From the sequence record ON862890.1: a stretch of 64,000 nucleotides of DNA; one strand, 5' to 3'. This document shows positions 1 through 64,000 of the stretch, piece by piece. The position numbers and the translations under genes were made by a program. Each line of letters begins with the position of its first letter. Position 1 is the first letter of the stretch. Source of the stretch: Escherichia phage A221. The notes beneath the pieces were generated by a model, which did no database searches, had not been told where the DNA came from, and saw only the letters and a program-made list of their open reading frames with translations.

Positions 1-14
1 TAGGGGTATTTGAA

Positions 15-3000
15 ATGGCTAATAAACCAACACAGCCTGTTTTCCCTCTCGGTCTGGCGGCTGAAGAGCAGTCTACTTTGGCTGGTGTCCTCAACACGGG
101 TACGATTGAGCATGGACCAGATGCTGTCCTGACTTTACCCGAGGGTAATGCCAGCGCAGGACTCCCGTCTTCCGTTCGCTACAATGCCGACTCCGACGAA
201 TTTGAGGGCTTCTATGAAAATGGTGGATGGTTGCCGCTGGGTGGCGGTGGTATCCGCTGGGAAGTCCTTCCGCATGCCTCTACGGCAACGCTCACTGAAG
301 GGCGAGGCTATCTCATTAATAATACCACAGGGGCATCTACAGTGGTTCTCCCTTCCCCTACGCGTATTGGGGAATCCGTTACTATTTGTGATGCTTATGG
401 GAAATTTGCCACTTACCCATTGACCGTGTCTCCTTCTGGAAATAATTTGTATGGCTCCACTGAAGACATGGCTATAACAACTGATAACGTATCAGCAACG
501 TTCACTTGGTCTGGACCTGAACAAGGTTGGATTATTACATCCGGCGTCGGTCTTGGCCAAGGTCGTGTCTATAGTCGTGAAATCTTTACAAAAATTTTGG
601 CGTCTGAAACAAGTTCTGTCGCTCTCAATACTCCACCAACAATCGTGGACGTGTATGCTGACGGAAAACGTCTTGCGGAATCCAAATATTCACTAGATGG
701 GAATGTAATCACTTTCAGTCCTTCTTTGCCAGCCAGTACAGAACTTCAGGTGATTGAATATACTCCTATTCAATTGGGTAATGGCGGTGGTTCTAGTTCT
801 TCTACGATTACTTGGGTCTATAATGGGGGTTCAGCGATTGGCGGTGAAACCGAAATCACGTTGGACGTCGTTGTTGACGATGTTCCGGCCATTGATATAA
901 ACGGAAGTCGCCAGTATAAAAATCTGGGATTCACATTCGATCCATTAACCAATAAAATCACTCTTGCGCAAGAACTGGAACCAGAGGATGAAGTTGTTGT
1001 AATTATCAATGGAACACCAAACATCTATAATCAAATTGATTATACTTTGCGGGAAGTTGCTCGTGTAACCAATGTTAAAGATACAGAGGTCGTTTATTTT
1101 AGTGTTGGTGCTGCGTTAAGTGGGTATAAAGTTATTTATGACAAGGAGACGCAAAGGGCTTATCCCTTGCCTGCTGATATTGTCCCTGGTACTACTGCTG
1201 TCAGCCTTAGTTCTTCCGCTGTACTTGTGCATTCCGCGGGTTCTGTAGATCTCGGGGAATTGGCTGTATCTCGTGAAGAGTACGTCACATTGTCCGGGTC
1301 ATTTGATACCGGTGTAACAGTTAATACCAAGAATGAACTGGTTGTTTTTACTGACAGCAAGTACCGTTGGGATGGTACATTACCTAAACAAGTCCCAGCA
1401 GGTTCAACGCCTCAGTCTACTGGTGGTATAGGTAAGGGTGCTTGGGTTAGTGTTGTTCGTGGCGTAGTAGTACCACAGCTTAGTGAAGAGTTGAAACGTT
1501 CCTATGCGCGTTCAGGTTTAAACCTAGTAGGGGATTTCAACGCAGGGGCAGTAATTCAGAACGTATCTGAAGCGTTGCTGGATACCCGTACTGGGAAGGT
1601 ATATACGGTAAGTTCCAGTGCTTCTTTCCCCCTGAGTGTTGTATCGGGTACTAACCCTGAGGCCAGTCCTGACTTATATCTAGAGGCCACTGCAATAACT
1701 TCTAAACATTATATAGACCCTACGGATTATGGTATACTCCCAGGTAATACGGCAGCAGTAAACTCTACTCGCCTGAAGGCATTGATTGAACAAGTTAACA
1801 CTTCTGGTGGCATTATCAAATTCCCGGCAGGTACTTACAATGTAGGGGATATTAGTAGTAATTGGAAAACTGTTGGGGTATGGACTAATGCCCTTGCACG
1901 AGGTATAGAAGGTGCCGGCCCGGGATTAACTACCTTAGTAGTATCTGCACCTGCCTCAGGTAATGATATCTTCACAGGAGGCGGTTACTGGATGTCCTTT
2001 AAGGATATCAGCTTTATACTAGATACTTGGGTTCATACTTCGGACTATACAAGCAGTTCGTTCGGCTCTACCGTAAACTTGTTTAATATGCTTACAGTAG
2101 GCTCGCCTAGATTGACGTTAAGTAATGTACGTGCTGTTGGCTTTAATATGGCATTCGGGTTCTGGACTTGGGTATCAGTGATTGAGCACTGTGAGGCCCA
2201 GCAATGCAGGTACGCCTTTGTATTTAATAAAGGTACTAGCATAACAGCTAACTCCCTGTACGCTCAGGATTCATGGTATGCTTATATTATTGGGGCTACT
2301 CCTAGTAATTTTATAACAGATCCTAAATCCGACTCCAGCATGATTCGAGGTGGACTCTACTATAGCACTCTCCAGAACTGTGCTTGCGACAGAACTGTTA
2401 AAGCAGGTTACACCGTAGGCGAGTACGACGGCTCCCTTATCTCATGTGGCTCGGAGATTCCTTATGAAACTGCAGCTAATATTCATAGAGGTATTGTAGA
2501 CTACCCTCCTCTTGTAGATAGTGCAGGTTCTCCGTCTGTTATTACTATGGACAGTAATACTATTATACAGGAAATGCATGTACTTAGCAATCTTACAGTC
2601 TTCCGCACCGGTGCAGGTATAGTTAATATCCGCAGAAATAACCCTACAGTTCATATCCAGGGACTGATTTCCCGGCAAGGTAATGCAGGTGCAGGTGCAG
2701 GGCTTATTAATCTTCTGACTTTCGATAGAGCAGTGACTACGTGCAACGTTACAGTAGATGGTCGTCTGCAGAGCTTGTACGGTCGCAGCATTAGCTTTGG
2801 CGCACTGTATGGAAGTACCGTACAACGTAGGTGGCACGGTGAGGCTGTACTTACATGCGACAGTATCAGTACATACTTAGGATACAATACGCCTCTGATG
2901 AACTTCGGATTCACTAACCATGCTCTCAGAGGTAACGGTAAGCTCAGGTTTGCGTTGACTGGTACAAGCAACGTAGATAGTCGTGCATTAATACACTGCA

Positions 3001-3317
3001 CTATAGGGGACATTGCGTCGCAAGCCAGCTTATATAACTTCCTAGGTACAGTAACTATCCGTGCAGTATATACAGCGGCTTCACCTAATGACCCTAACCT
3101 TACTTTTGCGCAGGCATATGTAAACGGTAATATGAGTTCTGAGGTTTCAGTAGCTATTGAAGACAGTACCCGTAATGCCGGAGGCAAGGATGTGGTTCTG
3201 ACATTCAGTAGTAACAGTGGTGTGTACTTAAGGGCTTACACTGTACAAGCTGAAGTTACTACAGGTGCCCGGTGGGTTGACGGCAGTGCTCCTAAGTATC
3301 TGGCGTGGGTGGAGTAA
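15..3317 (+). CDS. tailspike protein 1 (putative polysaccharide depolymerase, beta-helix type)
   Basis: 1100-aa ORF; ATG at 15 in ggggtatttgaaATG context; N-terminal MANKPTQP module; internal VVYFSVG/GYKVIYDK/QRAY module shared with ORF 6099-8396; C-terminal FPAGTYNVGD pectate-lyase-like signature. Confidence 0.65.
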   Translation: MANKPTQPVFPLGLAAEEQSTLAGVLNTGTIEHGPDAVLTLPEGNASAGLPSSVRYNADSDEFEGFYENGGWLPLGGGGIRWEVLPHASTATLTEGRGYLINNTTGASTVVLPSPTRIGESVTICDAYGKFATYPLTVSPSGNNLYGSTEDMAITTDNVSATFTWSGPEQGWIITSGVGLGQGRVYSREIFTKILASETSSVALNTPPTIVDVYADGKRLAESKYSLDGNVITFSPSLPASTELQVIEYTPIQLGNGGGSSSSTITWVYNGGSAIGGETEITLDVVVDDVPAIDINGSRQYKNLGFTFDPLTNKITLAQELEPEDEVVVIINGTPNIYNQIDYTLREVARVTNVKDTEVVYFSVGAALSGYKVIYDKETQRAYPLPADIVPGTTAVSLSSSAVLVHSAGSVDLGELAVSREEYVTLSGSFDTGVTVNTKNELVVFTDSKYRWDGTLPKQVPAGSTPQSTGGIGKGAWVSVVRGVVVPQLSEELKRSYARSGLNLVGDFNAGAVIQNVSEALLDTRTGKVYTVSSSASFPLSVVSGTNPEASPDLYLEATAITSKHYIDPTDYGILPGNTAAVNSTRLKALIEQVNTSGGIIKFPAGTYNVGDISSNWKTVGVWTNALARGIEGAGPGLTTLVVSAPASGNDIFTGGGYWMSFKDISFILDTWVHTSDYTSSSFGSTVNLFNMLTVGSPRLTLSNVRAVGFNMAFGFWTWVSVIEHCEAQQCRYAFVFNKGTSITANSLYAQDSWYAYIIGATPSNFITDPKSDSSMIRGGLYYSTLQNCACDRTVKAGYTVGEYDGSLISCGSEIPYETAANIHRGIVDYPPLVDSAGSPSVITMDSNTIIQEMHVLSNLTVFRTGAGIVNIRRNNPTVHIQGLISRQGNAGAGAGLINLLTFDRAVTTCNVTVDGRLQSLYGRSISFGALYGSTVQRRWHGEAVLTCDSISTYLGYNTPLMNFGFTNHALRGNGKLRFALTGTSNVDSRALIHCTIGDIASQASLYNFLGTVTIRAVYTAASPNDPNLTFAQAYVNGNMSSEVSVAIEDSTRNAGGKDVVLTFSSNSGVYLRAYTVQAEVTTGARWVDGSAPKYLAWVE

Positions 3318-3437
3318 GCGCAGGAGTAAGTGCACCTGCACTGCACCCCCCTGTACTACCTGATTACGTACAGGCATAGTGTGTGTCCTGAGTGCGCGTG
3401 TAAACGTGTCACTTAAAAATGATATACTCACCTGAGG

Positions 3438-3513
3438 CCCTCCCTCACCCTCAACGCGCCCAATTGCCCCCATAGGGGGGTGGCCTAGGGAAAACATAGG
3501 GGGTGGGGGAGGG
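3438..3513. repeat. C-tract / G-tract imperfect inverted repeat enclosing CCCCC-ata-GGGGG palindrome
   Basis: ccctccctcaccctc (3438-3452) is complementary to gggggtgggggaggg (3499-3513) allowing two G-U pairs; palindrome at 3467-3480 between the arms. Confidence 0.6.
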
Positions 3514-3661
3514 TTTTGTTGTACCTCAAACAATCCTTTATGCAGACTGTTTTAGTCAATCTCGACTTAACTAACCTGAGAAAGTCCCTATGGGAAATGA
3601 ACCAGATAACGTAACTCTAGCTAGACTCGAAGAGAGACTAAGAAACATTTTCGAAAACCAA

Positions 3662-3690
3662 AACCCCGCTCTGGCGGGGTTCTTATTATA
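3662..3690 (+). terminator. intrinsic terminator-like hairpin
   Basis: ACCCCGC-tctg-GCGGGGT stem-loop followed by tcttatt. Confidence 0.55.
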
Positions 3691-3718
3691 TCCATGTTCA
3701 TAAATTTTATTAGTTCAG

Positions 3719-3725
3719 GCTAAAT
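3719..3725 (+). promoter_or_regulatory. late-promoter-like motif CTAAATA(cccc)
   Basis: CTAAATAcccc 38 nt upstream of tailspike 2 start; recurs before seven other genes. Confidence 0.5.
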
Positions 3726-3762
3726 ACCCCATATTGGCAAATCCTCTATGGGGTATCTTCAA

Positions 3763-6051
3763 ATGACCAGAAACGTCGAGAGCATCTTTGGAGCGGTCGT
3801 AACAGCTCCGCACCAGATTCCATACACTTACACAGCAACGGGCGGAGAGAAGTTTATCTCCCTCCCTTTCTACCCTGTCACTGGTATAGTCACAATCAAC
3901 GGTGGTATGCAAGTTCCGTTAGACAACTTTGAAATCGATGGAAATACGTTGAATCTCGGACGCGCATTATCCAAAGGTGACGTTGTGTTCTGTCTGTTTG
4001 ACAAGATTCTGTCTCCAGAAGATTATAAAACCGGGATTCGAATCTATAAGTTTAAGGCTATAGGAGGTGAAACCGAGTTCACTCCTGATTACACATCTTA
4101 TGGAGTCCAATCTCTTTATATCGGTGGTGAGTACAAAACACCCGAAATTGAATATTCCTATGACAGCGCGACAGGGAAAGTGTCTTTGCAAACTGCACTG
4201 ACTGCAGGTGTTTGGGTAGTCGCTGAGATGTCTGTTAAACAACCGAATATCAGTCCGTTGTTTGACCGAAGTATTCAAGAAATCGCCCGTTCAGCTAATG
4301 TAAAAGACTCTGAAGTAATTCTCAGCACTGATACTACTCAGTCCCTCAATGGTAAGAAGGTTGTTTACTCTGTTAATGAACAGAAGTCTTATGGCTTGCC
4401 GTCGTTACCGTCCAATGTCTATATTGGCTCCGTATCCAATGGGCAGTTAACCTATAATCCTGGTCCTATTACAGTCCCTCTAGTTGAAGTGCCTGATTCG
4501 GCTGCCAAGTTGAAGAGTGAACTTGCTGCCAATACTGGGTCAAGTATGATTCATACTAGCTCCGGTGACACTGTTGAAGAATCTCTTGTTAAGTTAAAAG
4601 ACTCTTTCCGATTCGTAACTCCAGAACAGTTCTATGAAAATCATCCAGGGGAAACTGACTGGGCCGTTATGATAAATGAGGCATACGCATATGCTCGTTC
4701 AAATAATAAGAGCGTGTTGCTTGCCAATGACTACAATATATCTTCAAGTGTCATACACTATGATGGTTTGAATGTTTTATGCACAGGTAGAATCATAGCT
4801 TCCCCTTCCGGGAATTACACTTTTACCACTGCGCAAAGTAACACAGAGAACGCTGCTTATATTATTACTACAGAAAATGGAGTGTTTAATAATGCTAAGT
4901 CTGCCTCTGTTACGGGACTAACCTTAACATACACCGCGAACAGAGAGCCTTCCGGCTACACTGACCAGCATATTGCTTCGAAAGGAGTAGTAATTACCGA
5001 CATAGCTAATGTGTATATACGCAATCTACAAACTTTCGGCTTTCTTAACGGTGGGGTTGACGTTGGAGGGGTTTCTGGGAAAGGTTACGAAATAGTAATC
5101 GACAAATGTTTATCATGGATTCACGCATGGGAGGATTCAGAGAAGATCGGTTTCCGTTCTAATGTAACCGATTCAACATTCAAAGATGTAGTAACCGTCG
5201 CTTACGGTATCGGAATTCACGATGTAAAAGGTAGTGGTACAGTTTTTATCAACCCTCACCCGTGGGGTTATCCTGTAACTTCAACCGATTCATCCCAAAA
5301 ATACCCTAATATGCAGTGTAAAATACCGTTTCTCATTTCTGGTAGCGCTTCAACTTTCATTAGGCCTTACGCAGACACTGTGACAAAAATTAACAGTTCA
5401 CTTGGCTCAAGTAGGTCAAACGGTGGTGTAGGGTTTTACATAGAGGGTTGGCGTAATAAGATAATAGCGGGGAATGCGTTGATCCATCCGGAAGACGTAA
5501 ACACAAACATGGCTTTGGTGTATTTTAAAGGAGAGTCTGCCAGAAATGAGATTGAAATTGCAGATGTAATAAATCCATCTAAGTTAATTGTTGAAAGAGC
5601 ATCATACGACTCTGGTCATCAAGATGCATTGTTTACTAACCTTGTTAGGCTCCCTGAGTATATCGCTGGTAATTTAAGCAATCTTACAGGAAGCATATCA
5701 TTCGATGGCGCAGGAATAACTTCTTCCGGCACATATAGTTTACGCAGAGACGGTGAATACATAGACATTTCTTTACTTATTAATGTGACGGCAATTTCCA
5801 GCCCTTCGGGTTCGTTATCCGTTACTCTGCCTCGTGGACTTAAGTGCTATTTTGGGCCTACATCAGAACCAAGCCAGAATTCCTGCTTTGGGAACATCAA
5901 CCAAAGCAACATTGGGGTAATAGCTGTTTTGAACGGCAGCTCTATAGAATTCTTTTATAAAACGGCAAATGGTTCAAGAACCCAAATTAACGCAGCAGGT
6001 GTATCAACTGGCGCTCTTGAGCTATCCATACGTGGTAAGATTAGTAATTAA
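3763..6051 (+). CDS. tailspike protein 2 (putative depolymerase)
   Basis: 767-aa track ORF from 3748; ATG 3763 preferred by ggggtatcttcaaATG context matching gene 1; CTAAATA motif 28 nt upstream; Ser/Thr/Gly/Asn-rich beta-helix-like C-terminal half. Confidence 0.55.
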   Translation: MTRNVESIFGAVVTAPHQIPYTYTATGGEKFISLPFYPVTGIVTINGGMQVPLDNFEIDGNTLNLGRALSKGDVVFCLFDKILSPEDYKTGIRIYKFKAIGGETEFTPDYTSYGVQSLYIGGEYKTPEIEYSYDSATGKVSLQTALTAGVWVVAEMSVKQPNISPLFDRSIQEIARSANVKDSEVILSTDTTQSLNGKKVVYSVNEQKSYGLPSLPSNVYIGSVSNGQLTYNPGPITVPLVEVPDSAAKLKSELAANTGSSMIHTSSGDTVEESLVKLKDSFRFVTPEQFYENHPGETDWAVMINEAYAYARSNNKSVLLANDYNISSSVIHYDGLNVLCTGRIIASPSGNYTFTTAQSNTENAAYIITTENGVFNNAKSASVTGLTLTYTANREPSGYTDQHIASKGVVITDIANVYIRNLQTFGFLNGGVDVGGVSGKGYEIVIDKCLSWIHAWEDSEKIGFRSNVTDSTFKDVVTVAYGIGIHDVKGSGTVFINPHPWGYPVTSTDSSQKYPNMQCKIPFLISGSASTFIRPYADTVTKINSSLGSSRSNGGVGFYIEGWRNKIIAGNALIHPEDVNTNMALVYFKGESARNEIEIADVINPSKLIVERASYDSGHQDALFTNLVRLPEYIAGNLSNLTGSISFDGAGITSSGTYSLRRDGEYIDISLLINVTAISSPSGSLSVTLPRGLKCYFGPTSEPSQNSCFGNINQSNIGVIAVLNGSSIEFFYKTANGSRTQINAAGVSTGALELSIRGKISN

Positions 6052-6056
6052 ACAAT

Positions 6057-6078
6057 CCCCTCTTCGGAGGGGTTTACT
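6057..6078 (+). terminator. intrinsic terminator-like hairpin
   Basis: CCCCTC-ttcg-GAGGGG followed by tttact, just after tailspike 2 stop. Confidence 0.55.
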
Positions 6079-6098
6079 AGAAAAACAAAGAGGTTGTT

Positions 6099-8396
6099 AT
6101 GAACGAAATGTTCTCCCAAGGCGGTAAAGGCTCTACTGGTATTCTTACCAATAAGCAAGCCATTGCTCGTAAGTTTGGTGTTAAGCAGAATGAAGTAGTC
6201 TACTTTTCTGTGGGAGTGGATTTAGGTGGTTACAAAGTTATTTACGATAAGACTACTCAGCGTGCTTATTCATTACCTGTACTTCCGGTAGGAACCACTG
6301 CTGTAAGCCTTAGCAAACAGGCAATCCTGGTTCATTCAGCAGGTACAGTTGATTTGGGTGAACTGGCTGTCACACGTAGGGAATTCGTGTGTTTATCTGA
6401 CTCTTTTGCCACTGGTTTGGTAGTGAATACCAGAAATGAGCTTCTGGTGCATAATGGCATTGGTTATACCTATTTAGGTACTCTACCTGTAACAATTACC
6501 GCAGGAACTAATCCAGTTGACAATGCGGACTGGAAGCCACAGACAGATCCTAATTTACGGGAAGAATTAGCGTCTGACTCCGGCTTCCAGCTGGTTCCGT
6601 CTGTTGAAAAGCAACGATGGCTTTACGCAGGGGATGTGCGTGCTTTTGGAGTTGTCGGTGATGGGTCTGATGAGGCATCTAGTTTACAGTTAGCCATTAA
6701 CTCGGGTAATGTTTTTGTTCCCCCGGGCATGACGGTTTCTCATTCACAAGTTAACATACCAAAAGGTACAATTTTTACTTTCGGTCACGATGCTGGGTTG
6801 ACATCATTGACCGCTAATGCTCTTAATTTTGTCAGCGAGAGCCAATTCAGCTTGCTTTCCCCCGCAGCTTTCGGAGCAACGTCCATCACATTAACATCTG
6901 AGGTGACAGGAACTGGGTATACCCGGGCGTTGATAATACGCACTGAGGACACAAGTGACGCTTGGTATATTGCCAACGCACAGAATCCGGATGTAACCGG
7001 ATACCAAGGCGAATCTTTTTTAATCTCGTCCATATCAGGTGCTACCGTAAATTTAGCAACGGCTTTACCGTGGGACCTAACTACCACCAATTCGGTTATT
7101 TATCTTATAAAAGGCAACGCTACTAAGTTCATCGGGGGAATCTTAAAAAATTCTGCGTCAGGGTCTAGCTACATGTACCAATCTGTGGGGGCTTCGCTTA
7201 TAGAGTTCCATGGTACTGTTTTTGATTATAATGGAAATGGCGGTTCAAGGCATGATAACGCGTACGGTGTGGTGTACCACAACACTACCCATACCGGGCG
7301 TGTCGGAAATGGTAATATATTTTTTGGTTACGGATCTACAGATTGTACTGTTACAGGTACGACCCACATTGGAGGGACTGGTGGGGATGCGCAAATAATA
7401 TCTTATGCTGGCTGCCGTAACATCCGTACATCCCATAACACCCTAAAACCTACGGCCAACAACGGAGGTATATATTTTGGTGCAAAATGCTTCGACTGCA
7501 ACACCCATGCTGATTATATTAAAGGCGGAAAGTATGGGGTTATGGGGGCATTTGGTGCTCAGCGTATTGTTGTGGACTCGCTGGCGGCAGACGATCAAGT
7601 ATCAGGCGTTATCTTTATGGAGCAATGCCAGAACTTTACCATCACAAACCCGTCTATTAGATTCATAAAGACTGGCACTCAAACAACCGCTGCGATATTA
7701 ATTAAGGACTGTGATTATGTGACAGTGGATGCAAATGTCCCTGTAAATACAGGGGCGAACGGGTATATAGTCAGTATGTATAGCGCGCCTGCATACGCCC
7801 TGACAGTTAGAAAAAATATAAACATTACGGTAAAAGGTACTGGCAGTGTATACCTTACTAGCCCTATGACCAATTTCTCGATTAAAGACTGTTTAACATC
7901 TGGCAATATAACAGTTTACTACGCCAATGGTACGTCTACTTACGGCAGGGTTACGCGTAATAGTTGCCGGTTTTTAGTAGCTCAAAGTTTCCAATATTGT
8001 GACATAGATAGTAACACCATTGCGGGGGCTTCTGATTCTGAGGGTATACGCCTCGGTGGTAACTGTAGATGGAACAACGTATATAGAAACAAGGTTAGCG
8101 GGGTTACTACGGCATTCTTCGTTAACTCAGCACCCGCAAATCTATACACGAATGCATTTCATGATGATAACGTAATAGATTACTCAACAGTAACCACCTT
8201 CGTATCATCTCAGACTGGAACCACCACGCCAGTTACTGGAGCTTTAAACCCTGCTCCAGTAAGGAATTTCTTTCTCCCGGCAACAGGTTGGCAGGATAGC
8301 CCTACGGTAAAAAGAACTGTTAGTGGCTGGAGGCATAAAGGCACTACAACAGGCACAGCGTCCGATTGGTTTACTATCCCCTCGCCAGAAGCGTGA
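6099..8396 (+). CDS. tailspike protein 3 (putative depolymerase, pectate-lyase-like)
   Basis: 765 aa; RBS aaagagg; N-terminal module about 60% identical to residues 355-445 of ORF 15-3317; AFGVVGDGSDEASSLQLAINSG motif typical of pectate_lyase_3-type tailspikes. Confidence 0.65.
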   Translation: MNEMFSQGGKGSTGILTNKQAIARKFGVKQNEVVYFSVGVDLGGYKVIYDKTTQRAYSLPVLPVGTTAVSLSKQAILVHSAGTVDLGELAVTRREFVCLSDSFATGLVVNTRNELLVHNGIGYTYLGTLPVTITAGTNPVDNADWKPQTDPNLREELASDSGFQLVPSVEKQRWLYAGDVRAFGVVGDGSDEASSLQLAINSGNVFVPPGMTVSHSQVNIPKGTIFTFGHDAGLTSLTANALNFVSESQFSLLSPAAFGATSITLTSEVTGTGYTRALIIRTEDTSDAWYIANAQNPDVTGYQGESFLISSISGATVNLATALPWDLTTTNSVIYLIKGNATKFIGGILKNSASGSSYMYQSVGASLIEFHGTVFDYNGNGGSRHDNAYGVVYHNTTHTGRVGNGNIFFGYGSTDCTVTGTTHIGGTGGDAQIISYAGCRNIRTSHNTLKPTANNGGIYFGAKCFDCNTHADYIKGGKYGVMGAFGAQRIVVDSLAADDQVSGVIFMEQCQNFTITNPSIRFIKTGTQTTAAILIKDCDYVTVDANVPVNTGANGYIVSMYSAPAYALTVRKNINITVKGTGSVYLTSPMTNFSIKDCLTSGNITVYYANGTSTYGRVTRNSCRFLVAQSFQYCDIDSNTIAGASDSEGIRLGGNCRWNNVYRNKVSGVTTAFFVNSAPANLYTNAFHDDNVIDYSTVTTFVSSQTGTTTPVTGALNPAPVRNFFLPATGWQDSPTVKRTVSGWRHKGTTTGTASDWFTIPSPEA

Positions 8397-8414
8397 CTTA
8401 TAACTGTAAAACTA

Positions 8415-8440
8415 AGACCCCATTTGGGGTCTTTTCTTAT
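8415..8440. terminator. bidirectional terminator-like hairpin
   Basis: AGACCCC-attt-GGGGTCT with T-runs on both strands; after tailspike 3 and at the 3' end of the minus-strand open frame. Confidence 0.55.
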
Positions 8441-8760
8441 ATAGAATTTACTGTTTGCATTACCCTAATTGATACTGCTGTTAAGGTGATTACTTGCCCA
8501 GAGATATTAAACATACCCAATTGAATACCTTCTACCATGAAAGGGTCTGTCGAACCAAGTGTGTAAGTGGCTAATACGTTATCTCTGTTGGCAATGTCTG
8601 TACCCTGTACCTTAACACTAGCATCTGAACCTACTACTGTGGTTCCATTGGTTCGCCTTGTTTGCGTTCTCCATTCCCTGGCTGTACCAGCACCCCTGCA
8701 ATAGTTCCTGAAGAATGCGGAGGTCTCGAATCCATGACCATAACCGCAGAAAGATAATCA
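8437..8760 (-). pseudogene. start-less open frame (about 106 codons), possible decayed or frameshifted gene
   Basis: Minus-strand frame is open stop-to-stop with protein-like translation ...GTTVVGSDASVKVQGTDIANRDNVLATYTLGSTDPFMVEGIQLGMFNISGQVITL... but lacks a start; an ATG-initiated 35-codon frame upstream (8741 to 8634) is offset by one nucleotide. Confidence 0.3.
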
Positions 8761-8785
8761 AAGCCCCTTCGGGCTTATTTCTTTC
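8761..8785 (+). terminator. terminator-like hairpin inside noncoding spacer
   Basis: AAGCCC-cttc-GGGCTT followed by atttctttc, 20 nt before the late promoter motif. Confidence 0.45.
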
Positions 8786-8806
8786 TATTCCTCGGTTGGT
8801 TGTATA

Positions 8807-8813
8807 CTAAATA
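8807..8813 (+). promoter_or_regulatory. late-promoter-like motif CTAAATA
   Basis: tataCTAAATAtctc 35 nt upstream of ATG 8848. Confidence 0.45.
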
Positions 8814-8847
8814 TCTCTATAATGGCACCTATCGATGGAGCATCAAA

Positions 8848-11800
8848 ATGCAAGAAATGAACCTCAACCGCCGCCCATATTGGGATGACTGGAATCCAGA
8901 GAAGCGTTTTTCGCGCATCCTATTCCGTCCGGCACCTATCAAAGTTCAGACGCGTGAACTGAACCAGATGCAGACCATCTTCCAGGATCAACTGGAGAAA
9001 CTTGGCAACCATCTGTTCAAAGACGGTTCAATGGTTATCCCCGGCGGCCTAACGATCACCAACACTGCTGTGTCCATGAAGTTCACTCTGGCTGGTGGTA
9101 GTGAGTTCACTGATCTGGAAGGTATCTCCGAACTCTATGTCCTGGGCAAGGACAACAATGCGAAAGCACGCGTCCTGTCCTTGGAACGTTATCCAGCTGA
9201 GCCAGATACAATGTATGCCATCTTAGAGATGACTGAGAGTGGTAGTTCAGACGGTTTCGAAGCTGGCGACAATCTATATTTCAACACCTATGACGTGAAC
9301 GATAACTTCATCCGTGTCGGCTATGGTGTGGCCGATACTGTTGGCGGTTCGATTGTCGCTCGCATGACAAAGGGTGTTTATTTCGTTCGTGGTATGTTCC
9401 TGGATGTTGAACCAACCACTTTGATCGTAGACAACGCATCGAACTCTACATCTCACCGCATTGGCTTCAAAGTTACAGAAACAATCGTGACCGAAGCAGA
9501 AGATGAAAGTCTGTTCTCCAATGCTCAGGGTACTCCGAACTCTAAAGCCCCTGGTGCGCATCGCCTGCGCGTCGACCTCGTGTTGTCTCGCTACGGTTAT
9601 GATGAAGAAGTGGCCGACTTCGTTGAACTGGCGAAGGTGAAAGACGGTCGCATTCAGTCCATGGTCACCCAGTCAACGTACAACATCCTCGAAGACGCCA
9701 TGGCTCAGCGTACCTATGAGACTAATGGTGACTACAACGTCTCTACTCACCAGATCGACCTGCGCGAACATCTGAAACAGAACAACAACGGCGGCGTTTA
9801 CACTCCGGCTGAAGGTGGTGATGAAAGCAAATTCGTGGCGGTTATGAAGCCAGGCATTTCCTACGTTCGTGGTCGTCGTATCGAAAACCTCGGCGAAGAG
9901 CTGGTCATAATTGACAAAGCCCGTGACACTGATATCCTGAACAACAACCCTGTGGCTGTTTCGACTGGCAACTATCTGGTGTCCAAGAACTCCAAAGGGG
10001 TTCCGGTTGTCTCCCGCACAATCCGCTACAAGTTCCTGAACGCATCCAGCGATGTGCAGGCCACCGCCCTGTTGATTTCGGCAGAGCGCTCTGGTACTGA
10101 ATTCCGTCTGTATATGCGCGACCTTGTTGTGACTGGGGACATGGGTACGGTGACCAAAGTTGCATATGAAGAAAGCGGTACAACGATGTTCTCCTGCGAA
10201 CTGGAGTCCAATCAGTTCAGTCAGAGTTCAGCAATTGACCTGATCTTCCCTCTGCCTGTATTTGGTGTGAAGACTCTAGCACCTACAGGCACCATCGACA
10301 TCAACTACACCGTCCTGCGGTCAAACAAGATCACGTTGAACGCCGCTGGTGCAGGATCAATCTCTGCTCCTCTGGGTTACAGCTTCAGCCCTGAGTTTTC
10401 ACTGTACTCCGCAGCGAAAGCAGACGGCACTGCAGCTCAGTTTGATATCTCTTCGGGACTGTCCCTGGCTGGTACTCCGGTTGGTTCAGCACTGCAGATT
10501 TCCCTGGGCGCGGGGTACGCCAACCAGTCTATCAACCTGTTGGCATTGATGGTCCGCACCACAGCGACGATCAAGACCAAGACTGTTACTGAAGTCACCG
10601 AGACTGTGACGTTTACTGCGGCGGCCAGCGCACAACTTGGGAACCATGATGGTTACAAGCTGATCAGCGTGAAGAACGCAAATGGCGCTGACGTCACCTC
10701 TAACTTCACTCTGGACGGCGGTCAGCGTGATGCTGCATACTACCTTTCTAACCTCATATCGTCCACAGGAGCCATTTCAGGGACGTTCACGGTGGTGTAT
10801 CAGTATTTCGCTCACAGCTCTGGTGATTTCTTCACAGCGGACTCCTATTCGTCCATCAACTACCCAGACATCCCGAACTATGTTTCATCCAGTTCTGGTA
10901 CTGTGTATGGGTTGGCCGACAGTCTGGACTTCCGTCCCAAGATCACCAGCGGAGCGTCTGACACGGACATGGTTCGCCCGAACACCGCGATCATCCTAGA
11001 TGCAGAGTACTATCTACCTCGTATTGATGCTGTGTATCTGGCCGACAACGGTGTGTTCAACGTTGCGCGTGGTGTGAGTTCCAACAACCTGGCTTCCCCT
11101 GCGATCCCAGACAACAGCATGCGCCTGTATGAATTGATGATCCCACCATACACGGCCAACATTGACGACATCCAGATTCGTACTATCGACAACCGCCGCT
11201 ACACGATGCGCGATATCGGTAAACTGGAGACCCGTATCTCCAATGTCGAATATTACACCTCACTGTCTCAGCTGGAATCCTCGGCGATGTCACAACAGGT
11301 GTTCGATCCAATTACTGGCAACCCGCGCTTCAAGAACGGTATCGCAGCAGACCCGTTCAAAGATTTCCGTCTGATCGACGATTTGTCTGCAGACTGGGTG
11401 GGTTCAATCGACACTGACAATGGTCGTCTGCGTCCGTTTGTTCAGCAGAACGCGATTGACCTGACGCCAGTCGGTTGGAACAACGTTCAGGATGGCATGG
11501 TTGTATGCAACTACACCCGTGAGATCTCTGTCCGACAGGACTATGCAACCACGACCATCAACGTGAACCCGTATGCGGTGTTCAACTGGGAAGGATTCCT
11601 GAAACTGAACCCAACTACTGATTACTGGTTTGAGAACTACTATGTTACTCCACGTGTGATCAACGAAACGATCAACACCCGTGGTGCGATCAAAGAAGGT
11701 TCCGTGTATGGCACATGGCGTACTGTGTCCGTGTCTGAGCGTGTGTGGGAACCGCATGGTGCAGGTGGTGTATGGTGGGGCTATCGCTACCGCACGACTG

Positions 11801-13686
11801 TGTCTACCCGTGACGTCACCACGTACACGTACACCGACAAGACGACCACTACCCTGACTGGCGAGCAGATCGTTGAAACGCAGGTAATCCCATACATGCG
11901 CAAAACGAACATCAACTTCGAAGCCACAGGTCTGCGTCCGTTCACTCGTGTGTATCCGTTCTTCTCTGGACGTGATGTGAGCGCGTACTGTACCCCAAAC
12001 GGTGGTGTACTGGGCGGTGCGTTGAACACTGATGCCAACGGCAACATCAAAGGTGTGTTTGCGGTTCCTCAGAACGAGACTATCAAGTTTAACACGGGTG
12101 ACAACGTCTTCCGTCTGACTGACAGTCCTGTGGACAGTAAGTCTGCTGATGATACCCTGACCAATGCTGAGGCTGTTCATAAGTCCTTCGGCAAGAAACA
12201 GGGCATCCAGAAGACTTATGTCAACACCCGCGTCCTGGGATACACTGCAACCAAGTCTACGGAAAACAAAACAGAGACGGTTGAAGTCGCGAAGTGGAAA
12301 GATCCTATCGCCCAGTCCTTTATGGTTGCCACCAATATCGGCGGCGAATACATCGAAGGGATTGAAGTCTTCTTCTCTACCAAGTCCCGTGATATCCCGA
12401 TCACTCTGGAAATCCGCGAGATGAGCAATGGTCTGCCAGCGACGACTGTCGTCACTCGTAAGACTCTGAATCCATCAGAAGTTTCTATCTCCACAGACTC
12501 TTCTGTGCCGACGATGTTCAAGTTTGATTATCCTGTGTATCTGCAGGCACAGACTGAGTTCGCGATTGTTCTCTTGGCCAACACTCAGGACTACAACGCA
12601 TACATCGCAGAGATGGGCAAGAAGAACTTGCTGACCAACGAGTTCATTGCCAAACAGCCGTACACTGGCGTGTTCTTCACATCTTCAAATGGTACGACCT
12701 GGACTCCAAACCAGACTGCCGATATGAAGTTCCGTGTATATCGCTGTAACTTCTCCGCTGGTTCAAACATCGTGACCTTCGATGCTAAAGTCGGTCCGAA
12801 GATCCGTCCTCTGGGTCTGAACACCGTGAAATGCGTCAACGGTTCTTCAACTGTTACTGTGTACGCTCCGGGACATGGCCTGACTGCGGGTGAAAGTGTT
12901 ACTCTGTCTGGGTTGACGGGTGGTTGTGGTTTCACTCCTGAGCAGCTGAACGCTCAACACACTGTGACTGATGCGACGTTCACGACGTTCAAATTCGTTC
13001 TGAGTTCCAACGCCGACTCCGACGGTCAGATTGGTGGTGAAGCGGCTTCTTTCCTAGGCAACTACTTGGTAGACATGTTCTACGCAAGCGTCACCAATTC
13101 AGCCCTGGAAGGATCTGTGTTGAAACTGGAATACCGCTATCGCGATGCGACCTCCAACTCATTCTCTGATTGGGTTGAGTTCGAATCCGATACGGACGTG
13201 TCTCTGCCGACGGAAGGTATCTATCGTCAGGTGGGTGACTTCCAGGTTCGTGCAACCATGACTCGCAACGAGAGTAATGTCTACACGGCTCCAATGATCG
13301 ACGGTGATGATTTCACTATCATCTTCAACACCTACGGTGTGGATCCGTTTGAAGATGTGTTCAGCTATGTGACCAAGGATATCGGATTCGATAACCCTTG
13401 CACCACTCTGAAGCAATACTTCGGCGCGATGCTACCTTCTCAGTCTTCAATGACTGTGCAGGTTAAGCTGCTGCGCGCAGGCCAGGAAATGGATAATGTG
13501 GCATGGGAAACTGTGACACCGACATCCCCTCTGGTCAATGACGGTTCTGCATTCTTCGAATATGAGTATGACAAGACTGTAGACAGCACCAATCCTTTCG
13601 TTGGCCTGAAGATCCGCCTGCTGGTCAGAGGCAACCGCATAGCACCGCCGTCATTCAAAGATTTCCGTTTGATTGCTCTGGCATAA
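8848..13686 (+). CDS. large virion structural protein (putative baseplate/tail-fibre-associated)
   Basis: Track ORF starts with TTG at 8800 across the promoter motif; first ATG with GGAG RBS at 8848 gives 1612 aa; sits in the late structural block after a CTAAATA motif. Confidence 0.5.
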   Translation: MQEMNLNRRPYWDDWNPEKRFSRILFRPAPIKVQTRELNQMQTIFQDQLEKLGNHLFKDGSMVIPGGLTITNTAVSMKFTLAGGSEFTDLEGISELYVLGKDNNAKARVLSLERYPAEPDTMYAILEMTESGSSDGFEAGDNLYFNTYDVNDNFIRVGYGVADTVGGSIVARMTKGVYFVRGMFLDVEPTTLIVDNASNSTSHRIGFKVTETIVTEAEDESLFSNAQGTPNSKAPGAHRLRVDLVLSRYGYDEEVADFVELAKVKDGRIQSMVTQSTYNILEDAMAQRTYETNGDYNVSTHQIDLREHLKQNNNGGVYTPAEGGDESKFVAVMKPGISYVRGRRIENLGEELVIIDKARDTDILNNNPVAVSTGNYLVSKNSKGVPVVSRTIRYKFLNASSDVQATALLISAERSGTEFRLYMRDLVVTGDMGTVTKVAYEESGTTMFSCELESNQFSQSSAIDLIFPLPVFGVKTLAPTGTIDINYTVLRSNKITLNAAGAGSISAPLGYSFSPEFSLYSAAKADGTAAQFDISSGLSLAGTPVGSALQISLGAGYANQSINLLALMVRTTATIKTKTVTEVTETVTFTAAASAQLGNHDGYKLISVKNANGADVTSNFTLDGGQRDAAYYLSNLISSTGAISGTFTVVYQYFAHSSGDFFTADSYSSINYPDIPNYVSSSSGTVYGLADSLDFRPKITSGASDTDMVRPNTAIILDAEYYLPRIDAVYLADNGVFNVARGVSSNNLASPAIPDNSMRLYELMIPPYTANIDDIQIRTIDNRRYTMRDIGKLETRISNVEYYTSLSQLESSAMSQQVFDPITGNPRFKNGIAADPFKDFRLIDDLSADWVGSIDTDNGRLRPFVQQNAIDLTPVGWNNVQDGMVVCNYTREISVRQDYATTTINVNPYAVFNWEGFLKLNPTTDYWFENYYVTPRVINETINTRGAIKEGSVYGTWRTVSVSERVWEPHGAGGVWWGYRYRTTVSTRDVTTYTYTDKTTTTLTGEQIVETQVIPYMRKTNINFEATGLRPFTRVYPFFSGRDVSAYCTPNGGVLGGALNTDANGNIKGVFAVPQNETIKFNTGDNVFRLTDSPVDSKSADDTLTNAEAVHKSFGKKQGIQKTYVNTRVLGYTATKSTENKTETVEVAKWKDPIAQSFMVATNIGGEYIEGIEVFFSTKSRDIPITLEIREMSNGLPATTVVTRKTLNPSEVSISTDSSVPTMFKFDYPVYLQAQTEFAIVLLANTQDYNAYIAEMGKKNLLTNEFIAKQPYTGVFFTSSNGTTWTPNQTADMKFRVYRCNFSAGSNIVTFDAKVGPKIRPLGLNTVKCVNGSSTVTVYAPGHGLTAGESVTLSGLTGGCGFTPEQLNAQHTVTDATFTTFKFVLSSNADSDGQIGGEAASFLGNYLVDMFYASVTNSALEGSVLKLEYRYRDATSNSFSDWVEFESDTDVSLPTEGIYRQVGDFQVRATMTRNESNVYTAPMIDGDDFTIIFNTYGVDPFEDVFSYVTKDIGFDNPCTTLKQYFGAMLPSQSSMTVQVKLLRAGQEMDNVAWETVTPTSPLVNDGSAFFEYEYDKTVDSTNPFVGLKIRLLVRGNRIAPPSFKDFRLIALA

Positions 13687-13735
13687 GTAGTATTAACAAG
13701 GCGGGGTTGCCCCGCCATTAACAGAGGATATTATC

Positions 13736-13984
13736 ATGCGTGGTGTAAAAGTACAAGGGCATGCATCGATGATGAGAAGTAGCTCTTGCCCTGGGGCTAT
13801 CATCTGCACAGACAATGCTGCCGGTTTGGCAGCACTGAACGCTCGTCGAAATCAGGAAGAAAAGGACAGAACTATTGCAGCGCAGGCAGCGCAAATAGAT
13901 CAACTGACAGCGATGGTACAACTCATGGCGGAACACCTCGGGATTGAACTCCCGTCAGGAGGCCAAGATGGCAACCCAAACTGA
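13736..13984 (+). CDS. hypothetical protein
   Basis: 82-aa ORF with ATG and gagga RBS directly after a GGCGGGG/CCCCGCC hairpin; overlaps next gene by 17 nt. Confidence 0.35.
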   Translation: MRGVKVQGHASMMRSSSCPGAIICTDNAAGLAALNARRNQEEKDRTIAAQAAQIDQLTAMVQLMAEHLGIELPSGGQDGNPN

Positions 13985-14306
13985 CACTGTGATCGATGTG
14001 AAAGCGATCCTCACCGGGGTGCTGACGGCGACGATAGTCTCTGTTGGCTCGGTTGTTTGGATGATGGGTAAATTTGAGAATCGCCTTGATGTGGTTGAGC
14101 GTGACTCCAACAAGGTCGACCTAATCCTCACCAAGGTGAACGATATGAATGAGAAGATTGCTGTGTTAAACACAGACGTTAACTACGTCAAGCAGAACGT
14201 TGCTGAGTTGAAACTCAATAGCAACAGTCTATCCGATGACGTTCGCACTTTACGTATCACCGTCGCTGATATCCAGAGCAACAAGGGGAATGGCAATGGC
14301 CGTTAA
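13968..14306 (+). CDS. hypothetical membrane-anchored coiled-coil protein
   Basis: ATG at M9 of track ORF 13944 (codon 1 is TTG); ggagg RBS; predicted N-terminal TM helix (AILTGVLTATIVSVGSVVWMM) followed by heptad-like coiled-coil sequence. Confidence 0.4.
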   Translation: MATQTDTVIDVKAILTGVLTATIVSVGSVVWMMGKFENRLDVVERDSNKVDLILTKVNDMNEKIAVLNTDVNYVKQNVAELKLNSNSLSDDVRTLRITVADIQSNKGNGNGR

Positions 14307-15048
14307 TTCTATTGTTGATCGTAAAGGATTTATGAATTACATTCTCAAGAAATTGGGGGCGCCTGTAATTCAGATCAACCTTGACCCAACGCAAGTTTCG
14401 GATGCTGTAGACGATGCTCTACAGAAGTTTTGGGAGTATCATCGTGATGGCAGTCAGGACGCATTCTTTGTTCACCAGGTGACTGAAGAAACTATCACCA
14501 ACGGTTACATCGAATTCCCCAAAGACATCGACGACGTGGTTGAAGTCATCGTTGGCCCTCCGATTGAATCGATCGGTAACTGGGCAACCCCTCAATGGCA
14601 GATGGCCCAAGCCATGTTGGTACCAAAGGCCGCCCTCGTTTCCATCCGCTTGGTCGACTATGTTTCAATGCAACAGCGTTTGTCTGACATCACCAGTGTG
14701 CTGAACGTGAAGCGCACCTTCGTTTACAAGAAATTCCAGCGCAAACTCTACCCACAATTCGCCCTGACAAAGGACGAGGTGTTGGCGTTCAAATGCTTCC
14801 AGAACATCGACCCAGAGGTTGAGGGTAATGAAGAAGCATGGAATGATATGTGGCTGAAGGCATATGCAACTGCGTTGGTTAAGCGCCGCTGGGCAGAAGT
14901 GCTCAAGAAGGCAAGAGGCATCCGTCTCCCTGGTGGTATCGAGCTGGATGGCGATAGTATGTTCAGTGAGGCTGAAGCGGAGATCGAGCGTTTAGAGGAA
15001 GAATTGCGTACTGGTCAGCAGTACCCTATCGACTTCTACATGGGATAA
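14296..15048 (+). CDS. gp13: neck protein (T4 gp13-like)
   Basis: ILKKLGAPVIQINLDPTQV and C-terminal RLPGGIELDG...EAEIERLEEEL resemble T4 gp13 as remembered; position upstream of gp14/15/16/17-like genes. Confidence 0.65.
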   Translation: MAVNSIVDRKGFMNYILKKLGAPVIQINLDPTQVSDAVDDALQKFWEYHRDGSQDAFFVHQVTEETITNGYIEFPKDIDDVVEVIVGPPIESIGNWATPQWQMAQAMLVPKAALVSIRLVDYVSMQQRLSDITSVLNVKRTFVYKKFQRKLYPQFALTKDEVLAFKCFQNIDPEVEGNEEAWNDMWLKAYATALVKRRWAEVLKKARGIRLPGGIELDGDSMFSEAEAEIERLEEELRTGQQYPIDFYMG

Positions 15049-15053
15049 GGAAA

Positions 15054-15078
15054 GGCGGGATTACCCGCCCTTCTTTTA
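15054..15078 (+). terminator. intrinsic terminator-like hairpin
   Basis: GGCGGG-atta-CCCGCC followed by cttctttt after gp13-like stop. Confidence 0.5.
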
Positions 15079-15288
15079 GATTTTCAAATCCAGGTTTCCG
15101 TCGCCACTACCACGCAGCAGACCGTCTTCTGTCTTGTCTTTGGAGTTCCACCACTCAATGAAGTCTGTGCCATCTACTTCTTTCACCAGACCGACGATGT
15201 CGTAATCACCACCTCCAATCTTGGCGTCCACACAGATGATTCGGACGCGACGACCGCTGCGAACTTCTTTGATGTCTTCCACTTGCAT
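15076..15288 (-). CDS. hypothetical small protein (antisense to the late operon)
   Basis: 70-aa minus-strand ORF with ATG and GAGGA-like RBS, between gp13-like and gp14-like genes; stop abuts the terminator hairpin at 15054-15078. Confidence 0.25.
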   Translation of the reverse strand: MQVEDIKEVRSGRRVRIICVDAKIGGGDYDIVGLVKEVDGTDFIEWWNSKDKTEDGLLRGSGDGNLDLKI

Positions 15289-15317
15289 GAGCTATTCCTC
15301 AAAAGAATAAACTTCGA

Positions 15318-15324
15318 CTAAATA
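15318..15324 (+). promoter_or_regulatory. late-promoter-like motif CTAAATAcc
   Basis: 24 nt upstream of ATG 15348. Confidence 0.5.
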
Positions 15325-15347
15325 CCTTCAAAATTGAGGGTATCGAT

Positions 15348-15998
15348 ATGGCCACTTCTAAATATTTCAACGCCACCAATCACCAAGGCACACAAAAGCT
15401 GATTGAAGATTTGGTACAGGAAATGATTGAGTTGCGCGGGATAGACATCAAGTATATACCCCGTTCCATCGTTGAAAAATTTCCTATCACCAACGATGCT
15501 AACCACAGGTTCGACCAGGCGTTCGACATCGAAGCGTACATGCAGGATTATCAGGGCTTCAACACCCAGATGTGGGAGAAGTTTGGGGGTATCCAATTGC
15601 AAGACGAAGTGACGTTCTCTATCTCGCGCCGCCGATTTGCCGAGGTGATAGGCAACGGTGTTGGGTTTGAACAACAACCTCAGGAAGGTGACCTGATCTA
15701 TCTACCACTGGCGAACAAGATCTTCAAGGTCAACAACCCGAACAACGATGAAGACTTCATGCAATTTGGCAAATGGTATACGTTCTCTCTACCGTGCACG
15801 TTGTTCCAGTACGGCAACGAAAACTTCGATACGGGCGTTCCGGAGATCGACGATATCGACAAACGTCTGTCCATCTTGGACGAAGAGAACGAACCGGACG
15901 TGTACAAGGATTCTTCTCTGCAGACCGACAATGCTTTAGCAGATGATCTTGAGAAGGGGCTTGCAACAGACAATATGAAGATCGACTTTGGAGAATAA
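15348..15998 (+). CDS. putative neck protein (gp14-like by position)
   Basis: 216 aa; CTAAATA motif at 15318; lies between gp13-like and gp15-like genes; no confident motif match by eye. Confidence 0.45.
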   Translation: MATSKYFNATNHQGTQKLIEDLVQEMIELRGIDIKYIPRSIVEKFPITNDANHRFDQAFDIEAYMQDYQGFNTQMWEKFGGIQLQDEVTFSISRRRFAEVIGNGVGFEQQPQEGDLIYLPLANKIFKVNNPNNDEDFMQFGKWYTFSLPCTLFQYGNENFDTGVPEIDDIDKRLSILDEENEPDVYKDSSLQTDNALADDLEKGLATDNMKIDFGE

Positions 15999-16000
15999 TC

Positions 16001-16696
16001 ATGGCCAGACCATTTGAAAATTACTTCTACCATGATTCATTGATGAAATACATCAATCTGTTTGCCACCATTATGTCTGATCTGAAGGTGAACACAGAGC
16101 GTGGTCTTATGGAAGTCCCATTACACATGGCCATCGGGAGACGCAATGACCTCAACAGGAACGTGCCGTCCAACATGCTTCCATTTGCGACTTTCTCTTT
16201 TGGTCAGTTTGAGATCAACAAACAGGTGACGAAGACGTACCACAATCGACAATCGACACCAACAGCAGGGGCGAAGCAGCGAATCCCCCTGATTATCGAT
16301 TTTGAGTACAATATCCGAACCAAGAAATTGGTTGAGATGTTACAGGTGCTAGAGCAGGTTTATTCGGTATTCACTCCCTCTCTAGACTGTGGTATCAAGG
16401 ACAACGATACACTACAGCAAGACCAGAAGATCAAGATCCAACTGGTCAGCCACCAGATGTCCGATAACTGGGAAGGGGATGCTTCTGATTCACCACACGT
16501 CGACTGCTCCTTCATGTTCCAGCTGAGCGGCTTCATCTACGGGTATGACTATTGGGTGGACAACGAGGGAGGCGGGGATCCCAACGGGATCAAAGAGATA
16601 ATTATCGAAATGTCTAATGATTTGAAAACACCGTGGACGGAACTGCCGGAGTGGTTCCGTGTTGACAAAGACGGTGTACATCATCCTGGAGATTGA
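16001..16696 (+). CDS. gp15: tail sheath stabilizer / tail completion protein (T4 gp15-like)
   Basis: 231 aa; N-terminal and central segments resemble T4 gp15 as remembered; synteny gp13-gp14-gp15-gp16-gp17. Confidence 0.6.
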   Translation: MARPFENYFYHDSLMKYINLFATIMSDLKVNTERGLMEVPLHMAIGRRNDLNRNVPSNMLPFATFSFGQFEINKQVTKTYHNRQSTPTAGAKQRIPLIIDFEYNIRTKKLVEMLQVLEQVYSVFTPSLDCGIKDNDTLQQDQKIKIQLVSHQMSDNWEGDASDSPHVDCSFMFQLSGFIYGYDYWVDNEGGGDPNGIKEIIIEMSNDLKTPWTELPEWFRVDKDGVHHPGD

Positions 16697-16698
16697 TT

Positions 16699-17406
16699 AT
16701 GAGTGCTATGTCAGAACGCCTATTATCCACCCTCAGTGCTATCCAAGCGCGGGATGAGGTCGCTCAAGAAGTCATGGAGAAGACCTCGCCTATAGCCGGA
16801 AAAGATTACGATCCGGATACAGGCGAATGGTTGGGTGAAAAGCCTGCGGGGTATGAGCCTGTGGTGTTTCCTCCTTCATTGGACCCAGAAGAGCTGAAGC
16901 CCAAGGAGTCTAAGGTTCCAGACTTCGAAGACACTGATGCCACCACCGACTACAAACGCATCCGTGATACGACTTATGCCATGCAGGAAGCCACGATGTT
17001 CATGATGGGACAGGCAGCCAAACTTGCGACGACGACTGAAGCACCCCGTGCTTTCACAGTCTTCAAAGAGTTGGGTGAACTCATGCGCGGTCTGAACAAA
17101 GACCTGATGGAGAACCAAAAAACTATCAAGGCGGTCACGGGCGACAGAGAGCCACCTCCTGGAGACGAAACAACCGTCGAGGTCACCACGTCCCCTGATG
17201 GCACAACCACGGTCAACGTCGGTAAACAGGCCAGGTCTTCCCGTGATCTACTGAAGACCATCGAAGACGCCCGTAAACGTGCTGAAGAACGTGCTGCAGC
17301 GAAAGCTGCGTCCAAAGGACCTGATCCCGAAGAAGATGTAATCGACGTTCAGGCGGAGCCACAGCCGAAGGAAGAAGGTGAAGACGATGGCGTATCAGAA
17401 GCGTGA
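16699..17406 (+). CDS. gp16: terminase small subunit (T4 gp16-like)
   Basis: Track codon 1 is TTG; ATG at 16699 with ggaga RBS; central DYKRIRD...MQEATMFMMGQAAKLATTTE resembles T4 gp16; directly precedes large terminase. Confidence 0.55.
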   Translation: MSAMSERLLSTLSAIQARDEVAQEVMEKTSPIAGKDYDPDTGEWLGEKPAGYEPVVFPPSLDPEELKPKESKVPDFEDTDATTDYKRIRDTTYAMQEATMFMMGQAAKLATTTEAPRAFTVFKELGELMRGLNKDLMENQKTIKAVTGDREPPPGDETTVEVTTSPDGTTTVNVGKQARSSRDLLKTIEDARKRAEERAAAKAASKGPDPEEDVIDVQAEPQPKEEGEDDGVSEA

Positions 17407-19597
17407 TGTAGAATACGCCCCGCTCAAGACGGGGTTTAAGACAGAAGACGTCAGACTGCGTATGGACCAAACGTTCATGCGCAAGCCGTCTGTGCGTGCA
17501 CCTCGTGTGGAGTTGATGCTAACCGACGAACAAGAATCGGAGTTCGTCGAGTGTGCGATGGACGCCCATTACTTCGCCGCCAACTACTACAAGATCACGA
17601 CCATCGATAAAGGCTTCATCCTCTTTGACATGCACGATTACCAGAAGCAGTTGTTCCATGACTTCCAGGACTATCGATTCAATGCGGTCGTCCAGGCTCG
17701 TCAGTCTGGGAAATGTGTAAAAGGTGACACGCTTGTCACAGTTTACGATACTCTCAGCCAAGAGCAGTTGCTCCTGACCATAGGGGAGCTTCACAGCCGC
17801 TTCGAGGACGTCAACCACGCTTTGCCGCTGAATACCATTGGCAACCATGACAAGTTCGTGGACAGCCGCTTCGGCAAGCGTTACTTTGTGCAATCCGATA
17901 GTGGCTGGGTTCCGGTTATCGCAGCGCATAAGACGAAGAAATATGCGGAATTCGTTATTGTGACTGTTACTGGGCGGCGAATTAACGTGGCCGACGAACA
18001 TATATTCTTCACTCCGGAAATGAAGGAGATATTTGCCAAAGACCTGAATGCTGGGTCATACATCATGACGTCAGAAGGTCCAGAAGAAATCCGTGAGGTT
18101 TGGCAGACTGGTGAGACGCATCACATGTATGACCTACAGGTGAAATCTAGTGATCAGCGCTACTACACCAACGGCTTCCTCAGCCACAACACGACAGTCG
18201 TGGCAGCGTTCCTGCTCTGGTATGCGATGTTCCACTCCGACAAAGAGATCGCAGTACTGGCGAACAAAGAGAAGCAGGCGATTGAAATCCTAGATCGTAT
18301 TCGCAAAGCATATCAAGATTTGCCATTCTTCCTCCAACAGGGTTGTGAGAAGTTCGGTTCCACGCTGATCGAGTTCGAAAACGGATCAAAGATCTACGCC
18401 TATGCGACATCTTCCGACTCCATCCGTGGTCGATCTGTATCTCTCCTGTATGTGGACGAAGTGGCGTTCATTGAAAACGACTTTGAATTCTGGGAGTCTA
18501 CATTCCCGGCGATTGCATCTGCAGAGACTTCACGTTGTATTCTGACCAGTACGCCGAAAGGTCAGCGCGGGTTGTTCTACGACATCGTCACCAAGGCGAA
18601 CCCAGAACATCCACAATACAACGACTTCAAGCTCACAGAGGTCCCATGGTATCGTGTTCCAACGTACACCAAAGATCCAGACTGGGAATCCAAACAAAGG
18701 GCGAAGCTGGGTGATGCACGTTTCGATCAAGAATTCGGTATTAAGTTCCGTGGTTCTGTGGGATCACTGATACCTGCCAAGTGTCTGGACAAGATGACCT
18801 CGAAGCTGTATCAGGAGCCGAACGAGTTCACCAAGATTTATCACGACTACGATCCTAAACGCATCTATATGGGTATCGCAGATACAGGCAAGGGTGTCGA
18901 AGGGGATTATTCTGTGCTGACCATTATCGACATCACAGACTATCCTCACAAGATCGCAGCCAAGTATCGAAATAACACGATACCTCCAATGATGTATGCG
19001 TACACAATCGCCGATATGGGTGAGAAGTATGGAACGTGCCCGATGCTAGTCGAGACTAACAACGACGTGGGTGGTCAGGTAATCACAATTCTATACCAGG
19101 AAATTGAATATCCCGAGATCATATTCACTACAACAGATACCAAGGGTACAGGCAAGAGAATCGGTGGTCGCCGCCCTGAGCCTGGTATCAATACCAACAA
19201 GAAGGTGCGCACAAACGGCTGCGCCAACCTGAAAGCCCTGATTGAACGTGAAATGCTGGTGATAGATGACCAGGACACGATAGATGAACTCAGTACATTC
19301 GTATGGACTGGGACAAGGTATGAAGCCGATGATGGTTGTCATGATGACTGTGTAATGCCCCTCGTGTTGTATGCATGGGCGGTGAAACAAGAATGGTTTA
19401 GTGATCTCACCAATTCAAATATCTCTGCGGACATGAGAGGACGGTTGTCTGCGATGGAAGAATCACAGATGCTACCATTTGGGGGTATGATGACGACGCC
19501 AGATCCTCACTCTGTGGAGAACATCCCAGGGTTCGGTGGAATTCAGGTTTATGATGAACGCTCTGGTATGTCTATGGAAGAATGGCTGAGACGGTGA
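17387..19597 (+). CDS. gp17: terminase large subunit (T4 gp17-like), intein-containing
   Basis: DYQKQLFHDF...ARQSGK[intein]TTVVAAFLLW...IEFENGSKIYAYATSSDSIRGRSVSLLYVDEVAF matches T4 gp17 ATPase around an interrupted Walker A; track start 17378 is GTG, ATG at 17387. Confidence 0.9.
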   Translation: MAYQKRDVEYAPLKTGFKTEDVRLRMDQTFMRKPSVRAPRVELMLTDEQESEFVECAMDAHYFAANYYKITTIDKGFILFDMHDYQKQLFHDFQDYRFNAVVQARQSGKCVKGDTLVTVYDTLSQEQLLLTIGELHSRFEDVNHALPLNTIGNHDKFVDSRFGKRYFVQSDSGWVPVIAAHKTKKYAEFVIVTVTGRRINVADEHIFFTPEMKEIFAKDLNAGSYIMTSEGPEEIREVWQTGETHHMYDLQVKSSDQRYYTNGFLSHNTTVVAAFLLWYAMFHSDKEIAVLANKEKQAIEILDRIRKAYQDLPFFLQQGCEKFGSTLIEFENGSKIYAYATSSDSIRGRSVSLLYVDEVAFIENDFEFWESTFPAIASAETSRCILTSTPKGQRGLFYDIVTKANPEHPQYNDFKLTEVPWYRVPTYTKDPDWESKQRAKLGDARFDQEFGIKFRGSVGSLIPAKCLDKMTSKLYQEPNEFTKIYHDYDPKRIYMGIADTGKGVEGDYSVLTIIDITDYPHKIAAKYRNNTIPPMMYAYTIADMGEKYGTCPMLVETNNDVGGQVITILYQEIEYPEIIFTTTDTKGTGKRIGGRRPEPGINTNKKVRTNGCANLKALIEREMLVIDDQDTIDELSTFVWTGTRYEADDGCHDDCVMPLVLYAWAVKQEWFSDLTNSNISADMRGRLSAMEESQMLPFGGMMTTPDPHSVENIPGFGGIQVYDERSGMSMEEWLRR
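17714..18190 (+). other. mini-intein (159 aa) inserted in the terminase Walker A P-loop
   Basis: Insert begins CVKGDTLVTV, ends ...TNGFLSHN, followed by Thr; flanking sequence reconstitutes QSGK-TT P-loop; no endonuclease domain evident. Confidence 0.75.
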
Positions 19598-19600
19598 TCA

Positions 19601-19607
19601 CTAAATA
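19601..19607 (+). promoter_or_regulatory. late-promoter-like motif CTAAATA
   Basis: Immediately after terminase stop, 43 nt upstream of sheath ATG 19650. Confidence 0.5.
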
Positions 19608-19649
19608 TCTTTCAAATTGAGCGAAACTCTACAGAGAAGGAATAAGATT

Positions 19650-21545
19650 ATGGCAACTCAAAGCTTCAGCGTTGCGCCGTCCGTACAGTGGACTGAGCGT
19701 GATGCCACGCTTCAGACGTCTCCATCCGTTGTTGTTCAGGGTGCGACTGTCGGCAAATTCCAATGGGGTGAAGCAGAACTCCCTGTGTTGGTCACTGGTG
19801 GCGAAACTGGTCTGGTGAAGAAATTCTTCAAGCCAAACGATGCAACTGCCACCGACTTCTTAGTGATTGCTGACTTCCTGTCTTACAGCTCTGTTGCATG
19901 GGTGACCCGTGTGGTCGGTCCGGCGGCACGCAACGCTGTAACCAAAGGTCAGACTGCAATCCTTATCCGCAACAAATTAGACTTCGAAACTGCGTCCCCA
20001 TCTGCGTCTATTACCTGGACAGGCCGCTATGCTGGCTCTCTGGGTAACGACATTGCTGTGAACATCTGTGATGCTGCGCTGTTCCCGACCTGGGAATTCC
20101 GTAACAACTTCGCATATGCTCCACAGGATGGCGAGTACCATATCGCCATCGTTGACAAAGTAGGTCGCATCACCGACTCTTCTGGCGCTGTTAGTCAGGT
20201 TGACCGTATCTCTGTATCCGGTACTGCCACCGCTGCTGGTTCCATCTCTGTTGCTGGTGAAGCCGTGGCGTACACTGACGCTGACACTCCGGCGACTCTG
20301 GCGACAAAGATCGGAACCGCGCTGACGTCTCTGTCTGAAGTGTATTCTTCTGTTGTCGTGAAGTCCAACACCGTCACCGTCACTCACAAAGCAATCGGTC
20401 CTCAGGCTGCGACTGCGATTGTTCCAGACGCGAATGGTATGACTGCTACCGCTGCCGTCACCACTGTTGGTGCTTCCGGTACGATCATCGAGAAGTATGA
20501 ACTGGTGCAGACCGCTCAGGGTTCTAAGAAATCTGATGGATCCAATGCGTACTTCAAAGACGTGATCAACGGCACCTCAAATTGGGTGTACACCTTCGCC
20601 ACTACCCTGGCTGCTGGTGTCATTGAACTCGAAGGTGGTGTAGACGATTACACTGGGAACCGTGTTGCGGCTATCCAGGCACTGAACAACGCCGAAGCGT
20701 ATGATGCCAAGCCAGTGTTCGGTTTCTGTGAAGAACTGATTGAGCAGCAGGCACTGATCGACCTGTCCACTGAGCGTAAAGACACAGTGTCCTTCGTGTC
20801 TCCTCTTCGCGATACGGTCGTCGGAAACCGTGGCCGTGAGATGGATGATGTTGTGGCCTGGCGTGAAAGCCTTGTTCGCGACTCCTCCTACTTCTTCATG
20901 GATGACAACTGGGCGTATGTGTACGACAAGTACAACGACAAAATGCGTTGGATTCCGGCTTGTGGCGGCACCGCAGGTGTTTGGGCGCGAAGCATTGAAA
21001 TCGCGGGTATCTACAAGTCTCCAGCGTTCCACAACCGTGGTAAATACAACAACTATAATCGAATGGCGTGGTCTGCGTCTTCTGATGAGCGTGCTGTGTT
21101 GTATCGCAACCAGATCAACAGCATCGTCACCTTCTCCAACGAAGGCATCGTGTTGTACGGCGACAAGACTGGCCTGACCCGCCCATCTGCGTTCGACCGC
21201 ATCAACGTTCGTGGTCTGTTCATTATGGCAGAGCAGAACATCGCAGCCATCGCCAAATACTACCTTGGTGAAAACAACGATGCATTCACTCGTGGGTTGT
21301 TCAGCAACGCTGTCCGCCCATATATCCGCCAGTTGGCCAACATGGGCGCGATCTATGACGGGATGGTGAAGTGTGACGAGGACAACAACACCGCTGATGT
21401 TATCGCTGCGAACCAGATGGTCGCGGGTATCTGGCTGAAACCAGAATACTCCATCAACTGGGTGTATCTGGACTTTGCTGCGGTACGTCCGGACATGGAG
21501 TTCAGCGAGATCGAAACTGGCGGTGGCATCGTAGCCGCTTCCTGA
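19650..21545 (+). CDS. gp18: tail sheath protein (T4 gp18-like)
   Basis: N-terminal VQGATVGKFQWGEAELPVLV matches the gp18 GKFQWG signature; ATG 19650 (track start 19617 is TTG); CTAAATA at 19601. Confidence 0.8.
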   Translation: MATQSFSVAPSVQWTERDATLQTSPSVVVQGATVGKFQWGEAELPVLVTGGETGLVKKFFKPNDATATDFLVIADFLSYSSVAWVTRVVGPAARNAVTKGQTAILIRNKLDFETASPSASITWTGRYAGSLGNDIAVNICDAALFPTWEFRNNFAYAPQDGEYHIAIVDKVGRITDSSGAVSQVDRISVSGTATAAGSISVAGEAVAYTDADTPATLATKIGTALTSLSEVYSSVVVKSNTVTVTHKAIGPQAATAIVPDANGMTATAAVTTVGASGTIIEKYELVQTAQGSKKSDGSNAYFKDVINGTSNWVYTFATTLAAGVIELEGGVDDYTGNRVAAIQALNNAEAYDAKPVFGFCEELIEQQALIDLSTERKDTVSFVSPLRDTVVGNRGREMDDVVAWRESLVRDSSYFFMDDNWAYVYDKYNDKMRWIPACGGTAGVWARSIEIAGIYKSPAFHNRGKYNNYNRMAWSASSDERAVLYRNQINSIVTFSNEGIVLYGDKTGLTRPSAFDRINVRGLFIMAEQNIAAIAKYYLGENNDAFTRGLFSNAVRPYIRQLANMGAIYDGMVKCDEDNNTADVIAANQMVAGIWLKPEYSINWVYLDFAAVRPDMEFSEIETGGGIVAAS

Positions 21546-21553
21546 TAAACAAA

Positions 21554-21581
21554 CCCCGCTTCGGCGGGGTTTTAAATTTTT
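21554..21581 (+). terminator. intrinsic terminator
   Basis: CCCCGC-ttcg-GCGGGG followed by ttttaaattttt after sheath gene. Confidence 0.65.
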
Positions 21582-21612
21582 CCCAGATTATTTTATTGAA
21601 TTACTTTACTTC

Positions 21613-21632
21613 TTCAATAACTCACGTATAAT
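21613..21632 (+). promoter_or_regulatory. TTCAATAA-N6-TATAAT promoter-like element
   Basis: cttcaataactcacgtataattc upstream of gene 21681; same box recurs at about 31835, 32095, 33094, 33116, 44591, 51063 and 56769. Confidence 0.4.
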
Positions 21633-21680
21633 TCTAAACATAAGCAGTACGACACCAACTTGAAACGAAGGAACTATATC

Positions 21681-22037
21681 ATGACCAAGACCGAAATTAA
21701 CGCTATCCTGAAAGAAATCGGCCTCTGTAACCTGAAACGCCGCATCAATCCTTACCAGCCTGCAAAGCCAGTACGCGACAGTCAGGGAAAGATGATAAAA
21801 GGGATCTACTGTGCAGATGTTGGTCCAATGACGGTGACCAGTCCACACATTGACAGATTTAACGCTATTGTTGGGGAGTTTTGTGGTAAGGTTCTGGGTA
21901 AACTAGCTAATGATTTATGCTCCCCAGATACCAAAGTTGTAGCTTTCGGGAGCCACCTCGTCACCTTCCACCTCACCAGCTTCCGTGCCCACGGTGATTA
22001 TTATGTGTATTATGCTCAGGTTGGCATTCGCAAATAG
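21681..22037 (+). CDS. hypothetical protein
   Basis: 118 aa; ATG at M8 of track ORF (codon 1 TTG); RBS gaaggaa; preceded by TTCAATAA-N6-TATAAT element; followed by bidirectional terminator. Confidence 0.4.
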   Translation: MTKTEINAILKEIGLCNLKRRINPYQPAKPVRDSQGKMIKGIYCADVGPMTVTSPHIDRFNAIVGEFCGKVLGKLANDLCSPDTKVVAFGSHLVTFHLTSFRAHGDYYVYYAQVGIRK

Positions 22038-22044
22038 TAGTTTA

Positions 22045-22070
22045 CCCCGCTGAGGCGGGGTTTTAGTTTT
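22045..22070. terminator. bidirectional terminator between convergent genes
   Basis: CCCCGC-tgag-GCGGGG followed by ttttagtttt; between gene 21681-22037 (+) and endonuclease gene (-). Confidence 0.6.
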
Positions 22071-23847
22071 CCAGTTCATACCGGATAAGACCACACCCCC
22101 AGATACGCCCCAACCCGGCTTCTATCGCCAGCATATCCTCTGTTTTACCTTCTACATCGTATCCAAGTTTAAGGAATTTCTCTTTCCTGAAATTGAATTT
22201 GTGTATACGTGAGCCATAGCCCGGAGTCACATATTTGTAATCAGGGGGAAGGATTTCCTTTTCAACAAATCCGTTATTCAGGTAAACATTTTTCAGACGA
22301 CTGACAACACAACGATCACCAAAAGAATATACTGTCTCACCCCGATGTCGAGCGATATAATATTTCAGCAAGCGTGAGAATGCGCCATGACAATTGTTAG
22401 AAGCAAATCTCACCAATTCAATACCATGCGTCCGTTTGGTAAACAACATCACCGCCTGGATATTCCCAGTTTTGTCTACAAGGTGTATATAATCTGTCGC
22501 CACCACACCACCTTGTATATGGAATCGGTCGAGAAAGTCCTTGGACGTCCTATAGGAGCCTTCTAAAATGATATGTTGGCGAGCGTATGACAATGGTTTC
22601 CCTATCCCCAATTTTGCTTTAAGGAGTGATTTAACCACTTCCCGTTTGTCACGCCACTCATCTTCCCAGATATGGATTAATTGAATACCCTGGGCTTCAC
22701 AGTACATGGTCTTTTCAAGATGGTAGTCTTTGTATCGATGTTTCTCTGTATGCCAGTACAAGCCGTTAAATTCTATTGCCAACTTATGTTCTGGGCAGTA
22801 TATGTCTATCTGGCGTGTGGTCACCCTTCCGTCGAACATTTTACCTCTGAGGACGGAGAAATTACCAGATTCGCATATAACACCCAATGAATCCAGGTAT
22901 GAACATATTTCTATTTCTGGCTGCGTTTGGCTTTGGCTGCTGGGGTACGTGAAAGAGTTCCTATATTCTTCAGAAGAGAAATAGTGAGGTACGCCGTATT
23001 TTTCTTTTGAAATGATCCTGGTATTGACCTGGCTTCTATCCCATATAGCCTTTACCTTCAACGGATAATCAACCCCATATTTTAAGACGCATGTTTTCTT
23101 TCTCTTTTCTATAATGGAATTGAGGAACATTGGATGATCCACACCATAGATCTTCCTCCAAGTCTCAATCACCCTTTCCCTCACTTCTGGCATTTTCATG
23201 ACGTGTGATACGCCATAGCGTTCCATGACGGAAGCAGCCACTCTGTCCTTTATAACATCAGACTTCATAGGGTGGTCGACCCCATATTTCTTAAGGACAG
23301 TTTCCCGCGACTTTTGTTTTACTTCTTCCAGTTGGAATGTGTTGGCTACGCCATATTTCTCTGATATGGCGTTTTCTAGGTTGACCCGTTCTGAGCCTCC
23401 CGCCTTCATTGATTTTCGTTGGCATTCTTCGGAACAAAACTTTTTGTATCTGGGTGGTTGGGCTTCCATTTCTAAGCCAACGTCAGCACCGCAAGTGACA
23501 CACTGCGACTTCGGAATATCGTACAGCCAAGCAGTTATCGCTTGTGGTTCTTCTAATAGGTCGTTGTGTGACACCACGTATCCAACAACATCAACCCCAG
23601 TATGGGCCGTGAGTAGGGGATGAGAGATAAGTTTGTAGTTCAACGAACCATCTTTCTTCCTGAGTTTACTATCAACCCAAGAGCGGCATTCGGTTTCGGT
23701 CGTCGGGATGTTATCCAACAAACCCGGATTGCGTTTCATCGTTCCCAGCATGAATGATTTACATTCGTCACTACAATACAACGCAGCCTTCCTGGTTGGG
23801 GTGAACGGTTTGTGGCAGCATGAACAATTTTTATCGGGGAATGGCAT
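22063..23847 (-). CDS. putative homing endonuclease, Hef-like (zinc ribbons + KYGV repeats + PD-(D/E)XK-like nuclease domain)
   Basis: Minus strand; ATG at 23847 with GAGGA RBS (track codon 1 is GTG); CxxC pairs; six imperfect repeats with core KYGVxHPM; EFNGLYWHTE...IHIWEDEW restriction-endonuclease-like motif; paralog of 29838-31826. Confidence 0.65.
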   Translation of the reverse strand: MPFPDKNCSCCHKPFTPTRKAALYCSDECKSFMLGTMKRNPGLLDNIPTTETECRSWVDSKLRKKDGSLNYKLISHPLLTAHTGVDVVGYVVSHNDLLEEPQAITAWLYDIPKSQCVTCGADVGLEMEAQPPRYKKFCSEECQRKSMKAGGSERVNLENAISEKYGVANTFQLEEVKQKSRETVLKKYGVDHPMKSDVIKDRVAASVMERYGVSHVMKMPEVRERVIETWRKIYGVDHPMFLNSIIEKRKKTCVLKYGVDYPLKVKAIWDRSQVNTRIISKEKYGVPHYFSSEEYRNSFTYPSSQSQTQPEIEICSYLDSLGVICESGNFSVLRGKMFDGRVTTRQIDIYCPEHKLAIEFNGLYWHTEKHRYKDYHLEKTMYCEAQGIQLIHIWEDEWRDKREVVKSLLKAKLGIGKPLSYARQHIILEGSYRTSKDFLDRFHIQGGVVATDYIHLVDKTGNIQAVMLFTKRTHGIELVRFASNNCHGAFSRLLKYYIARHRGETVYSFGDRCVVSRLKNVYLNNGFVEKEILPPDYKYVTPGYGSRIHKFNFRKEKFLKLGYDVEGKTEDMLAIEAGLGRIWGCGLIRYELEN

Positions 23848-23895
23848 AATAAATATCCTCACTTTGGAGTATTTTAACCCCCATTTATTTCAAAA

Positions 23896-23902
23896 CTAAA
23901 TA
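23896..23902 (+). promoter_or_regulatory. late-promoter-like motif CTAAATA
   Basis: 27 nt upstream of tail tube ATG 23929. Confidence 0.5.
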
Positions 23903-23928
23903 TTTACACTATTCAGAGGAGAACGACC

Positions 23929-24462
23929 ATGGCTACAGTTAATGAATTCAGAGCAGCTATGTCACGCGGGGGCGGCGTTCAGCGCCAACACCGTTGGCGT
24001 GTGACTGTTAACTTCCCTTCCTTCGTGGCTGGAAGCGATACCATCCGTGATGTTTCGCTGTTGGCGGTGACCACAAATACCCCAACAGGCCAGCTCGGGG
24101 AAATACTCGTCCCATGGGGTGGTCGTGAACTTCCATTCCCAGGTGACCGCCGCTTTGAAGCGCTGCCTGTGACGTTCATCAACGTCGTGGACAACGCTCC
24201 GTACAACGCATTCGAAGTCTGGCAGCAGTACATCAACGGCAGCAACAACAACCGTGCGTCTGCTAACCCAGATGATTATTTCCGTGATGTAATCATGGAA
24301 CTGTTGGATGCGAATGACAACGTCACCAAGACCTGGACCCTTCAGGGCACCTGGCCTCAGAACCTCGGTCAGCTGGAACTGGACATGTCTGCAATGGACT
24401 CTTATACTCAGTTCACTGTTGACCTGCGTTACTTCCAGGCCATCTCAGACAAGTCTCTCTAA
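23929..24462 (+). CDS. gp19: tail tube protein (T4 gp19-like)
   Basis: 177 aa; LPVTFINVVDNAPYNAFEVWQ and C-terminal LQGTWPQNLGQLELDMSAMDSYTQFTVDLRYF resemble T4 gp19; CTAAATA at 23896. Confidence 0.75.
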   Translation: MATVNEFRAAMSRGGGVQRQHRWRVTVNFPSFVAGSDTIRDVSLLAVTTNTPTGQLGEILVPWGGRELPFPGDRRFEALPVTFINVVDNAPYNAFEVWQQYINGSNNNRASANPDDYFRDVIMELLDANDNVTKTWTLQGTWPQNLGQLELDMSAMDSYTQFTVDLRYFQAISDKSL

Positions 24463-24528
24463 TGTCCTCAGTGCTGGGGGATCTTTATTCCCCCTCACTA
24501 ATTACAAGAAAATGTTGAGGACTTAATC

Positions 24529-26223
24529 ATGGCATTCGGTAATGGTGCATTCGGAAATGGGTTCTTCGGCCTGTTCGGTAGAGGCGGCAAAGTAGAAGCG
24601 CCGATTGATACTGACAAGATGGTCACGAACCAAGAAGAGAAGTTGCTTTCAAAAGCGACTGTTGTTGCGCTGGACGATTCTCAGGATGGTTCCATCATCC
24701 TCCAGGGCGGCGCGAACACATTCAATTTCGTTGGTGTTGAGAATGAGTTGCTCAACGTCAAACAGCTGGTCGAAGAGTACCAATCTATGGCTCAGCAGCC
24801 TGAGATTCGTAAGGCTGTGGATATCATTGTCAACGACGTCGTCACTTGTGAAGAGGAAGAGACTCCTGTAACCATCAACCTGGAAAAGGTAGATGGCATC
24901 ACAGACGAAGTCAAAGAGAAGATCACTGACGCATTCAAAGAGATCATGCATCTCCTTGACTTTGACAACACAGCGTATCAGAAGATCCGCAAATGGTATA
25001 TTGAAGGCCGTCAGGCATTCCACGTTGTAGTGGACCCGAAGAACAAGAAAGCGGGTATCGCCAAACTCATCATGATGGACTCACGCTGTATCCGTCCTGT
25101 ATACATCGTTCAAAAGGCGATGCGCGACGGTATCGAAGTCATCAATGACGTAAAACTTCAATACTACTACAACCCGAACTACAACCGCAACCAATTCACT
25201 GGCCAGTCCGGTACGTCTCAGAACTTCCAACCGTCACAGCAAGAGCTGGTGTTTGATGATGAGAGCATAGTGTATCTGGACAGTGGTGAAGAGCCTCTGG
25301 CGAATGGGGTTGTACCAAGCCTGCTGAACCCAGCTATCCGTCCCCTGAACAACCTTGTTACAACTGAAGATGCAACGGTGATCTATGCGATCACACGTGC
25401 TCCTGAGAAGCGAGCGTTCTATCTCGACGTGGGTACGCTGGGTAAGAAGTCGGCCGAAGAATACATGCAAGCCATGATGGGCAAATTCAAGAACCGCCTG
25501 GCGTATGATCGCACCACTGGTAAGGTGGCTGGTAACACTCATTTGATGGGTATCGCTGAGGACTACTGGCTACCACGTCGCGAAGGGCAGAACGCAACCG
25601 AGATCTCCAACGTAGGCGGTGGTGATCAACTGGGTCAAATGGATCATGTGGTATACTTCCGAGAGAAGCTCTACGAGGCTCTGATGATCCCTAAGAGCCG
25701 CCTGCAAGAGGAAGGTTCCATCAACATCGGTGGTTCCAATCTTGCTGAAATCACACAGGAAGAACTGCGCTTCAACAAGTTCTGTGCGAGCCTGCGCCGT
25801 CGTTATTCTTCTGGTATATTCCTGGAACTTCTGCGCCGTCAACTGATATTGAAAGGCATTACAGATCAGGCTGACTGGAATGAGAAGATCAAGCCGTTCG
25901 TCAAGTTCGAATTCACTTCTGACAGCTTCATCCGTGAACAACAAGAGAACGAAATCTTGTCACAGCGTATGGCGGCTCTCGGTCAGATCGAACCATATAT
26001 CGGCACTCTCTTCTCTATCGATTTTGCTCAACGCAATTTGCTGCGTATGTCCGATGAAGACATCAAAGACCAGCAAGAGAAAATCGCGAAAGAGAAGAAA
26101 GAAGGCAAATACCCTGAAGTGCAGGCAGATGAGTCCGGCGGCTTCGGCAGCGGGGAAGTCAGTCCACTGAAATTCAGACCTAACGTCATCCCAGCGACTA
26201 ATCCTCCTGGTGGTGAAGAATAA
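24529..26223 (+). CDS. gp20: portal protein (T4 gp20-like)
   Basis: 564 aa; QKIRKWYIEGRQAFHVVVDPKNKKAGIAKL and IYAITRAPEKRAFYLDVG resemble T4 gp20; position between tube and protease. Confidence 0.8.
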   Translation: MAFGNGAFGNGFFGLFGRGGKVEAPIDTDKMVTNQEEKLLSKATVVALDDSQDGSIILQGGANTFNFVGVENELLNVKQLVEEYQSMAQQPEIRKAVDIIVNDVVTCEEEETPVTINLEKVDGITDEVKEKITDAFKEIMHLLDFDNTAYQKIRKWYIEGRQAFHVVVDPKNKKAGIAKLIMMDSRCIRPVYIVQKAMRDGIEVINDVKLQYYYNPNYNRNQFTGQSGTSQNFQPSQQELVFDDESIVYLDSGEEPLANGVVPSLLNPAIRPLNNLVTTEDATVIYAITRAPEKRAFYLDVGTLGKKSAEEYMQAMMGKFKNRLAYDRTTGKVAGNTHLMGIAEDYWLPRREGQNATEISNVGGGDQLGQMDHVVYFREKLYEALMIPKSRLQEEGSINIGGSNLAEITQEELRFNKFCASLRRRYSSGIFLELLRRQLILKGITDQADWNEKIKPFVKFEFTSDSFIREQQENEILSQRMAALGQIEPYIGTLFSIDFAQRNLLRMSDEDIKDQQEKIAKEKKEGKYPEVQADESGGFGSGEVSPLKFRPNVIPATNPPGGEE

Positions 26224-26260
26224 TTCGACTAAGTATAGAAAACATTTAGAGGATATGAAC

Positions 26261-26431
26261 ATGGCTGCTATCGATCTGGTAAAAGCAATCATCGCTGGTG
26301 ATACTGATGCCGCTGCTGCTGAATGCGAAATGGAGCTGTCCGCTCGCGCCCAAGAACTGGTCCAGCAGGGTACTGAATATGTCTTGAACTCCCTGAGCCA
26401 AGACATGGGTCCTTTCGGCGACGACCAGTAA
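26261..26431 (+). CDS. small acidic head-associated protein (gp67-like by position)
   Basis: Track ORF 26210 starts at GTG inside portal gene; ATG 26261 with agagga RBS gives 56 aa; position between portal and protease. Confidence 0.3.
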   Translation: MAAIDLVKAIIAGDTDAAAAECEMELSARAQELVQQGTEYVLNSLSQDMGPFGDDQ

Positions 26432-26443
26432 GAGGAATGTATC

Positions 26444-26749
26444 ATGGAAATCGAAGAAGTTGCAACGTTCGCTGATTTCCTGGCTTCCCGCATGGATGAG
26501 CAGAAAGTCATTGACAAGGTGAACGCAAAAGGCAAACGCCGTCGCCGTCTGCAGTGTGCTCCTGGTTTCAAACTGTCTGCGGATGGTTCCCGTTGTGAGG
26601 TGATGGTCGCCAGTGAGCGCCGTACTCGCAAGCTGGGCAACCGCAAGGCGATCCGAGCCAAGAAACGCATGGGTATGGGATACCAACGCAAAATCGAGCG
26701 TCGTAAGAAAAAAGCAATGAAGTTCCGTCGTATGATGGGACTGAGTTAA
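26444..26749 (+). CDS. highly basic small protein (prohead core/internal protein-like by position)
   Basis: 101 aa; Arg/Lys-rich C-terminus; strong RBS; located in head morphogenesis block. Confidence 0.4.
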   Translation: MEIEEVATFADFLASRMDEQKVIDKVNAKGKRRRRLQCAPGFKLSADGSRCEVMVASERRTRKLGNRKAIRAKKRMGMGYQRKIERRKKKAMKFRRMMGLS

Positions 26750-26756
26750 GGAGCGA

Positions 26757-27425
26757 ATGATGAAACTGTTGCGTGAGATCACTGCGATAGGGAAAGACCT
26801 TCAGATTGGTGAAGCGGCCACGGCTACTGGCGGCAGAGCCATGTACATCGAAGGTCCATTCGTGATGTGTAACCAGGTGAACCGTAATGGTCGCAACTAC
26901 GATCTCCAAAAGGTGGGTATCCCTGCTGTCGAAGCATACGACAAAGAGTATATCCAGGATCGTCGTGCAATCGGTGAACTCAAGCATCCGGATTATCCTT
27001 TCCCCGATATCGAACACGCTGCACTCAAAACCGAATCTTTGCGCTGGGAAGGCACCAACGCTATCGGTCGAGCGCGGATCCTGAATACACCGAAAGGTCA
27101 GATCATTCGTGCTCTGGCTGAAGCAGACTTCAACCTGGCCGTGTCTACACGTGGCCTTGGTGAGACCAAGTCAGTGAACGGCTATGATGACGTTCAACCC
27201 GGCTTTATGCTCACTGCTGTTGATGCAGTCGACCGTCCTTCTGGACAAGTTTGTTATGTAAAGGCTGTGAGCGAATCTGTGGAATGGCAGCTTGATGAAT
27301 CTTCAGGAATTTGGGTTCCTAAGGACATTAAGGGGCATGTGGTCGATTCATTGGTGAAAACCAATATTCAGTTAGAAGACGACTTCCTGCGCCGCCTCGA
27401 TATCGCATTGAAACATCTGGGCTGA
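26757..27425 (+). CDS. gp21: prohead core protease (T4 gp21-like)
   Basis: 222 aa; MYIEGPFVMCNQVNRNGRNYD and GELKHPDYP segments resemble gp21-family proteases; synteny portal-protease-scaffold-capsid. Confidence 0.7.
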   Translation: MMKLLREITAIGKDLQIGEAATATGGRAMYIEGPFVMCNQVNRNGRNYDLQKVGIPAVEAYDKEYIQDRRAIGELKHPDYPFPDIEHAALKTESLRWEGTNAIGRARILNTPKGQIIRALAEADFNLAVSTRGLGETKSVNGYDDVQPGFMLTAVDAVDRPSGQVCYVKAVSESVEWQLDESSGIWVPKDIKGHVVDSLVKTNIQLEDDFLRRLDIALKHLG

Positions 27426-27436
27426 ATTCAGCCTCA

Positions 27437-27443
27437 CTAAATA
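27437..27443 (+). promoter_or_regulatory. late-promoter-like motif CTAAATAc
   Basis: 28 nt upstream of scaffold ATG 27471; followed by CTGAA/TTCAG inverted repeat. Confidence 0.5.
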
Positions 27444-27470
27444 CTGAAAATCGTTCAGAAGGAAACAATC

Positions 27471-28319
27471 ATGAAACCTGAATTGCAAAAACTGTTTGAG
27501 GGCGTTAACGGCCTCAGCACCGACTTCCTGGATAAAGTGTCTGGTCTGCTGGAATCTAAAGTAGAAGCCGCTCGCCTGACCGCTATTCAAGAAACCGAAA
27601 ATGCTGCCAATATTGAGCGCCTGCGTCTGGTTGAAGCTCATCAGGCTGAGATTGCTCAGCTGAAAGAGTCTCACTTGATGGAAATCGCGACCAAAGTCGA
27701 TGGCTTCCTGAATGCTGTTGTAGAAGAGTGGGCTAACAAGAACGCTCCTGCTATCGACGCTCAGATCAAACGTGAAGCGGCTGAAAATCTGCTGACTGGC
27801 CTGACTGGTGTTCTGAAAGAAGCTGGTATTAACTTTGCCACCGACGAAAACGGCCAGATCGCTGCGCTGACTGCCCGCCTGGCCGAAGCAGAACAACGTG
27901 CTGCGATTGCCGAAAGCGAAAACCGTCAAATCAAAGAAGCCGCGAATGCGACTCTGCGTGACTCTGTGATCGCCCGTGTCTGTGAAGGTATGGTCGACAC
28001 CAAGAAAGCAACGGTTGTCAATCTGCTGGAAGCTGTGCAGTTCACCACCGAAAGCGAATTCGCTTCCCGCGTACACACCTTCCGCAACCTGGTAGAAGGT
28101 AAGTCCGTGAAGAAAGAAGGTGATGACGATGACGATGACTTCCAGGACAAAGTCGGCGGTAAAGACGGCGATGACGACAACAAAGATGTTAAAGCCGAAG
28201 GCAAAAAGCCTAAGAAAGAAGACGATGAAGACGATGAAGATGAAACAGACAAAGAGCTGAAAGAATCTATCAAGCGTCAGTTGGCCGACTATAATCGTCG
28301 CTTCGGCATCAACGGCTAA
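27471..28319 (+). CDS. gp22: prohead scaffold protein (T4 gp22-like)
   Basis: 282 aa, alanine/glutamate-rich coiled-coil composition with acidic Asp-rich C-terminal tract; immediately upstream of capsid gene; CTAAATA at 27437. Confidence 0.6.
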   Translation: MKPELQKLFEGVNGLSTDFLDKVSGLLESKVEAARLTAIQETENAANIERLRLVEAHQAEIAQLKESHLMEIATKVDGFLNAVVEEWANKNAPAIDAQIKREAAENLLTGLTGVLKEAGINFATDENGQIAALTARLAEAEQRAAIAESENRQIKEAANATLRDSVIARVCEGMVDTKKATVVNLLEAVQFTTESEFASRVHTFRNLVEGKSVKKEGDDDDDDFQDKVGGKDGDDDNKDVKAEGKKPKKEDDEDDEDETDKELKESIKRQLADYNRRFGING

Positions 28320-28410
28320 TTTTAGCAGCCACAGCCCTCGAAAGGGGGCTTGATTTTGAACTACTAAGTAATTTCAACTTAACTGAATATCAATGTAAGG
28401 AATGACCATC

Positions 28411-29733
28411 ATGGCTAAGAAACTTGTTACCGAACAAATGCGCGAGCAGTGGCTGCCAGTTCTTCAGAAAGAATCTGAAAGTATCCAGCCGCTTTCTGCC
28501 GAAAACGTTGCCGTCCGTCTGCTGCAAAACCAGGCTGAGTGGAACGCCAAAAACCTGGGCGAATCCGACGCTCCTGGCTCCGTGAACGCCTCTGTGGGCA
28601 AATGGCAGCCAGTCCTGATCGACATGGCCAAACGTCTGGCTCCGGTCAACATCGCGATGGACTTCTTCGGTGTTCAGCCGCTGTCTGGTCCTGACGGTCA
28701 GATCTTCGCACTGCGTGCTCGCCAGGGCGTTGCAGACGGCTCCAACACTGCCCAGTCCCGCGCTGAGCTGTTCATGAACGAAGCCAACTCCGGTTACTCC
28801 GGTGACGATACTGCACAGGCTGGCGACCCATCTGGCTTCTCCCAGACTGAGATCGAAGGTTCCGGCGCTGCTACCACCACCATCGGTAAAGGCATGTCAA
28901 CTTCCGACGCTGAACTGCTGGGCACCACCACCAACCCATGGGCACGTGTTGGTATCACCGTTCAGAAAGCAACCGTGACTGCGAAGTCTCGCGGCCTGTA
29001 CGCTGACTACAGCCACGAACTGCGCCAGGACATGATGGCGATCCACGGCGAAGACGTTGACAGCATCCTGTCCGACGTGATGGTAACTGAAATTCAGGCA
29101 GAGATGAACCGTGAGTTTATCCGCACCATGAACTTCAGCGCAGTACGCTTCAAAAAATTCGGCACCAACGGTATCGTAGACATCTCCACTGACATCTCCG
29201 GTCGTTGGGCGCTGGAAAAATGGAAGTACATGACTTTCATGCTGGAAGTTGAAGCGAACGGCATCGGTGTTGACACCCGTCGTGGTAAAGGCAACCGTGT
29301 TCTGTGCTCCCCGAACGTAGCATCCGCTCTGGCGATGTCCGGCATGCTGGATTATGCTCCGGCGCTGCAGGAAAACACCAAGCTGGCGATTGATCCGACT
29401 GGTCAGACCTTCGCTGGTGTGCTGTCGAACGGTATGCGTGTATACATTGACCCGTATGCAGTAGCAGAATACATCACCCTGGCATACAAAGGTGCAACCG
29501 CGCTGGATGCTGGTATCTTCTTCGCACCATACGTGCCGCTGGAAATGTACCGCACCCAGGGTGAAACCACCTTCGCACCACGCATGGCGTTTAAAACCCG
29601 CTACGGCATCTGTGCTAACCCATTCGTTCAGATCCCAGCGAACCAGGATCCACAGGTCTATGTGACTGCGGATGGTATCGCCAAGGACACCAACGTGTAT
29701 TTCCGTAAAGGGCTGATCAAAGGCCTGTTCTAA
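28411..29733 (+). CDS. gp23: major capsid protein (T4 gp23-like)
   Basis: MDFFGVQPLSGPDGQIFALRARQG matches the gp23 FDICGVQPMNSPTGQVFALRA region; ATG 28411 preferred (aagga RBS) over in-frame ATG 28402. Confidence 0.9.
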   Translation: MAKKLVTEQMREQWLPVLQKESESIQPLSAENVAVRLLQNQAEWNAKNLGESDAPGSVNASVGKWQPVLIDMAKRLAPVNIAMDFFGVQPLSGPDGQIFALRARQGVADGSNTAQSRAELFMNEANSGYSGDDTAQAGDPSGFSQTEIEGSGAATTTIGKGMSTSDAELLGTTTNPWARVGITVQKATVTAKSRGLYADYSHELRQDMMAIHGEDVDSILSDVMVTEIQAEMNREFIRTMNFSAVRFKKFGTNGIVDISTDISGRWALEKWKYMTFMLEVEANGIGVDTRRGKGNRVLCSPNVASALAMSGMLDYAPALQENTKLAIDPTGQTFAGVLSNGMRVYIDPYAVAEYITLAYKGATALDAGIFFAPYVPLEMYRTQGETTFAPRMAFKTRYGICANPFVQIPANQDPQVYVTADGIAKDTNVYFRKGLIKGLF

Positions 29734-29761
29734 TCGAACAGTTGTCCTTAACCCTGACAAA

Positions 29762-29789
29762 CCCCGCCAACGTGCGGGGTTTTCTTTTG
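29762..29789 (+). terminator. intrinsic terminator after capsid gene
   Basis: CCCCGC-caacgt-GCGGGG followed by ttttcttttg. Confidence 0.65.
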
Positions 29790-29802
29790 AAACAAACCAG
29801 CA

Positions 29803-29808
29803 TATAAT
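29803..29808 (+). promoter_or_regulatory. TATAAT -10-like box upstream of Hef-like endonuclease gene
   Basis: catataattctaaa downstream of capsid terminator, 30 nt before ATG 29838; similar tataattctaaa follows the TTCAATAA box at 21627. Confidence 0.35.
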
Positions 29809-29837
29809 TCTAAAATAATAATAGGTAGGATTAGATC

Positions 29838-31826
29838 ATGATTCATATATGCCGGACATGCAAAACCTCATTCGTCAATGCCCAGTCAAAGGCCGTCTAC
29901 TGTAGTGTTGATTGCAGAACCTTTTACCAAACAGTTGGTATCAAATTCTCCCCAGAGTTAATGTCGGACGCCAAATTTATTCAAACTGAAGATGACTACA
30001 AAGACTTCATCCGTGAATATTTCTATATGAAGAATGGCAACCTGAATTACCAACTACTATCTTCACCCCTGTTGTCATCTTACCTTGGCGTAGACCCCCT
30101 CAAATATGCCAACCAGCACAACTCTGAAGAATCCGTGAACACCCGTGTATTGGTCTGGTTACACGACGTCAAACCAACACCTTGTATCACCTGCGGTGCT
30201 AGAACTTCTGTCGAGATTAAGAAGTCTATCCCATCCTACCGGAAATATTGTTCGGAGGAATGCTATGCCCAATCAATGAAGTTGGGTGGTGAAGCCCGTA
30301 AAGTCTTGGACAAGACAATACTGGACAAATATGGCGTGGAAAACGTGTTCCAGGATGAATCCATAAAAGGGAAGGCACGGTTGACCATGCTGCAGCGTTT
30401 CGGCGTAGAACACATTATGCAGTCTGAAGAGGGGCGGCAGCTATTCAGAGATTCCGTTATGGAAAAATATGGGGTTGAGCACCCGATGCAGTTGGAAGAG
30501 ATCAAACGGCGCGCATGGGATACCCTCGGTGCTCGGTCTTGGTATGCTACTTCAGAAGGTAAAGCTGCGCGGGAGAAGGCATTTGGTGGATACCAAGGCG
30601 GTCATCCGATGCGTGACAGGGGTGTTATAGAGAAGATAATCTCAAACAATCTCAAGCGGTATGGTGTTGAATGGCCTGCTCAAGACCCTGTTATCAAAGC
30701 TAAAGTTGTAGACACCATGTTGGAAAAATATGGTGTGTCCCACCCATTACAAATACCAGAAGTGAAAGCCAGAGTCAAACAAAGTCACCAAACAAAGTAC
30801 GGTAGATTCTATTTCAATAGACATGAGGTTATGTTATTGGCTTCGGAACGTTCTAAAGAGACATGTGTTAGAAAATATGGTGTACCATATGCGTTGCAGA
30901 ACAAATCCATGTGGGAACACATTACGTCATCCCTTAATTCGAAATCAAAACCAGAAATAGAAATATCTGATTGGCTCACTTCAATGGGGGTTGCCCACAA
31001 ATGCTCCGACTTCACCCTCCTAAACAATATGAATTGCCAGGACGGTGGAACTCGACGCCAGATAGACATCTATTGCCCAGAACACAAACTGGCAATAGAA
31101 TTTAATGGCCTGTATTGGCACAGTGAGATACACAAATATCGCCGTTATCATCTCGAAAAGACAGAGGCATGTGAAGCACAAGGCGTTCAGCTGATACACA
31201 TCTGGGAAGATGAGTGGCATAACAACCCAGAGATCGTGAAAGGGTTGCTGGCTGCCAAACTCGGGATCAAGAAGCCATCCGGGTACGCCCGTCAGTGTTA
31301 TGTAGAGGAAGGTAAGAAGTCGGATATTCTAGAACTCCTGGCCTCTCAACACATACAGGGCACCATTCATTCGGCCACGCATTACCTTCTCCTCAGAGAT
31401 AAGAGAGACAACCGGGTTCGGGCTGTCATGACCTTTATCAAACGTGTGGTGAAGGGGGAACAGTGTATGGAACTTACGAGGTTTGCCTCCGACGGCATTC
31501 ACGGGGCGTTCTCTAAACTGCTGGCGTACTACAAGGAACATCTCTGGGATGGCGTGAAGACTTTCTCCTTTGGCGATAGGTGTGTTGTTAGTCGGTTGTC
31601 CAACATTTATCTTTCTCACGGGTTCGTCGAGGAAGAAATACAAGACCCGGATTACAAATATCACAAACCAGGGACTCTCATGCGGGAGCACAAGTTTGGA
31701 TTCAGAAAGGCAGACTTTGCTCGCATGGGCTATGGCGTAGAAGGTAAGACAGAAGATCAGTTAGCAACCGAAGCCGGGCTGGTCAGGATTTGGAATTGTG
31801 GACTGATCAAATATGTCTTGAACTAA
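29838..31826 (+). CDS. putative homing endonuclease, Hef-like (paralog of 22063-23847)
   Basis: 662 aa; N-terminal CxxC zinc ribbons; seven KYGVxHPMQ-type repeats; EFNGLYWHSE...IHIWEDEW nuclease motif; C-terminal about 200 aa clearly homologous to the minus-strand copy; own TATAAT-like box at about 29803. Confidence 0.65.
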   Translation: MIHICRTCKTSFVNAQSKAVYCSVDCRTFYQTVGIKFSPELMSDAKFIQTEDDYKDFIREYFYMKNGNLNYQLLSSPLLSSYLGVDPLKYANQHNSEESVNTRVLVWLHDVKPTPCITCGARTSVEIKKSIPSYRKYCSEECYAQSMKLGGEARKVLDKTILDKYGVENVFQDESIKGKARLTMLQRFGVEHIMQSEEGRQLFRDSVMEKYGVEHPMQLEEIKRRAWDTLGARSWYATSEGKAAREKAFGGYQGGHPMRDRGVIEKIISNNLKRYGVEWPAQDPVIKAKVVDTMLEKYGVSHPLQIPEVKARVKQSHQTKYGRFYFNRHEVMLLASERSKETCVRKYGVPYALQNKSMWEHITSSLNSKSKPEIEISDWLTSMGVAHKCSDFTLLNNMNCQDGGTRRQIDIYCPEHKLAIEFNGLYWHSEIHKYRRYHLEKTEACEAQGVQLIHIWEDEWHNNPEIVKGLLAAKLGIKKPSGYARQCYVEEGKKSDILELLASQHIQGTIHSATHYLLLRDKRDNRVRAVMTFIKRVVKGEQCMELTRFASDGIHGAFSKLLAYYKEHLWDGVKTFSFGDRCVVSRLSNIYLSHGFVEEEIQDPDYKYHKPGTLMREHKFGFRKADFARMGYGVEGKTEDQLATEAGLVRIWNCGLIKYVLN

Positions 31827-31830
31827 AAGA

Positions 31831-31870
31831 ACATTTCAATAACGGGGCGAGAGGTATTATTGCCCTCTCT
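31831..31870 (+). repeat. TTCAATAA-hairpin cassette, copy 1
   Basis: tttcaataacggggcgagaggtattattgccc, about 90% identical to copy at 32091-32130. Confidence 0.7.
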
Positions 31871-31889
31871 ATTAATCGAGGAAATCACA

Positions 31890-32090
31890 ATGAGCCTGAA
31901 AGAAGATTCTGTAAACACCACAGTCGCCAACTCCACTTTCCGTGAGTGGCACGACGTATTATGCAAAGTCGCGAAAAGCCAGGGCGGTTCAGCCGCCGAC
32001 GCCGACGCCTGGCGTGATGATTACGAAGCAGGCAAGACCCCTCGCCAGTCTTGGGAAGATGAATGGGGTTGGGAAGAACAAGAAGGATAA
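31890..32090 (+). CDS. hypothetical acidic small protein
   Basis: ATG at M11 of track ORF (codon 1 TTG); gagga RBS; preceded by TTCAATAA-hairpin cassette. Confidence 0.35.
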   Translation: MSLKEDSVNTTVANSTFREWHDVLCKVAKSQGGSAADADAWRDDYEAGKTPRQSWEDEWGWEEQEG

Positions 32091-32130
32091 CAGTTTCAAT
32101 AACGGGGCGAGAGGTATTATTGCCCCGTCT
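32091..32130 (+). repeat. TTCAATAA-hairpin cassette, copy 2
   Basis: tttcaataacggggcgagaggtattattgccccgt with perfect ACGGGGC/GCCCCGT stem. Confidence 0.7.
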
Positions 32131-32150
32131 ACTTATCCGAGGGTTGTACC

Positions 32151-32375
32151 ATGTACTTGAAAAAGATCGTGAAGAAGCCGAAAGCCGGTGTTGCCGAGGT
32201 GTGCCTCATCGAGGTTTACGTTGATTCTTGTAACAATGAGCAGTGTTACTTCATGGTCGAGACGATGGTGTATGTTCCAGCCTCTCACCTGAACCGTGAT
32301 TTCGTCACAACCGAAAATGTCGTCCGCTGGGAGATTGCAACGCAGTCCGATATCGACGAACACAACATTCTTTGA
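32151..32375 (+). CDS. hypothetical protein
   Basis: 74 aa; ATG start; preceded by second copy of the TTCAATAA-hairpin cassette. Confidence 0.35.
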   Translation: MYLKKIVKKPKAGVAEVCLIEVYVDSCNNEQCYFMVETMVYVPASHLNRDFVTTENVVRWEIATQSDIDEHNIL

Positions 32376-32392
32376 AAGGAAGGATCTATATC

Positions 32393-32836
32393 ATGTGTGA
32401 TAAGAATTTCATTTTCATTAGTCCCGCCAAGAAACAGTTCTTCCGTAGCTCCGTTGGGGACAAGGTGGAAGGTTTCCGTAAATTCAAAGATTATCGCCTG
32501 GCATGCGGTGATGTTGATTTTCAGAGCTTCGACAATGATCGCCAGGATTTGAACGATGAGGGTTGGACAGAAGTTCCATCCCCACAGTTTATCGATGTCA
32601 AGCTGTACTACATGAAGGACAGTGGGAAGTATTATTCAGAGGGTGTGATCAAAATCAACCGTGGGGAGGCCGAGGCCGAACCTGCTAAGTCCTGGATGGA
32701 GACTGTGGATAAAATCCGCTATCTGCTCGACTCAGGCAATTTGCCTGGTTTGGTTAAAGGTGCCCGGTACGAGGTCTTCGTGACCGGAGAAGGGCATCCA
32801 GGTGGTTATCCACAACTGTTCCGCATTAACAACTGA
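32393..32836 (+). CDS. hypothetical protein
   Basis: ATG at M8 of track ORF (codon 1 TTG); RBS gaaaggaagg; 147 aa. Confidence 0.4.
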   Translation: MCDKNFIFISPAKKQFFRSSVGDKVEGFRKFKDYRLACGDVDFQSFDNDRQDLNDEGWTEVPSPQFIDVKLYYMKDSGKYYSEGVIKINRGEAEAEPAKSWMETVDKIRYLLDSGNLPGLVKGARYEVFVTGEGHPGGYPQLFRINN

Positions 32837-32844
32837 GGTCAAAC

Positions 32845-33081
32845 ATGATTATCAAAAAGATCGGCGCAAGTCCTCTCACTGGTACTATATTCCAGGGCAG
32901 GTTGAACACCAAAACCAGCATGTGGGTTGGTGAGAAGACCGACGTGACAGATGACTGTGTGGCAGCTGTAGCCGAACACTTGCGTCACATCAAGAAAGAC
33001 TATTGCTTCCCAACGACGGATGGTAAGTTTCTGGTGCTGAGCGCCGAGGTTCACGACACCCTTCCTGATCGCTTCAAATAA
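32845..33081 (+). CDS. hypothetical protein
   Basis: 78 aa; ATG with gagg RBS; tightly packed after previous gene. Confidence 0.4.
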   Translation: MIIKKIGASPLTGTIFQGRLNTKTSMWVGEKTDVTDDCVAAVAEHLRHIKKDYCFPTTDGKFLVLSAEVHDTLPDRFK

Positions 33082-33093
33082 ATTTTAAATTTA

Positions 33094-33180
33094 TTCAATA
33101 AACGGGGTTTAATTCTTCAATAAACCCCGTATACTTCATTCCATAAGCAGCACAACACTGACTTGAAATGAAGGAACTAT
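33094..33180 (+). repeat. dispersed repeat related to 21612-21677, with ACGGGGTTTA/TAAACCCCGT hairpin
   Basis: cttcaataa...cataagcag...acttgaaatgaaggaactat shares about 80% identity over about 66 bp with the leader of gene 21681. Confidence 0.55.
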
Positions 33181-33282
33181 CACCACTCTCGTTACAAAGT
33201 AACATTGCAGCAATTTGTTCTAAACCTTTGAACAGGGTATGTTAACCACATACCCTATCCCCTACAAATAGAGGACTTTATC

Positions 33283-33603
33283 ATGGCTAACAGCATCCCG
33301 ATTTTAGAAGCGGTCGTAAAAGAGAACCCTCGTGCGCGCAAACCACGTCGCCGCCTGACCACCAAGCTGGATCTTCTGAAACAGAAGTTCGGCGACCACA
33401 GTGTGTTCACTCGCATTCGAAATGCAATAAAGGAAGGGCGAACTGAGCTGGAGCTATATCGACCGAACGGTTCGACACGCGCGTATCAGACCACTGACGG
33501 CTTACTGGAACTGATCCGCCTGAGCGGGATGACGATCGAACCTCGTTCGTCAGGTACTCCTCTGTGCTCCCTGTACGTAATCGGCAATCTTGGGGCGCTG
33601 TGA
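33283..33603 (+). CDS. hypothetical basic protein
   Basis: 106 aa; ATG with agagga RBS; Arg/Lys-rich N-terminus. Confidence 0.4.
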   Translation: MANSIPILEAVVKENPRARKPRRRLTTKLDLLKQKFGDHSVFTRIRNAIKEGRTELELYRPNGSTRAYQTTDGLLELIRLSGMTIEPRSSGTPLCSLYVIGNLGAL

Positions 33604-33607
33604 TTCT

Positions 33608-34030
33608 ATGAAGAAGTATATCGTTCTCATTACGGGTTCCCGCTCAATCACCGAGCGGGATAAGGTATTCGCCAAGCTGGACGAACTCTTGGATCCTCGT
33701 GAGGTCTATACACTGATTGAGGGTGAAGCCTCTGGTGTAGACAAGATTTGCCGTGATTGGGCTGAAATCAATTATGTTCATATCACTCCTATGCCAATAC
33801 CTCCGAGCTATTATGAAAAGTATGGGAAAGGGATGGGCAACAAACGCAATCAGGACATGTTAGACAAGGCATTGGATCTCGTCAGACAGACCAAGCTGGA
33901 AGTGTATCCGATTGCGATGTGGGATGGTTCGTCCACTGGCACCCTGGACATGATCAACCGTTGCAAGAAAGCTGGCCTCCCTGTGGATATCACTCTAATG
34001 GGTAAGCCGAAGACCAAGCGCCTTTTGTAA
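33608..34030 (+). CDS. SLOG-superfamily protein (DUF2493-like), putative nucleotide-binding
   Basis: IVLITGSRSI...EGEASGVDKICRDWA...GKGMGNKRNQDML matches the remembered DUF2493 pattern ITGSR / GxASGxD / G..RN..M. Confidence 0.5.
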   Translation: MKKYIVLITGSRSITERDKVFAKLDELLDPREVYTLIEGEASGVDKICRDWAEINYVHITPMPIPPSYYEKYGKGMGNKRNQDMLDKALDLVRQTKLEVYPIAMWDGSSTGTLDMINRCKKAGLPVDITLMGKPKTKRLL

Positions 34031-34070
34031 CATACCATAAATAATTGAATACACACAGCGGAGATACATC

Positions 34071-34241
34071 ATGTTTGTCGTCATCAATCTGTTCTGTTAT
34101 ATCTTCACGGCGTACTTCTTGGGCGCGGTAGGGATCGAGACCTACAATGACCTGAAGGATGGGGAATACGCCAACCGAATGGTTTATGTCAAGAAGTTTG
34201 TTCGTAAGTTCTGGTCCAACTTCGTTTACAAACTACCATGA
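34071..34241 (+). CDS. small hydrophobic protein (56 aa)
   Basis: Not in track (under 60 aa); ATG with ggaga RBS; translation MFVVINLFCYIFTAYFLGAVGI... indicates one TM helix. Confidence 0.3.
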   Translation: MFVVINLFCYIFTAYFLGAVGIETYNDLKDGEYANRMVYVKKFVRKFWSNFVYKLP

Positions 34242-34244
34242 TCC

Positions 34245-34251
34245 CTAAATA
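34245..34251 (+). promoter_or_regulatory. late-promoter-like motif CTAAATAccccc
   Basis: 29 nt upstream of ATG 34280; 5' arm of AAATACCCCC/GGGGGTATTT inverted repeat. Confidence 0.5.
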
Positions 34252-34279
34252 CCCCCATCATCCATGGGGGTATTTTCTT

Positions 34280-35008
34280 ATGAACGCACAGATCTATGAC
34301 GCCCTATCACAGGGCAACGCCTTTACCAATCCTCTCCCGTCCCTCAGCAGCGCCTCACAGGGGTTAATCACCAGTGGTAAGGCGACTACAGCGTCACTGG
34401 CTAACACCGGAAATGCGCAGATTCAGGAAGCGCTGACGGCAGGTGGGTTGACTACAGCCAAACTCAACGAATCTACAGCAATGTTCAACTCAGCCAACAA
34501 CAGCATCACTACTTTGAACAACTATGGCGACCAGTCAGTGAAAGAGGCATATTCCCGCATCGGTACATCTGTGTCGTATAAGTCCGCCCTGAAGTCTATA
34601 GGTCGAGAACCGAACAACTGTGATCTGATCAATAATGCATTTGGGGTTATTCAGAACCTCGGCAAACAGTGGATCAACACCATGCAAAGTGTTCTCACAA
34701 CTATCACAAACAAGATGAATGAGCTGGCTGAGTTGGTAGCTCAGGGCGTCGGTGCTGGTCTTGATGCTATTCAGGCACTGGCTGCTGAAGTTACTCAAGC
34801 CATCGACACCGCTGTCGCATCAGTAGCCTCTATTGCTCAGGACATCACGAACGGTATTGCAGCAGAGTTAGCCCATATCCAAGACATGGTTGGTAAGTGT
34901 CTTAACTTCTCTTTTGCCAACGTGATCTCAGAGTGGGCGAAAGATATCTGCGCCGGAGGTGTCATCAACAGCATTGGTTCCGATAATCTGAAGAACGCAC
35001 TGAAGTAA
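34280..35008 (+). CDS. hypothetical protein (Ser/Thr/Ala-rich, possible minor virion protein)
   Basis: ATG at M15 of track ORF 34238, downstream of CTAAATA motif at 34245 and in gggggtattttcttATG context. Confidence 0.45.
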   Translation: MNAQIYDALSQGNAFTNPLPSLSSASQGLITSGKATTASLANTGNAQIQEALTAGGLTTAKLNESTAMFNSANNSITTLNNYGDQSVKEAYSRIGTSVSYKSALKSIGREPNNCDLINNAFGVIQNLGKQWINTMQSVLTTITNKMNELAELVAQGVGAGLDAIQALAAEVTQAIDTAVASVASIAQDITNGIAAELAHIQDMVGKCLNFSFANVISEWAKDICAGGVINSIGSDNLKNALK

Positions 35009-35416
35009 TCAGTGCTCCCGCGCCGGAAGAACTCCCACTGGTTCGATGCCATCCAACAGCAGGGAGTTCACACCCACATTACTCAGTCTGATCAAGATCG
35101 TTCCCCCTGGGTTAACTTCAAAGATACTCATCCCATTTCCAACCGCGTCGTTGTTAACGAACACGCCCTGAGTTGCGATTCGTACTGGTTTATCTGTGTC
35201 ATTCATGATCTTGAACGTCACGATTATATCCGATGTTGTACCCAGTCGTCCAACCATGCGTTGCTTCAGCTTGGCGTAGAATGATGGATTAAAGGTGATA
35301 ATGATGCTGTTGTTCTGAGAGTAATAAATACTTGCTGAAATGTATGGTATCTTCCCTTCATCGCCATGCCGCAGGAGAGGAATTGTGGTCTTCCAGTATG
35401 GCTTGAGGGTGCTCAT
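35009..35416 (-). CDS. hypothetical protein
   Basis: Minus-strand ORF; the C-terminal 135 codons look protein-like; start uncertain (ATG 35416, 35488 or further); stop codon abuts stop of plus gene 34280-35008. Confidence 0.3.
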   Translation of the reverse strand: MSTLKPYWKTTIPLLRHGDEGKIPYISASIYYSQNNSIIITFNPSFYAKLKQRMVGRLGTTSDIIVTFKIMNDTDKPVRIATQGVFVNNDAVGNGMSIFEVNPGGTILIRLSNVGVNSLLLDGIEPVGVLPAREH

Positions 35417-35687
35417 GTTCTCATCAAAGCAACCTAAAGGTACGAGTTTCTGGAAGGGCTGGAACTCTTGCACGATGATGTCCAGCATACCCTTGTCACA
35501 AGTAGGAACGCTGGCCGACAACGTCACAGGTACAGTGCGCACTTCTGGGTTCCAGAATTCGGAAACAGAAATTATTGGCGTGACAAAGATGCGACAGCTC
35601 GTAAACAAGAGCATCGAGCATGCCAACAACAATCTACTGATCCCGCGCATCAGGGTCACAACATATCTCCACAGCAAAGGTGCTATT

Positions 35688-36200
35688 ATGTCCAACGTAC
35701 AATTCAAGAACGAAAACCCTAATTTCGCGGCGTCCGATAAGTGGCGTCTGACTATCGGAGACCTTATACTCCTAACCCGTAACATACACGACTTCAGTAT
35801 ACCAGGAGTGTACTCCGAAGGCATCGATGGTCCGTCTCCTGGTGACGTGTTGGTTTCTATACCTTCAGAGCGTTTAACCTATGACCCCGTAGTATTTACT
35901 TTCGTTATAGACGAGGACTGGAAATCATGGTTACAGATCCACCAATGGATTACCAGCAACGTCGGCAAGGATTTGCCTGTCAGCAAGGACATTACCATTG
36001 AATTGCTGGATAACCTCAACCGACCGATTGGCCTCACTCTCGTGCTGGAGGAAGCCCGCCCGACTGCTTTGGACAACGTACTGGTGGACGTAGACGCGGC
36101 TGTACCTCAGCTGGTGACGACAGTGACCTTCAAGTTCCAACAGCTGGTTCCACTATCTGGTGGGAAGGCGATTGATTCTAATCCGCAAAATGCGGTATAA
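35688..36200 (+). CDS. hypothetical protein
   Basis: ATG at M117 of track ORF 35340 with aaaggtg RBS; upstream part of track ORF overlaps divergent minus gene. Confidence 0.4.
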   Translation: MSNVQFKNENPNFAASDKWRLTIGDLILLTRNIHDFSIPGVYSEGIDGPSPGDVLVSIPSERLTYDPVVFTFVIDEDWKSWLQIHQWITSNVGKDLPVSKDITIELLDNLNRPIGLTLVLEEARPTALDNVLVDVDAAVPQLVTTVTFKFQQLVPLSGGKAIDSNPQNAV

Positions 36201-36230
36201 TTCTATGACATTGACAAGCTGGGATATTTT

Positions 36231-36683
36231 ATGAAAGAACAACTACAGACAATGGCTACCGAGGACATCATGAACGAACTGGAGCCGCTGATCACAGTGG
36301 ACCCAGAAGACATGAACCTTGACCAGATCTCACTGAAAATCGGGCGCTCTTGGATGGCTGTGCAGCGGCATTATCTGCGCGAGGGGCGTTATCTTGAATT
36401 TCTCAACGGGCGCTTCCGCCAGATCGATCTCTATCTGCGCCGCTACTATGCAGGGGAGTTACCCCCTAACATCTACGCAGAGCGCCCCCTGAAGGTTCGC
36501 CCCCTGAAGTCTGACCTAGATACATGGGTCAAAGCGGACGATGACTATGTGGAGTTGTCTGTTCTGTTACAAGAACAAAAAGCAAAAGTCAAGTTCATAG
36601 AGACTTGTTTGGATCGCCTAAACAAACTGGGATACGAAGTGAAAAATGCTATTGAGTGGAGAAAATATATTGATGGTGTATAA
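36231..36683 (+). CDS. putative recombination mediator (UvsY-like)
   Basis: 150 aa; YYAG and C-terminal LGYEVKNAIEWR segments resemble T4 UvsY as remembered; lies next to UvsW-like helicase as in T4. Confidence 0.4.
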   Translation: MKEQLQTMATEDIMNELEPLITVDPEDMNLDQISLKIGRSWMAVQRHYLREGRYLEFLNGRFRQIDLYLRRYYAGELPPNIYAERPLKVRPLKSDLDTWVKADDDYVELSVLLQEQKAKVKFIETCLDRLNKLGYEVKNAIEWRKYIDGV

Positions 36684-36698
36684 CGAGGATCACACATA

Positions 36699-37445
36699 AT
36701 GGCATCTCTCCAGGATCTACGCAAGCTGAATGACTTCGAAAACCGTCATTACACATTTCAGCAATACGAACTTCCTCATAAGGAACTGGAGTGTGTTACG
36801 ACGGAGAATGGTCGTCATTACGTTTCACCGTCTGGTGTAAAACTGACATCCGTCACGACTATGCTGGGGCGCACTGGAGATCATGAATGGCTTGAGTCTT
36901 GGAGGAAGAAGCTGGGCGCAGAGGCCGCTGACCTTGAGACCATGCGCTGTGCTGACCGAGGGGAGAAGCTGCACCTTGCGTGTGAACTGTATCTAAAGAA
37001 CCGCCCAATGAAAGAAGTGTTGGAAGCGGCTGGCGAATACATGTTCATGTTCAAGCAGCTGTTCCCTTACCTGAACAAGATGACAAAGATCTATGCTCAG
37101 GAGATCCCATTATATAGTGAGGTGCTTGGTCTTGCAGGTCGTGTAGACCTTATCGGGGTTTATGAGGGTAAACCTGCTGTCATCGACTTCAAGACATCGA
37201 ACACCATGAAGACGCGGGGCATGATCGAGGATTACAGTATCCAGCTGTGCTTATATTCGGTCATGTTCCAGCAGATGTTCGGCGTCAAGATCACCCGCCT
37301 CATCAACGTGATTGCCAACGAGTCTTCCCCTCTACCAACCGTCATTGAGTTCAACCGTGATGACATTCTGACAAAGATGTTTGAGCGTGTTCGTCTGTAT
37401 CATCGCATGGATAAAGAACAAAACGGAGTCTGGCCGGATCACTAA
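36699..37445 (+). CDS. PD-(D/E)XK-family nuclease (putative exonuclease)
   Basis: 248 aa; GRVDLIGVYEGKPAVIDFKTS contains a D...D-x-K signature typical of the restriction-endonuclease-like fold. Confidence 0.5.
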   Translation: MASLQDLRKLNDFENRHYTFQQYELPHKELECVTTENGRHYVSPSGVKLTSVTTMLGRTGDHEWLESWRKKLGAEAADLETMRCADRGEKLHLACELYLKNRPMKEVLEAAGEYMFMFKQLFPYLNKMTKIYAQEIPLYSEVLGLAGRVDLIGVYEGKPAVIDFKTSNTMKTRGMIEDYSIQLCLYSVMFQQMFGVKITRLINVIANESSPLPTVIEFNRDDILTKMFERVRLYHRMDKEQNGVWPDH

Positions 37446-37448
37446 ATA
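37442..37448 (+). promoter_or_regulatory. late-promoter-like motif CTAAATAcccc
   Basis: Overlaps TAA stop of upstream gene; 26 nt upstream of UvsW-like ATG 37474. Confidence 0.5.
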
Positions 37449-37473
37449 CCCCATAATCCTTGGGAGATTTTGT

Positions 37474-38982
37474 ATGGCAGACATTCAGATTGTTAAGGTT
37501 AACGAAGTCCGCATGCGTTGCATCGCAGATCTTTCTATCAGGGAAGAACTTAATGACTACTTCAAATTCGAAGACCCGAACTTCGTTCCCAACCCCTTCT
37601 CTAAATGGGACGGGGTTGTCCGCCTATTTACCAAGTCATCTGGTCTAATCGATATCGGTCTGCTGTTTGAGGTATTTAAGTTCTGTAAGAACAACGGATA
37701 CACCATTGAACTGGATCCGGCACTGAAGTACATTCAGGACATCCCAGATGAAGAAATCCGTGAATTCATCGACAGTCTGCATCCAAAGATCCGTACCGAA
37801 AATCACGAATATATCGATGCCGAGACTCGTGACTACCAGTATGACACCATCGCCAAGGCTATGCGTCAAACCAGATGCGTCTGTGAACTGGCTACGAGTG
37901 CCGGTAAGTCCTTTATTCTGTATGTCATGGCGCGGTACTACAGGCGGCGCAGAGAAGCTCTCGAAAGTCCTCTGAAGACGCTTATCGTGGTGCCGTCAAT
38001 CCACTTAGTCACTCAGCTGTACGACAACTTCGAAGAGTATGCGCATGGCAGTGATTGGAAGCCCGTTGTTAACACCCAGCTGATTTTTGAGGGCGCGACA
38101 AAGGAGATCAGCAAACCAATCGTCATCAGTACATGGCAAGGCATTCAAGATCAGCCGAAGGAATGGTTCCACCAGTTCGGTGATATCGTGGTGGATGAAG
38201 TGCACACCTCCAAGTCTGAGAAACTGTCTTACATCCTAAACAACTGCATCTATGCCGACCAGCGCCTGGGGGTTACAGGTACGCTGGCGAATACCAAAGT
38301 TGCCGGGCTTCAGGTGGTGGCTCACTTCGGGGCGTACCATAAGATCATCACGGCTCGCGATCTCATCAATCTCGGGTACGCCACTGACATCAAAGTGAAG
38401 ATGATTCAGCTGAAGCACACTCCGGCGGATGCTGTTGGTCTGGACGGGGATTATTCCAAGGAAATAGAATACCTCATTACACACCAGTCCCGCAACGAAC
38501 TGATCGCCAAGATGGCACTGAATCTGAAAGGAAACGTGGCCATCATGTTCGAGCGTATTGATGGTCACATGATGGTCGTGTATGATATGCTGAGCGCAGT
38601 CAAGCCCAACGTGTTTGTCATCAACGGGGAAGTGAAGATCGAAGACCGCCGCCGCATACAGAAAGCGATGGAGGATGGAGAGGACATCACCCTGTTGGCA
38701 TCATACGGGACAATGCAGCAGGGAGTGTCGATCAAGAAGCTACACCACCTTGTACTGGCACACCCGAGCAAGTCATATATCCGCGTCATACAGACATTGG
38801 GTCGTCTGATGCGTCAGCACTCCTCTAAGGACGTCGCGTGGATATGGGACTTAGTGGATGATGCATCGTACAACGCCAGCACGAACCACGCTCTTAGGCA
38901 CTCTCACGAGCGTTACAAGTTTTACCTGGCAGAGCGCCACCCTGTGGAATTCATGAAGGTGGCGCTGGGTAATCACGATTAA
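37474..38982 (+). CDS. uvsW: DNA helicase (T4 UvsW-like, SF2)
   Basis: ATG at M32 of track ORF (codon 1 TTG); ELATSAGKS Walker A, VVDEVH motif II; overall resemblance to UvsW; CTAAATA at 37442 overlapping upstream stop codon. Confidence 0.75.
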   Translation: MADIQIVKVNEVRMRCIADLSIREELNDYFKFEDPNFVPNPFSKWDGVVRLFTKSSGLIDIGLLFEVFKFCKNNGYTIELDPALKYIQDIPDEEIREFIDSLHPKIRTENHEYIDAETRDYQYDTIAKAMRQTRCVCELATSAGKSFILYVMARYYRRRREALESPLKTLIVVPSIHLVTQLYDNFEEYAHGSDWKPVVNTQLIFEGATKEISKPIVISTWQGIQDQPKEWFHQFGDIVVDEVHTSKSEKLSYILNNCIYADQRLGVTGTLANTKVAGLQVVAHFGAYHKIITARDLINLGYATDIKVKMIQLKHTPADAVGLDGDYSKEIEYLITHQSRNELIAKMALNLKGNVAIMFERIDGHMMVVYDMLSAVKPNVFVINGEVKIEDRRRIQKAMEDGEDITLLASYGTMQQGVSIKKLHHLVLAHPSKSYIRVIQTLGRLMRQHSSKDVAWIWDLVDDASYNASTNHALRHSHERYKFYLAERHPVEFMKVALGNHD

Positions 38983-39350
38983 TCTTGATTCACATAGGCG
39001 GGGGTGGCCTCGCCTTCATCAGTTACTACACCGAACAATTTGTCCAGAGAAGCCAGACATTGTGAGTTCAGGTGTTCACTGATCGTATCCTTCAGCATTT
39101 GTTCGCTACCCAATTTGAATGGCAGAACCTTCGCTTCGATGCCGTTTTCAAACGTCACAACGCCAACATACAGACCAACTTTCAGGCCTGTCATCAAGCC
39201 AAGGGGGACAAATCGCGGCTCCGATGGTAAGTGCTTGTCTGACGCCAGCTGTGTCAGATAAACTGGGGTGCCTGTGATAAATTGACCTGTGGTGAGGTTG
39301 GCGTCTGGCTTACTACACCCGACTGCGTATAATCCTACGAACTGTTTCAT
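38979..39350 (-). CDS. hypothetical protein
   Basis: 123-aa minus-strand ORF with ATG and gagag RBS, diverging from the AT-rich iteron region. Confidence 0.4.
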   Translation of the reverse strand: MKQFVGLYAVGCSKPDANLTTGQFITGTPVYLTQLASDKHLPSEPRFVPLGLMTGLKVGLYVGVVTFENGIEAKVLPFKLGSEQMLKDTISEHLNSQCLASLDKLFGVVTDEGEATPAYVNQD

Positions 39351-39533
39351 ATATTACTCTCGTGTGTTGGTTAACATGACATACATATTATTTCGCGTGC
39401 ATGTTTAGACCAAATAAATTATTTTTGCTGTTGAATAAAAACTGCTTTCTTGTTGAACAATGGCGTGGTATTATACGAGTTGTGAGCGTTAGCGAACAAC
39501 GAGTATTTGTTTTATGAGCGAAGCGAATAGGAT

Positions 39534-39598
39534 TAATAAAGATTATTATCTTTAATAAAGGTTATTATCTTTAATAAAGGTTATTATCTTTAATAAAG
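39534..39598. repeat. tandem direct repeat, about 3.4 copies of a 19-bp unit
   Basis: taataaag(a/g)ttattatctt repeated head-to-tail in the 380-bp AT-rich divergent intergenic region. Confidence 0.85.
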
Positions 39599-39601
39599 TC
39601 C

Positions 39602-39622
39602 ATAAATGCCGAAGGCATTTAT
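39602..39622. repeat. perfect 9-bp inverted repeat (palindrome)
   Basis: ATAAATGCC-gaa-GGCATTTAT immediately after the tandem array. Confidence 0.8.
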
Positions 39623-39731
39623 TAATAACGCGTAGCGCAATTTGCCACTTGTTCTATAAGCAAAACACAGCGATACTAGATTGCGTCAAACATGACTTGA
39701 ACCCCCCACTATATTTTGAGGATACATACAA

Positions 39732-40400
39732 ATGCAAGAGATCACTCTCTCCGAACGTACACTTCAGTTGCTGGCCAACTTTGAGACCATCAACCCATCT
39801 ATCGTTCTGACACCGGGCAAGATGCTGCGCAGTATTAATGATTCTTCTACTGTGATCGCCGTGGCGCAGATCGAAGAAGACTTCCCGTTTGAGTTCCCGA
39901 TTCTGGACCTGACCAAACTTCTGGCCATCCAGCGCCTACCTTCCTTCAAAGGTGCCAAAGCCGAATTCCATCAGGACTACATCCTGTTGAAAGGCGAAAG
40001 TTCTCAGCTGCAATTCTGGCGTTCTGCTAAAGAACTCACTGTTGTTCCGGCTGACACCATTGAACTACCGTCTGTCGACTTTGAAGCGATCATCACTCCA
40101 GAGAAGATGAAAGAACTGACCCGCGCCTGTTCTACCCTCGGACACAAGACTGTGCGCCTGGTTGCTCAGGGTGGCAAAACTCGCCTGGTTGCAACCACCA
40201 CTACCCTGGACAACTCCAACAACTACACTGTTGAGCTGGGTGAAACCGCGCTGCCGGACTTCGTAATGCCGCTGGATGTTGCCAACCTGAAAATGATCGA
40301 AGGCAACTACACTCTGCGTGCATGTGCTGATCTACAGATGGTGAACTTCCAATCATCCGACGCGACGATCAATTACTTCGTCGGCGCACAGATTGAGTAA
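39732..40400 (+). CDS. gp45: sliding clamp (T4 gp45-like)
   Basis: 222 aa; N-terminal LQLLANFETINPSIVL resembles gp45 LLKNFATINSGIML; followed by gp44/gp62/regA-like genes in T4 order. Confidence 0.8.
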   Translation: MQEITLSERTLQLLANFETINPSIVLTPGKMLRSINDSSTVIAVAQIEEDFPFEFPILDLTKLLAIQRLPSFKGAKAEFHQDYILLKGESSQLQFWRSAKELTVVPADTIELPSVDFEAIITPEKMKELTRACSTLGHKTVRLVAQGGKTRLVATTTTLDNSNNYTVELGETALPDFVMPLDVANLKMIEGNYTLRACADLQMVNFQSSDATINYFVGAQIE

Positions 40401-40481
40401 TCAATCTCCAGCCTGATGCTATAATGTGTGGGCGGGGGCGTTCCCCGCCTATTTGAAATGATTCTTCTACACGAGGCTGAA

Positions 40482-41471
40482 ATGTCTAATATCACAATTG
40501 TAAAAGACCAGTACGCTTGGGAAAACCGCTTCCGCCCTGACAACCTGGACGAGATTATCATCCCTCAAGACGTCCGCGCTAAAATCCATGGCTACATCAC
40601 CAGCGGTAACGGCAACATCCCGTCTATGCTGTTTTACTCCCCTCAGCCTGGTACTGGCAAGACCACTTCTGCTTTGGCCGTGTGTAATGAAATCGGTTGT
40701 AAGCAACCACTGATGATCAACGCATCCCTGGACAACAGCATTGACGTTATCCGTGACCGCGTGATTCAGTACTCTACTGGTGTGAGCGTATTCGGTGGCC
40801 GCAAAGTCGTTATCCTCGACGAAGTAGAGCGTCTGTCTATGGCGGCACAGGAGTCGCTGAAGGGTATTGTGGAGAAGGTCTCCAAGAACTGTTCATTCAT
40901 CCTGACCACCAACGCCAAGCAACGTGTGAACGAACCTCTGCGCTCTCGTTGCCGTGAAATCGACTTTATCTGGAATGAGACCGAGGCTGATGAGGTCAAA
41001 CTTCAGTTCATGCGCCGCTGTGCTGAAATCCTTCGCAGCGAAGGTGTTGAGTATGACCCTCCTGTGTTGGCTGCTATTGTCAAGCGCCATTTCCCTGATA
41101 ACCGCCGCATCATGGGTGTTCTACAGGATAACGTCACCACTTACGGCAAGATCGACGAACGTGCACTGGCTGTGTTAAAATCGGCCGATATGGGCATGTT
41201 GGTGAATATGTTGAAGGATAATGACTGGGCTGGGATGAAGCAGTGGGTGACCGACAACCAGAACTATATCACTGAAGACTTCTATTCCCGCTTCTTCCAG
41301 TTCTGTGTACCACAGGATAAAGAGAAGCAAATGTTGGTTCAGAATGAGTCTATCCCTGATCTGGTATGCGTGTGTGGTCAGTCTCAGATTGAACACCGTC
41401 AAGTCGGCGATGTCTGGCTGCATGCTGTGTTTTTCCTGACCAATGTCATGCTCAACATCAAGTGGAAGTGA
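40482..41471 (+). CDS. gp44: clamp loader large subunit (T4 gp44-like, AAA+)
   Basis: ENRFRPDNLDEIIIP...SPQPGTGKTT Walker A; VVILDEVERL Walker B; ATG 40482 fits gp44 N-terminal spacing (track start 40428 inside hairpin). Confidence 0.85.
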   Translation: MSNITIVKDQYAWENRFRPDNLDEIIIPQDVRAKIHGYITSGNGNIPSMLFYSPQPGTGKTTSALAVCNEIGCKQPLMINASLDNSIDVIRDRVIQYSTGVSVFGGRKVVILDEVERLSMAAQESLKGIVEKVSKNCSFILTTNAKQRVNEPLRSRCREIDFIWNETEADEVKLQFMRRCAEILRSEGVEYDPPVLAAIVKRHFPDNRRIMGVLQDNVTTYGKIDERALAVLKSADMGMLVNMLKDNDWAGMKQWVTDNQNYITEDFYSRFFQFCVPQDKEKQMLVQNESIPDLVCVCGQSQIEHRQVGDVWLHAVFFLTNVMLNIKWK

Positions 41472-41475
41472 TATT

Positions 41476-41898
41476 ATGGCCGCCCTTGGATTGTTCGATT
41501 ACCTGGCTGCTCTGAACAGCAGCAAAGAAAACCTTTTGCGGTCTGATGACCCAGAAGTGTTGAAAGGATTCGACCCGTTTATGACGCGGCGTGGTTTAGC
41601 TCAGAGCAAAGACACTCTAGTGGCTGCGCAACAGATGAATAAGCTACATGCTATCACTCCATGGATGCAATGGTCATATGCCTTTTACACCATTCCGGCT
41701 CGGAAACGCTACGACAAATGGTCTAAGAAAGGTCCGATTGATCCTGACGTGAAGTTACTCTCAGAGTACTTCTACATCAGCATGGAGAAGGCATCGGAGT
41801 ACGTCCGTTTCTTGCCGAAGGAAGTCCTGGCCGAGATACGCGAGAAGATGAGACGCACTGAGCTGAACGCCAAAGCGAAACCGCGCAAGGCTAAATAG
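41476..41898 (+). CDS. gp62: clamp loader small subunit (T4 gp62-like)
   Basis: PARKRYDKWSK resembles gp62 PRGKRYGKWAK; position after gp44; ATG 41476 with ggaag RBS preferred over 41443. Confidence 0.6.
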   Translation: MAALGLFDYLAALNSSKENLLRSDDPEVLKGFDPFMTRRGLAQSKDTLVAAQQMNKLHAITPWMQWSYAFYTIPARKRYDKWSKKGPIDPDVKLLSEYFYISMEKASEYVRFLPKEVLAEIREKMRRTELNAKAKPRKAK

Positions 41899-41927
41899 TT
41901 CAAACTATTGTAAAAGGGGAATGAGTC

Positions 41928-42392
41928 ATGGCGCGTAATACGCTAGACATATTGAATATTTCAGCAGTCAACGATGAGGCCAGCATCGTTGATTGTATGG
42001 TTGAAGTTCAATTGAACCAAGATCGGCCAGGTATATTCCTGGGGATCAAGGAAACACTGAGTCGAATTGGGGTAAACACGCGCCAAGAGCCGAATACTCT
42101 GTATCAGACTTGCCATATTCTTCATAAGTGTGGCAAGTATTATATCGTCCACTTTAAGCATCTATTTATGCTGGACGGGCATTACAACGGATTTAACCGC
42201 GAAGATGTCCTGAGGATGAACCGAATCATCAAACTGCTGGAGCAGTGGAACATGGTGAAGGTCATTCATCCTGAACAGGTCACCGAAGCAGCCGATATGT
42301 CTCGCATTAAAGTGGTTAAACACGATCAGGTTCCTGAATGGAAACTGGTTCCAAAATACATCATCCGGCCTACGAAGGCAAAAAGCGAATAA
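41928..42392 (+). CDS. regA: translational repressor RegA
   Basis: IKETLSRIGVN...LYQTCHILHKCGKYYIVHFKHLFMLDG and PEWKLVPKYIIR match T4 RegA signature segments. Confidence 0.8.
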   Translation: MARNTLDILNISAVNDEASIVDCMVEVQLNQDRPGIFLGIKETLSRIGVNTRQEPNTLYQTCHILHKCGKYYIVHFKHLFMLDGHYNGFNREDVLRMNRIIKLLEQWNMVKVIHPEQVTEAADMSRIKVVKHDQVPEWKLVPKYIIRPTKAKSE

Positions 42393-42408
42393 CTGGAGTC
42401 GCTAAATC

Positions 42409-43281
42409 ATGACAACTACATTTTCCAAGAACGTGAATCTGAATCTGGCTTTCGGTAATGCAAAGGGCGACGTCACATCGCCCGACTTTGGTAAGATCCG
42501 CAATCAGGCGAAACTGGTGCTGGAAGAAACCCGTGAACTGCTGGAAGCGGCGTATTTCGACCACGAGGTGAAAATTGAGTTCACTGCATCTCCGCGAGTC
42601 CTGAAAGAACCCGTTGTTGTCGACATCAAAGACATTATGCGCCAGATCATGGATGCCCAGGGCGACATCACAACAGTCAACGACGGTGTGGCTCATATTG
42701 CTGGTTTCGACGGTGACGAATGTCTACAGCGCGTGTATGCCTCTAACATGAGCAAGTTCATCCGTAATGAAGGTGAAGTTGTGCCAGCACTGGATTACTA
42801 CTACAACAAAGGATTCCCACGCGAAAGTCTGCGCATCGAAGGGGAATTCCCTCAGGTGTGCATCAAAGTGGTAGACACCATCACTGTCGACGGCAAAGAG
42901 TACCCGGCTGGCAAGTTCCTGAAGAACATGGCAACCTTCAAAGAGCCTGACTTCTCTGATATGTTGACCGTCGAGCCTAAGCGCCAGATCACCGAAATCA
43001 TTCTGACGGGCACGGCCATTCCAGGCCAGCTCGGATGCAACGAACACGCTGGTGTTGCCTTCGCTCCGTTCGATTTTATTGACGAGATCATGGGATACAC
43101 CAAGATGGGCTTTCAGGCGTTCTCTGGCGAAACAGTCGAGAGCTACATTCCCGTGTTTGTTTTCAATGAAGACAACTTCCCAACTCTGCCGTTGATCTGG
43201 GGTGAATGGAAAGCCAACGTCCGTATCTATGTGGCCAGCCCAGTGCAATCATCTATCACCCAACTGACCCGTATCGATTAA
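42409..43281 (+). CDS. hypothetical protein (DNA-metabolism neighbourhood)
   Basis: 290 aa; N-terminal LVLEETRELLEAAY is a weak ExxE hint toward a MazG-like NTP pyrophosphatase, unconfirmed; followed by a terminator. Confidence 0.4.
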   Translation: MTTTFSKNVNLNLAFGNAKGDVTSPDFGKIRNQAKLVLEETRELLEAAYFDHEVKIEFTASPRVLKEPVVVDIKDIMRQIMDAQGDITTVNDGVAHIAGFDGDECLQRVYASNMSKFIRNEGEVVPALDYYYNKGFPRESLRIEGEFPQVCIKVVDTITVDGKEYPAGKFLKNMATFKEPDFSDMLTVEPKRQITEIILTGTAIPGQLGCNEHAGVAFAPFDFIDEIMGYTKMGFQAFSGETVESYIPVFVFNEDNFPTLPLIWGEWKANVRIYVASPVQSSITQLTRID

Positions 43282-43304
43282 GATATACAGTTATTCACTA
43301 AACA

Positions 43305-43332
43305 ACAGAGGCTATAATGGCCTCTGTTTTCG
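43305..43332 (+). terminator. intrinsic terminator-like hairpin
   Basis: ACAGAGGC-tataatg-GCCTCTGT followed by tttcgtatt. Confidence 0.55.
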
Positions 43333-43349
43333 TATTCTAAGAGGATACC

Positions 43350-44570
43350 ATGAAAGATAAAGCCCTAGACGTCCCGTACTGCGGTGTCCGTGAAGAAAAG
43401 ATAAAGTCGGCCAAACCGGTTCTCAGTCCGACCCATACCAGCCTGTCTTACGAATGGATGCGCGATCGTTATCAGATCCACGTCAAGAAGGACGTCCAGC
43501 GCCTTCCTGCTCCTTGGACTGATAATCCCATATTACGGCAGGTCAAGTTCTGTAACGTCCGGAGAGAGCACGACAGGCAGTCTCTCAACCTGATCAACAA
43601 CATCGTCAACAACGATGCTCTGGGTATGGCCGACAAGATGTTCAACTGCGTGATGTTTCGCATGTTCAACCTCTGGGATCCAATCCAGGCTATCGGCGGC
43701 GCGATGACGATCAAAGAATTCGCCGAGATCAACCTCGATGCAACCCGCGAACGACTTCAGAAGTTCGAGGCCGACGGCGGTAAGGTATTCACCAATGCCT
43801 TCAACACGGGCGGCCTGAAGCAATGCCTGGCTTTCCCTGAGCTGGTTGTCAACCACAAGGAGCAGCGCTTCGGTGGGATGATGGTGAATCTGATCTGTAA
43901 AGATGGTTCAACCCAGAACATGGATTATAAAGAAGCCAAGGCGATAGCCGAAGCAGAACCGGACTTCTACACCATCGAAGGTTGGGAACCGTACATGCCA
44001 ATGCGTGTCATCCGCTCCCTGAAGGCATTCGTCAACAAGTATCCAAATTACTTCCATGACCTGCTGCGCCTTGGTACTCCTTTGGAAGTATACCAGCGCA
44101 TGTATGACGACATCGAAGGGCTTGGTCCATTCCTGGCCTATCAGATCTGGGTAGACTTCACTTACATTCCTGAATATCCTTTCAGTGAGAACCACTTCAC
44201 GGTTGCTGGACCAGGCTGTCGCGCAGGGATCGACCTGATGTTCCAGGACAAAGATGGCATGACGCATGAAGAATGCATCTTCTGGTTGCGGGACAATCAG
44301 GACGCGGTTTATGGCCCTCTTGGGTATAACAGGGAAGAATTTTGGTCTGCGGAAGAGCCTTGGGATCAGTGTATGAATGTGATGAGCATCGAGAATATGG
44401 CATGTGAATTGTCGAAATATACTCGTTGTGTAGAGGCCATACAGCAAGGTAAAAAACCGCGCGGGAAGGTTGGATATGACGGCGGTGGGGAATACAAAAA
44501 GCGCTGTGATGAAGTCGTGCTCAAACGTGGTTCCGTCAATTTGCTGGACCGTTTGAAGAAACCTGAATAA
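43350..44570 (+). CDS. hypothetical protein (DNA-metabolism neighbourhood)
   Basis: 406 aa; no catalytic motif confidently recognised; flanked by hairpin terminators on both sides. Confidence 0.4.
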   Translation: MKDKALDVPYCGVREEKIKSAKPVLSPTHTSLSYEWMRDRYQIHVKKDVQRLPAPWTDNPILRQVKFCNVRREHDRQSLNLINNIVNNDALGMADKMFNCVMFRMFNLWDPIQAIGGAMTIKEFAEINLDATRERLQKFEADGGKVFTNAFNTGGLKQCLAFPELVVNHKEQRFGGMMVNLICKDGSTQNMDYKEAKAIAEAEPDFYTIEGWEPYMPMRVIRSLKAFVNKYPNYFHDLLRLGTPLEVYQRMYDDIEGLGPFLAYQIWVDFTYIPEYPFSENHFTVAGPGCRAGIDLMFQDKDGMTHEECIFWLRDNQDAVYGPLGYNREEFWSAEEPWDQCMNVMSIENMACELSKYTRCVEAIQQGKKPRGKVGYDGGGEYKKRCDEVVLKRGSVNLLDRLKKPE

Positions 44571-44590
44571 AGATTCCCTTTACTTCGTTC

Positions 44591-44620
44591 TTCAATAACT
44601 CAATCCAGCGTATATTGACC
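44591..44620 (+). promoter_or_regulatory. TTCAATAA box with TATATTGACC
   Basis: ttcaataactcaatccagcgtatattgacc upstream of gene 44685. Confidence 0.35.
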
Positions 44621-44684
44621 TCACTTAAACGAAGCGCCCTGGCAAACGGGGCGCACATTTGAACTGAAACAGGAAGATTACATC

Positions 44685-46703
44685 ATGTCAGATTTTAAGC
44701 CCTTCGCAGTAGCTGTCAACAATAACGTGCTGGCCATGTCAGCAACTGGTCTGTTCATGACCAACATCGATAAAGATGCTCTGTGGGATCTGTATCTGTC
44801 TTCTTTCCCTGCTGGCACTAACCCGCTTTATCGTGAGCGTACCGAGCACGACTGCACCTGCTGTAAACAATTCATCCGTAACATCGGCGGTGTGGTCACC
44901 ATCGACTCCGACCTGAACGTGATCTCTATTTGGGATAACATTCAGCTGGGTAACGAATACGACGTTGTCGCTGCGGCGCTGTCAGCGTATGTTAAGCAGC
45001 ACGCAATCGTCGACGTGTACTTCAACGACACCAAGAAAGTTGGTGTTGAGTCGAATCACGAAATGAAAGACGGTATTGTCCGCACCTACAACCACTTCCA
45101 CACCGACCTGCTGGGCAGCTATGTTCTGCGGGCAGATACCATCGCTTCTAAGAAGGGTGAAATCCGCCAGGCGATTGAAGTGTTTGAGCGCGGCCTGCGT
45201 GAACTGTCTCTGGAATCGGCTGAAATCGTTCTTGAATTGATTGACCAGAATTCTCTGTATCGCGGTGAAGAGCACAAAGAGGCAGTGCAGGCGTTCGTGG
45301 TGAACAAGACCCTGTACGAACAAACTGCAGAAGAGAAACGCGCTCTGTGGGCTTGGCGCACTGGCTACCGTGCAAACGGTCATACCCCTCACGGCATTCG
45401 TAATACCGTGATTGGCTCTCTGCTGGTAGACCTCAATGAAGGCCGGGATCTGGAAACCGCCGTGAAGTCCTTTGAAGCCAAAGTCGCTCCGACGAACTAC
45501 AAGCGCCCAACCGCGCTGGTCACGAAGTCGATGATTGAAAACGCGCAGAAAGAAGTCGAAGCGCTGGGTCTGACTGATTCACTGGGTCGCCGTTATGCCG
45601 TGTATGACGATCTGACCATCAACAACGTTCTGTTCGCCGATCTGGCAGCTCAGAAGAAGATGGACCCGTTTGCTCAGCTGGCGTCTGAAGTGAAGACTCC
45701 GACCAAGTCCCTGGACAAGGTTGAAGAGATCACGATCGACGACTTCCTGACCAACGTGTTGCCAAAGGCGCATTCCCTGGAAGTACTGGTTGAAAACTCT
45801 CACATTGGCAACCTGATGTCCCTGATCGCTCCGGCTACCGCAGGCGCTCCTAACCTGTTCAAGTGGAACAACGGCTTCAGCTGGTCTTACAATGGCGAAG
45901 TGGCCGACTCTATCAAAGAGCGCGTAAAGACCGCAGGCGGCAATGTCGACAGTTTCCTCCGTGTGTCACTGGCTTGGCATAACAACGACGACCTGGATCT
46001 GAGCATGAACGATCCTCTTCACAACCACGTGTATTATCACAACCGTCGTTCGACAACTGGCGCAACTCTGGACATCGACATGAACGGTATGGACGGCATT
46101 GATCCAAACCGCCGTCCGGTGGAGAACATCTTCTTCAGCGATGAACGCAAGCTGCGTGATGGTCTGTACGAGTTCTATGTCACTAACTTCAGCCAGCGTG
46201 AAACCTGTGATATGGGATTCGAAATCGAAGTTGAATACAAAGGCCAGACCAAGCGTTTTTCGCATCCTGGCCTGAAGCACAAAGATCGCACTCTGGCTGT
46301 TGTGATTGATGTCCGCGCTGGACAAGTGGTAGACATCCGTTCTACCCTGAAAGACGACGCTCGCTCTCAGGAAATCTGGGGCATCAAGACCTCCGTCTTC
46401 CAGAAGGTACAGCTGGTTCTGAACTCACCAAACCATTGGGACGGCGAGCAGACTGGCAACAAGCACGTGTTCTTCATCCTGGAAGGTTGTGCTAACCCTG
46501 TCGGCACCCGTGGTTTCTATAACGAATATCTGAAGCCGGAACTTGATAAACACCGCAAGGTTTTTGAAATGTTAGGTGGTAAGATTAAAGTACAGCCAAG
46601 CACTGAGCAGCTGTCCGGTCTGGGCTTCTCTACCACCCAACGCAACCACGTGTTCGTGAAGGTGAGCGGCTCGTTCAACCGCACTGTGAAAGTTGTGTTC
46701 TAA
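44685..46703 (+). CDS. hypothetical protein with N-terminal Cys cluster
   Basis: 672 aa; HDCTCCKQF cysteine cluster; no P-loop; preceded by TTCAATAA-N12-TATATTGACC element and hairpin. Confidence 0.4.
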   Translation: MSDFKPFAVAVNNNVLAMSATGLFMTNIDKDALWDLYLSSFPAGTNPLYRERTEHDCTCCKQFIRNIGGVVTIDSDLNVISIWDNIQLGNEYDVVAAALSAYVKQHAIVDVYFNDTKKVGVESNHEMKDGIVRTYNHFHTDLLGSYVLRADTIASKKGEIRQAIEVFERGLRELSLESAEIVLELIDQNSLYRGEEHKEAVQAFVVNKTLYEQTAEEKRALWAWRTGYRANGHTPHGIRNTVIGSLLVDLNEGRDLETAVKSFEAKVAPTNYKRPTALVTKSMIENAQKEVEALGLTDSLGRRYAVYDDLTINNVLFADLAAQKKMDPFAQLASEVKTPTKSLDKVEEITIDDFLTNVLPKAHSLEVLVENSHIGNLMSLIAPATAGAPNLFKWNNGFSWSYNGEVADSIKERVKTAGGNVDSFLRVSLAWHNNDDLDLSMNDPLHNHVYYHNRRSTTGATLDIDMNGMDGIDPNRRPVENIFFSDERKLRDGLYEFYVTNFSQRETCDMGFEIEVEYKGQTKRFSHPGLKHKDRTLAVVIDVRAGQVVDIRSTLKDDARSQEIWGIKTSVFQKVQLVLNSPNHWDGEQTGNKHVFFILEGCANPVGTRGFYNEYLKPELDKHRKVFEMLGGKIKVQPSTEQLSGLGFSTTQRNHVFVKVSGSFNRTVKVVF

Positions 46704-46747
46704 ACCTGATTTGAAATTGTAACCCATTCATCATTGAGGATAGTAAA

Positions 46748-47119
46748 ATGTTTGATAAAGCAACCCGTATGAAACTGCGCTTCGAGTCTAACAAAGGTCT
46801 GCTGTCTGTTGAGCAGGTCTGGGACCTGAGCCTGACTGCCCTGAACGAAATGGCGAAAGGTCTGAGCCGTCAGGTGAAAGCAGCAGAAACCGATGAAGAA
46901 GATTTCATTGGCACCAAAAGCAACGTTGACTCCGAACTGCAGCTGCGCTTCGACGTTGTCAAGCACATCATCGGCGTTAAGCTGAAAGAACGTGACGACA
47001 GCAGAGACGCGGCAGAGCGTAAGGCGAACAACCAGATTATCCTGGAGCTGATCCAGCGTAAGAAACAGCAAGAGCTGGAAAGCAAATCTGTTGAAGAACT
47101 GGAAGCGCTGCTGAAATAA
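46748..47119 (+). CDS. hypothetical acidic coiled-coil protein
   Basis: 123 aa; ATG start; followed by CCCCGC/GCGGGG terminator. Confidence 0.4.
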   Translation: MFDKATRMKLRFESNKGLLSVEQVWDLSLTALNEMAKGLSRQVKAAETDEEDFIGTKSNVDSELQLRFDVVKHIIGVKLKERDDSRDAAERKANNQIILELIQRKKQQELESKSVEELEALLK

Positions 47120-47143
47120 CCCTGTTGGCCTCGGCCTGAGCAA

Positions 47144-47169
47144 CCCCGCCATGTGCGGGGTTTCTTTTG
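47144..47169 (+). terminator. intrinsic terminator
   Basis: CCCCGC-catgt-GCGGGG followed by tttcttttgg. Confidence 0.6.
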
Positions 47170-47179
47170 GACAAAGAAT

Positions 47180-47590
47180 ATGAAACCTGTTATATGTGAT
47201 TACTGCGGCCTCCCAGCCGAATTCGTCGGTGGTGATGTTCTCTACCCTCATCGCCCTGACCTCCGCAATCTGAAGTTCTGGGTGTGCACTCCATGTGATG
47301 CCCGTGTCGGTTGCCATACCCATGGCGACGGCAGACAACCTTTGGGAAGGATGGCGAATGCCGCTCTCCGTGCTGCTAAGCAGGAAGCCCATAGATCGTT
47401 TGACCCATTGTGGAAAAGCGGAGAGAGGAGCAGGAGCGACGCTTATAGTTGGCTGGCGCATAAGCTGGGGATAAAGAAGCGTGAGTGTCATATTGGCTTG
47501 TTCGATATCGACATGTGCCGTAAAGTAGTTGTTGTCTGTCAACAATACGAGGCACATATCAATGTCAAAGGAAATACAAGAAGCGTTTGA
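47180..47590 (+). CDS. zinc-ribbon protein (DUF3268-like)
   Basis: ATG at M10 of track ORF (codon 1 GTG inside terminator stem); CDYCG...CTPCDARVGCH cysteine pattern. Confidence 0.4.
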   Translation: MKPVICDYCGLPAEFVGGDVLYPHRPDLRNLKFWVCTPCDARVGCHTHGDGRQPLGRMANAALRAAKQEAHRSFDPLWKSGERSRSDAYSWLAHKLGIKKRECHIGLFDIDMCRKVVVVCQQYEAHINVKGNTRSV

Positions 47591-47867
47591 GAATCTAACT
47601 CAGGCGCTCACCAACTGCAACCGTCTCAACTATTGCAACGACCCATTGCAAAAGCTGAAGTCCCTGGTAGAATCAGAACTGGCTAAACTGGCCGAATACA
47701 ACGCCATCCAAGAAGACGTGGCGTTCATGTCGGACACGGTCGTAGACACCCTTCCGCGCGAAGTGTACAATGTCTTGGGCCGCATCACAAAGGTGGGTTT
47801 CCGTGAACCACAAGACGCCAAACCCACCCCCGAAATTCTTACATCCATCGTTGACTCGTTTAAGTGA
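47562..47867 (+). CDS. hypothetical protein
   Basis: ATG at M12 of track ORF 47529; gagg RBS; begins MSKEI like the next gene. Confidence 0.35.
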   Translation: MSKEIQEAFENLTQALTNCNRLNYCNDPLQKLKSLVESELAKLAEYNAIQEDVAFMSDTVVDTLPREVYNVLGRITKVGFREPQDAKPTPEILTSIVDSFK

Positions 47868-47873
47868 GACGCC

Positions 47874-48107
47874 ATGTCTAAAGAGATTATCTTTACCGGG
47901 GCGGCGCTTGACACCATGTATGCCCTGTACAATCGTGGTCCACTGAGCATTGGCGATATCCCGTCTAAGTCAGGTCTGGACTTCCTGTTACGACATAAGC
48001 TGGTTGTGGCTGTGGTGGTCAGGGGTGAAACGCAATACGCCGGGTCGATGGCCATGGCTTCCCACTACAAACGTCAGACATGGAAGGGTGCTTCCTCCAA
48101 ATCCTGA
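47874..48107 (+). CDS. hypothetical protein
   Basis: 77 aa; ATG start; begins MSKEI. Confidence 0.35.
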   Translation: MSKEIIFTGAALDTMYALYNRGPLSIGDIPSKSGLDFLLRHKLVVAVVVRGETQYAGSMAMASHYKRQTWKGASSKS

Positions 48108-48261
48108 GTTTGTCAAAACCTTTTCAATATCAATAACGTCCAGTGTAAATGCTGGGCGTTTCAATTAACTCTTCGCAGTATAATATGCCATGACTAACAA
48201 ACAGAGGCCTGGCCCATGTCCGTGAAATACCTGGTGTTACTGAAGTGAAGGTCGACTAACC

Positions 48262-48432
48262 ATGACAGAACCATTCAAGAAAGCTGGTCTAGACACCATC
48301 GACCTCAGCTTTAAACCGAGCGAAACGCTGATGAGTCAGATTGAACTCAATCGCGACTTCCTTGAATATATGCTGGTCAAGCCGGAAGGTGAGGCCGAAG
48401 ACAACCCTGAAGAAGGCAATAACGATGATTGA
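48262..48432 (+). CDS. small acidic protein (56 aa), translationally coupled to vWA gene
   Basis: Not in track; hand translation MTEPFKKAGLDTIDLSF...EGNNDD; stop TGA overlaps vWA start in ATGATTGA arrangement. Confidence 0.3.
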   Translation: MTEPFKKAGLDTIDLSFKPSETLMSQIELNRDFLEYMLVKPEGEAEDNPEEGNNDD

Positions 48433-50626
48433 ATCATTAGAATTTAAGAATGCGGTTGCGACTGCTGCCCCGTCCAACCATGTAATCGTTGTAGACATTT
48501 CTGGCTCTATGTACCGTGCACTCCCTGAAGTCCGTAAGCATCTGAAGGAGAACCTGCCTTCCCTGGTGAAACCGGAAGACACTGTGAGTGTTCTATACTT
48601 CTCATCTCGTGGCGACTTTGGCACTGTGTTCGCTGGTCGCCAGGTTAGTGCTGCGTCTGACCTGAGCGAGCTGAACAAACTGATCGACCGCTTCCTACAA
48701 CCATCTGGCTGTACTGGTTTTGTTGAGCCGTTGAAACTGGCGATGGACACTGCTCGTGGCCTGAAGAAGCCTGGCTATGTCAACAACCTGGCGTTCATGA
48801 CTGACGGGTATGACAACTGCTGGCGTACCAACGAAATTCTACTGGTTGCTGAGACCCTGCCATTTGCTTTCGATAACATTACATTTATCGAATATGGCTG
48901 GTACTGTAACCGCGAACTGCTGGCGCAGATGGCCGAACGCTCTGGTGCTACTCACGTGTTTGCCGAAGGTCAGACCGAATACCAGACCGAGCTGGAAAAC
49001 GTGCTGAAGTCATCAGTGCCGAAGGTGGTTGTTGATGTGCCTCTGTTATACACCCATGCTATCTATGTTGAAAACGGCGTAGCAACTGTTCTGGCGGTAC
49101 AGCCGGATGAAGACCATCCTATCGGCCACGTGAGCATCCCTGAGAGCGTCACCAAGCTGTGGGTTGTAAACCCTAACATGATCGACCAGATGGATAGCCT
49201 GACGGACATCCAGGCGGCATACGTGCTGGCGTTCTACGGCGTACACATCATGGACGCGGACCTGGTGTGGGCTGCACTGAAGAAAACGGGTGACGTTCGC
49301 TTCATCAAACAGTACAGCAACTGCTTCACCAAGCAGGACTACTCCAACATCAAGAACGATCTGGTTCAGGCGATTGTTGACGACCAGCTGCGCGGCGTTG
49401 ACGGTATTGACTATGACCTGGTTCCAGCTGAAGATGCGACCACCGTCGTTGATGTGCTGACGTACCTGGCTGAAGCTGGTGTGCCTGTTGCTACCAAGCA
49501 TCCGATGTTCTCCTATAAGAGCATCGGGCGCGGTACTGTGCAGAAAACCGACGACACCGAAGACAAGCTGGCAGAACAGATCGCGAATGCTCAGTCCAAA
49601 GAAGAGCGTAAAGCCCTGGCTCTCAAGCTGGCAGAGCACGAAGAGTGGAACCCGACGTTCGAACCTACCAACGACCTGGGTGTTGTGCCAATCAGCGATT
49701 TGGTCTATAACTCCGAGCGCCCGAACATCAGTGTGCGTACAATTCAACACGGTACTGTGGCTGTGCCTGAATTCGCACAGAAGAAGTTTGGCCTGCCTGA
49801 AGAACTGGATACTTTCCAGTGGCGCAACTACACCATCGTCAAAGACGGTATCATTAACGTGAAGACTCTGCCGTTCAAGGCTGATATCGAAGTTGTACAG
49901 AAGCTGATCGAAATGGGTGTCCACGTGTTTGGTGGTCCGGAAGTGTTCATCCTGAACCTGGAAAGCGTACCGCTGGTCAACCGCGCCATGGTCAAAAACA
50001 TCAGTGCTGCTCAGTTCTTTGCGGATAATGTCCGTCTGGAAGCCCTGAAAGGCAAGCAGAAGGTGCTGAAGTTCTATCGAGACGCCCTGGTTGGTAAGGG
50101 CAACGCCAAAGGCCTGGCAGTACAGTACGGCGCTGAGGCGGCCGAGTTCCTGTCCTCCTACGGCATCCGCGATTACGGCTTCTCACCGAAGACTGAGACC
50201 AAAGAGTCTACCGACTTCTACATGAGCCGTGAGCTGAACGTGAAGATCGCTGGCGCTTCTTCTCTACCGTCTATCGCAGCGGTACAGAAGAAGATTGCCG
50301 AGAACAAGAAACTCAATGCTGGTGACTTGTTCATCGCCAATGCGCTGAAGGAGTACGAAGCATTCGTGAAGTCTCCTATGATCACTGCCGTGCCTGAAGC
50401 CTTACAGAAACAGCTGATCGAAAACTGGATCGACGCTGCTGCCAAGGCGGCCATCACCGAAGTCCGTGCCCTGAACAAGACACTGTCTAAAGTGGTGTAT
50501 GGTATCGTTGCTGGCCACGGCTGGTTCACCGACCTCGACCTGGAAGAGTCCACCATGGAAGTTGAAGTGGATGGCGTGAAGTACAAGGTCACTGCCGAAC
50601 TGACAGAGAAAGAAATCAAAATCTAA
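48425..50626 (+). CDS. von Willebrand factor A (vWA) domain protein
   Basis: ATG at M29 of track ORF (codon 1 TTG); VVDISGSM MIDAS motif (DxSxS) and downstream MTDGYDN; about 500-aa C-terminal extension of unknown function. Confidence 0.6.
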   Translation: MIESLEFKNAVATAAPSNHVIVVDISGSMYRALPEVRKHLKENLPSLVKPEDTVSVLYFSSRGDFGTVFAGRQVSAASDLSELNKLIDRFLQPSGCTGFVEPLKLAMDTARGLKKPGYVNNLAFMTDGYDNCWRTNEILLVAETLPFAFDNITFIEYGWYCNRELLAQMAERSGATHVFAEGQTEYQTELENVLKSSVPKVVVDVPLLYTHAIYVENGVATVLAVQPDEDHPIGHVSIPESVTKLWVVNPNMIDQMDSLTDIQAAYVLAFYGVHIMDADLVWAALKKTGDVRFIKQYSNCFTKQDYSNIKNDLVQAIVDDQLRGVDGIDYDLVPAEDATTVVDVLTYLAEAGVPVATKHPMFSYKSIGRGTVQKTDDTEDKLAEQIANAQSKEERKALALKLAEHEEWNPTFEPTNDLGVVPISDLVYNSERPNISVRTIQHGTVAVPEFAQKKFGLPEELDTFQWRNYTIVKDGIINVKTLPFKADIEVVQKLIEMGVHVFGGPEVFILNLESVPLVNRAMVKNISAAQFFADNVRLEALKGKQKVLKFYRDALVGKGNAKGLAVQYGAEAAEFLSSYGIRDYGFSPKTETKESTDFYMSRELNVKIAGASSLPSIAAVQKKIAENKKLNAGDLFIANALKEYEAFVKSPMITAVPEALQKQLIENWIDAAAKAAITEVRALNKTLSKVVYGIVAGHGWFTDLDLEESTMEVEVDGVKYKVTAELTEKEIKI

Positions 50627-50633
50627 TCCAACG

Positions 50634-50658
50634 GGCGGGGCAACCCGCCTTTCTTTGG
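50634..50658 (+). terminator. intrinsic terminator after vWA gene
   Basis: GGCGGG-gcaa-CCCGCC followed by tttctttggg. Confidence 0.6.
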
Positions 50659-50668
50659 GAGAAGTAGC

Positions 50669-50992
50669 ATGAGCAGTAAACCAACATATGTTGAAGTCAT
50701 GCGTCATCTGGCTCAGTACGCCACCGACAATCTGAATATGGATCTGTGGCGTGACGATGACAAGCGCAAATTGCTGGACGACGTGGCATCTCAGAACGAG
50801 GACGCCCTGGACAAGCTGGCTGGCCTCCGTACCAAGAAAGACCTCGGTGGTGACGAACTGGATGCCATCGAAATCGTAATGGAACTAGAAGAAGAGTTTC
50901 AGGTCGAAATCGACGACGGGTGGCTAGGTAGTAAAGGCGATGACCCGACCATGGGTGAACTCGCTGAACTCGTGGTTGCCCTGCGCAAATAA
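50669..50992 (+). CDS. acyl-carrier-protein-like protein lacking the phosphopantetheine-attachment serine
   Basis: DLGGDELDAIEIVMELEEEFQVEIDD aligns with E. coli ACP [26 protein letters not shown], with Glu replacing the conserved Ser; own RBS; terminator hairpins on both sides. Confidence 0.6.
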   Translation: MSSKPTYVEVMRHLAQYATDNLNMDLWRDDDKRKLLDDVASQNEDALDKLAGLRTKKDLGGDELDAIEIVMELEEEFQVEIDDGWLGSKGDDPTMGELAELVVALRK

Positions 50993-50998
50993 CAGAAG

Positions 50999-51027
50999 TC
51001 CCCAACAAACGTTGGGGATTTTTACTT
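50999..51027 (+). terminator. intrinsic terminator after ACP-like gene
   Basis: TCCCCAAC-aaac-GTTGGGGA followed by tttttactttt. Confidence 0.6.
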
Positions 51028-51114
51028 TTAGGGGTTTACTTCCTCTAAGGAATGTCCTATTATTCAATAACTGGCGAACGATGGGTTCACCGGGTTGAAA
51101 GGTAAGATTATATC

Positions 51115-51354
51115 ATGAAGAACAAAATGGTCGAAACTTCAGTAGAGATTGATCGCAATTGGGGATTGCTCCGCGCTAAAGGGTTCCGTCGTGTGTATGC
51201 GACCAAAGAAGTCTACGCACAGCGCCGTGACGTTATCATCAGCAAGAAAGGCAAAGAGTGGGTTGCTGAAGAAGTTGATGTCGAGACAGGCATCGTAGGA
51301 AAGGTAAAGGCCAAGGCCGTGATCCTCTTCGCTCTTCTGAAGCACATCAGTTAA
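51115..51354 (+). CDS. hypothetical protein
   Basis: 79 aa; ATG with gaaaggtaag RBS; preceded by TTCAATAA box. Confidence 0.4.
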   Translation: MKNKMVETSVEIDRNWGLLRAKGFRRVYATKEVYAQRRDVIISKKGKEWVAEEVDVETGIVGKVKAKAVILFALLKHIS

Positions 51355-51413
51355 TTCTATAACTTTGGGCGGGGTATGATTACCCCGTCTATTTGAAACC
51401 AAGAGACTATATC

Positions 51414-51788
51414 ATGAAAAAGTTAATCCTCGCTGTTGCCCTGCTGGGCGCTTCCTTTGCTGCTGTTTCCGCCCCTCCTGTCATCACCGGAGTGTCTACC
51501 AACGGTGTTTATGCTTTCAAGGCGTATGGCCAAGACCTCGTTCTGTATAAGAACGGGAAGATGATTGAGCGCTGCGTATCAGACGACGTGAATCGTGGGA
51601 TCGACAATCAGGGTAGCCCATACGTCCTGGACATCTATTCCTGCTCCAACGGGACGAAGTCCTTTGGCGTCAAGACCTTTGGCAACGTCGCCGACGGTGG
51701 CTGGGGCTTCATGTTCGAAACCCGCAACCACCACCCGGTCAAGACCATGCAAGAAGAGTTCTTGATCTCTGTCGGGGGTACGTTATGA
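51414..51788 (+). CDS. putative secreted protein (signal peptide)
   Basis: ATG at M8 of track ORF (codon 1 TTG); MKKLILAVALLGASFAAVSAPP is a signal-peptide-like N-terminus with AxA-type cleavage site. Confidence 0.45.
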   Translation: MKKLILAVALLGASFAAVSAPPVITGVSTNGVYAFKAYGQDLVLYKNGKMIERCVSDDVNRGIDNQGSPYVLDIYSCSNGTKSFGVKTFGNVADGGWGFMFETRNHHPVKTMQEEFLISVGGTL

Positions 51789-52072
51789 CACCATCAGAGA
51801 GAAGTTCTATCAAGGAGATGATCAGAGACAAGGCGTGTGTTGGTCATACTCAGTCAGAGAACATCTTGCGCCTGATGGTAATAAAGAACGATATCGATAA
51901 CAGCCGATTCCAATCAGCGCTCTACGGGCTTCTCGAGTTCGTTCTCCGCCAGGCTGATCTTGGTCCTGTCGGTACTCTTGATGATCTAATCAAGCTGTTG
52001 AACACGGGCGGGGAAACTTTCGACACCGCTCGTATCCTGATTGACGGTGGACCTGAAGAAGACGAGGTATAA
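51785..52072 (+). CDS. hypothetical protein
   Basis: 95 aa; ATG overlapping upstream stop (ATGA). Confidence 0.35.
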   Translation: MTPSERSSIKEMIRDKACVGHTQSENILRLMVIKNDIDNSRFQSALYGLLEFVLRQADLGPVGTLDDLIKLLNTGGETFDTARILIDGGPEEDEV

Positions 52073-52264
52073 TTTGGATAAAGAATTGGTTTGGGAAATT
52101 GTGAAGGGTGTCCTAGTAATAATCGCGGTGGTTTTCATCTTGGGTGGGAACTTCTTCTATTGGTTATTCCGATCCGACCAGAAACGTCGCGAACGCAAGG
52201 AGAAAGAGAGAAAGGATCGATGGATGCGCTAACTAAGGGATAACCCTATATCCCGAGGTGTGTC

Positions 52265-52714
52265 ATGTTCCTTACATCTTTTATTGACTGGTTGAACATC
52301 ATTAACGGCCTGAGGATTCCTGTTGGGAACCTCGGGCTTTCTCGTTCTTCTATGCCGCAAATCGATGCCGACAAACAAGAAGATTTTCACAAATATCTTG
52401 AAGACAACGGCGTGTCCATAGATGCTGTGCAAGTGCCCATCAAAATGCTTCGTCTCACCCAGAACGAAATCAACAAGATGAAGGTCTGGAAGATCATGAA
52501 GAACATCAGAAATAAGAAACCTATGGGTCGAGTTTGGGTGTCTTCTGACAATTACGTTGTTGACGGTTCTCACCGATTTGTCGCTGCGTTGAACATGGAC
52601 GGCAAACAGCGCATGAAGGTCTACAAAGTTGATTTGCCAGCGATGGAATTTGTTAAACTCGCTAAACAGTTTCAGGGTGTGCGATACAGAACGGTCTCAG
52701 ATTCGAGATACTAA
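52265..52714 (+). CDS. ParB-like nuclease domain protein
   Basis: 149 aa; VVDGSHRFVAA matches the ParB/Srx DGxHR motif. Confidence 0.5.
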   Translation: MFLTSFIDWLNIINGLRIPVGNLGLSRSSMPQIDADKQEDFHKYLEDNGVSIDAVQVPIKMLRLTQNEINKMKVWKIMKNIRNKKPMGRVWVSSDNYVVDGSHRFVAALNMDGKQRMKVYKVDLPAMEFVKLAKQFQGVRYRTVSDSRY

Positions 52715-52715
52715 T

Positions 52716-53549
52716 ATGGACGTCTATTCAGAACTTATCGAAATAGGAGCGAAACGTCATTTCGTAAACAAATATCTTTCGCTCATTTCTTCTTTTAGTC
52801 ATTACCAAGGCGTCGGGGAGAAGCATCACATATTACCTGTGGCATTGTTCCCCGAATATGCCACGGAATACGAAAACATCGTCAAACTGCCTCATAGGGT
52901 TCATTATATTGCCCATGTGTGTCTTGCTCTTGCGTTACCAGGTTCATGTATGGTAAATGCGATTATGATTTTGAAGCGGTTAGATAGTAGAGTCAACTCA
53001 CACCTGTTTGCGAAAATGCGCAAGAGATTCGCCGAAAGGCTTTCTGTGGTGAATGCAGGGGAAAATAATCCCATGTATGGCAAGAAGAGATCCCAGAAGG
53101 CAAAGAAAAAGACCTCGGAGTCTCTTAGAAATTTTTATAAATCTAAAAGAAAAGAAGATCCAGATTTAAAAGAATTTTTCTCGGAAAGGAATTCTAAAAT
53201 AAAACGGGGAAAAGATCACCATTCTTATGGGAATAAATTGACCAATAATCTTACTCCAGAACAAGAACGATGTAGAATAGAATCGGTCACCAAGACTTCC
53301 CGTGAAACCATGCCCTGGGAGAAGCCAAGATGGAAACCAGAAAGGGACAAATGGTGGTGTTGGGCTGCACATATACACTATCACATATTGAAAGGTAAGA
53401 CGAGAGGGGAAGCCCTGAAACAAGTATTCGGTTCCAATGACGCAGAAATTTGGGCACAGGTTCGGCCAATTATTCTACGGTTGGATAACGGTTGGGACCC
53501 TTTAACTTGCGAAAAATGGGTTAATCGTTATGGGGTGGAATACCAGTAA
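52716..53549 (+). CDS. HNH homing endonuclease with NUMOD3-like motifs
   Basis: ATG at M30 of track ORF; HHILPVALFPEYATEYENIVKLPHRVHYIAH HNH core; two NPMYGKK / HHSYGNK NUMOD3-like repeats; starts 1 nt after ParB-like gene stop. Confidence 0.75.
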   Translation: MDVYSELIEIGAKRHFVNKYLSLISSFSHYQGVGEKHHILPVALFPEYATEYENIVKLPHRVHYIAHVCLALALPGSCMVNAIMILKRLDSRVNSHLFAKMRKRFAERLSVVNAGENNPMYGKKRSQKAKKKTSESLRNFYKSKRKEDPDLKEFFSERNSKIKRGKDHHSYGNKLTNNLTPEQERCRIESVTKTSRETMPWEKPRWKPERDKWWCWAAHIHYHILKGKTRGEALKQVFGSNDAEIWAQVRPIILRLDNGWDPLTCEKWVNRYGVEYQ

Positions 53550-53643
53550 ACCACCCGTTTCTGAATACGATAGTTTATTGAATCCCTTTACTCATCATGG
53601 TGAGCCGCCTATCATTTCATCCAATGAAATAAGGAGAATCACC

Positions 53644-54330
53644 ATGAAACGTTTAATCCTCGGGGTTGTGCTGGCTGGTCTGGCATTACCCGCCGCTACC
53701 AAGCTGAACTCCACAGGTGATAAACTGTGGTCCGACCTTTCCTATTGTGCTGGGTTCTCCCAGGCGGTTGCCATCGACAAGTCTGGTTCCATAGAGAACT
53801 TCGCTGAACTCTGGAACACAGGCAACGTCTCCACCGCTGTCGTCAATGCCGGAATTGAGTTCAACCGTTACAAACAGGGAGCCTATAACCTCAAGGGCTA
53901 CCTCAATGACGAAGAATTTAACCGTGGAGGCATGGAGGCTGGCGATTTGATCATGACTGGGCGTATGGGCACCCAAGGCCGAATGACAGTCAGACAGTGC
54001 CGTTCGCTCCCTTCTCCGGCATTACAGAAGGGGGTGCAGATAGGCCGCCGCCACCTGAACCTTATCAACGATGGCAACCAGTGCGTCAAAGTATTCGAAT
54101 ACAGCGCTACGCAGACCTCTGATCGCGTCCTGAAGAAGGAATGGCGCACCCGCGCTCTTGGTCTCAGGGCATGGTTGGTGGAGAACGATTATTACTTTGA
54201 AGACAGGGTTCAGAACGGTCTGAAAGACCTGGCCACGAATCTGAGCGTGAACCTTGATGATCCTCGCATGTCGCGCGAACTCCAGCAGACTCGTGTTGAC
54301 TGCGACAATATGATGAAGGAGAACGAGTGA
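53644..54330 (+). CDS. putative secreted/periplasmic protein
   Basis: ATG at M39 of track ORF with aaggag RBS; N-terminal MKRLILGVVLAGLALPAATK hydrophobic signal; 228 aa. Confidence 0.45.
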   Translation: MKRLILGVVLAGLALPAATKLNSTGDKLWSDLSYCAGFSQAVAIDKSGSIENFAELWNTGNVSTAVVNAGIEFNRYKQGAYNLKGYLNDEEFNRGGMEAGDLIMTGRMGTQGRMTVRQCRSLPSPALQKGVQIGRRHLNLINDGNQCVKVFEYSATQTSDRVLKKEWRTRALGLRAWLVENDYYFEDRVQNGLKDLATNLSVNLDDPRMSRELQQTRVDCDNMMKENE

Positions 54331-54656
54331 TGAAATGTAAAATCCTGCTCTTGTTGGTACTGATAGCCGGGTGTGTAAATGCCGCGCCACCGTCTAAACT
54401 GAACACATGTGTGGCATGGATGGAGACGTATCAGCAGTTCCACCCAGATGACAAAGACACATCTATCCTCCTGTCCGACTTCGAGGGGGAGCTGAAGCGC
54501 CTTGATCTGTTCAGTGTTGATCAGATAGAGAATGCGCTGGATCTTCCCATGATGCTGACTGCGGCTGATAACAGTCCACAAACGAAGAAAGACCTGATGT
54601 ATTGCCGGGGAATTGCCCAGGACTTTGTCGGATTTCAAAATAAAGTTTCGGGTTAA
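54330..54656 (+). CDS. putative lipoprotein
   Basis: ATG overlapping upstream TGA (gtgATGa); aaggag RBS; MKCKILLLLVLIAGCVNA with lipobox L-I-A-G-C. Confidence 0.5.
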   Translation: MKCKILLLLVLIAGCVNAAPPSKLNTCVAWMETYQQFHPDDKDTSILLSDFEGELKRLDLFSVDQIENALDLPMMLTAADNSPQTKKDLMYCRGIAQDFVGFQNKVSG

Positions 54657-54695
54657 AATTTAGCCCTACATTGTGAACTGAAGGAATACACTGTG

Positions 54696-55562
54696 ATGCT
54701 CCTGACCAAAACAATCGCTGCGGCGATTATCGAAAAGAATAAGGCTTTTGCCCCCAACGCAGCCAAAGTTATGTTGGTACACGAAGACGCTCGCGTGATC
54801 TTCGCCGAGAAGTTCGAGATGGGCGCGAAGTTCTGGTATGCCGACAACTTACGTGAGAGCAAACTTCAGGGTATCATCCACAAACTGACTCTGGTCGCCA
54901 AGCGTAATGACCAGGGTGACTGGGTCGGCGTTTCTGACTTCAGTACGAAGATCACCCCAAAGGCTCCGCTTTCTCGTCAAGAGCGCATTCTACAAGCCCA
55001 GGAAAAGCTGCGTGCGGCTCGGAGTACTCCAAAGGCGAAACCAGATGCAAGCCCTGTCATCAAGCCAGCGGTTGTTCCTAAGTCCAAATACCTCCCTCCC
55101 GTGAGTCAAAAGGCTGTGGAGCAATTGGTTGAGAAGCGCAAGGGTGACGTTGTGATGAAGTCTGACTCTTCAGTGGAGCCGTTCAAGCCGGATCCAGCAG
55201 AAGTACAGGCACTAGCAGAAAAGGTAAAGAATTCACAATTCATTTCCCTGCGTGAACTTGAACCGCCTACTCGCCGTCGTGTCGCCAACGAGCTGTTTGT
55301 GTCGTTCAGGTCGGATGGCAAGATCGTCCTGTGCAAAGCCCTGCGCGATGCAATCCCTTGGACAACTCTGAACATGATGGTCACTCGCGACTTCAAGCGT
55401 TTTGGTATCATGCAAGGCAAGGACTACAACGTCAACCAGAGCGGGACTTATGTTAATCGCGCCATGTGCGACAAATTGACCTTCCCAGAAGACACCGGAA
55501 CGATCCGTGTCGTTCTGAATTGGGATGACAATCTGAACATGTATGTTGGCGATTTCCAATAA
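54696..55562 (+). CDS. hypothetical protein
   Basis: ATG one codon after track GTG start; gaagga RBS; 288 aa. Confidence 0.4.
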   Translation: MLLTKTIAAAIIEKNKAFAPNAAKVMLVHEDARVIFAEKFEMGAKFWYADNLRESKLQGIIHKLTLVAKRNDQGDWVGVSDFSTKITPKAPLSRQERILQAQEKLRAARSTPKAKPDASPVIKPAVVPKSKYLPPVSQKAVEQLVEKRKGDVVMKSDSSVEPFKPDPAEVQALAEKVKNSQFISLRELEPPTRRRVANELFVSFRSDGKIVLCKALRDAIPWTTLNMMVTRDFKRFGIMQGKDYNVNQSGTYVNRAMCDKLTFPEDTGTIRVVLNWDDNLNMYVGDFQ

Positions 55563-55618
55563 TCAATAACCTCGGGCGGCTTATCATAAAGCTGCCCTTT
55601 CATTTGAGTGACTATATC

Positions 55619-56281
55619 ATGGAAAAACTTTATTCTATTATCGTCGGTCCTGATCCTGACGGATTATTCTTCGCCCCGTTGTCTTATATTGCCCACGCCC
55701 GTATCGGTAGCTATTACGCATATTGCACACGTGGCCACGACGGTTCCAATATCCTCCATTATAGCCGCCTGAACGATTTCCTGGCACTTCAACCAGAAGA
55801 TGTTGTGCTGGCGCGTCGCGTGTTCATCGACTTCAACGCGATGCACAACAACGAAATCGACGCTCGCTATCATGCCATGCGTTCTATGGAAGGGGGAGAC
55901 TGCATTTATCGTATCGACCATTTTAGTGAGTTTACCGAATGTATTGATTGGTTTATCTCTGATAAAGTGATGGGTGAAAGAATCGTCACAACTCCGTGGG
56001 CGCATGCGGAACAACTTCGTGTGTCTACCGATGCGTACAAAGAAGTCGAAAATCTGTGCAACAAGTTCCGCATCTCGGTGGCCTGTAATCAAGACCTGGG
56101 CGAAGAGATACAATGGACAGCTGAGTCTCCTCATTTCAGTGGCCTGGTGATGACGGCCGAAACCCGTTCCCGTGCTGTTGTCCAGTTAGTACTCTGGGCG
56201 TTCTACCAGCGCACCCCGTTCTCATACATGGGGCAGAAAGAGATTGATGAACTCCTGAAGTCTCATGCGGTGGAGGTGTAA
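55619..56281 (+). CDS. hypothetical protein
   Basis: ATG at M6 of track ORF (codon 1 TTG); 220 aa. Confidence 0.4.
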   Translation: MEKLYSIIVGPDPDGLFFAPLSYIAHARIGSYYAYCTRGHDGSNILHYSRLNDFLALQPEDVVLARRVFIDFNAMHNNEIDARYHAMRSMEGGDCIYRIDHFSEFTECIDWFISDKVMGERIVTTPWAHAEQLRVSTDAYKEVENLCNKFRISVACNQDLGEEIQWTAESPHFSGLVMTAETRSRAVVQLVLWAFYQRTPFSYMGQKEIDELLKSHAVEV

Positions 56282-56282
56282 T

Positions 56283-56723
56283 ATGGCTGGCGTATGGTGT
56301 GATGTCTTGCTGGTTCGTTACAGCGTAAATGGGGGTGCCCAAGTTCGTTCCGCCTTCTATCCAGTACCGTTCTCCTCTGGTGGCCTTACAGCTCAGAGGG
56401 TGTTAAGTATCGAAGCAGAACTGAACGCGAAGACATATATCGGCGATACACAAGTGTTGGGATACGATCTTCTGAACGAAATGTTGATCGATGAAGATAA
56501 GGTAGAAACCATTATTGTTAGCCGTCAAGAAATGGAGGTCTTGATGAAACTGGAAGGCACCGAAAAGACTGAAGTTCAAACGGTGTCTGTGCCTGTCGCA
56601 CCAACACAGGAACACCTTGATGCCATTGCTGGATTATTCACGCATGGATTTTGTGATGATCGCATGGCTCGTGGTATCTATGCCGCCGCACTGGGCGTTG
56701 AGAAACAAACGGAGCAAATATGA
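56283..56723 (+). CDS. hypothetical protein
   Basis: ATG at M7 of track ORF with strong ggaggtg RBS; 146 aa. Confidence 0.4.
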   Translation: MAGVWCDVLLVRYSVNGGAQVRSAFYPVPFSSGGLTAQRVLSIEAELNAKTYIGDTQVLGYDLLNEMLIDEDKVETIIVSRQEMEVLMKLEGTEKTEVQTVSVPVAPTQEHLDAIAGLFTHGFCDDRMARGIYAAALGVEKQTEQI

Positions 56724-56848
56724 GCACAAAGACTGTAATCGTGGTGAAAGGCTATTAATTCCGCTTTATTCAATAAAATTTGTTAGTTAAACTGTAGTCC
56801 TCTTGTAGTGAACATGAAAGTAAACATTAACCCAACGGAGAAATCCAG

Positions 56849-57127
56849 ATGAATCGTACTGAATTTGTTGCCCACATTGCTTCGACCCAGAATATCACCA
56901 AAGGCGAAGCGGAGAAAGTAGTGGCATCCTTTATCGACGGTGTTAAAACTGCAGTTGCTGCAGGCGCATCTGTACAGCTGGTCGGCTTCGGTGCGTTCGA
57001 AGTGAAACACCAAGAAGCGCGTGAAGGCCGCAACCCTCTGAACGGCCAGACCATTCAGATTGCGGCGAAAAACGTTGTGAAATTCAAAGTGGGCGAAGGT
57101 CTGAAGAACGCTGCCAACGGCAAGTAA
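56849..57127 (+). CDS. HU/IHF-family histone-like DNA-binding protein
   Basis: 92 aa; MNRTEFVAHIA...VQLVGFGAFEVKHQEAREGRNPLNGQTIQIAAKNVVKFKVG matches the HU fold signature GFGxFxV...R.GRNP.TG; followed by strong terminator. Confidence 0.8.
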   Translation: MNRTEFVAHIASTQNITKGEAEKVVASFIDGVKTAVAAGASVQLVGFGAFEVKHQEAREGRNPLNGQTIQIAAKNVVKFKVGEGLKNAANGK

Positions 57128-57179
57128 TTCTATCTGACGCGCGGCCAGGCTCTGCAATCAGGGCATGGCAAAAGAGAAA

Positions 57180-57208
57180 GCCGGAGCATTGTACTCCGGC
57201 TTTTTCGT
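57180..57208 (+). terminator. intrinsic terminator after HU-like gene
   Basis: GCCGGAG-cattgta-CTCCGGC followed by tttttcgttc. Confidence 0.65.
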
Positions 57209-57255
57209 TCTTGGGGATCGGGTAAACTATAGGCGAATCCCATAGGAGGAAGAAA

Positions 57256-58974
57256 GTGACAGCATTCAACCAATATACCAAGGCGCTTGACGGCGTCGGA
57301 CCAGTCAGCATAGACCGCATCAAGTCTCTTGCCACTGAGTTCTTCCCGTATGACACCGCCAACCCCGGCCAGATGGAATGCATCGTTGAAGCCATTGATG
57401 CCCTTGTGAATAAGAAATTCAAACACGTGATCATCGAGGCTCCGACTGGTGTAGGTAAATCCCTCATCGGCACTACCATCCATAATGTGCTTCGCCATTT
57501 GGTTCTTGAGCACAACCCGTATGGTCAGTTCCGCACGTCTATCACGACGCCGACCAAAGGTTTACAGGATCAGTATGCAGCAGAGAAAGCCGTGGCGATA
57601 GATATCCTGAAGGGCAAGAAGAACTACCGTTGCCACATCAGTCCCGACCTATACTACAACGCCATTCAGTGCCGTATGGCATGCCGTGATGGCCACTGTA
57701 GTAAGAATCGTTGCCCATATGTTCAGGCGCGTCGACAGTGGACCGACGTCTCCTCCCTGCGCTGCACCAACGCCGCCATGATGGTGGAGATGTGCACGAC
57801 GATCTGTATGAAGCCGGAAAACCGCGCCGATATGCTGATCCTTGACGAGTGTCATAAGATGCCCTCTACGCTGCTAGAGCATACTATCATGGAATACAAC
57901 ATAAAGGCTGTGGAAGGGTTGCTTACGATCCCCGAGGGAGTGCCTATCGTGGAGACCATCAAGGATATCATCATCCGCACAGAGAACTATGAATTGGGCA
58001 AGCTGTATTCCCTGTCTGGTGAGATGCATGCGATATTTGATGAACTGCACGGCAAGGTTGAAGCCCTGTTGGAAACTCTTGAGGAACTGGTAGAGGACGA
58101 GCGCCTGACTGAAGCCCAGGTGATGAAGCTGTCTGATATTATTGATACTCTTCACAACCTCAGCGACTACTGTGGTATCATGGGGCAGACCAACGCCAGC
58201 ACTTTCATCGTACAGGAGAAGGACAAGGGTATGATTCAGTTCAAGCCTGTCATCGCCTCTGATGTATCCCAGTTCGGCCTGTTCCGCAAGGGTGACTACC
58301 ACGTCCACATGTCGGCTACCATTTGTGGGATTGACTCGTACGCCCGGTCACTGGGTATCCGCGAGGGTGAGTACCACAAGATACAGATCGGCAACCCTAT
58401 CCCGATTGAGAACCGGAAAGTCAACTACATGCCCATCATGAAGATGACAGCGAACATGGGTGACTACGAGATGAAGAAGCTGGCTGAATACGTGGATGAA
58501 ATTATCGCGTTCCACCCTGGGCAGTCTGGCATCATTCACACAGTCAGTTATGACCGCGCCCTGGCTCTACAAAAGTTCAGTAAGTACCGGAATATGATTC
58601 ACGTTCCTCGTACTCGTAAGGCTCTGATGGACATCATGGAACACGCGTTCAGGACGAAGACACCTTGTGTCATCGCCAGTCCGGCCATGGAAGAGGGGTA
58701 TGACTTCAAAGGCGATTATAGTCGATTTCAGATCTTGATCAAGGTGCCATATGATTACCTTGGTGATCCTCTGGTGGCCCACGTCAACAGTGTGGACCCA
58801 TCGGCGTACTTCAGGATGGCGGTACTGCGTATCGTTCAGATGTGTGGGCGTTCGGTCAGGGGTGTGAATGACTGGGCTGCGACGTACATCCTTGATTCTT
58901 CTTTTGAATCACTGATGATGCGCAACCCAGAGTTCTTCCCCGCTTGGTTCACTGATGCCGTGTTTGAGGTTTAG
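57256..58974 (+). CDS. DinG/XPD-like Fe-S helicase (SF2, DEAH-type)
   Basis: GTG start with aggagga RBS (first in-frame ATG is 39 codons in); IIEAPTGVGKSL Walker A; ILDECHKM motif II; Cys cluster CHISPDLYYNAIQCRMACRDGHC between them. Confidence 0.7.
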   Translation: MTAFNQYTKALDGVGPVSIDRIKSLATEFFPYDTANPGQMECIVEAIDALVNKKFKHVIIEAPTGVGKSLIGTTIHNVLRHLVLEHNPYGQFRTSITTPTKGLQDQYAAEKAVAIDILKGKKNYRCHISPDLYYNAIQCRMACRDGHCSKNRCPYVQARRQWTDVSSLRCTNAAMMVEMCTTICMKPENRADMLILDECHKMPSTLLEHTIMEYNIKAVEGLLTIPEGVPIVETIKDIIIRTENYELGKLYSLSGEMHAIFDELHGKVEALLETLEELVEDERLTEAQVMKLSDIIDTLHNLSDYCGIMGQTNASTFIVQEKDKGMIQFKPVIASDVSQFGLFRKGDYHVHMSATICGIDSYARSLGIREGEYHKIQIGNPIPIENRKVNYMPIMKMTANMGDYEMKKLAEYVDEIIAFHPGQSGIIHTVSYDRALALQKFSKYRNMIHVPRTRKALMDIMEHAFRTKTPCVIASPAMEEGYDFKGDYSRFQILIKVPYDYLGDPLVAHVNSVDPSAYFRMAVLRIVQMCGRSVRGVNDWAATYILDSSFESLMMRNPEFFPAWFTDAVFEV

Positions 58975-59738
58975 TAACCCGCAACGAAGGACAGATGGCA
59001 CTTGACATTCGGTTCCAACGACGTCACAGAAACCGTCATATTGTCCGTATCTTGGCTGAAGTCAATGGTGGCGAGAGGTTTGGTCTGAATATGGTTGTAG
59101 ACACTGTAGATCAGATCCTCGCCACGATACCCTACCTTCCCGTCGGTGTCTTGCCAATGACCCAGTGTCTCATCGTAGACATGCACTCTGAACTCGATCA
59201 TATGGAAGAGTGCCTTGGGGATGTCCTTGAGTACGCTGGTGCCAACCACGGGAATTTCTATGCTGGAATCATTGGAGTTCCCTTCATAGACCGAAGCCCA
59301 TGCAAAGGTAGGATCACCCCCAGCAACAGGGGTTCGCTTCCAGTATTGGAATTCTGGGTTGCCCGAAGCGTTCTTCTGAAGTAGAATGACCTCACCACCT
59401 TTGAAGTTCGAGGTATCGATGTCGCCTCGCTGAAGTTCATCTGCTGGAGATCCAATAAATTTCCAGCCTTCGCGATCCAGTAAAGACTTATAATAGTCGG
59501 TGAACACGTTGCTGTCTTCTGCATCGTTGATGGCATCTTTGAGACCTTGGCCTGTCACCATCTCGTTGAGCTTCAACCACATGTTCTTGACAGCAGAAGC
59601 TGCTGCGACTTGTCCAGCAGTCCCACCTGCAGCATAATCATAGATGATATCTTCTGACTTGATAGCATCATAGATAGAGAGGAGCAATTGCTCAATCTGC
59701 GGGGCGGTGAGACTGAAACGATATGCGCGGGGTGCCAT
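58971..59738 (-). CDS. hypothetical protein
   Basis: Minus strand; ATG at 59738 with aagagg RBS (track start 59897 would overlap the RNase H start); 255 aa. Confidence 0.4.
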   Translation of the reverse strand: MAPRAYRFSLTAPQIEQLLLSIYDAIKSEDIIYDYAAGGTAGQVAAASAVKNMWLKLNEMVTGQGLKDAINDAEDSNVFTDYYKSLLDREGWKFIGSPADELQRGDIDTSNFKGGEVILLQKNASGNPEFQYWKRTPVAGGDPTFAWASVYEGNSNDSSIEIPVVGTSVLKDIPKALFHMIEFRVHVYDETLGHWQDTDGKVGYRGEDLIYSVYNHIQTKPLATIDFSQDTDNMTVSVTSLEPNVKCHLSFVAGY

Positions 59739-59783
59739 AGTTTCATTCCTCTTTCTATAAAACCAGTTTGGGATATTTATATC

Positions 59784-60311
59784 ATGATAGAAATTTATTC
59801 TGACGGGGGTTCTAACCCGAAGACCAACCAGGCCGCAGGATGGGCATTTGTCATCAGGCCAATAACGGGTATGCAATGGAAGGTGTTCTTCGGTCATCTA
59901 CCTCCCCCGTCCACTAACAATATCGCCGAGTTGTTGGGTGTGACCAACGCATTGAAGCTACTGTGGGCATTCTCAGGAAAGGGTGAGCGCAGAATACCAA
60001 AGGCAACAATTTGGTCTGACAGCCAATATGCTATCAAGAGCGTCACCGAATGGCGAGCGAAGTGGGAGTATCAGGGTTTCCCAGAAAAGAACGTTGAACT
60101 CATCAAAGATCTGTTCAGAATCTATGATCTCGTTTGTTCAATTTGTGATGTTGAACTAAAATGGGTTAAGGGTCATGCGGGGCACGAAGGCAACGAACTT
60201 GCCGATGACTGGGCCACAGCAGCCAAAAACGACAGCAACTTCCTGATTGAGAATGACAAGATCTCGGTGAAGAAGGTTGTTGGATCTTTTGATGAATTTA
60301 TCGGTATCTGA
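59784..60311 (+). CDS. rnhA: ribonuclease HI (bacterial RnhA type)
   Basis: ATG at M33 of track ORF; IYSDGG, NNIAELLG, IWSDSQY, KWVKGHAGHEGNELAD match RNase HI catalytic motifs. Confidence 0.8.
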   Translation: MIEIYSDGGSNPKTNQAAGWAFVIRPITGMQWKVFFGHLPPPSTNNIAELLGVTNALKLLWAFSGKGERRIPKATIWSDSQYAIKSVTEWRAKWEYQGFPEKNVELIKDLFRIYDLVCSICDVELKWVKGHAGHEGNELADDWATAAKNDSNFLIENDKISVKKVVGSFDEFIGI

Positions 60312-60322
60312 GGGATTTCATA

Positions 60323-61114
60323 ATGGGAATGAACTTCGTGGACAGAGGGGAGAATGTCGTCAAATATTTCACAGACGAAGATAACGAGCGTGTCATCAGT
60401 ATCCTTCGTGATTGGATCCCTGCTCGTAAGAAGGCTCTGGCTGAAGGCACCAGGCTTCCAAAGATCCCCAACTATGTTGCTCTACAGGTCCAGCGCATCA
60501 TCACCAAGATGAGCACCCGCTACAACTATCGCGACTATCCCTTCCGTGAAGACATGGTCTCTGAAGCAATAGTCAACATCTTGCGCTACCTCCACACATT
60601 TGACGTCGAACACATTGGAAAGAAAGGGAAGATCAACTTCTTCTCTTGGGTGACAATGTGTGCTGATCGATCATTCGCTCGTAAACTGAATATCGAAGAA
60701 GAGCACACGTACATTAAATTGCGCTCATTTGAAGAGGCGGGTGGGTTCGCAGGCCTGGCAGACGATCCCGACTTCCAACAAGAGGTCTTTGTTGATGCTA
60801 CAGGAATTGGCATGGACTTCCGTGAACGTATCGGCAACTTTGAGAACAAAAAGGACGCTCAAAGGCAGAAGGAGCGAGAGAAGGTGGAGGCAGCTCGTCT
60901 CGCAGAATCGAATAAAAAGATTGCGAAAGGCATACTTCAATACATGGCGCAGGCTAAGAATACGGTAACAGCGCAGGCCGAAGACAATTCAGATCAAGAC
61001 TTCGGCAAAACCCAATTCAATCTGGAAGATGATATCTGTGCGATGGAACCAGATTGGGAAGCCCTCAAACAAAGATTAGAAGAACGGGAGAAAAAGAACA
61101 ATGGCGATTGCTAA
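60323..61114 (+). CDS. gp55: late-transcription sigma factor (T4 gp55-like)
   Basis: YVALQVQRIITKMSTRYNYRDYPFREDMVSEAIVNILRYLHTFD parallels the T4 gp55 region as remembered; precedes gp47/gp46 as in T4. Confidence 0.65.
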   Translation: MGMNFVDRGENVVKYFTDEDNERVISILRDWIPARKKALAEGTRLPKIPNYVALQVQRIITKMSTRYNYRDYPFREDMVSEAIVNILRYLHTFDVEHIGKKGKINFFSWVTMCADRSFARKLNIEEEHTYIKLRSFEEAGGFAGLADDPDFQQEVFVDATGIGMDFRERIGNFENKKDAQRQKEREKVEAARLAESNKKIAKGILQYMAQAKNTVTAQAEDNSDQDFGKTQFNLEDDICAMEPDWEALKQRLEEREKKNNGDC

Positions 61115-62216
61115 AATTGGCGATCTGCATATCGGGAGCCGTAATGGTTCTCGATACGTTCGCGACTTCATCAAGAACTATCTCATCAATTATTTCATTC
61201 CTGAACTTGCCGACTCTGATATCAAAGAGGTCTGGCAGTTCGGTGATACGTTTGATGTCCGCAAATTCATGTACGGGCGCGACAAAGACTGGCTGAAGGA
61301 TGAACTCACCCCTGCGTTGAAAGCGGCTGGTATCAAGTGGAATGGCATCGTGGGCAACCATGACATCACCCTGGAAGAGTCCAACCGCATCAACTGGCCA
61401 TCCTACCTGAACGAACTCGACCCGGATGTGTACTGCTATTACAGCGAACCGACCGAAGTGATGATCGAGGGTGTCAAGACTCTGCTGCTGCCTTGGATCA
61501 ACAAGGAGAACTATGATGCGTCTATTAAAGCGATACAAGATACAGACGCCGAGTACTGTTTTGCGCATCTGGAGCTGGCGGGGTTCAAAATGTATCAGTC
61601 TTCTACTTGTGATCACGGTCAGATCGACGTTGCTCTGCTTTCCAAGTTTACCAGGGTCGACACGGGGCATTTCCATACCCGTTCGATGGAAGGTAACATT
61701 CAATATATTGGGACTCCATATCACCTGAACTGGGAAGACTACAAAGACGGCACCAACCGTGGCTTCTATGTGGACGACATGCGTGGTGGTGAGATCTTTA
61801 TCCCGAACGCCGAGCACCAGACGCTGTTCCGCTATGTGGAATATGATTACACCAAGTTGTCCTCTGATGAAGAAGGTAATTGGATCGACCCGGAATGGTT
61901 GAACACAGGCTTGGGTATTGAAGGGCAAATTGTTAAGGTTATTGTACAGAACCGTGACAATGCTAAGCATTATGAAAAGTTCTGTGATGCGATGAAGCGA
62001 TGCAAGTGTATTGACTACAACTTCATCGACCGGACGATTACTGTTGCTGCCGAGAAGGTTGAGGTCACCGAAGAGATGGTGGCGACCGATGCGGTGGAAG
62101 TCCTGAAGAAGGATATCCGCGCAGGGAACAACATTCAGCGCCCCGACAACGTCTGTAAACTAGCAGAGCACTTCTATAATGCTGCCCAACAACGCCTGAA
62201 CAAACTGGATGCATAA
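61101..62216 (+). CDS. gp47: recombination endonuclease subunit (T4 gp47-like, SbcD/Mre11)
   Basis: GDLHIG, GDTFDV, GNHD, GHFH phosphoesterase motifs in Mre11/SbcD order. Confidence 0.8.
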   Translation: MAIAKIGDLHIGSRNGSRYVRDFIKNYLINYFIPELADSDIKEVWQFGDTFDVRKFMYGRDKDWLKDELTPALKAAGIKWNGIVGNHDITLEESNRINWPSYLNELDPDVYCYYSEPTEVMIEGVKTLLLPWINKENYDASIKAIQDTDAEYCFAHLELAGFKMYQSSTCDHGQIDVALLSKFTRVDTGHFHTRSMEGNIQYIGTPYHLNWEDYKDGTNRGFYVDDMRGGEIFIPNAEHQTLFRYVEYDYTKLSSDEEGNWIDPEWLNTGLGIEGQIVKVIVQNRDNAKHYEKFCDAMKRCKCIDYNFIDRTITVAAEKVEVTEEMVATDAVEVLKKDIRAGNNIQRPDNVCKLAEHFYNAAQQRLNKLDA

Positions 62217-62217
62217 C

Positions 62218-64000
62218 ATGACTCAGAGCACAGATATCTTGACCAAATTTGGTAATCTTTTGAAGGAAGCCGACGCCCCGGTCGAGGTTGAAGTCCCATT
62301 TGAAGTGCGTAACGTTGTTACACACAAACTGACCTTCCGTAAAGGCCGCGCCAAGAACTTCCGCTCCATCGGCAATCAGTTCATGGAGATTGATTATCAG
62401 CGCAACCCGGCCACCCTTGTCACGTCTGATGACAACGGCGCGGGTAAATCCACGATGCTGGTATGGCTGCTGTTTTTCGTACTGTACAACGACACATACA
62501 GCAAGAAGGAGAAGAAGGCAGGCCTGGTTAACTCACAGAGCCGCAAGGAATGTGTGGGTGAGGTAGAGTTTGCCTGCCGTGGTAGCGAATGGAAGGTTCG
62601 CCGTGGCATTAAACCTGACTTTGTTGAAGTCTACCAGATGGTGGACGGCAAGTGGTTGCAGATCGATAACGAAGCAGCCAAAGCCGACATGAACAAGTAC
62701 ATCGTGAATCTCATCGGTGTAGACCAGAAGATGTTTGAGAACTCTCTGGTGCTGGGTAAAGAGAAGTTCATTCCGTTCACGGAGATGTACACAGCCGACC
62801 GCCGCGCGATGGTGGAGACTATCTGGGACTTGGGCTTCTTCAGCCTGATGAACGAAGATGTCAAGGCCGCCATCAAAAGGACAAATGCAACTCTGGACTC
62901 TATATCTAACGAATGCGCACTGAAGGTTGTTGACCACACCAACAAGAAGACGCAGCTTCAGCAGATCGAGCAATCCAACGCCCTGATCCAACAGCAGTCG
63001 GCCGATATCCTTGTACAGCAACAGGAAGCCCTGAATTCCTTGGATGCCGACATCGCCGCCCAGAATGAAGAGCGCACCCGCCTCACGGCTGTGGAGTTTG
63101 AAGCCACCCAGGAAATGAAGACGGTGGAAAGCCGCCTGCATGATGAATCCATGGTAGAGATCGAGGCTGTCAAGAAAGACTTTGATACCAAGATCCAGGC
63201 GGTGAAGGACGCCGCGCAGGACAAGGCTGACGATTATGAGCGCATCGAAGTGTCTACTGCGGAGCATGATCTTCAGGTCTTGCGTGACCGCGCCTTTACA
63301 GTGGCCGAACGCAAGAACACCCTGCTCACCGAGCGCAACACAAACCTGGACGCCCTGAACGCTGCTATCCAGCGCCGTCAACAGGGTGAGAACTTCCGTA
63401 TCAAGTTCCAGACCGAAATGGATGGCCACCAGTCGGCTATCAAGCGCTTCCACGACATGGGGACTTGCCCAACATGTACCCAACTGGTGTCCGACGATAC
63501 CAAGGCGCGTATTGAAAGCGAGTACAATCCTCAGATCCAGGAACTACAGTCGAAGTTAGATCAACTGGACAAAGTTACCGCCGATATCAATGTCCTGATC
63601 GATGATCACAAGGCTCAGGACGATAAGTTGGTTGCTGACATTGCTGTGTTGGACGCTGAACTGGACGCCATGCGCAAGCAGGCCGACGAAATCGTTGACA
63701 ATATCAAGCAGCTACGCCGTGATATTCAAGGGTTCCATGATGCTGCCACGATTGAGTGTAATTCGCTGAACCGTGAATGCCAACAGAAGATCCTTGACAT
63801 CCGTAAGGCACTGAACGTTCGTTTTGAAGACATCACTGCTTCACTGCAACAGACGCGAGAGAATGCCGTCAGCGGGATTAAAGCCGTCGATGATAAGATC
63901 GCCGAGCTGAAAGCCCGTCGTGCTCCTCTCGTGGCGTCTATTGCCGATCTGGAGCGTAAACTGGCTGTACAGCCAACACCTACCACCGACCTAGAGAACT
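62218..64000 (+). CDS. gp46: recombination ATPase subunit (T4 gp46-like, SbcC/Rad50), 3' partial
   Basis: Not in track (no stop inside window); hand translation from ATG 62218 gives MTQSTDILTKFGNLLKE... with Walker A SDDNGAGKSTML in the first 80 codons; start overlaps gp47 stop (TAACATG). Confidence 0.6.
   Translation, partial: MTQSTDILTKFGNLLKEADAPVEVEVPFEVRNVVTHKLTFRKGRAKNFRSIGNQFMEIDYQRNPATLVTSDDNGAGKSTMLVWLLFFVLYNDTYSKKEKKAGLVNSQSRKECVGEVEFACRGSEWKVRRGIKPDFVEVYQMVDGKWLQIDNEAAKADMNKYIVNLIGVDQKMFENSLVLGKEKFIPFTEMYTADRRAMVETIWDLGFFSLMNEDVKAAIKRTNATLDSISNECALKVVDHTNKKTQLQQIEQSNALIQQQSADILVQQQEALNSLDADIAAQNEERTRLTAVEFEATQEMKTVESRLHDESMVEIEAVKKDFDTKIQAVKDAAQDKADDYERIEVSTAEHDLQVLRDRAFTVAERKNTLLTERNTNLDALNAAIQRRQQGENFRIKFQTEMDGHQSAIKRFHDMGTCPTCTQLVSDDTKARIESEYNPQIQELQSKLDQLDKVTADINVLIDDHKAQDDKLVADIAVLDAELDAMRKQADEIVDNIKQLRRDIQGFHDAATIECNSLNRECQQKILDIRKALNVRFEDITASLQQTRENAVSGIKAVDDKIAELKARRAPLVASIADLERKLAVQPTPTTDLEN

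Follow-up and report, generated by a model that had tools for sequence, protein, structure and literature searches.

A probable class 1 mini-intein with a putative recombinant tract in the Walker A P-loop of the large terminase of a ViI-like phage

RESULTS

Organization of the terminase locus

The window analysed here is a stretch of 64,000 nucleotides from Escherichia phage A221 (ON862890.1), a ViI-like phage of the Ackermannviridae. On its + strand, an ORF for the small terminase (gp16-like; 16693..17406), annotated in the records of phages LHE287 and Maynard, precedes the gene for the large terminase (TerL), and its 3' end overlaps the TerL start by 20 nucleotides. TerL is encoded by one continuous ORF running from 17378 (GTG) or 17387 (ATG) to 19597. 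Following the LHE287 and Maynard annotation we took the ATG at 17387 as the start, giving a gp17-like precursor CDS at 17387..19597 (+ strand) that specifies 736 amino acids (84.5 kDa), with the insert described below and the TGA stop codon included. At this gene, identity reaches 99.1% with Escherichia phage LHE287 and 97.7% with Agtrevirus phage AV101, and the window as a whole is 99% identical to LHE287. A tRNA scan of the window gave no hits.

The protein matched the Pfam families Terminase_6N (PF03237, 2.8e-17) and Terminase_6C (PF17289, 1.2e-06) as well as terminase large subunit families of PHROGs, with E-values down to 7e-56, and a phmmer search against the PDB returned RB49 and T4 gp17 (3ezk and 3cpe) with E-values of 1e-63 to 1e-64. 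These sequence matches assign the host gene to the T4-type large terminases (Terminase_6), with a predicted N-terminal ATPase and a predicted C-terminal RNase H-like nuclease.

An in-frame insert between the Walker A lysine and threonine

Two segments of TerL correspond to gp17. The first, residues 1-109 (N-extein, 17387..17713, + strand), aligns to gp17 up to SRQLGK and ends with the first half of the Walker A motif, ARQSGK (17696..17713; codons GCT CGT CAG TCT GGG AAA). The second, residues 269-736 (C-extein, 18191..19594, + strand), corresponds to gp17 from KTTVVAIFL onwards, the nuclease domain included; it begins with ACG ACA GTC GTG (TTVV) and contains both the Walker B motif LLYVDE (18443..18460; MIYIDE in gp17) and the coupling motif LTSTPKG (18542..18562; ITTTPNG in gp17). 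The ACG codon at 18191..18193 specifies a threonine that is the Walker A Thr and also the putative +1 nucleophile of a splicing reaction. Between the two segments lies an insert of 477 nucleotides, or 159 codons, at 17714..18190, which is in frame and separates the Walker A Lys from the Walker A Thr, so that the protein reads ARQSGK/C...HN/TTVVAAF (slashes mark the junctions). In the phmmer alignments against the PDB, TerL residues 28-109 are aligned to a gp17 segment ending in SRQLGK and residues 268-676 to one starting at (K)TTVVAIFL; because both gp17 segments share Lys as the boundary residue, they abut in gp17. When TerL was aligned by MAFFT with T4 gp17 and with the TerL of Vibrio phage K446, which lacks an intein, the insert likewise stood out as one clean block between K and T, and removing the insert gives a Walker A motif of ARQSGKTT as compared with SRQLGKTT in gp17. 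Since the identical insert with identical junctions is found in about 300 phage records, it is not a chance feature.

A preliminary description of this locus, made from the letters alone, had proposed a 159-codon insert inside the P-loop of a T4-like terminase, and the phmmer and MAFFT alignments bear this out. It had further described the insert as starting with Cys, ending with His-Asn and being followed by Thr, in agreement with the codons TGT at 17714-17716, CAC AAC at 18185-18190 and ACG at 18191-18193. Its coordinates and length were exact, but its residue numbers (113-271) had been counted from the GTG at 17378 and need correction, with the ATG at 17387 giving Cys110-Asn268. The comparison with intein-free homologs that it had proposed as a check also agrees with an insertion at this point, as T4 gp17, K446 TerL and five further intein-free TerL sequences (P0015-P0019) read GK/TT without interruption.

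The insert has the profile matches, predicted fold and residues of a mini-intein

Searching the insert against intein models, another check proposed beforehand, gave a score of 25.2 with the NCBIfam model of the intein N-terminal region (TIGR01445), passing its cutoff of 24.5. Two further models stayed just under their cutoffs: the Pfam model Intein_splicing (PF14890) at 34.8-34.9 with a gathering score of 35.8, about 1 bit short, and TIGR01443 at 14.1 with a cutoff of 15.6. PF14890 was matched individually by 18 of 20 members of the intein family, and a profile built from 20 sequences of the intein lineage matched solved inteins, namely gp41-1 (9e-13), VidaL (3e-12) and the CatC consensus intein (2.5e-11). 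No separate PHROGs family exists for the intein.

An AlphaFold model of the insert was calculated from a 31-row alignment of intein-bearing TerLs, which came from a search with full-length TerL as query (a word-indexed protein search with the intein alone returned two proteins). The model reached a pLDDT of 95.3 and a pTM of 0.88 and is almost all beta strand, as compared with a pLDDT of 39 from a 3-row alignment. In a Foldseek search of this model against the PDB, the top 50 matches were all inteins or BIL HINT domains, with TM scores of 0.6-0.8, and included VidaL (8.6e-11), Npu DnaB, Mxe GyrA, gp41-1, RadA and the TFIIB mini-inteins. The insert is thus confidently predicted to adopt the HINT fold.

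Fourteen positions are invariant across 31 sequences with 29-96% identity to the intein of the window (C1, K47, G64, T74, A93, D94, H96, M138, D140, T152, L156, S157, H158 and N159); among them are the catalytic residues in each of blocks A, B, F and G. Block A, CVKGDTLV (17714..17737, + strand), starts with the putative nucleophile Cys1. Block B, GRRINVADEHIFF (17972..18010, + strand), holds the invariant A93, D94 and H96, and its A-D-x-H motif (17990..18001, + strand) replaces the usual T-x-x-H. This invariant Ala at the block B Thr position is the sole deviation from the textbook pattern, and His96 is invariant; the motif aligns to CAFNH in VidaL, which has the same Ala, and to SEEH in gp41-1. 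Block F, HHMYDLQV (18119..18142, + strand), contains the invariant M138 and the conserved Asp140, and block G, NGFLSHN (18170..18190, + strand), closes the insert with the invariant L156, S157, penultimate His158 and terminal Asn159. The +1 residue is Thr or Ser in the relatives in which both junctions were located. The preliminary description had taken loss of the junction residues from a retained segment as the outcome that would speak against an intein; such a case was not found in the lineage, with C1, H158 and N159 invariant in the 31 sequences at no less than 29% identity.

About 40 residues separate blocks B and F, and no endonuclease domain was found in the insert by Pfam or in the AlphaFold model, the whole of which is one HINT domain. 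The term mini-intein, as used in the preliminary description, is therefore correct, being sustained by Pfam, AlphaFold and Foldseek alike, and a self-mobile homing intein is ruled out because neither a LAGLIDADG nor an HNH endonuclease is embedded. The only Cys of the insert is C1, which places it in class 1 and not in class 3, whose members have no N-terminal nucleophile and carry a block F Cys in a WCT triplet. Taken together, intein profiles, AlphaFold model and Foldseek matches describe the insert at 17714..18190 (+ strand) as a class 1 mini-intein of 159 amino acids (Cys1-Asn159, 18.3 kDa) with a single Cys.

A CBA120-type tract in an Ag3-type gene

The TerL gene of the window resembles two different relatives in different parts. 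The C-extein is 98.5% identical in amino acids and 90.9% in nucleotides to that of Ag3 (Agtrevirus), as compared with 91.5% and 79.2% for CBA120 (Kuttervirus). By contrast, the intein is 95.6% (amino acids) and 92.9% (nucleotides) identical to that of CBA120 and 74.8% and 78.0% identical to that of Ag3, and its 3' end is Ag3-type. Informative sites and sliding identity delimit a CBA120-type tract of 423 nucleotides at 17671..18093 (+ strand) in an otherwise Ag3-type gene, spanning the last 43 nucleotides of the N-extein and the first 380 nucleotides of the intein. CBA120-like states occupy 102 of the 110 informative sites inside the tract as opposed to 72 of the 378 outside it (Fisher 4e-47, with breakpoints that were chosen after seeing the data). 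The intein of the window is, judged from these nucleotide comparisons, a recombinant mosaic.

A homing-type event would be bounded by the ends of the intein, and this was rejected since the tract starts 43 nucleotides upstream of the intein and stops 97 nucleotides before the intein 3' end. Breakpoints lying away from the intein ends point to homologous recombination between two intein-bearing alleles rather than to homing into an empty site. In Kuttervirus there are two intein alleles, Vi01-type and CBA120-type, which are 78.6% identical in the intein with exteins that are 99.5-100% identical, and phage ISTP3 is a Vi01/CBA120 mosaic.

Distribution, selection and intein-free alleles

The gene with its insert is present in more than 250 Ackermannviridae genomes. 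Among cultured phages, about 282 records have an extein identity of at least 80% and 278 have an intein identity of at least 60%; the sampled close relatives all matched TerL in two pieces, and the nearest cultured intein-free TerL found was that of Vibrio phage K446. Between genera of the Ackermannviridae, the exteins had a dN/dS of about 0.02 and the intein one of 0.04-0.21. The intein evolves faster than the exteins but is clearly constrained by purifying selection.

Closer intein-free alleles were found in the TerL sequences P0015-P0019, which read ARQSGK/TTVVAAFL at the site. For P0015 the alignment covers the C-terminal 64% of the query (576 aa) with 85% identity; identity is 74-78% for P0016-P0019. 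The contigs of these alleles keep the gene order gp13-gp14-gp15-gp16-gp17-gp18-gp19-gp20, and in DNA sequence their empty sites agree with the flanks of the insert in the window at 34-38 positions out of 45 to either side. When the spliced exteins were placed in a neighbour-joining tree, the intein-free alleles fell inside the clade bearing the 159-aa intein. A mobile element would be expected to show such a sporadic distribution, but as the tree is without bootstrap support the nesting is only suggestive.

Endonucleases were also looked for outside the insert. P0121, which has a distant intein at the same site, carries a LAGLIDADG domain. Larger inserts of 420-450 amino acids at this site (P0054, P0060 and P0064) contain no endonuclease recognisable in Pfam, and they therefore do not show that the mini-intein descends from an endonuclease-bearing ancestor. 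In the LHE287 counterpart of the window, where many ORFs are hypothetical, no free-standing homing endonuclease gene is annotated.

DISCUSSION

Relation to known inteins

An intein in the P-loop of TerL is already known in this family and has been annotated in sister phages since 2013, making the feature an ordinary one. The RefSeq record of Salmonella phage Maynard bears the CDS note "intein from Cys110-Asn268" together with a mat_peptide "intein", the same residues as in the window, and the intein described here shares 75% identity with the nr entry "intein [Salmonella phage Maynard / Marshall]". The Maynard genome paper of 2013 states that the large terminase "is interrupted by an intein" (PMC3868846), and a TerL intein is likewise reported in the papers on phage Mooltan (PMC6486243) and Klebsiella phage Magnus (PMC6763660). 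The intein of Maynard and Marshall (Kuttervirus) shares gene, insertion point, length (159 aa) and residue numbers with that of the window, but it is a different allele, since the latter combines a CBA120-type first 380 nucleotides with an Ag3-type 3' end. What is new here, and minor, is the recombinant tract and the nested intein-free alleles.

The position is equally familiar: Kelley et al. 2016 (PMC5050341) describe the junction of the invariant Lys with the nucleophilic Thr as the "classic" P-loop site for inteins. The TerL1-a P-loop inteins of mycobacteriophages occupy the same Walker A Lys/Thr site of a large terminase ATPase; however, their host is a Terminase_1-type TerL, whereas that of the window is a T4-type Terminase_6 protein (PMC5050341). 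In the same survey the inteins of Terminase_6 proteins lie in the C-motif (site f) and not in the P-loop, and five other TerL inteins (sites b, c, e, f and g) have been shown to splice (PMC5050341). Our literature search found no experiment showing splicing of any Ackermannviridae TerL intein.

By profile and fold, the best matches are gp41-1 and VidaL (PDB 6qaz and 6vgv), which are compact HINT domains with no endonuclease and, in VidaL, the A-x-x-H form of block B that the window's intein also has. Their identity to this intein is 18-19%, and the latter differs in having an extended N-terminal lobe, where about 95 residues separate block A from block B and two short helices are modelled. A related TerL intein (31-33% identity) is found in the Campylobacter phages CP220 and IBB_35, again in the P-loop region of a T4-like TerL, but it is inserted three residues upstream (PRQ/C...HN/SSKST) with Ser as the +1 residue, and the IBB_35 TerL gene also has an intron with an HNH endonuclease.

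Alternative explanations

On the evidence above we are highly confident in reading the insert as a canonical class 1 mini-intein that sits within the Walker A P-loop of TerL and would be removed by splicing to restore the terminase. Rather than being a purely selfish, trapped element, the intein might be adaptive, acting as a conditional switch responsive to redox state, temperature or substrate that delays terminase activation until late infection. Roles of this kind have been proposed for P-loop inteins in the literature (PMC5050341), and they would fit both the purifying selection on the intein and its fixation in essentially all cultured enterobacterial Ackermannviridae despite the lack of an endonuclease. 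However, an intein in an essential site would in any case be under purifying selection, the nesting of intein-free alleles within the clade suggests that the intein is dispensable, and with its single Cys the intein cannot form a disulfide trap within itself. We consider such a switch unlikely. Quite improbable, too, is the broader proposal that the intein is an obligatory condition-sensitive switch of the packaging ATPase whose alleles spread across genera by recombination without a homing endonuclease; if it were true, the CBA120-type tract in an Agtrevirus gene would be an allele replacement caught in progress.

A degenerate HINT domain that no longer splices (a BIL-like domain or dead intein) would require TerL to tolerate the insert, or the insert to undergo cleavage without ligation. 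The PF14890 score of 1 bit below the gathering score and the replacement of the block B Thr by Ala could be read in this way, and a degenerate junction (...LSSQ/T) does exist in a distant jumbo-phage TerL. By contrast, the solved VidaL intein, too, has block B in the A-x-x-H form, purifying selection acts on the TerL intein, and C1, H96, D140, H158, N159 and the +1 Thr or Ser are kept across deep divergence. Moreover, the Walker A motif whose GK/T the insert splits is essential, and the near-identical LHE287 record lists no second TerL in the part that corresponds to the window. Together these observations make a dead intein very improbable. Removal of the insert as RNA (a group I intron), or an artefact of assembly or annotation, deserves next to no credence even though introns or homing endonuclease genes do interrupt TerL in some related phages (including the P0052, P0056 and P0059 fusions), because the insert leaves the reading frame unbroken, the window has no match in Rfam, the HINT fold is confidently predicted and the same insert recurs in about 300 independently sequenced genomes.

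Implications for Ackermannviridae terminases

As a discovery the intein is of little importance, given its RefSeq annotation since 2013, its mention in several genome papers and its textbook P-loop position. It could nevertheless be of use in protein engineering, where a compact 159-aa intein with Cys1 and Thr+1 and natural GK/TT junctions represents a candidate tool. Most records, including that of LHE287, are without intein annotation and some Dickeya phage records say "pretoxin HINT domain protein"; both the intein and the mature TerL ought to be labelled in annotations of Ackermannviridae genomes. Since the intein has recombined between genera and changes several times faster than the exteins, it should be dropped from TerL phylogenies of the family.

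Established intein chemistry suggests how the mini-intein would act in the phage. The 84.5-kDa precursor would be unable to form the P-loop. Splicing would start with an N-S acyl shift at Cys1 (Cys110), after which trans-esterification would pass the ester to the side chain of Thr+1 (Thr269). Cyclisation of Asn159 (Asn268), aided by His158 (His267), would then free the 18.3-kDa intein, and an O-N shift would yield a 66.3-kDa TerL with a restored ARQSGKTT motif, able to hydrolyse ATP and to package DNA. The Walker A Lys of T4 gp17 is required for ATPase activity and packaging. Because insertion between GK and T would block the P-loop of a protein that needs this Lys, we infer that DNA packaging in these phages should depend on splicing. 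With no endonuclease encoded, the element is unable to home on its own; it would persist because imprecise loss would destroy an essential motif, while its sequence may move between co-infecting phages via ordinary homologous recombination.

Insertion points and sizes of related TerL inteins

Two inteins were found in a single TerL in Vibrio phage vB_VmeM-32 (locus L010, 1075..3213) and in P0050, one of them in each case occupying the K|T site of the P-loop, between the Walker A lysine and threonine. The second intein lies immediately 3' of the Walker B Asp-Glu in vB_VmeM-32 (…YVDE|C…SHN|CAF) and shortly upstream of Walker B in P0050 (…IRGKS|C…SHN|CALLYLDE). Campylobacter phage CP220 (locus L012, 78..2312) carries a related TerL intein in the same P-loop as the K|T-site inteins but at another insertion point, three residues upstream (PRQ|C…SHN|SSKST), with serine as the first C-extein residue (+1).

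Larger inteins of 420-450 amino acids occupy the same site as the window intein in three metagenomic TerLs (P0054, P0060 and P0064), their N-terminal lobe being longer by about 270 highly charged residues; these inteins were examined for a Pfam endonuclease domain and none was found. The same-site intein of P0121 begins with alanine and contains a LAGLIDADG domain.

Non-canonical frames, endonuclease fusions and record annotation

The intein-like TerL segment of the uncultured jumbo phage LR756500 (locus L013, 2860..4746) ends in …TNGILSSQ|T rather than SHN|T and has its N-terminal part in another frame. It may represent a degenerate or non-canonical intein. In Delftia phage PhiW-14 (locus L011, 2438..2941), the TerL CDS is annotated from a start within the intein. 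The roughly 500 bp upstream, where the N-extein and the intein N-terminus would be expected, are unannotated and not in the same open frame. A frameshift or an intron may lie behind this, or the annotation may be in error. The vB_VmeM-32 record begins within the TerL gene, and its annotated CDS start consequently falls inside the first intein. In the Dickeya phage records KM209228, KM209320 and KJ716335, the TerL gene is named 'pretoxin HINT domain protein', a mis-annotation caused by the intein.

In P0052, P0056, P0059 (Vibrio phage VP-1) and P0090, TerL breaks off in the nuclease domain after …FDQE(F/Y) and a GIY-YIG endonuclease (PF01541) continues in frame, a fusion which suggests that the 3' half of TerL has acquired an intron or a homing endonuclease gene. 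The P-loop intein is absent from P0090.

Recombination in TerL genes

A mosaic TerL gene containing an intein that is itself mosaic was observed in Salmonella phage ISTP3 (locus L008, 2174..4384), in which a CBA120-like N-extein is followed by an intein that runs from Vi01-like through CBA120-like and back to Vi01-like sequence. In the window, a 423-nt tract (17671..18093) is of the CBA120 (Kuttervirus) type, and the rest of the TerL gene is of the Ag3 (Agtrevirus) type. The tract is a product of inter-genus recombination centred on the intein. The intein is best excluded from TerL trees of Ackermannviridae.

Follow-up and report, generated by a model that had tools for sequence, protein, structure and literature searches.

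Regulatory cassettes of two repeated families as probable homology patches for small accessory genes in an Agtrevirus-like phage

The dispersed repeats described here are probably copies of two composite regulatory cassette families, which serve as homology patches for recombination of the genes that they head. The window, the whole stretch of 64,000 nucleotides that was analysed, comes from an Agtrevirus-like (ViI-like) phage of the Ackermannviridae and is 98% identical to Escherichia phage PC3. Direct observation covers the repeats, their conservation across the genome and between genera, and the junctions in relatives, whose small accessory genes are lost, swapped or converted at cassettes, a behaviour known from T4-like phages. 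Promoter and terminator activity are inferred, since the searchable literature contains no transcript 5' or 3' ends and no reporter data for any Ackermannviridae phage, and so is homologous recombination as the mechanism. A first-pass annotation of this DNA had interpreted the repeats as signs of cassette shuffling. This interpretation holds for the promoter/terminator modules and for an indel bounded by one repeat pair (D1) but not for the other pair (D2), for the loss of a start codon or for the large insertions.

The D1 pair (31834-31877 and 32094-32137) covers 44 nt with 91% identity, the initial 35 nt being identical (self-BLAST, E = 1.6e-13), and its copies immediately precede the ATGs at 31890 and 32151, in agreement with the two near-identical hairpin cassettes reported before these genes. 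D1 belongs to a family, class B, with the bipartite structure TTCAATAA-N12-TAnnnT and the -10 at the apex of a GC-rich hairpin, which includes the following sites:

31834-31889, plus strand: D1 copy 1, octamer TTCAATAA at 31835-31842, N12, TATTAT at 31855-31860, hairpin 31844-31850 / 31860-31866, then Shine-Dalgarno
32094-32150, plus strand: D1 copy 2, octamer at 32095-32102, TATTAT at 32115-32120, 9-bp hairpin 32102-32110 / 32120-32128, then Shine-Dalgarno
44591-44616, plus strand: further class B site, TTCAATAA-N12-TATATT, with an ATG at 44685, 94 nt downstream, and a CBA120 orthologue at 85281
51355-51413, plus strand: further class B cassette, a weaker third D1 copy (repeat 51354-51397), TTCTATAA-N12-TATGAT, ATG at 51414
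55562-55618, plus strand: further class B cassette, ATCAATAA-N12-TATCAT within a hairpin, ATG at 55619

The octamer TTCAATAA belongs to the regulatory vocabulary of the phage in general and does not mark insertions: the window has 10 copies, where shuffles predict 2.5 (0 of 100 shuffles reached 10), and PC3 has 32. The bipartite motif was found 6 times in the window (0.89 expected) and, in our genome-wide census, which covered two complete genomes (PC3 and CBA120) with first-order Markov simulations, as 10 exact copies in each genome for about 1-4 expected. The spacing is narrowly fixed, with 10 copies at N12 and one each at N11 and N14 in PC3 (Markov mean of 1.0 for at most one mismatch), and 0-3 copies at spacings other than N12 in CBA120. 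Most PC3 class B sites (11-12 of 15) are intergenic and oriented like the next gene, whose ATG, placed by a gene-start heuristic or by annotation, mostly lies 54-63 nt from the start of the octamer, with distances of 94 and 106 nt at two sites. Among nine orthologous pairs of PC3 and CBA120, identity reached 99% in the octamer and 98% in the -10, compared with 80% in the spacer, 59% upstream and 73% downstream, and stem changes between the two genomes keep the pairing (e.g., C-G to T-A, G.T to G-C, C-G to T.G).

Class B lacks a sigma-70 -35. D1 has none at 16-18 nt and was not called in the consensus scan, so that initiation would be weak or need a further factor. The D1-2 hairpin folds at -17.5 kcal/mol; the D1 hairpins showed no extra stability over shuffled sequence (z about -1.05) and no clear U tract. 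The cassette at 51355-51413 has an 11-bp hairpin around its -10 (z = -2.9), with pairing kept in the stem changes relative to CBA120. Elements of the D1 type could be imagined to act only at the RNA level, as terminators, attenuators or processing/stability hairpins within an operon, TTCAATAA then being a protein-binding or processing signal. The absence of a -35, the stem pairing kept across genera and the long stems followed by T runs of several members (e.g., the 16-bp stems at PC3 134029 and 131193) fit this possibility, which we nonetheless regard as unlikely given the invariant TAnnnT at a distance of exactly 12 nt from the octamer (of the 12 PC3 sites with an exact octamer and TAnnnT at N11-N14, 10 have N12) and the conservation of this hexamer despite its loop position. 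Moreover, no hairpin brackets the motif at PC3 151126 and 105119 or at CBA120 26056, the one at PC3 47275 is weak and AT-rich, and the geometry fits activator-dependent promoters of the MotA-box-N12-TAnnnT type.

The D2 pair (21605-21677 and 33108-33180) aligns without gaps over 73 nt with 81% identity (self-BLAST of the 64-kb window, E = 5e-15), matching the identity of about 80% first given for this leader repeat. It represents class A, with the T4-early-type consensus [G/C]TTTAC-N17-TATAMT (M = A/C) and a conserved TTCTTCAATAA in the spacer, followed by an unstructured 5'UTR of about 45 nt and a common ribosome-binding region. The two copies comprise:

21604-21632, plus strand: putative class A promoter of D2 copy 1, CTTTAC-N17-TATAAT with TTCTTCAATAA in the spacer (family alignment, census)
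21593-21620, no strand assigned: inverted octamer pair TTATTGAA-N12-TTCAATAA around the class A -35
21633-21680, plus strand: conserved leader (5'UTR) of D2 copy 1, with the Shine-Dalgarno region AGGAACTATATC at its end, then ATG
33094-33135, plus strand: putative promoter of D2 copy 2, octamer at 33094-33101, GTTTAA at 33107-33112, N17 with TTCAATAA at 33116-33123, TATACT at 33130-33135
33136-33180, plus strand: leader of D2 copy 2, with a deletion junction at its end, where an ATG is expected

The putative D2-1 promoter is the top sigma-70-type match of its region (10/12 in the consensus scan), and its leader, predicted to be unstructured (-0.7 kcal/mol; 184 of 200 shuffles fold equally well or better), continues directly into the ATG at 21681. 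D2-2 has a 10-bp hairpin (33102-33111 / 33121-33130) overlapping the -35 (z = -4.6), and its orthologue is annotated as an early promoter by the authors of the LIMEstone1 record. The census recovered 5 class A copies per genome against 0.3-1.0 in simulations; the inverted octamer arrangement, which may be a site for a dimeric protein, was found at 3 class A promoters in PC3, 2 in CBA120 and none in simulations. The D2 copies had been thought to flank an insertion. They are both members of this genome-wide promoter family, and conserved core head genes lie between them.

The clearest case of an indel at cassettes concerns the genes headed by the D1 pair:

31890-32090, plus strand: 66-aa accessory gene, deleted in ZQ1, AV101 and LHE287
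32151-32375, plus strand: 74-aa accessory gene, not a paralogue of the 66-aa gene

In ZQ1, AV101 and LHE287 the 66-aa gene is missing and there is a single chimeric cassette, whose left flank is that of D1-1 and whose right flank is that of D1-2, indicating that the indel is bounded by the D1 repeats; within this cassette the two BLAST pieces have an overlap of about 50 nt, and no junction-specific sequence is present. The 66-aa gene has relatives in MK-13 (100% amino-acid identity), Mutine (74%) and LIMEstone1 (ORF136, 39%). It is ancestral in the family, and the event in the three phages was therefore a deletion between D1 repeats. In five further relatives the match begins at 31853, within D1-1, and the breakpoints of relatives fall at 31853 and 31874-31881 near D1-1 and at 32080-32089 near D1-2. 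PC3 D1-1 carries the 3' arm of D1-2 (gccccgtcta/ttaatcg) and D1-2 of the window carries the CGGGGC allele of D1-1, allele swaps that we interpret as probable gene conversion.

D2-2 ends in "...ggaactat/caccac" without an ATG, as the first reading had it. The 93-aa gene that it once headed is intact in ZQ1, MK-13 and LIMEstone1 (ORF133 in the latter) and is represented in the window by a remnant:

33181-33219, plus strand: what remains of the interior of the 93-aa gene after two deletions, at the microhomologies ACTAT and (A)TTTGT

The ATG was therefore lost because these two deletions took out the gene, without involvement of the repeats, and not by the cassette shuffling that had been invoked. 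The 3' end of D2-2 (33179/33180) is a common breakpoint in six relatives, with three unrelated genes in the slot and constant breakpoints (33180 and 33213). Across phages, the same promoter-leader heads a 93-aa gene, a 109-aa or 154-aa gene (these two have a C-terminal domain in common) or an 88-aa gene. Over the 82-83 nt from -35 to ATG, this unit of LIMEstone1 shows 99-100% identity to that of the Kuttervirus phages CBA120 and Mutine. D2-1 of the window is 93% identical to a CBA120 copy at another locus and only 84% to the Mutine copy at the same locus, and Mutine D2-1 is 89% identical to PC3 D2-3, a pattern that points to ectopic exchange between copies. D2-1 itself was not found as a breakpoint in any of nine relatives, the breakpoints falling in the adjoining terminator. 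The proposed coincidence of repeat copies with indel boundaries in relatives thus applies to the D1 pair and to the 3' end of D2-2 but not to D2-1.

Since recombinants are viable only when the indel junction is intergenic, such junctions should fall between genes in any case; cassettes fill much of the intergenic DNA here, so that their coincidence with junctions is by itself weak evidence. The copies might accordingly be independent promoter/ribosome-binding consensus sequences kept alike by function, with no role in recombination. The near-identity of D2-2 across subfamilies implies strong functional constraint, the ribosome-binding consensus AGGA..CTATATCATG is common to many unrelated genes, and D2-1 is never a breakpoint. 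This explanation appears improbable to us in view of the chimeric cassettes lacking any junction-specific sequence, the reciprocal D1-1/D1-2 conversion tracts in two genomes 98% identical, the clustering of D2 variants by sequence type rather than by locus, and the 5'UTR of about 45 nt common to copies heading unrelated genes.

A third repeat family consists of terminator hairpins (21551-21579, 22044-22070 and 29759-29782), two of which enclose a 118-aa gene module:

21551-21582, plus strand: TermB-1, predicted intrinsic terminator after the tail-sheath gene, 9-bp stem and T run (-16.1 kcal/mol, z = -3.8)
21681-22037, plus strand: 118-aa accessory gene, no Pfam match
22044-22070, plus strand: TermB-2, predicted terminator, right terminator repeat of the 118-aa module, 85% identical to TermB-1
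29759-29790, plus strand: TermB-3, predicted terminator after the major capsid gene (fold and breakpoints of relatives)

TermB-1 is the left terminator repeat of the module, and breakpoints of relatives fall at 21541-21579. The 118-aa gene is absent from MK-13, fGh-Ecl02, YX22, AV101, LIMEstone1 and CBA120; LIMEstone1, without the module, has a single terminator aligning to both TermB-1 and TermB-2. With classes A and B and these terminator repeats, the description of the repeats as promoter/terminator-type modules is well founded, their activity being predicted from sequence. The 66-aa indel is bounded by the D1 pair and the 118-aa module is flanked by its terminator repeats, whereas the D2 pair does not flank an insertion.

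The two largest insertions are homing endonuclease genes:

22063-23751, minus strand: Hef-like free-standing homing endonuclease gene, Pfam DUF7487 and REase/DUF559, homologue of F-LimVIII of LIMEstone1
29838-31826, plus strand: Hef-like homing endonuclease gene of the F-LimVII type (Pfam search, annotations)

The first has an internal deletion in LHE287; the slot of the second contains other endonuclease variants in relatives, and small genes instead in MK-13 and Mutine. Neither is bounded by D1 or D2, contrary to what had been supposed for the large insertions: none of the right-hand or internal junctions (22176, 23637, 31028, 31566) is within repeats, and the left junction of the second slot (common to relatives at 29787-29789) is at the end of TermB-3, position 29789 adjoining this terminator and not a D1 or D2 copy. 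One could then attribute the mosaicism to these two genes, through double-strand-break repair and co-conversion of flanks, the repeats being bystanders. In relatives the two slots are indeed occupied by other endonuclease genes (GIY-YIG, SegD-like, Hef variants), the variable small-gene blocks adjoin these slots, and LIMEstone1 retains a duplicated tail-tube leader beside F-LimVIII. We consider this very unlikely as the whole explanation, because the 66-aa indel and the D2-2 replacement also occur among phages with the same endonuclease variant (ZQ1 vs YX22), and because homing leaves unexplained the genome-wide recurrence of cassettes and the exchange of variants between loci about 45 kb apart. 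Homing and cassette recombination are also compatible, since endonuclease breaks could initiate recombination at cassettes.

In the mechanism that we propose, each cassette would drive one small accessory gene, and the class B hairpin, in read-through RNA from the upstream gene, could act as a terminator or attenuator. The copies have 30-80 nt of sequence in common, and the recombination system of this phage is of the T4 type, with uvsX, uvsY and gp46/47 annotated. They would therefore be homology patches at which the genes behind them can be deleted, replaced or converted, like the PeSLs of T4-like phages.

PeSLs (promoter-early stem-loops) were defined and shown to recombine in RB49/phi1 (Arbiol et al., 2010, PMC2839356), and likewise in PST/T4 and nt-1/KVP40 (Comeau et al., 2014, PMC4122927). 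As in PeSLs, a cassette consists of promoter boxes, a GGGG...CCCC stem-loop that covers the -10 or the -35 or lies upstream, and a Shine-Dalgarno sequence; numerous scattered copies precede small orphan genes; a single chimeric cassette remains where close relatives differ by an indel; and recombination genes of the T4 type are present. They differ in belonging to Ackermannviridae and not Straboviridae, with activity deduced from sequence, in the D1 type, which has the fixed octamer TTCAATAA 12 nt from the -10 and no sigma-70 -35, and in the D2 type, whose copies also have a 5'UTR of about 45 nt in common. The cassettes are thus a PeSL-like system in a new phage family.

In T4 middle promoters, which depend on MotA/AsiA, a MotA box, (a/t)(a/t)(a/t)TGCTT(t/c)A, lies about 12 bp from TAnnnT. 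Class B similarly has an 8-9-bp box centred near -29/-30 in place of a -35 and a fixed 12-bp spacer to a sigma-70-type TAnnnT, but the box sequence is unrelated, and we found no earlier description of this promoter motif. According to Kutter et al. (2011, PMC3184105), homologues of MotA and AsiA are absent from ViI-like phages. Class A resembles T4 early promoters (-35 GTTTAC, -10 TATAAT-like), the basis of the D2-2 annotation in LIMEstone1, but has the conserved TTCTTCAATAA in its spacer and, at several copies, an inverted TTATTGAA 12-13 nt upstream. Like morons (Hendrix et al., 2000, as discussed in PMC2839356), the 118-aa gene stands between two core tail genes with its own putative promoter (D2-1) and terminator (TermB-2); its surroundings, however, contain regulatory sequences that are themselves repeated, namely the terminator repeats and a promoter common to other loci, and these can mediate gain or loss of the module, which is not part of the moron model. 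Finally, free-standing homing endonuclease genes (Hef, Seg, Mob; F-LimVII and F-LimVIII of LIMEstone1, PMC3296691) account for the two largest insertions here, but they lie outside D1/D2 bounds and move by homing, not by cassette recombination.

Self-BLAST of the 64-kb window confirmed the two repeat pairs reported by the first-pass annotation, namely a long repeat (D2, class A) at 21605-21677 (copy D2-1) and 33108-33180 (copy D2-2), with 81% identity over 73 nt (E = 5e-15), and a short repeat (D1, class B) at 31834-31877 (D1-1) and 32094-32137 (D1-2), with 91% identity over 44 nt (E = 1.6e-13). These were the top two families in a repeat search of the window, which also recovered a weak third D1 copy at 51354-51397, and the octamer TTCAATAA carried by D1 was found 10 times in the window for 2.5 expected. 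D1-1, D1-2, and D2-1 lie in the intergenic stretches 31827-31889, 32091-32150, and 21583-21680, respectively; the ATGs at 31890 and 32151 are immediately 3' of the two D1 copies, and D2-1 leads straight into the ATG at 21681. The lost start noted for D2-2 was also confirmed: this copy ends in '...ggaactat/caccac' without the ATG, which is kept in ZQ1, LIMEstone1, MK-13, Mutine, and CBA120.

The window belongs to the Aglimvirinae, within Ackermannviridae. Escherichia phages PC3 and PH4 share 98% identity with this region. Matches extend to about 290 genomes of Ackermannviridae (from Agtrevirus-like, Limestonevirus, Kuttervirus, and Klebsiella phages), the closest match to the D1 region being phage RPN242 (99.8%). 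The genes of the region are ordered as follows.

Gene order around the repeats
Up to 21545 (end of the sheath gene): terminase, then tail sheath
21681-22037: 118-aa gene
22063-23751, minus strand: Hef-like homing endonuclease gene
Up to 29733: tube, portal, core, protease, scaffold, major capsid
29838-31826: second Hef-like endonuclease gene
3' of the second endonuclease gene: small genes of 66, 74, 147, and 78 aa, then D2-2, then more small genes

Three related intrinsic terminators (AAACCCCGC...GCGGGGTTT) are located 3' of the sheath, 118-aa, and capsid genes. No known RNA family was detected in an Rfam scan of 21400-33400 with E up to 1, which returned sub-threshold chance matches on terminators only. 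The 118-, 66-, 74-, and 147-aa cassette genes had no match in Pfam, so that gene function offers no clue. Elsewhere in the window, a 19-nt unit, TTAATAAAG(A/G)TTATTATCT, with an inverted repeat AATAA...TTATT, is repeated three to four times in tandem at 39533-39598; these repeats, located upstream of the sliding-clamp gene in a long divergent intergenic region, look like an iteron or operator array.

We compared 19000-36500 piecewise with nine relatives and then read the junctions from the sequence. The idea that the repeats mark indel boundaries stood for the D1 pair and for position 33179/33180, but D2-1 was never a breakpoint and the junctions of the endonuclease genes (22176, 23637, 22920, 23249, 31028, and 31566) fell outside the repeats. 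Nor do the D2 copies flank an insertion, as had been suggested, since the tube-portal-protease-scaffold-capsid block between them is conserved in all relatives. Junctions are expected in intergenic DNA anyway, and the cassettes make up much of it, so that co-location alone is not decisive; the decisive evidence comes instead from chimeric cassettes, from conversion tracts, and from variants that group ectopically.

A chimeric cassette was found at the D1 pair. Compared with the window, PC3, and YX22, the 66-aa gene is absent in ZQ1, AV101, and LHE287, whose alignment pieces (one running to 31874/31881, the other starting at 32089) share about 50 nt within one cassette, flanked on the left as D1-1 is and on the right as D1-2 is. 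The presence of the 66-aa gene in MK-13, Mutine, and LIMEstone1 (100, 74, and 39% amino-acid identity, respectively) indicates that the event was a deletion between two cassettes. The opposite event, insertion of the gene, was rejected because it is found in members of Kuttervirus, Limestonevirus, and Agtrevirus; an origin of the D1 pair by tandem duplication was likewise rejected, the 66-aa and 74-aa proteins being unrelated. Among the phages with a single cassette, the allele is CGGGGC in ZQ1 and CGGGGT in AV101 and LHE287, hence different crossover points or different parental alleles. Matches to MK-13, P46FS4, Ag3, PhiSH19, and KE30 start at 31853, within the D1-1 loop, and the match to RC-2014 starts at 32080.

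Signs of exchange were also found between copies that are both retained. The 3' arm of D1-2 is present in the D1-1 of PC3, and the allele of D1-1 is present in the D1-2 of the window; these swaps between two genomes with 98% identity are apparent conversion tracts. Variants of D2 appear to have been exchanged between loci: the D2-1 of the window is 93% identical to the CBA120 copy upstream of orf112, at another locus and in another subfamily, but only 84% identical to the copy of Mutine at the same locus, and the latter is 89% identical to the third copy of PC3, at 68.7 kb. On a larger scale, nucleotide identity between the window and MK-13 is 95.4% over 31853-32200, 92.5% over the small-gene block (31853-33179), and about 89% in the flanking core genes, which suggests that this block was recently exchanged between lineages.

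The proposed shuffling by recombination between promoter-terminator modules was partly supported, by the deletion bounded by D1 and by the chimeric cassettes, but not by the loss of the D2-2 gene, for which microhomology is responsible. In LIMEstone1 and ZQ1, the D2-2 promoter-leader heads an intact copy of a 93-aa gene (ORF133 of LIMEstone1); MK-13 appears both in this group and with an 88-aa gene. Relative to these phages, the window has two deletions in the 93-aa gene. The first, of about 50 nt and including the start codon, leads from '...ggaACTAT/atcATG...' to '...ggcACTAT/cac...', and the second, of about 190 nt, lies between '...gcaatTTGT/t' and '...gcatTTGT/t'. The sole remnant of the gene is an internal fragment at 33181-33219 (BLAST piece 33176-33219). 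The gene has decayed by microhomology deletion, a decay common to the window, PC3, LHE287, and YX22. These junctions were read directly, as a global MAFFT alignment misplaced the short window sequence. The D2-2 slot is also a replacement hot spot: an identical promoter-leader precedes the 93-aa gene in LIMEstone1 and ZQ1, a 109-aa or 154-aa gene (sharing a C-terminal domain) in fGh-Ecl02, AV101, and Mutine, and the unrelated 88-aa gene in MK-13, with constant breakpoints at 33179/33180 and 33212/33213.

The two large insertions, at 22063-23751 and 29838-31826, are ordinary free-standing homing endonuclease genes, a label that covers these genes only and not the repeats. They matched DUF7487 at 2e-25 and 3e-31, respectively, with weaker, sub-threshold matches to REase/DUF559, and in relatives these two slots contain different endonuclease genes or lack one. 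In LHE287 (3990-4390, corresponding to 22176-23637 of the window), the minus-strand endonuclease gene is reduced to its two ends by an internal deletion of about 1.46 kb, with the junctions outside any repeat. Relatives differ in the leader of the tail-tube gene, for which two alternatives exist (4840-5105 in LIMEstone1; 23880-23931 in the window). In LIMEstone1, one of them, the leader that accompanies the Hef-like gene, is present with its ATG upstream of the second tail-tube leader, joined to the other terminator type and to what remains of the start of a GIY-YIG gene; this double leader is a scar left by successive endonuclease-gene insertions.

The 118-aa gene lies between the sheath and tube genes, with D2-1 as predicted promoter and the terminator at 22044-22070 as predicted terminator, and is absent in six relatives. 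The module is flanked by the terminator repeats at 21551-21579 and 22044-22070, which are 85% identical, and LIMEstone1, without the module, has one terminator alignable to both copies. Other relatives have at this site an additional gene of 100 aa with a different type of terminator (ZQ1 and LHE287), a GIY-YIG endonuclease gene (fGh-Ecl02, YX22, and AV101), a SegD-like gene (CBA120), or nothing (MK-13). In its predicted organization, the 118-aa gene fits the picture of a moron.

As to the nature of the repeats, D2-1 contains the best sigma-70-type promoter match of the region (10/12), TTTACT-16-TATAAT or, equivalently, CTTTAC-17-TATAAT. The corresponding sequence of D2-2 is GTTTAA-17-TATACT in the window, where relatives have GTTTAC, and its orthologue in LIMEstone1 was annotated by the authors of that genome as a putative early promoter, GTTTAC-17-TATACT. 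From copies in ten phages we derived the class A consensus [G/C]TTTAC-TTCTTCAATAA-N6/7-TATA(A/C)T, followed by a leader of about 45 nt (TCATTCCATAAGCAGYACRACAC...TGAAAYGAAGGAACTATATC) and the ATG. The D2 copies show the features of T4-type early promoters, i.e., a GTTTAC-like -35, a 17-bp spacer, a TATAAT-like -10, and a gene downstream. Five class A members were found in PC3 and five in CBA120, for 0.3-1.0 in simulations, and an inverted TTATTGAA is present 12-13 nt upstream of the spacer octamer in three of those of PC3 and two of those of CBA120, for none in simulations. A 10-bp stem covers the -35 and spacer of D2-2 (z = -4.6), and a terminator hairpin is located about 30 nt upstream of D2-1. 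A structured RNA in the D2 leader was considered and rejected, as 184 of 200 shuffled sequences folded at least as well.

Part of the similarity between D2 copies is a general ribosome-binding consensus. The translation-initiation context (A)GGA..CTATATCATG is common to many unrelated genes (21669-21683, 32381-32395, 51402-51416, 55607-55621, and 59772-59786, among others), and TATATCATG occurs six times on the plus strand of the window and never on the minus strand.

D1 has a different architecture, TTCAATAA-CGGGGCGAGAGG-TATTAT. A CGGGGC/GCCCCG-type hairpin carries the hexamer at its apex, and a Shine-Dalgarno sequence and ATG follow about 20 nt beyond it. The hexamer is a good -10. A sigma-70 -35 could be discarded, no acceptable hexamer being present at 16-18 nt, and D1 was not called by the promoter scan; instead of a -35, D1 carries TTCAATAA at N12. 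Compared with shuffled sequence, the D1 stems themselves show no excess stability (z = -1.05). We took a census of the motif over two whole genomes, PC3 and CBA120 (a Kuttervirus, from a different subfamily), with a first-order Markov chain as null model. PC3 contains 32 copies of TTCAATAA for 5.4 simulated and 10 exact TTCAATAA-N12-TAnnnT sites, or 15 with at most one mismatch for 1.0 simulated. The spacing is strongly biased, exact octamers in PC3 being at N12 in 10 cases and at N11 and N14 in one case each, and CBA120 has 10 exact sites at N12 versus 0-3 at other spacings. Each genome has about 12 class B sites. Of the 15 PC3 sites, 11-12 lie between genes and have the same orientation as the next gene, whose ATG (positioned by a gene-start heuristic or from the annotation) is mostly 54-63 nt from the octamer, and 94 and 106 nt away at two sites.

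Among nine orthologous pairs of PC3 and CBA120, identity was 99% for the octamer, 98% for the hexamer, 80% for the spacer, 59% upstream, and 73% downstream. The hexamer of most class B sites is surrounded by a GC-rich inverted repeat, with stems of up to 16 bp followed by T runs, and the substitutions between PC3 and CBA120 in these stems preserve pairing. This pattern is the signature of a putative bipartite promoter inside a terminator-like hairpin. About 60 nt beyond the class B cassette at 131193 of PC3 (131087-131200, minus strand, outside the window) is an ATG with a Shine-Dalgarno-like sequence, which PC3 does not have annotated as a gene start; it may correspond to a missed small ORF or a misplaced start. 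The gene at 56849-57127, annotated in PC3 as "transcription factor," has TTCAATAA upstream at 56769, without TAnnnT at N12, and its product (MNRTEFVAHIAS...) looks like a 92-aa HU/IHF-type DNA-binding protein.

These two classes bear on a gap in the biology of Ackermannviridae (ViI-like phages), which are widely used in biocontrol and are being engineered. ViI-like phages were reported to have no MotA/AsiA homologues, and informatics failed to identify their early promoters (Kutter et al., 2011, PMC3184105); the AG3 and LIMEstone papers gave only a few tentative sigma-70 or T4-like sites, and the words "promoter" and "transcription" are both absent from the 2024 review of the family. Our literature search found no mapping of transcription starts in Ackermannviridae and no report in them of the TTCAATAA motif or of the promoter-early stem-loop (PeSL) cassettes of T4-like phages. 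With two conserved, countable motif classes and predicted starts, the question of transcription signals becomes directly testable.

We consider it probable that composite promoter/terminator cassettes both drive accessory genes, through their predicted promoter and terminator activity, and act as homology patches, their copies being substrates that the recombination machinery of the phage could use. A more ambitious scenario, which we put forward as speculative and rather doubtful, is that TTCAATAA-N12-TAnnnT defines an early or middle promoter class of the whole Ackermannviridae, read by the host RNA polymerase with a phage-encoded factor, in a functional analogue of sigma appropriation by T4 MotA/AsiA. 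The -10 would then be deliberately located at the apex of the terminator hairpin, so that one 40-nt element would end the upstream transcript, start the next one, and offer a portable homology patch by which gene cassettes are exchanged, and the TTATTGAA-N12/13-TTCAATAA palindrome at class A promoters would be the site where the same factor switches early promoters. In practice, the cassettes suggest natural "landing pads" for gene insertion with built-in expression in these phages.

These elements resemble known systems. The MotA-dependent middle promoters of T4 combine a MotA box, TGCTT(t/c)A, near -30 with a spacer of about 12 bp and TAnnnT, without -35. Class B has the same box-N12-TAnnnT geometry without -35, but its box is TTCAATAA and not the MotA box.

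A further system is PeSL. PeSLs are intergenic cassettes in which a GGGG...CCCC stem-loop covers the promoter boxes or lies between them, with a Shine-Dalgarno sequence and the ATG completing the unit; they are dispersed before orphan genes, indels between two PeSLs leave a single chimeric copy, and experiments have demonstrated that they act as promoters and terminators and give rise to mini-circles (Arbiol et al., 2010, PMC2839356; Comeau et al., 2014, PMC4122927). Here, the counterparts are the CGGGGC...GCCCCG stem around the -10 of D1, the stem over the -35 of D2-2, and the hairpin upstream of D2-1, as well as many dispersed copies, which in the window region head the 66-, 74-, and 118-aa genes, and an indel between two cassettes leaving one chimera (ZQ1, AV101, and LHE287). 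Both sigma-70 boxes of PeSLs are present in D2, whereas D1 has only the -10, the octamer at N12 replacing the -35. The D2 class further differs by its long shared 5'UTR, and PeSLs come from T4-like phages (Tevenvirinae/Straboviridae), whereas the present cassettes come from Ackermannviridae. The principle of shuffling was thus already known, and the cassettes would be the first concrete candidates found for the missing early/middle promoters of Ackermannviridae. In both anatomy and comparative behavior they appear to be PeSL-like, PeSL being the closest known system, and they would extend beyond T4-like phages the model in which regulatory cassettes provide portable homology for accessory-gene shuffling.

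Follow-up and report, generated by a model that had tools for sequence, protein, structure and literature searches.

Why should two paralogous endonuclease-type genes, lying in opposite orientation, enclose the tube-to-capsid module of a phage? The question arises in Escherichia phage A221 (ON862890.1), a Vi1-like member of the Ackermannviridae (Aglimvirinae), from which a stretch of 64,000 nucleotides was analysed (the window; 98.9% identical to Escherichia phage PC3). A first reading made from the sequence alone had placed two Hef-like genes here, and both open reading frames are indeed present: HefA (22063–23847, minus strand, 594 amino acids), between the sheath (19617–21545) and tube (23929–24462) genes, and HefB (29838–31826, plus strand, 662 amino acids), directly after the capsid gene (28402–29733). 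The module that they bracket (23929–29733, plus strand) comprises, judging from its ORFs and the annotation of PC3, LHE287 and LIMEstone1, the tube, portal, small ORFs, prohead protease, scaffold and major capsid protein. The likely start of HefA is the ATG at 23847, with GAGGA just 5' of it; a GTG at 23862 falls inside this GAGGA Shine-Dalgarno region. The proposed paralogy is borne out by BLASTP (42% identity over about 590–660 amino acids, E = 8e-163), with 58% identity across the nuclease and C-terminal half and 37% across the N-terminal half, and a tblastn search of the 64-kb window found the two genes as its sole copies.

We conclude that HefA and HefB are probably Hef-family phage homing endonuclease genes (HEGs) of the free-standing kind, which occupy the sheath|tube and capsid|downstream slots and would spread by homing with co-conversion. 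Both proteins match the Pfam family DUF7487 (90.0 bits for HefA and 109.3 bits for HefB, above a gathering cut-off of 27) and PHROG 3339, ‘homing endonuclease’ (E = 3e-192 and 8e-151, respectively), so that the family assignment lies far beyond chance. The name Hef-like is likewise justified by the nuclease fold described below and by homology to the Hef-type gene that separates nrdA from nrdB in phage Acj9 (30% identity over 451 amino acids, E = 7e-39), which covers the repeats, the nuclease and the C-terminal domain. Further tblastn matches fall in genes annotated as hef or Hef-like in RaK2 and in Campylobacter, Yersinia and Vibrio phages, with homologues at 12 places per Campylobacter phage. 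The Hef of the T4-related phage U5 is described, in a review's account of the original work, as a site-specific homing enzyme that cleaves nrdB (Sandegren et al., 2005, via PMC2988022). As measured on the Acj9 representative, the U5 Hef and its nrdA|nrdB homologues resemble HefA and HefB in being free-standing, intergenic and next to an essential gene, but differ in that their neighbour is nrdB rather than structural genes, in that HefA and HefB have more repeats, and in that identity is only 30%.

The arrangement is of a known kind, rightly recognized by the sequence-only reading and already annotated in relatives. In PC3 the counterparts are the ‘homing endonuclease’ genes PC3_000016 and PC3_000025, whose products are 99.7% identical to HefA and 99.7% identical to HefB, respectively. 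In Dickeya phage LIMEstone1, which has four Hef-like genes per genome, F-LimVIII and F-LimVII have been classed as Hef-like at these sites (Adriaenssens et al., 2012; PMC3296691), so that both slots, both strands and the family are as in the window. HefA is the orthologue of F-LimVIII, at the matching site and strand (89.6% amino acid identity). HefB occupies the F-LimVII position in the post-capsid slot but is longer (662 versus 491 amino acids) and has more repeats, with approximately 54% identity over the C-terminal ~375 amino acids and ~30–34% at the N-terminus. Of 50,697 phage records, PC3 and PH4 alone carry the full-length HefB gene, and the slot holds Hef paralogues of 490–508 amino acids in ZQ1, LHE287, YX22, LIMEstone1 and fGh-Ecl02; HefB is thus a rare long allele of the post-capsid Hef gene.

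Both proteins begin with a region that is putatively concerned with DNA binding. As had been claimed, each contains two zinc ribbons of the form CxxC...CxxxC: in HefA, C8/C11/C25/C29 (amino acids 8–29; 23761–23826, minus strand) and C116/C119/C138/C142 (amino acids 116–142; 23422–23502, minus strand), with C138 and C142 conserved in at least 90% of the family, and in HefB, C5/C8/C22/C26 and C116/C119/C138/C142. Next comes an array of KYGV-type repeats with a strict 23-amino-acid period, and the count given earlier was correct: six helix-loop units in HefA (22930–23391, minus strand, amino acids ~153–306) and seven in HefB, accompanied by a degenerate stretch at amino acids 233–273 (30294–30944, plus strand, amino acids ~153–369). 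These are the regions matched by DUF7487. In the AF2 model of HefA each unit forms one 15-residue helix, and the basic K/K/K/T/K face suggests that the array binds DNA. A structural search of the PDB with the 23-amino-acid repeats gave no match. The description of this architecture as unusual was overstated: such repeats are the family norm, with a Pfam family of their own, and 120 homologues contain 554 units (2–15 per protein).

The repeats are followed in each protein by a Vsr-like restriction-fold nuclease domain, putatively of the EDxHD type (HefA, 22603–22929, minus strand, amino acids ~307–415; HefB, 30945–31268, plus strand, amino acids ~370–477), and the EFNGLYWH...IHIWEDEW motifs noted from the sequence occur in both. 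Hef-type proteins have previously been placed in the Vsr-like EDxHD homing family (Taylor et al., 2011; PMC3239194), the prototype of which is I-Bth0305I (PDB 3r3p). A phmmer alignment of HefB with 3r3p sets KLAIEFNGLYWHS opposite KLAIEVNGVYWAS, with the catalytic columns conserved. Within the family D348, E359, H366, H376 and K379 (HefA numbering) are invariant; the E of PEIEI, D348, N361 (the ‘x’) and H366 are conserved opposite E170, D196, N208 and H213 of I-Bth0305I, and E359 is an additional acidic residue. In the alignment the fifth EDxHD residue of I-Bth0305I, Asp222, falls opposite the invariant His (H376), itself followed by the invariant Lys, and for this reason the chemistry of the nuclease may differ. 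I-Bth0305I also differs from HefA and HefB in being intron-encoded rather than free-standing, in binding DNA through N-terminal NUMOD-type motifs instead of zinc ribbons and DUF7487 repeats, and in having no C-terminal GNAT domain.

This last domain closes both proteins (HefA, 22066–22602, minus strand, amino acids 416–594; HefB, 31269–31823, plus strand, amino acids 478–662). The sequence-only reading was right that the C-terminal 200 amino acids are highly similar, and the motifs HIQG, ELTRFAS, HGAFSKLL, FGDRC and IYLSHGF are all found in HefB, but it missed that they form a GNAT fold related to phage Mu Mom. The GNAT fold is confirmed, and Mom is the closest fold. Mu Mom is a GNAT-fold, Gly-tRNA-dependent N6-adenine carbamoylmethylase (PDB 8bv8) whose activity needs H58, R111, S124, D149, R151 and Y159 (PMC13219725). 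Sequence similarity to it is marginal (15 bits in a single-target search; hhalign probability only 57%), and neither HefA, HefB nor the isolated HefA C-terminal domain reaches the threshold of the Pfam Mom model (PF25680); one family homologue, P0028, does so (28.9 bits against a cut-off of 27.1), and PF25680 is carried by eight of the 120 homologues listed. The weak alignment puts H443, R480, S491, D511 and Y522 opposite Mom H58, R111, S124, D149 and Y159, and these residues are conserved in 99, 100, 89, 98 and 99%, respectively, of 115 family members. Mom R151 lacks a clear counterpart: Arg occupies the neighbouring position in only 55% of members. As in Mom, which has an essential HTH-like insert there, the fold carries an insertion between its last strands; no Hef protein, on the other hand, has a known modification activity. 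Each protein is a Vsr-like nuclease joined to a Mom-like domain, an under-appreciated point, and one that recalls the jumbo-phage fusions of Mom to a restriction-fold nuclease (Mom-REase; Iyer et al., 2021; PMC7824862). Most likely the Mom-like domain helps DNA binding or chemically marks the phage's own target.

The distribution of the genes among relatives fits the mobility proposed in the sequence-only reading. Neither insertion is universal: in MK-13 the sheath|tube spacer is an empty 78 bp and no Hef gene follows the capsid gene. Both grounds on which the sequence-only reading would have been rejected, lack of a nuclease fold and lack of empty-site alleles, are thereby contradicted, the fold being present in both proteins. 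LHE287 retains only a HefA remnant, the equivalent of window positions 22177–23636 being deleted, while in YX22 and fGh-Ecl02 the first slot is occupied by a GIY-YIG gene. HefA orthologues are sporadic: of 290 related records, 25 have one, and these belong to two subfamilies (Aglimvirinae and Kuttervirus). When 11 relatives were searched for Hef genes with tblastn or blastn, eight proved to carry some Hef allele in the second slot, which could reflect long residence instead of active homing.

Sequence comparison adds further signatures of mobility. The HefA cassette is 88–93% identical to that of Salmonella phage Mutine where aligned, as against 74–87% for the flanking genes. HefA is itself mosaic, its repeat region being 98% and its C-terminal domain 84% identical to LIMEstone1, with the pattern reversed relative to Mutine. 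At the second site, a divergence hot spot covers the final ~400 bp of the capsid gene together with the intergenic region, with a spike over the ~460 bp that precede HefB; capsid 3'-end haplotypes track the HEG allele at this site, a co-conversion signal drawn from six genomes, among all of which that end is variable, and the changes private to the window there are all synonymous. No sharp identity step was found at HefA among close relatives. These comparisons only suggest that HefA and HefB coincide with boundaries of genetic exchange.

How might such genes spread? When a HEG carrier and a HEG-less relative infect the same cell, the zinc ribbons and repeat array would attach to a long target in the relative's DNA, the Vsr-like nuclease would cut nearby, and repair by recombination from the HEG-carrying genome would copy the HEG, with some flanking structural-gene sequence, into the recipient; the outcome would be homing with co-conversion, alias marker exclusion. 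Mobility and marker exclusion are standard and plausible roles for HefA and HefB. The two genes do not function as a single unit; they would enclose the head module solely because each came to rest at an intergenic position where insertion is tolerated, beside essential, conserved late genes. The parallel that had been drawn with T4 segD is apt, as segD is a HEG that directly follows the major capsid gene, lying antisense between genes 23 and 24 (reviewed in PMC2988022). It differs in that segD is a GIY-YIG gene antisense to its neighbours, whereas here it is HefA, in the sheath|tube slot, that is antisense, and both genes are Vsr-type. HEGs that enclose essential genes have also been described as ‘HEG-islands’ (Barth et al., 2023; PMC10448857), and like them HefA and HefB flank essential morphogenesis genes, although that study covered the T5orf172 and IPA-HNH families rather than Hef.

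What a pure homing-endonuclease model leaves unexplained is the near-invariance of the Mom-type residues. In an alternative reading, HefA and HefB could be single-chain ‘restriction plus momylation’ weapons, in which the Mom-like domain modifies adenines of the phage's own DNA and the fused nuclease destroys DNA that lacks the modification, whether from the host or from a co-infecting phage; exclusion or action against competitors would then be their primary role, with mobility secondary or absent. The closeness of the fold to Mom, the one family member above the Pfam cut-off and the 89–100% conservation of five Mom residues all speak for this, and the same has been proposed for the jumbo-phage Mom-REase fusions (Iyer et al., 2021; PMC7824862), RaK2-type jumbo phages being among those that carry ‘hef’-annotated homologues. 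Yet the genes are distributed as HEGs are, in site-specific intergenic slots, sporadically, with decayed remnants and with numerous paralogues in one genome; both proteins fall below the Mom threshold, and the hhalign probability stays low. To our knowledge, moreover, N6-carbamoylmethyl-adenine has not been reported from Ackermannviridae DNA, which counts against such a role. The U5 Hef is presented in the review's account as a site-specific homing enzyme (PMC2988022), and the weapon model is itself compatible with homing; on balance we regard it as doubtful. A combination of the two, which we offer as no better than a speculative and unlikely idea, would make Hef-type elements three-part selfish machines: an array of 2–15 repeats would set a long DNA target, the Vsr-like nuclease would cut HEG-less genomes, and an active Mom-like domain would modify adenine in the element's own copy of the target. 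If true, self-immunity would be achieved via chemistry rather than by target-site mutation, a single polypeptide would be a hybrid of homing endonuclease and restriction–modification system, and the repeats would constitute a DNA-recognition scaffold that is new and perhaps re-targetable.

Two other accounts find little or no support. That the inverted paralogues serve as recombination arms to invert the tube-to-capsid module, or to move it as a unit, had been suggested from their opposite orientation, and they do share a 78-nt patch with 85% complementarity (I1); in Campylobacter phage CP21, too, modules have been inverted between long inverted repeat regions (PMC4546147). Those events, however, use long arrays of 72–86-bp repeats and not Hef genes (PMC4546147), and an inverted module would have its late structural operon running against the flanking transcription. 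DNA identity between HefA and HefB is 65–85% in short patches (overall 65–76% in short HSPs), and no exact inverted match exceeds 19 nt. The nine relatives whose sequence covers both sites are all collinear, with the module in the same orientation relative to its flanks whatever their HEG content. Inversion is thus unsupported; we consider it close to refuted and its probability almost negligible. It is also very unlikely that the genes are decaying or domesticated passengers without endonuclease activity, kept for terminators and promoters serving the neighbouring late genes. The LHE287 remnant and the shared late-promoter-like palindrome in the HefA–tube spacer (see below) fit this idea, and promoters within T4 HEGs favour retention of the latter (PMC2988022); but both ORFs are full length, with all family-invariant nuclease and all Mom-type residues intact, and MK-13 manages without either gene.

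The claim that each gene has its own terminator and promoter-like signals stands only in part, as most are no more than consensus matches. Better supported is a palindromic TAAATA/TATTTA element in the HefA–tube spacer, ACTAAATATTTAC (23895–23908), which is identical to a LIMEstone1 site that carries a late −10 annotation on each strand and may represent divergent late promoters. A terminator scan detected a GC-rich hairpin just past the HefA stop (22044–22061); it is a second copy of the sheath terminator (21551–21572), with which it forms direct repeat D4. LIMEstone1 has a single equivalent hairpin, annotated as a terminator on the HefA strand, and is without the small-ORF cassette present in the window at 21580–22043. 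Upstream of HefB (29759–29816, plus strand), a consensus scan found a capsid terminator hairpin (29759–29782) and a sigma-70-like promoter match, TTGAAA-18-TAAAAT (29787–29816).

The head module of the window (tube, portal, protease, scaffold and capsid genes) is bracketed by two open reading frames at the coordinates proposed by the sequence-only reading: HefA (22063–23847, minus strand; 594 aa from its ATG) and HefB (29838–31826, plus strand; 662 aa). HefA lies between the sheath (19617–21545) and tube (23929–24462) genes, and HefB straight after the capsid gene (28402–29733), again as proposed. The HefA frame formally reaches back beyond the ATG (23847) as far as a GTG codon at 23862; because this GTG falls within a GAGGA Shine–Dalgarno sequence, the ATG was taken as the likely start. 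The suggested paralogy is borne out by a full-length identity of 42% (E = 8e-163), made up of 58% across the nuclease and C-terminal half and 37% across the N-terminal half, and no third Hef copy was found in the 64-kb window. Each protein carries the claimed zinc ribbons (two CxxC...CxxxC motifs apiece), the tandem KYGV repeats at a strict 23-residue spacing (six units in HefA, seven in HefB), and the EFNGLYWH and IHIWEDEW motifs.

Both proteins matched Pfam DUF7487, which corresponds to the KYGV repeats (90 bits for HefA, 109 for HefB; cut-off 27), and PHROG 3339, ‘homing endonuclease’ (E = 3e-192 and 8e-151 respectively). Pfam matches to Vsr-like restriction-fold families were sub-threshold, as were all Vsr matches in an NCBIfam search. 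A direct phmmer search of the PDB with HefB was weak (best E = 0.49, to 3r3p, the EDxHD prototype I-Bth0305I), and a family profile was therefore used. In the alignment, all but one of the five EDxHD positions are conserved, the exception being that of I-Bth0305I Asp222, which aligns with an invariant His376; phage Hef proteins had already been assigned to the Vsr-like family by Taylor et al. (PMC3239194). The 23-aa repeat units number 554 in 120 homologues (2–15 per protein) and follow the consensus [IV]KEKxKxTNLEKYGV[ED][NH]PxQSxE, with basic residues sitting on the helix. It is reasonable to infer that the array binds DNA; a literature search on DUF7487 returned nothing.

The occurrence of a Hef-like homing endonuclease gene (HEG) at each of these two positions is real and was rightly recognised from the sequence, and it was also known and annotated before. 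Across the 11-kb region, identity to the Escherichia phages PC3 and PH4 (Ackermannviridae, Aglimvirinae) is 98.9%, and both genes are annotated there as ‘homing endonuclease’. The layout recurs in Dickeya phage LIMEstone1: its sheath–tube interval holds F-LimVIII on the minus strand (89.6% identity to HefA), and F-LimVII is located, like HefB, after the capsid gene; the two were catalogued in 2012 as ‘Hef-like’ free-standing homing endonucleases (PMC3296691). The best explanation is that both are free-standing Hef-type HEGs, independent of one another, and that each has come to occupy a permissive intergenic slot beside essential late genes. In flanking such genes the two resemble the ‘HEG-islands’ known from other nuclease families (PMC10448857), and the placement is paralleled by T4 segD, between genes 23 and 24 (PMC2988022).

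Of the roles that the sequence-only reading had ventured for the inverted pair, mobility and exclusion are standard for HEGs, whereas inversion of the head module is unsupported. At the DNA level HefA and HefB share 65–85% identity in short patches only; an inverted-repeat search and gene-versus-gene blastn gave a longest exact inverted match of 19 nt, and all nine relatives that cover both sites are collinear. The known module inversion in Campylobacter phage CP21 is associated with long arrays of 72–86-bp repeats and not with Hef genes (PMC4546147).

Turnover of these genes is apparent at the sheath–tube site (slot 1). The head module is common to 290 phage records, and an orthologue of HefA, at a required coverage of at least 80% of the gene, occurs in 25 of them; these occupancy statistics are based on the ‘phages’ BLAST collection, and an IMG/VR scan with the portal protein yielded five loci only, of which two duplicated GenBank phages. 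Comparison with relatives revealed an empty site in MK-13, where slot 1 consists of a 78-bp spacer only. In YX22 (L005 3267–3980) and fGh-Ecl02 (L007 3282–3980) the slot holds a plus-strand GIY-YIG endonuclease gene, so that two unrelated nuclease families share one intergenic site. HefA is intact in ZQ1, LIMEstone-type phages and three Salmonella Kutterviruses, and decayed in LHE287, where about 3605–3826 of locus L002 corresponds to window positions 22063–22176 plus 23637–23862. This remnant has lost about 1.46 kb internally (window 22177–23636), leaving the first 74 and last ~38 codons, and the roughly 10 bp common to both alignment ends at the junction may represent microhomology.

Relatedness along slot 1 is uneven. 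In Mutine, which belongs to a different subfamily, the cassette of a small ORF plus HefA is 88–93% identical to the window where aligned, against 82% for the sheath, 87% for the tube and 74% for the portal gene. HefA itself is mosaic, with a repeat region that reaches 98% identity to LIMEstone1 and scarcely aligns with Mutine, and a C-domain closer to Mutine (93%) than to LIMEstone1 (84%). Among close relatives, a search for a sharp recombination boundary at HefA found none.

At the site downstream of the capsid gene (slot 2), the 662-aa HefB is confined to PC3, PH4 and the window among 50,697 phage records; other phages carry Hef alleles of 508 or 490 aa, and in MK-13 and Mutine the slot holds two small ORFs and no Hef. 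Mismatches are two to five times as frequent in the final ~400 bp of the capsid gene and the adjoining spacer as in the rest of the module, and capsid 3′ haplotypes cluster by slot-2 allele, with 5–13 differences within 490-aa carriers and 15–29 between classes. This pattern fits co-conversion, as judged from six genomes in all of which the region is variable. The window-private changes in the capsid 3′ end (29427–29610) are all synonymous; they were weighed as possible immunity mutations against HefB, a reading that sequence alone does not separate from hitch-hiking. The locus offers a clean natural series for HEG turnover beside essential late genes, running in slot 1 from empty site through GIY-YIG occupant and intact Hef to deleted Hef, and in slot 2 across three Hef alleles that differ in repeat number.

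What interest remains attaches to the repeat array and a Mom-like C-terminal domain, at the level of the family rather than of this locus. When the C-domain was compared with viral models, its own family members excluded, the first named stand-alone match was a Mom protein (E = 2.6e-8), Mom of phage Mu being a GNAT-fold DNA modifier. The Pfam Mom domain is present in eight of the 120 homologues listed, with family member P0028 above the cut-off of that model and both HefA and HefB below it. A weak alignment of the C-domain profile with Mu Mom (15 bits; hhalign probability 57%) pairs HefA H443, R480, S491, D511 and Y522 with Mom H58, R111, S124, D149 and Y159, residues needed for Mom activity (PMC13219725). 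Across 115 family members the HefA residues are conserved at 99, 100, 89, 98 and 99%, respectively, a degree of conservation matching that of the nuclease active site.

Such strict conservation of Mom-type residues lends some weight to the main rival to a homing role, the restriction-plus-momylation model of Iyer et al., who described jumbo-phage Mom domains fused to restriction-fold nucleases and predicted for them a role in modification and restriction (PMC7824862). We consider this model rather unlikely here, and it is compatible with the preferred reading of the two genes as free-standing HEGs. A literature search combining Hef-like and GNAT found no paper tying Mom–REase fusions to ‘Hef’; the searched literature keeps ‘Hef homing endonucleases’ apart from ‘Mom–REase fusions’, and the present proteins carry features of both. 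Learning if DNA is modified by Hef proteins, and what is recognised by their DUF7487 repeats, could reshape the view of a widespread family. The combined nuclease and Mom-like architecture occurs in at least 3,346 metagenomic proteins (E ≤ 1e-5), some from contigs of 0.5–0.7 Mb, and the family is matched by 415 phage records, including Lak megaphages, RaK2-type jumbo phages and Thermus phages, with 12 matching places per phage in Campylobacter phages.

As for expression, the HefA–tube spacer contains the palindrome ACTAAATATTTAC (23895–23908), identical to a site where the LIMEstone1 annotation places putative late promoters on the two strands. Upstream of HefB are the capsid terminator hairpin (29759–29782) and a sigma-70-like match, both consensus matches only.

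The large terminase gene (17378–19597) carries a 159-aa mini-intein-like insert (17714–18190; Cys113...His-Asn271, then Thr) that interrupts the Walker A loop (ARQSGK / C...SHN / TTVVA) and scores 28.7 bits against Pfam Intein_splicing, below the cut-off of 35.8; relatives’ terminase genes are equal in length, and none of the loci compared showed an intein-less allele. Between the sheath and HefA, segment 21580–22043, with a small ORF (21660–22037), lies between two copies of the sheath-terminator hairpin (21553–21579 and 22044–22070; a 27-nt direct repeat, 85%). Mutine, ZQ1 and LHE287 also have this segment, which LIMEstone1 lacks. The ~80 bp on its upstream side (21605–21685, with TTTACT-16-TATAAT) recur in front of other small genes, coinciding in LIMEstone1 with an annotated early promoter, and the whole looks like a shuffled promoter–ORF–terminator cassette. 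Downstream of HefB, a 44-nt direct repeat (31834–31877 and 32094–32137; 91%) surrounds a 66-aa ORF (31890–32090) whose product matched no family; LHE287 and ZQ1 have a single copy of the repeat and lack the ORF, which with its repeats is another presence/absence cassette. Pfam holds no family for either small flanking ORF. Finally, a 24-nt stretch that includes a ribosome-binding site and start codon, TTGAAACGAAGGAACTATATCATG, occurs at 21660–21683 and 32372–32395 (92% identity), each time ahead of a small ORF; the two ORFs are unrelated and lie 10.7 kb from each other.

Follow-up and report, generated by a model that had tools for sequence, protein, structure and literature searches.

The locus described here lies in a window of 64,000 nucleotides from Escherichia phage A221 (ON862890.1), the whole stretch of DNA that was analysed, in which nearly all genes are carried on the plus strand. 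Over bases 33500-36700, identity was 99.7% to the Escherichia phages PC3 and PH4, 98-99% to several further phages of E. coli and Salmonella and about 90% to Shigella phage AG3. The window and the matches listed fall within the Ackermannviridae, subfamily Aglimvirinae (Vi1-like), and one of the phage's genes codes for a gp55-like late sigma factor. In this region a lone minus-strand gene, predicted to encode a lipoprotein of the DUF7424 family, is placed between two plus-strand genes, with no nucleotides separating its 3' end from a DUF7217 gene and a short gap separating its 5' end from a gp3-like tail gene (Table 1). The same gene layout was common to Agtrevirus, Limestonevirus, Taipeivirus and Kuttervirus.

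Table 1. Coordinates of genes and sequence elements at the DUF7217/lipoprotein/gp3-like locus, numbered from the first base of the window.
Feature	Position	Strand	Details
Late-promoter-like element	34245-34255	+	CTAAATACCCC, conserved Viunalikevirus motif, ahead of the DUF7217 gene
12-bp terminator-like hairpin	34247-34275		AAAUACCCCCAU/AUGGGGGUAUUU, then UUUUCUU; directly before ATG 34280
DUF7217 gene	34280-35008	+	242 aa; PF23854, 306.6 bits; PHROG 2114, E 2.5e-109
7-bp hairpin over both stops	34997-35015		GCACTGA (34997-35003), loop AGTAA, TCAGTGC (35009-35015)
DUF7424 lipoprotein gene	35009-35659	-	216 aa, 651 nt; GTG start 35659-35657, stop TGA 35011-35009
Signal peptide codons	35659-35597	-	Part of lipoprotein gene
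Lipobox Cys22 codon	35596-35594	-	Part of lipoprotein gene; lipobox LFTSC
Embedded TAAATAC	35325-35331	+	Antisense in lipoprotein codons S-I-Y-Y; weak candidate promoter for the gp3-like gene
Gap between divergent start codons	35660-35687		28 nt
gp3-like tail-tube-fold / tail completion gene	35688-36200	+	170 aa; PHROG 45, E 3.7e-33
Embedded TAAATAC	35892-35898	-	Antisense in gp3-like codons V-F-T; weak candidate promoter for the lipoprotein gene

The minus-strand frame is, on sequence grounds, a real and conserved protein-coding gene. Its product matched Pfam family PF24199 (DUF7424) with 192.6 bits over positions 2-196 of 196, at a gathering threshold of 27 bits, and PHROG 3832 with an E value of 5.6e-94 over positions 1-214 of 216. 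A homology search of the minus-strand protein had been proposed in the initial annotation; by tblastn, 293 phage records matched it over the full length, none with less than 80% coverage, and the lowest identities, 24-25%, were in Vibrio and Aeromonas phages. The genera represented were Kuttervirus, Taipeivirus, Limestonevirus, Agtrevirus, Miltonvirus and Nezavisimistyvirus. Close homologues in the protein database numbered 52 and ranged from 147 to 219 aa, most of them having 201-219 aa, an exhaustive profile search yielded 68 cluster representatives, mostly of about 185-260 aa, and a scan of IMG/VR gave one locus only. Together with an invariant lipobox cysteine, the Pfam match and the 293 records dispose of the earlier suggestion that the frame is spurious and the region a long 3' untranslated stretch.

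The extent of the gene had to be revised. Of the ORF first drawn at 35009-35416 the stop end was correct, while position 35416 corresponds to an internal, non-conserved methionine and the gene extends to 35659. The maximal minus-strand ORF comprises 271 aa, to which PHROG 3832 aligned at residues 59-270 and DUF7424 at residues 80-270. A ribosome-binding site, GGAG (35670-35667), is located 7 nt upstream of the GTG codon, and this GTG was retained in 11 of the 14 aligned relatives. The boundaries in Table 1 were adopted because of the conserved GTG and GGAG and the full-length profile matches. This 216-aa model is already present in the annotations of AG3, PP35 and Maynard; PC3 and CECAV050 annotate a 159-aa version without the signal peptide, and in PC3 the gp3-like coding sequence has been extended into the lipoprotein gene. 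Several GenBank records (Kuttervirus) already label the homologue 'putative lipoprotein'. The window gene shares its length, signal peptide, lipobox cysteine and a conserved cysteine pair with the PF24199/PHROG 3832 family, as well as the divergent position relative to the gp3-like gene, and no material difference from that family was observed. It could still be argued that the frame is open by chance and that 35009-35687 is untranslated RNA of a plus-strand operon, given that a plus frame is also open across the region (ORF 35340-36200) and that GenBank annotation is inconsistent between 159 aa (PC3, CECAV050) and 216 aa (AG3). Full-length matches to both profile collections and in phages down to 24% identity, the invariance of the lipobox cysteine, the conserved start codon and ribosome-binding site and a confident structural model (see below) make this extremely improbable.

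The product is a predicted lipoprotein precursor and, by its N-terminal sequence, a predicted substrate of signal peptidase II. The N-terminus (MTLMRGISR-LLLACSMLLF-TSC-R) is composed of a charged n-region, a hydrophobic h-region and the lipobox cysteine, and matches the PROSITE PS51257-type pattern. Cys22 was invariant in alignments of both 30 and 70 sequences and Ser21 in the 30-sequence alignment; Cys54 and Cys77 were invariant among the close homologues of the 30-sequence alignment and conserved to 90% or more in the larger one. The lipobox pattern (PROSITE-type) was also matched by 55 of 67 distant representatives. The residue at lipobox position -3 is phenylalanine, which is allowed by PROSITE but unusual, compared to leucine in most relatives. 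In E. coli, sorting of lipoproteins is governed by the +2 rule, and outer-membrane sorting is therefore predicted from the arginine at +2. The protein would leave the cytoplasm, receive its lipid at Cys22 and probably end up in the outer membrane. AlphaFold2 supplied with the 70-sequence alignment gave a confident alpha/beta model (pLDDT 90, pTM 0.84); the model built from close homologues alone was poor (pLDDT 66), and a Foldseek search of the PDB with that poor model was uninformative. A structure search of BFVD returned other DUF7424 proteins only and no functional lead, and profile searches of PDB sequences, NCBIfam, PADLOC and Rfam were empty or irrelevant.

The PF23854 match of the DUF7217 product covers positions 1-238 of the 238 in the profile, at a gathering threshold of 29 bits, and the N-terminus of the gp3-like product (MSNVQFKNENP) is conserved, its product being named tail completion or tail tube protein in the records. 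The gap between the divergent start codons, 28-33 nt in relatives from all well-sampled genera, is bordered by two ribosome-binding sites, CTCC (the complement of GGAG, 35667-35670) and AAAGG (35676-35680). In Salmonella phage Sajous1 the counterparts of the DUF7217, lipoprotein and gp3-like proteins are gp166, gp167 and gp168, respectively. Mass spectrometry of purified Sajous1 virions listed gp166 and gp168 with 8 spectra each and did not list gp167 (PMC10892097). The DUF7217 product is a probable virion protein, and we infer that the lipoprotein is no virion component. As gp166 and gp168 were listed and gp167 was not, two virion-protein genes appear to flank an oppositely oriented non-virion gene.

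The abutting stop codons described in the initial annotation were confirmed. The plus-strand TAA (35006-35008) is followed immediately by the complement of the minus-strand TGA (35009-35011), leaving a spacer of 0 nt. The same spacer was found in PC3, CECAV050, an IMG/VR contig, PP35 (Limestonevirus), Magnus (Taipeivirus) and five metagenomic contigs (L012, L013, L015, L016 and L017), and a spacer of 1 nt in AG3, Maynard and Sajous1 (Kuttervirus). A spacing of 0-1 nt was retained in 12 diverged relatives whose lipoproteins are 55-98% identical to that of the window, despite a C-terminal tail that varies from 2 to 5 residues past the conserved GVLPA. By this comparison the spacing appears to be kept more than chance would explain. 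Two more isolated minus-strand genes of the window have stops that overlap those of plus-strand genes (TTAA at 38979-38982 and TTAG at 58971-58974), which makes stop-to-stop packing habitual in this genome; for a homing endonuclease gene of the window, also on the minus strand, the terminator is a normal one. The convergent pair is ordinary tight phage gene packing, that is, genome compaction. Longer spacers were observed in distant relatives, namely 29 nt in Serratia phage 3M, 31 nt in Erwinia phage phiEa2809 and 12 nt in Vibrio phage K476, and each of these consists of a strong terminator hairpin with U-tracts (z of -3.2 to -5.6).

In the window, a 7-bp hairpin spans both stop codons, its loop containing the plus-strand TAA and its right arm starting with the complement of the minus-strand TGA. 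Folding gave -12.2 kcal/mol (z -2.4) for the plus-strand RNA and -13.4 kcal/mol (z -2.9) for the minus-strand RNA. With 7 bp, four G-C pairs and a 5-nt loop, the stem is within the range used for terminators (at least 5 bp, G+C-rich, loop of 3-8 nt), and the U-tract falls short on both strands: the plus strand reads UCCCGCGC and the minus strand GUUCUUCA, with 4 U in 8. The RNA 3' of the hairpin is correspondingly UCCCGCG on the plus strand and GUUCUUCAG on the minus strand. A consensus terminator scan of 33000-37000 reported none at the junction. The initial claim of no intervening terminator thus largely holds, as there is no intergenic space and the scan was empty, but needs qualification in view of the hairpin.

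Conservation of the hairpin is uneven. It is labelled a stem_loop in the AG3 record and a terminator in the Magnus record, and paired changes preserve the stem in both, A-T to G-C in AG3 (GCGCTGA/TCAGCGC) and A-T to C-G in Magnus (GCCCTGA/TCAGGGC), where it is followed by AUUUUUC. These paired changes suggest that the hairpin may have some function in those lineages. In CECAV050, 98.5% identical to the window, an A-C mismatch interrupts the stem, and the hairpin was missing from five lineages in which the stops still abut (Limestonevirus, L013, L015, L016 and L017). Scored in a 60-nt context, the window had a z of -1.7, and five relatives (CECAV050, Limestonevirus, L013, L015 and L016) had values of +0.3 to +1.8. 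The hairpin is weak and varies between lineages, and would be at most a leaky terminator for the lipoprotein mRNA; we read it as no barrier to plus-strand transcription.

Upstream of the pair, the element ahead of the DUF7217 gene conforms to CTAAATAcCcc, a regulatory motif of Viunalikevirus with CTAAATA as its core (PMC7283392). Three exact copies of CTAAATACCCC occur in the window, on the plus strand every time, and CTAAATA occurs ten times on the plus strand and once on the minus strand, with nine of the ten plus-strand copies roughly 25-60 nt upstream of a plus-strand gene start. Across genera the invariant core of the motif is TAAATAC, preceded by C or T. A late-promoter role of the CTAAATA element is an assumption modelled on the T4 late promoter TATAAATA, which itself had one hit in 64 kb, the chance expectation, and none near the locus. 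CTAAATA also precedes a helicase gene (37442), which counts against a late-promoter role; in T4 a helicase gene would be no late gene. Overlapping the element is the 12-bp hairpin (-17.2 kcal/mol, z -4.8); the Magnus and Maynard records give a terminator at the equivalent position, and the hairpin is conserved as [CT]TAAATACCCCC...GGGGGTATTTT in 5 genera.

Pattern scans and scans with a weight matrix built from the 11 motif sites of the window, with which accepted sites score 15-24 bits, gave no CTAAATA-type site on the plus strand at 34900-35700 or on the minus strand at 35650-36400. No promoter-like site was found by the scans in the gap between the divergent start codons, and for the gp3-like gene they gave none besides that at 34245. 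Further late genes of the window also have no motif of their own, and co-transcription is therefore common in it. As no promoter-like site lies in between, the simplest course would be for the DUF7217 and gp3-like genes to share one transcript. For the lipoprotein gene, the early motif TTCAAT-N14-TATAAT had no minus-strand match upstream, and nothing usable came from scanning 33000-37000 and 35600-39800 for sigma-70 promoters and terminators. One promoter-like site was observed ahead of uvsY (36172-36201).

Taken as a whole, the locus is best read as a real, tightly packed convergent pair with antisense late read-through, in which the lipoprotein gene has a promoter of its own; we put the probability of this at roughly 60%. 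Late transcription from the CTAAATA element at 34245 would pass the junction unstopped, and the resulting plus-strand RNA would run antisense through the lipoprotein gene and serve also as mRNA for the gp3-like gene. Such read-through in antisense is the most likely course suggested by the sequence, and the region is probably an intercistronic part of a late, polycistronic plus-strand mRNA. The lipoprotein gene would be transcribed from a putative minus-strand promoter inside or beyond the gp3-like gene, probably at another time of infection than late plus-strand transcription, and its transcript would either end inefficiently at the junction hairpin (tail GUUCUUCAG) or run in antisense into the DUF7217 gene. 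Meeting or antisense transcripts, as raised in the initial annotation, are plausible and fit the layout; they would be hard to avoid because there is no plus-strand terminator, the start codons are 28 nt apart and the gp3-like gene has no promoter-like site. Antisense regulation at the junction, part of the same proposal, may follow from such a layout. A search of the papers available found no transcriptome for the Ackermannviridae.

Two other arrangements of transcription were weighed against this reading. The junction hairpin might be a working terminator for the lipoprotein mRNA, possibly in both directions, that insulates the genes so that no transcripts overlap. Its local stability, its labels in the AG3 and Magnus records, the stem-keeping changes and the AUUUUUC of Magnus all point this way, as do the bidirectional intrinsic terminators found between the convergent genes at exactly this junction in 3M, phiEa2809 and Vibrio K476; the window retains a short hairpin at the same place. 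It differs from these, however, in having no spacer, a stem of 7 bp, no plus-strand U-tract and a minus-strand U-tract below the scan threshold, and in not being conserved among close relatives, as seen from the CECAV050 mismatch, the five lineages without it and the context z values, which were -1.7 in the window and positive in five relatives. Moreover, a stop on the plus strand would separate the gp3-like gene from its sole upstream promoter-like site. We regard a working terminator as unlikely.

Slightly less likely again is that the divergent pair is driven by TAAATAC-type promoters embedded each within the coding sequence of its partner (plus strand at 35325, minus strand at 35898), which would imply head-to-head transcripts overlapping by about 575 nt without read-through from the DUF7217 gene. 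Both motifs carry the invariant core of the known motif with its first base C/T, both were found by pattern prior to the conservation analysis, and each falls in the segment of highest synonymous conservation of its host gene, with AGT ATT TAT TAC and GTA TTT AC retained over 4-5 genera and the latter, in the gp3-like gene, in 16 of 17 sequences. With a family-wise P of 0.06 for the site in the lipoprotein gene and 0.15 for that in the gp3-like gene, however, this conservation is suggestive without reaching significance, and as the sites are in the most conserved amino-acid motifs the conservation test is confounded. Both sites also scored below 6 bits by the weight matrix against 15-24 for accepted sites, the leaders would be 240 and 365 nt long against roughly 25-60 nt elsewhere, and the motif is lost in phiEa2809 on the gp3-like side and in 3M and L016 on the lipoprotein side.

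The function of the lipoprotein was considered in the light of its distant relatives. An envelope-level role such as superinfection exclusion is a weak guess. In a Paracandidimonas prophage, the gene of one distant DUF7424 member immediately follows that of a cI-like repressor and lies opposite cro- and cII-like genes; such a position after the repressor is typical of exclusion genes. Another member has a restriction-modification system and a Peptidase_S24 fragment as neighbours, another is encoded convergently with a TonB-dependent receptor gene, and others lie close to toxin-antitoxin genes or Rap1a immunity genes or in plain chromosomal contexts. A single-protein scan of genome contigs gave 3 loci with unrelated neighbourhoods. 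These few, mixed neighbourhoods may be weakly taken as compatible with envelope-level exclusion or protection, comparable to T5 Llp. Llp of T5 and Cor of phi80 and N15 are phage-encoded exclusion lipoproteins, and in T5 llp is transcribed opposite to oad. Like these, the window protein is a lipoprotein of a virulent phage that is not listed in virions, is encoded opposite to adjacent structural genes and has the one distant homologue just downstream of a prophage repressor. It is, however, about 3 times larger than Llp, and Pfam profile and BFVD searches gave no sequence or fold similarity to exclusion lipoproteins of the Llp/Cor type.

A role other than exclusion, whether in lysis, in assembly as a helper or in remodelling the envelope to aid adsorption or release, is a possibility to be taken seriously even if we do not favour it. 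The gene is present family-wide beside a tail gene, its divergent pairing with the gp3-like gene holds in the distant relatives L009, L010 and L021, and cellular homologues are found in ordinary chromosomal contexts too. Against this stand the prophage homologue next to the cI-like repressor and the omission of the protein from the virion list. As regards lysis, an o-spanin of the Rz1 type is a short, proline-rich outer-membrane lipoprotein whose gene is nested in, or adjoins, that of an i-spanin as part of a lysis cassette. The window protein shares with it the character of a phage lipoprotein with a residue other than aspartate at +2, but is globular and beta-rich with 216 aa, and its gene has the DUF7217 and gp3-like genes as neighbours, no adjacent i-spanin gene and no lysis cassette, and PC3 carries another 'putative lipoprotein' at a different place in its genome; identification as an o-spanin was rejected.

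Long read-through antisense transcripts are known from the excludons of Listeria and from the overlapping early and late transcripts of T4. The layout here resembles that of excludons in that a long RNA would be antisense to one gene and mRNA for the next, and differs in that the flanking genes are not known to act in opposition. We consider it improbable, about as much so as the embedded promoters, that the locus forms an excludon-like unit in the well-sampled genera of the Ackermannviridae, created by loss of the terminator, in which the late mRNA silences an early envelope or exclusion lipoprotein. If it did, switching on tail-gene expression would turn the lipoprotein off.

Both genes of the convergent pair fall into established Pfam families, and their arrangement can be seen, in part already annotated, in several hundred public genomes. 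The finding matters little beyond annotation, where the corrected gene model has a length of 651 nt, starts with GTG and includes a signal peptide. DUF7424 emerges as a lipoprotein family with members in relatives across the Ackermannviridae and with further relatives in a prophage and on bacterial chromosomes. Overlapping transcripts are a familiar theme in phage biology, and antisense read-through at this junction, if true, would be a tidy case of timing by gene layout in a family of phages that is used therapeutically.

The promoter-like motif CTAAATAC preceding the DUF7217 gene was observed to double as the left arm of a hairpin, the right arm of which (GGGGGTAT) contains a likely ribosome-binding site immediately 5' of the ATG. 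The stem spans 12 bp at -17.2 kcal/mol and is followed by UUUUCUU. The element is kept as [CT]TAAATACCCCC...GGGGGTATTTT in five genera, and similar elements are found elsewhere in the window (see table). RNA reading in from upstream would either be terminated at the hairpin or have its ribosome-binding site hidden, and RNA initiated at the motif itself would be made without the left arm. The arrangement resembles the early/late arrangement of the T4 lysozyme gene.

Features of the window by position
Feature	Position	Strand	Remark
Motif-hairpin element	34245-34279		Before ATG of DUF7217 gene; CTAAATAC left arm, GGGGGTAT right arm
Similar motif-hairpin element	3720-3747		
Similar motif-hairpin element	15318-15347		
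Similar motif-hairpin element	37442-37473		
Convergent pair, stops overlap as TTAA	38979-38982	+/-	Helicase (+), PHROG 4255 (-)
Convergent pair, stops overlap as TTAG	58971-58974	+/-	Helicase (+), PHROG 3833 (-)
Large homing-endonuclease gene	22063-23862	-	Interrupts structural gene block
Large homing-endonuclease gene	29838-31826	+	Interrupts structural gene block

Packing of isolated minus-strand genes stop-to-stop recurs in the A221 genome, with stops overlapping in two further convergent pairs. The sole exact T4-type TATAAATA in the window (59774-59781, minus strand) precedes the start codon (ATG) of the PHROG 3833 gene on that strand by approximately 35 nt. This minority-strand gene may belong to the late genes. 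The PHROG 4255 gene is separated from the sliding-clamp gene by a divergent intergenic region of roughly 380 bp (39351-39731). Within it lie a TATAAT-type element, a terminator-like hairpin (ATAAATGCCTTCGGCATTTAT) and a tandem repeat of TTAATAAAGGTTATTATCT (39533-39598; 19 bp unit, 3.5 copies, 97% matches); the region might serve as an origin or as an array of binding sites. The terminator hairpin of the minus-strand homing-endonuclease gene, at 22043-22068, is canonical.

Conserved starts were identified at GTG 35659 for the DUF7424 lipoprotein gene (35009-35659) and at ATG 35688 for the gp3-like gene (35688-36200). In public records of two close relatives, PC3 (ON184125) and CECAV050 (PQ306799), the lipoprotein CDS is cut to 159 aa with loss of the signal peptide, and in PC3 the gp3-like CDS is lengthened to 222 aa, which results in overlap with the lipoprotein gene. 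A sigma-70-like promoter (TTGATT-18-TATAAT, 36172-36201, 10/12 matches) directly precedes uvsY (36231), which may accordingly be transcribed independently of the gp3-like gene, from an early or middle promoter of its own.

In two independent bacterial contigs (L025 and L026), a TonB-dependent receptor gene was found convergent with a gene for a distant DUF7424 lipoprotein homologue. As receptors of this kind are targets of phage lipoproteins such as T5 Llp, the pairing may merit attention.
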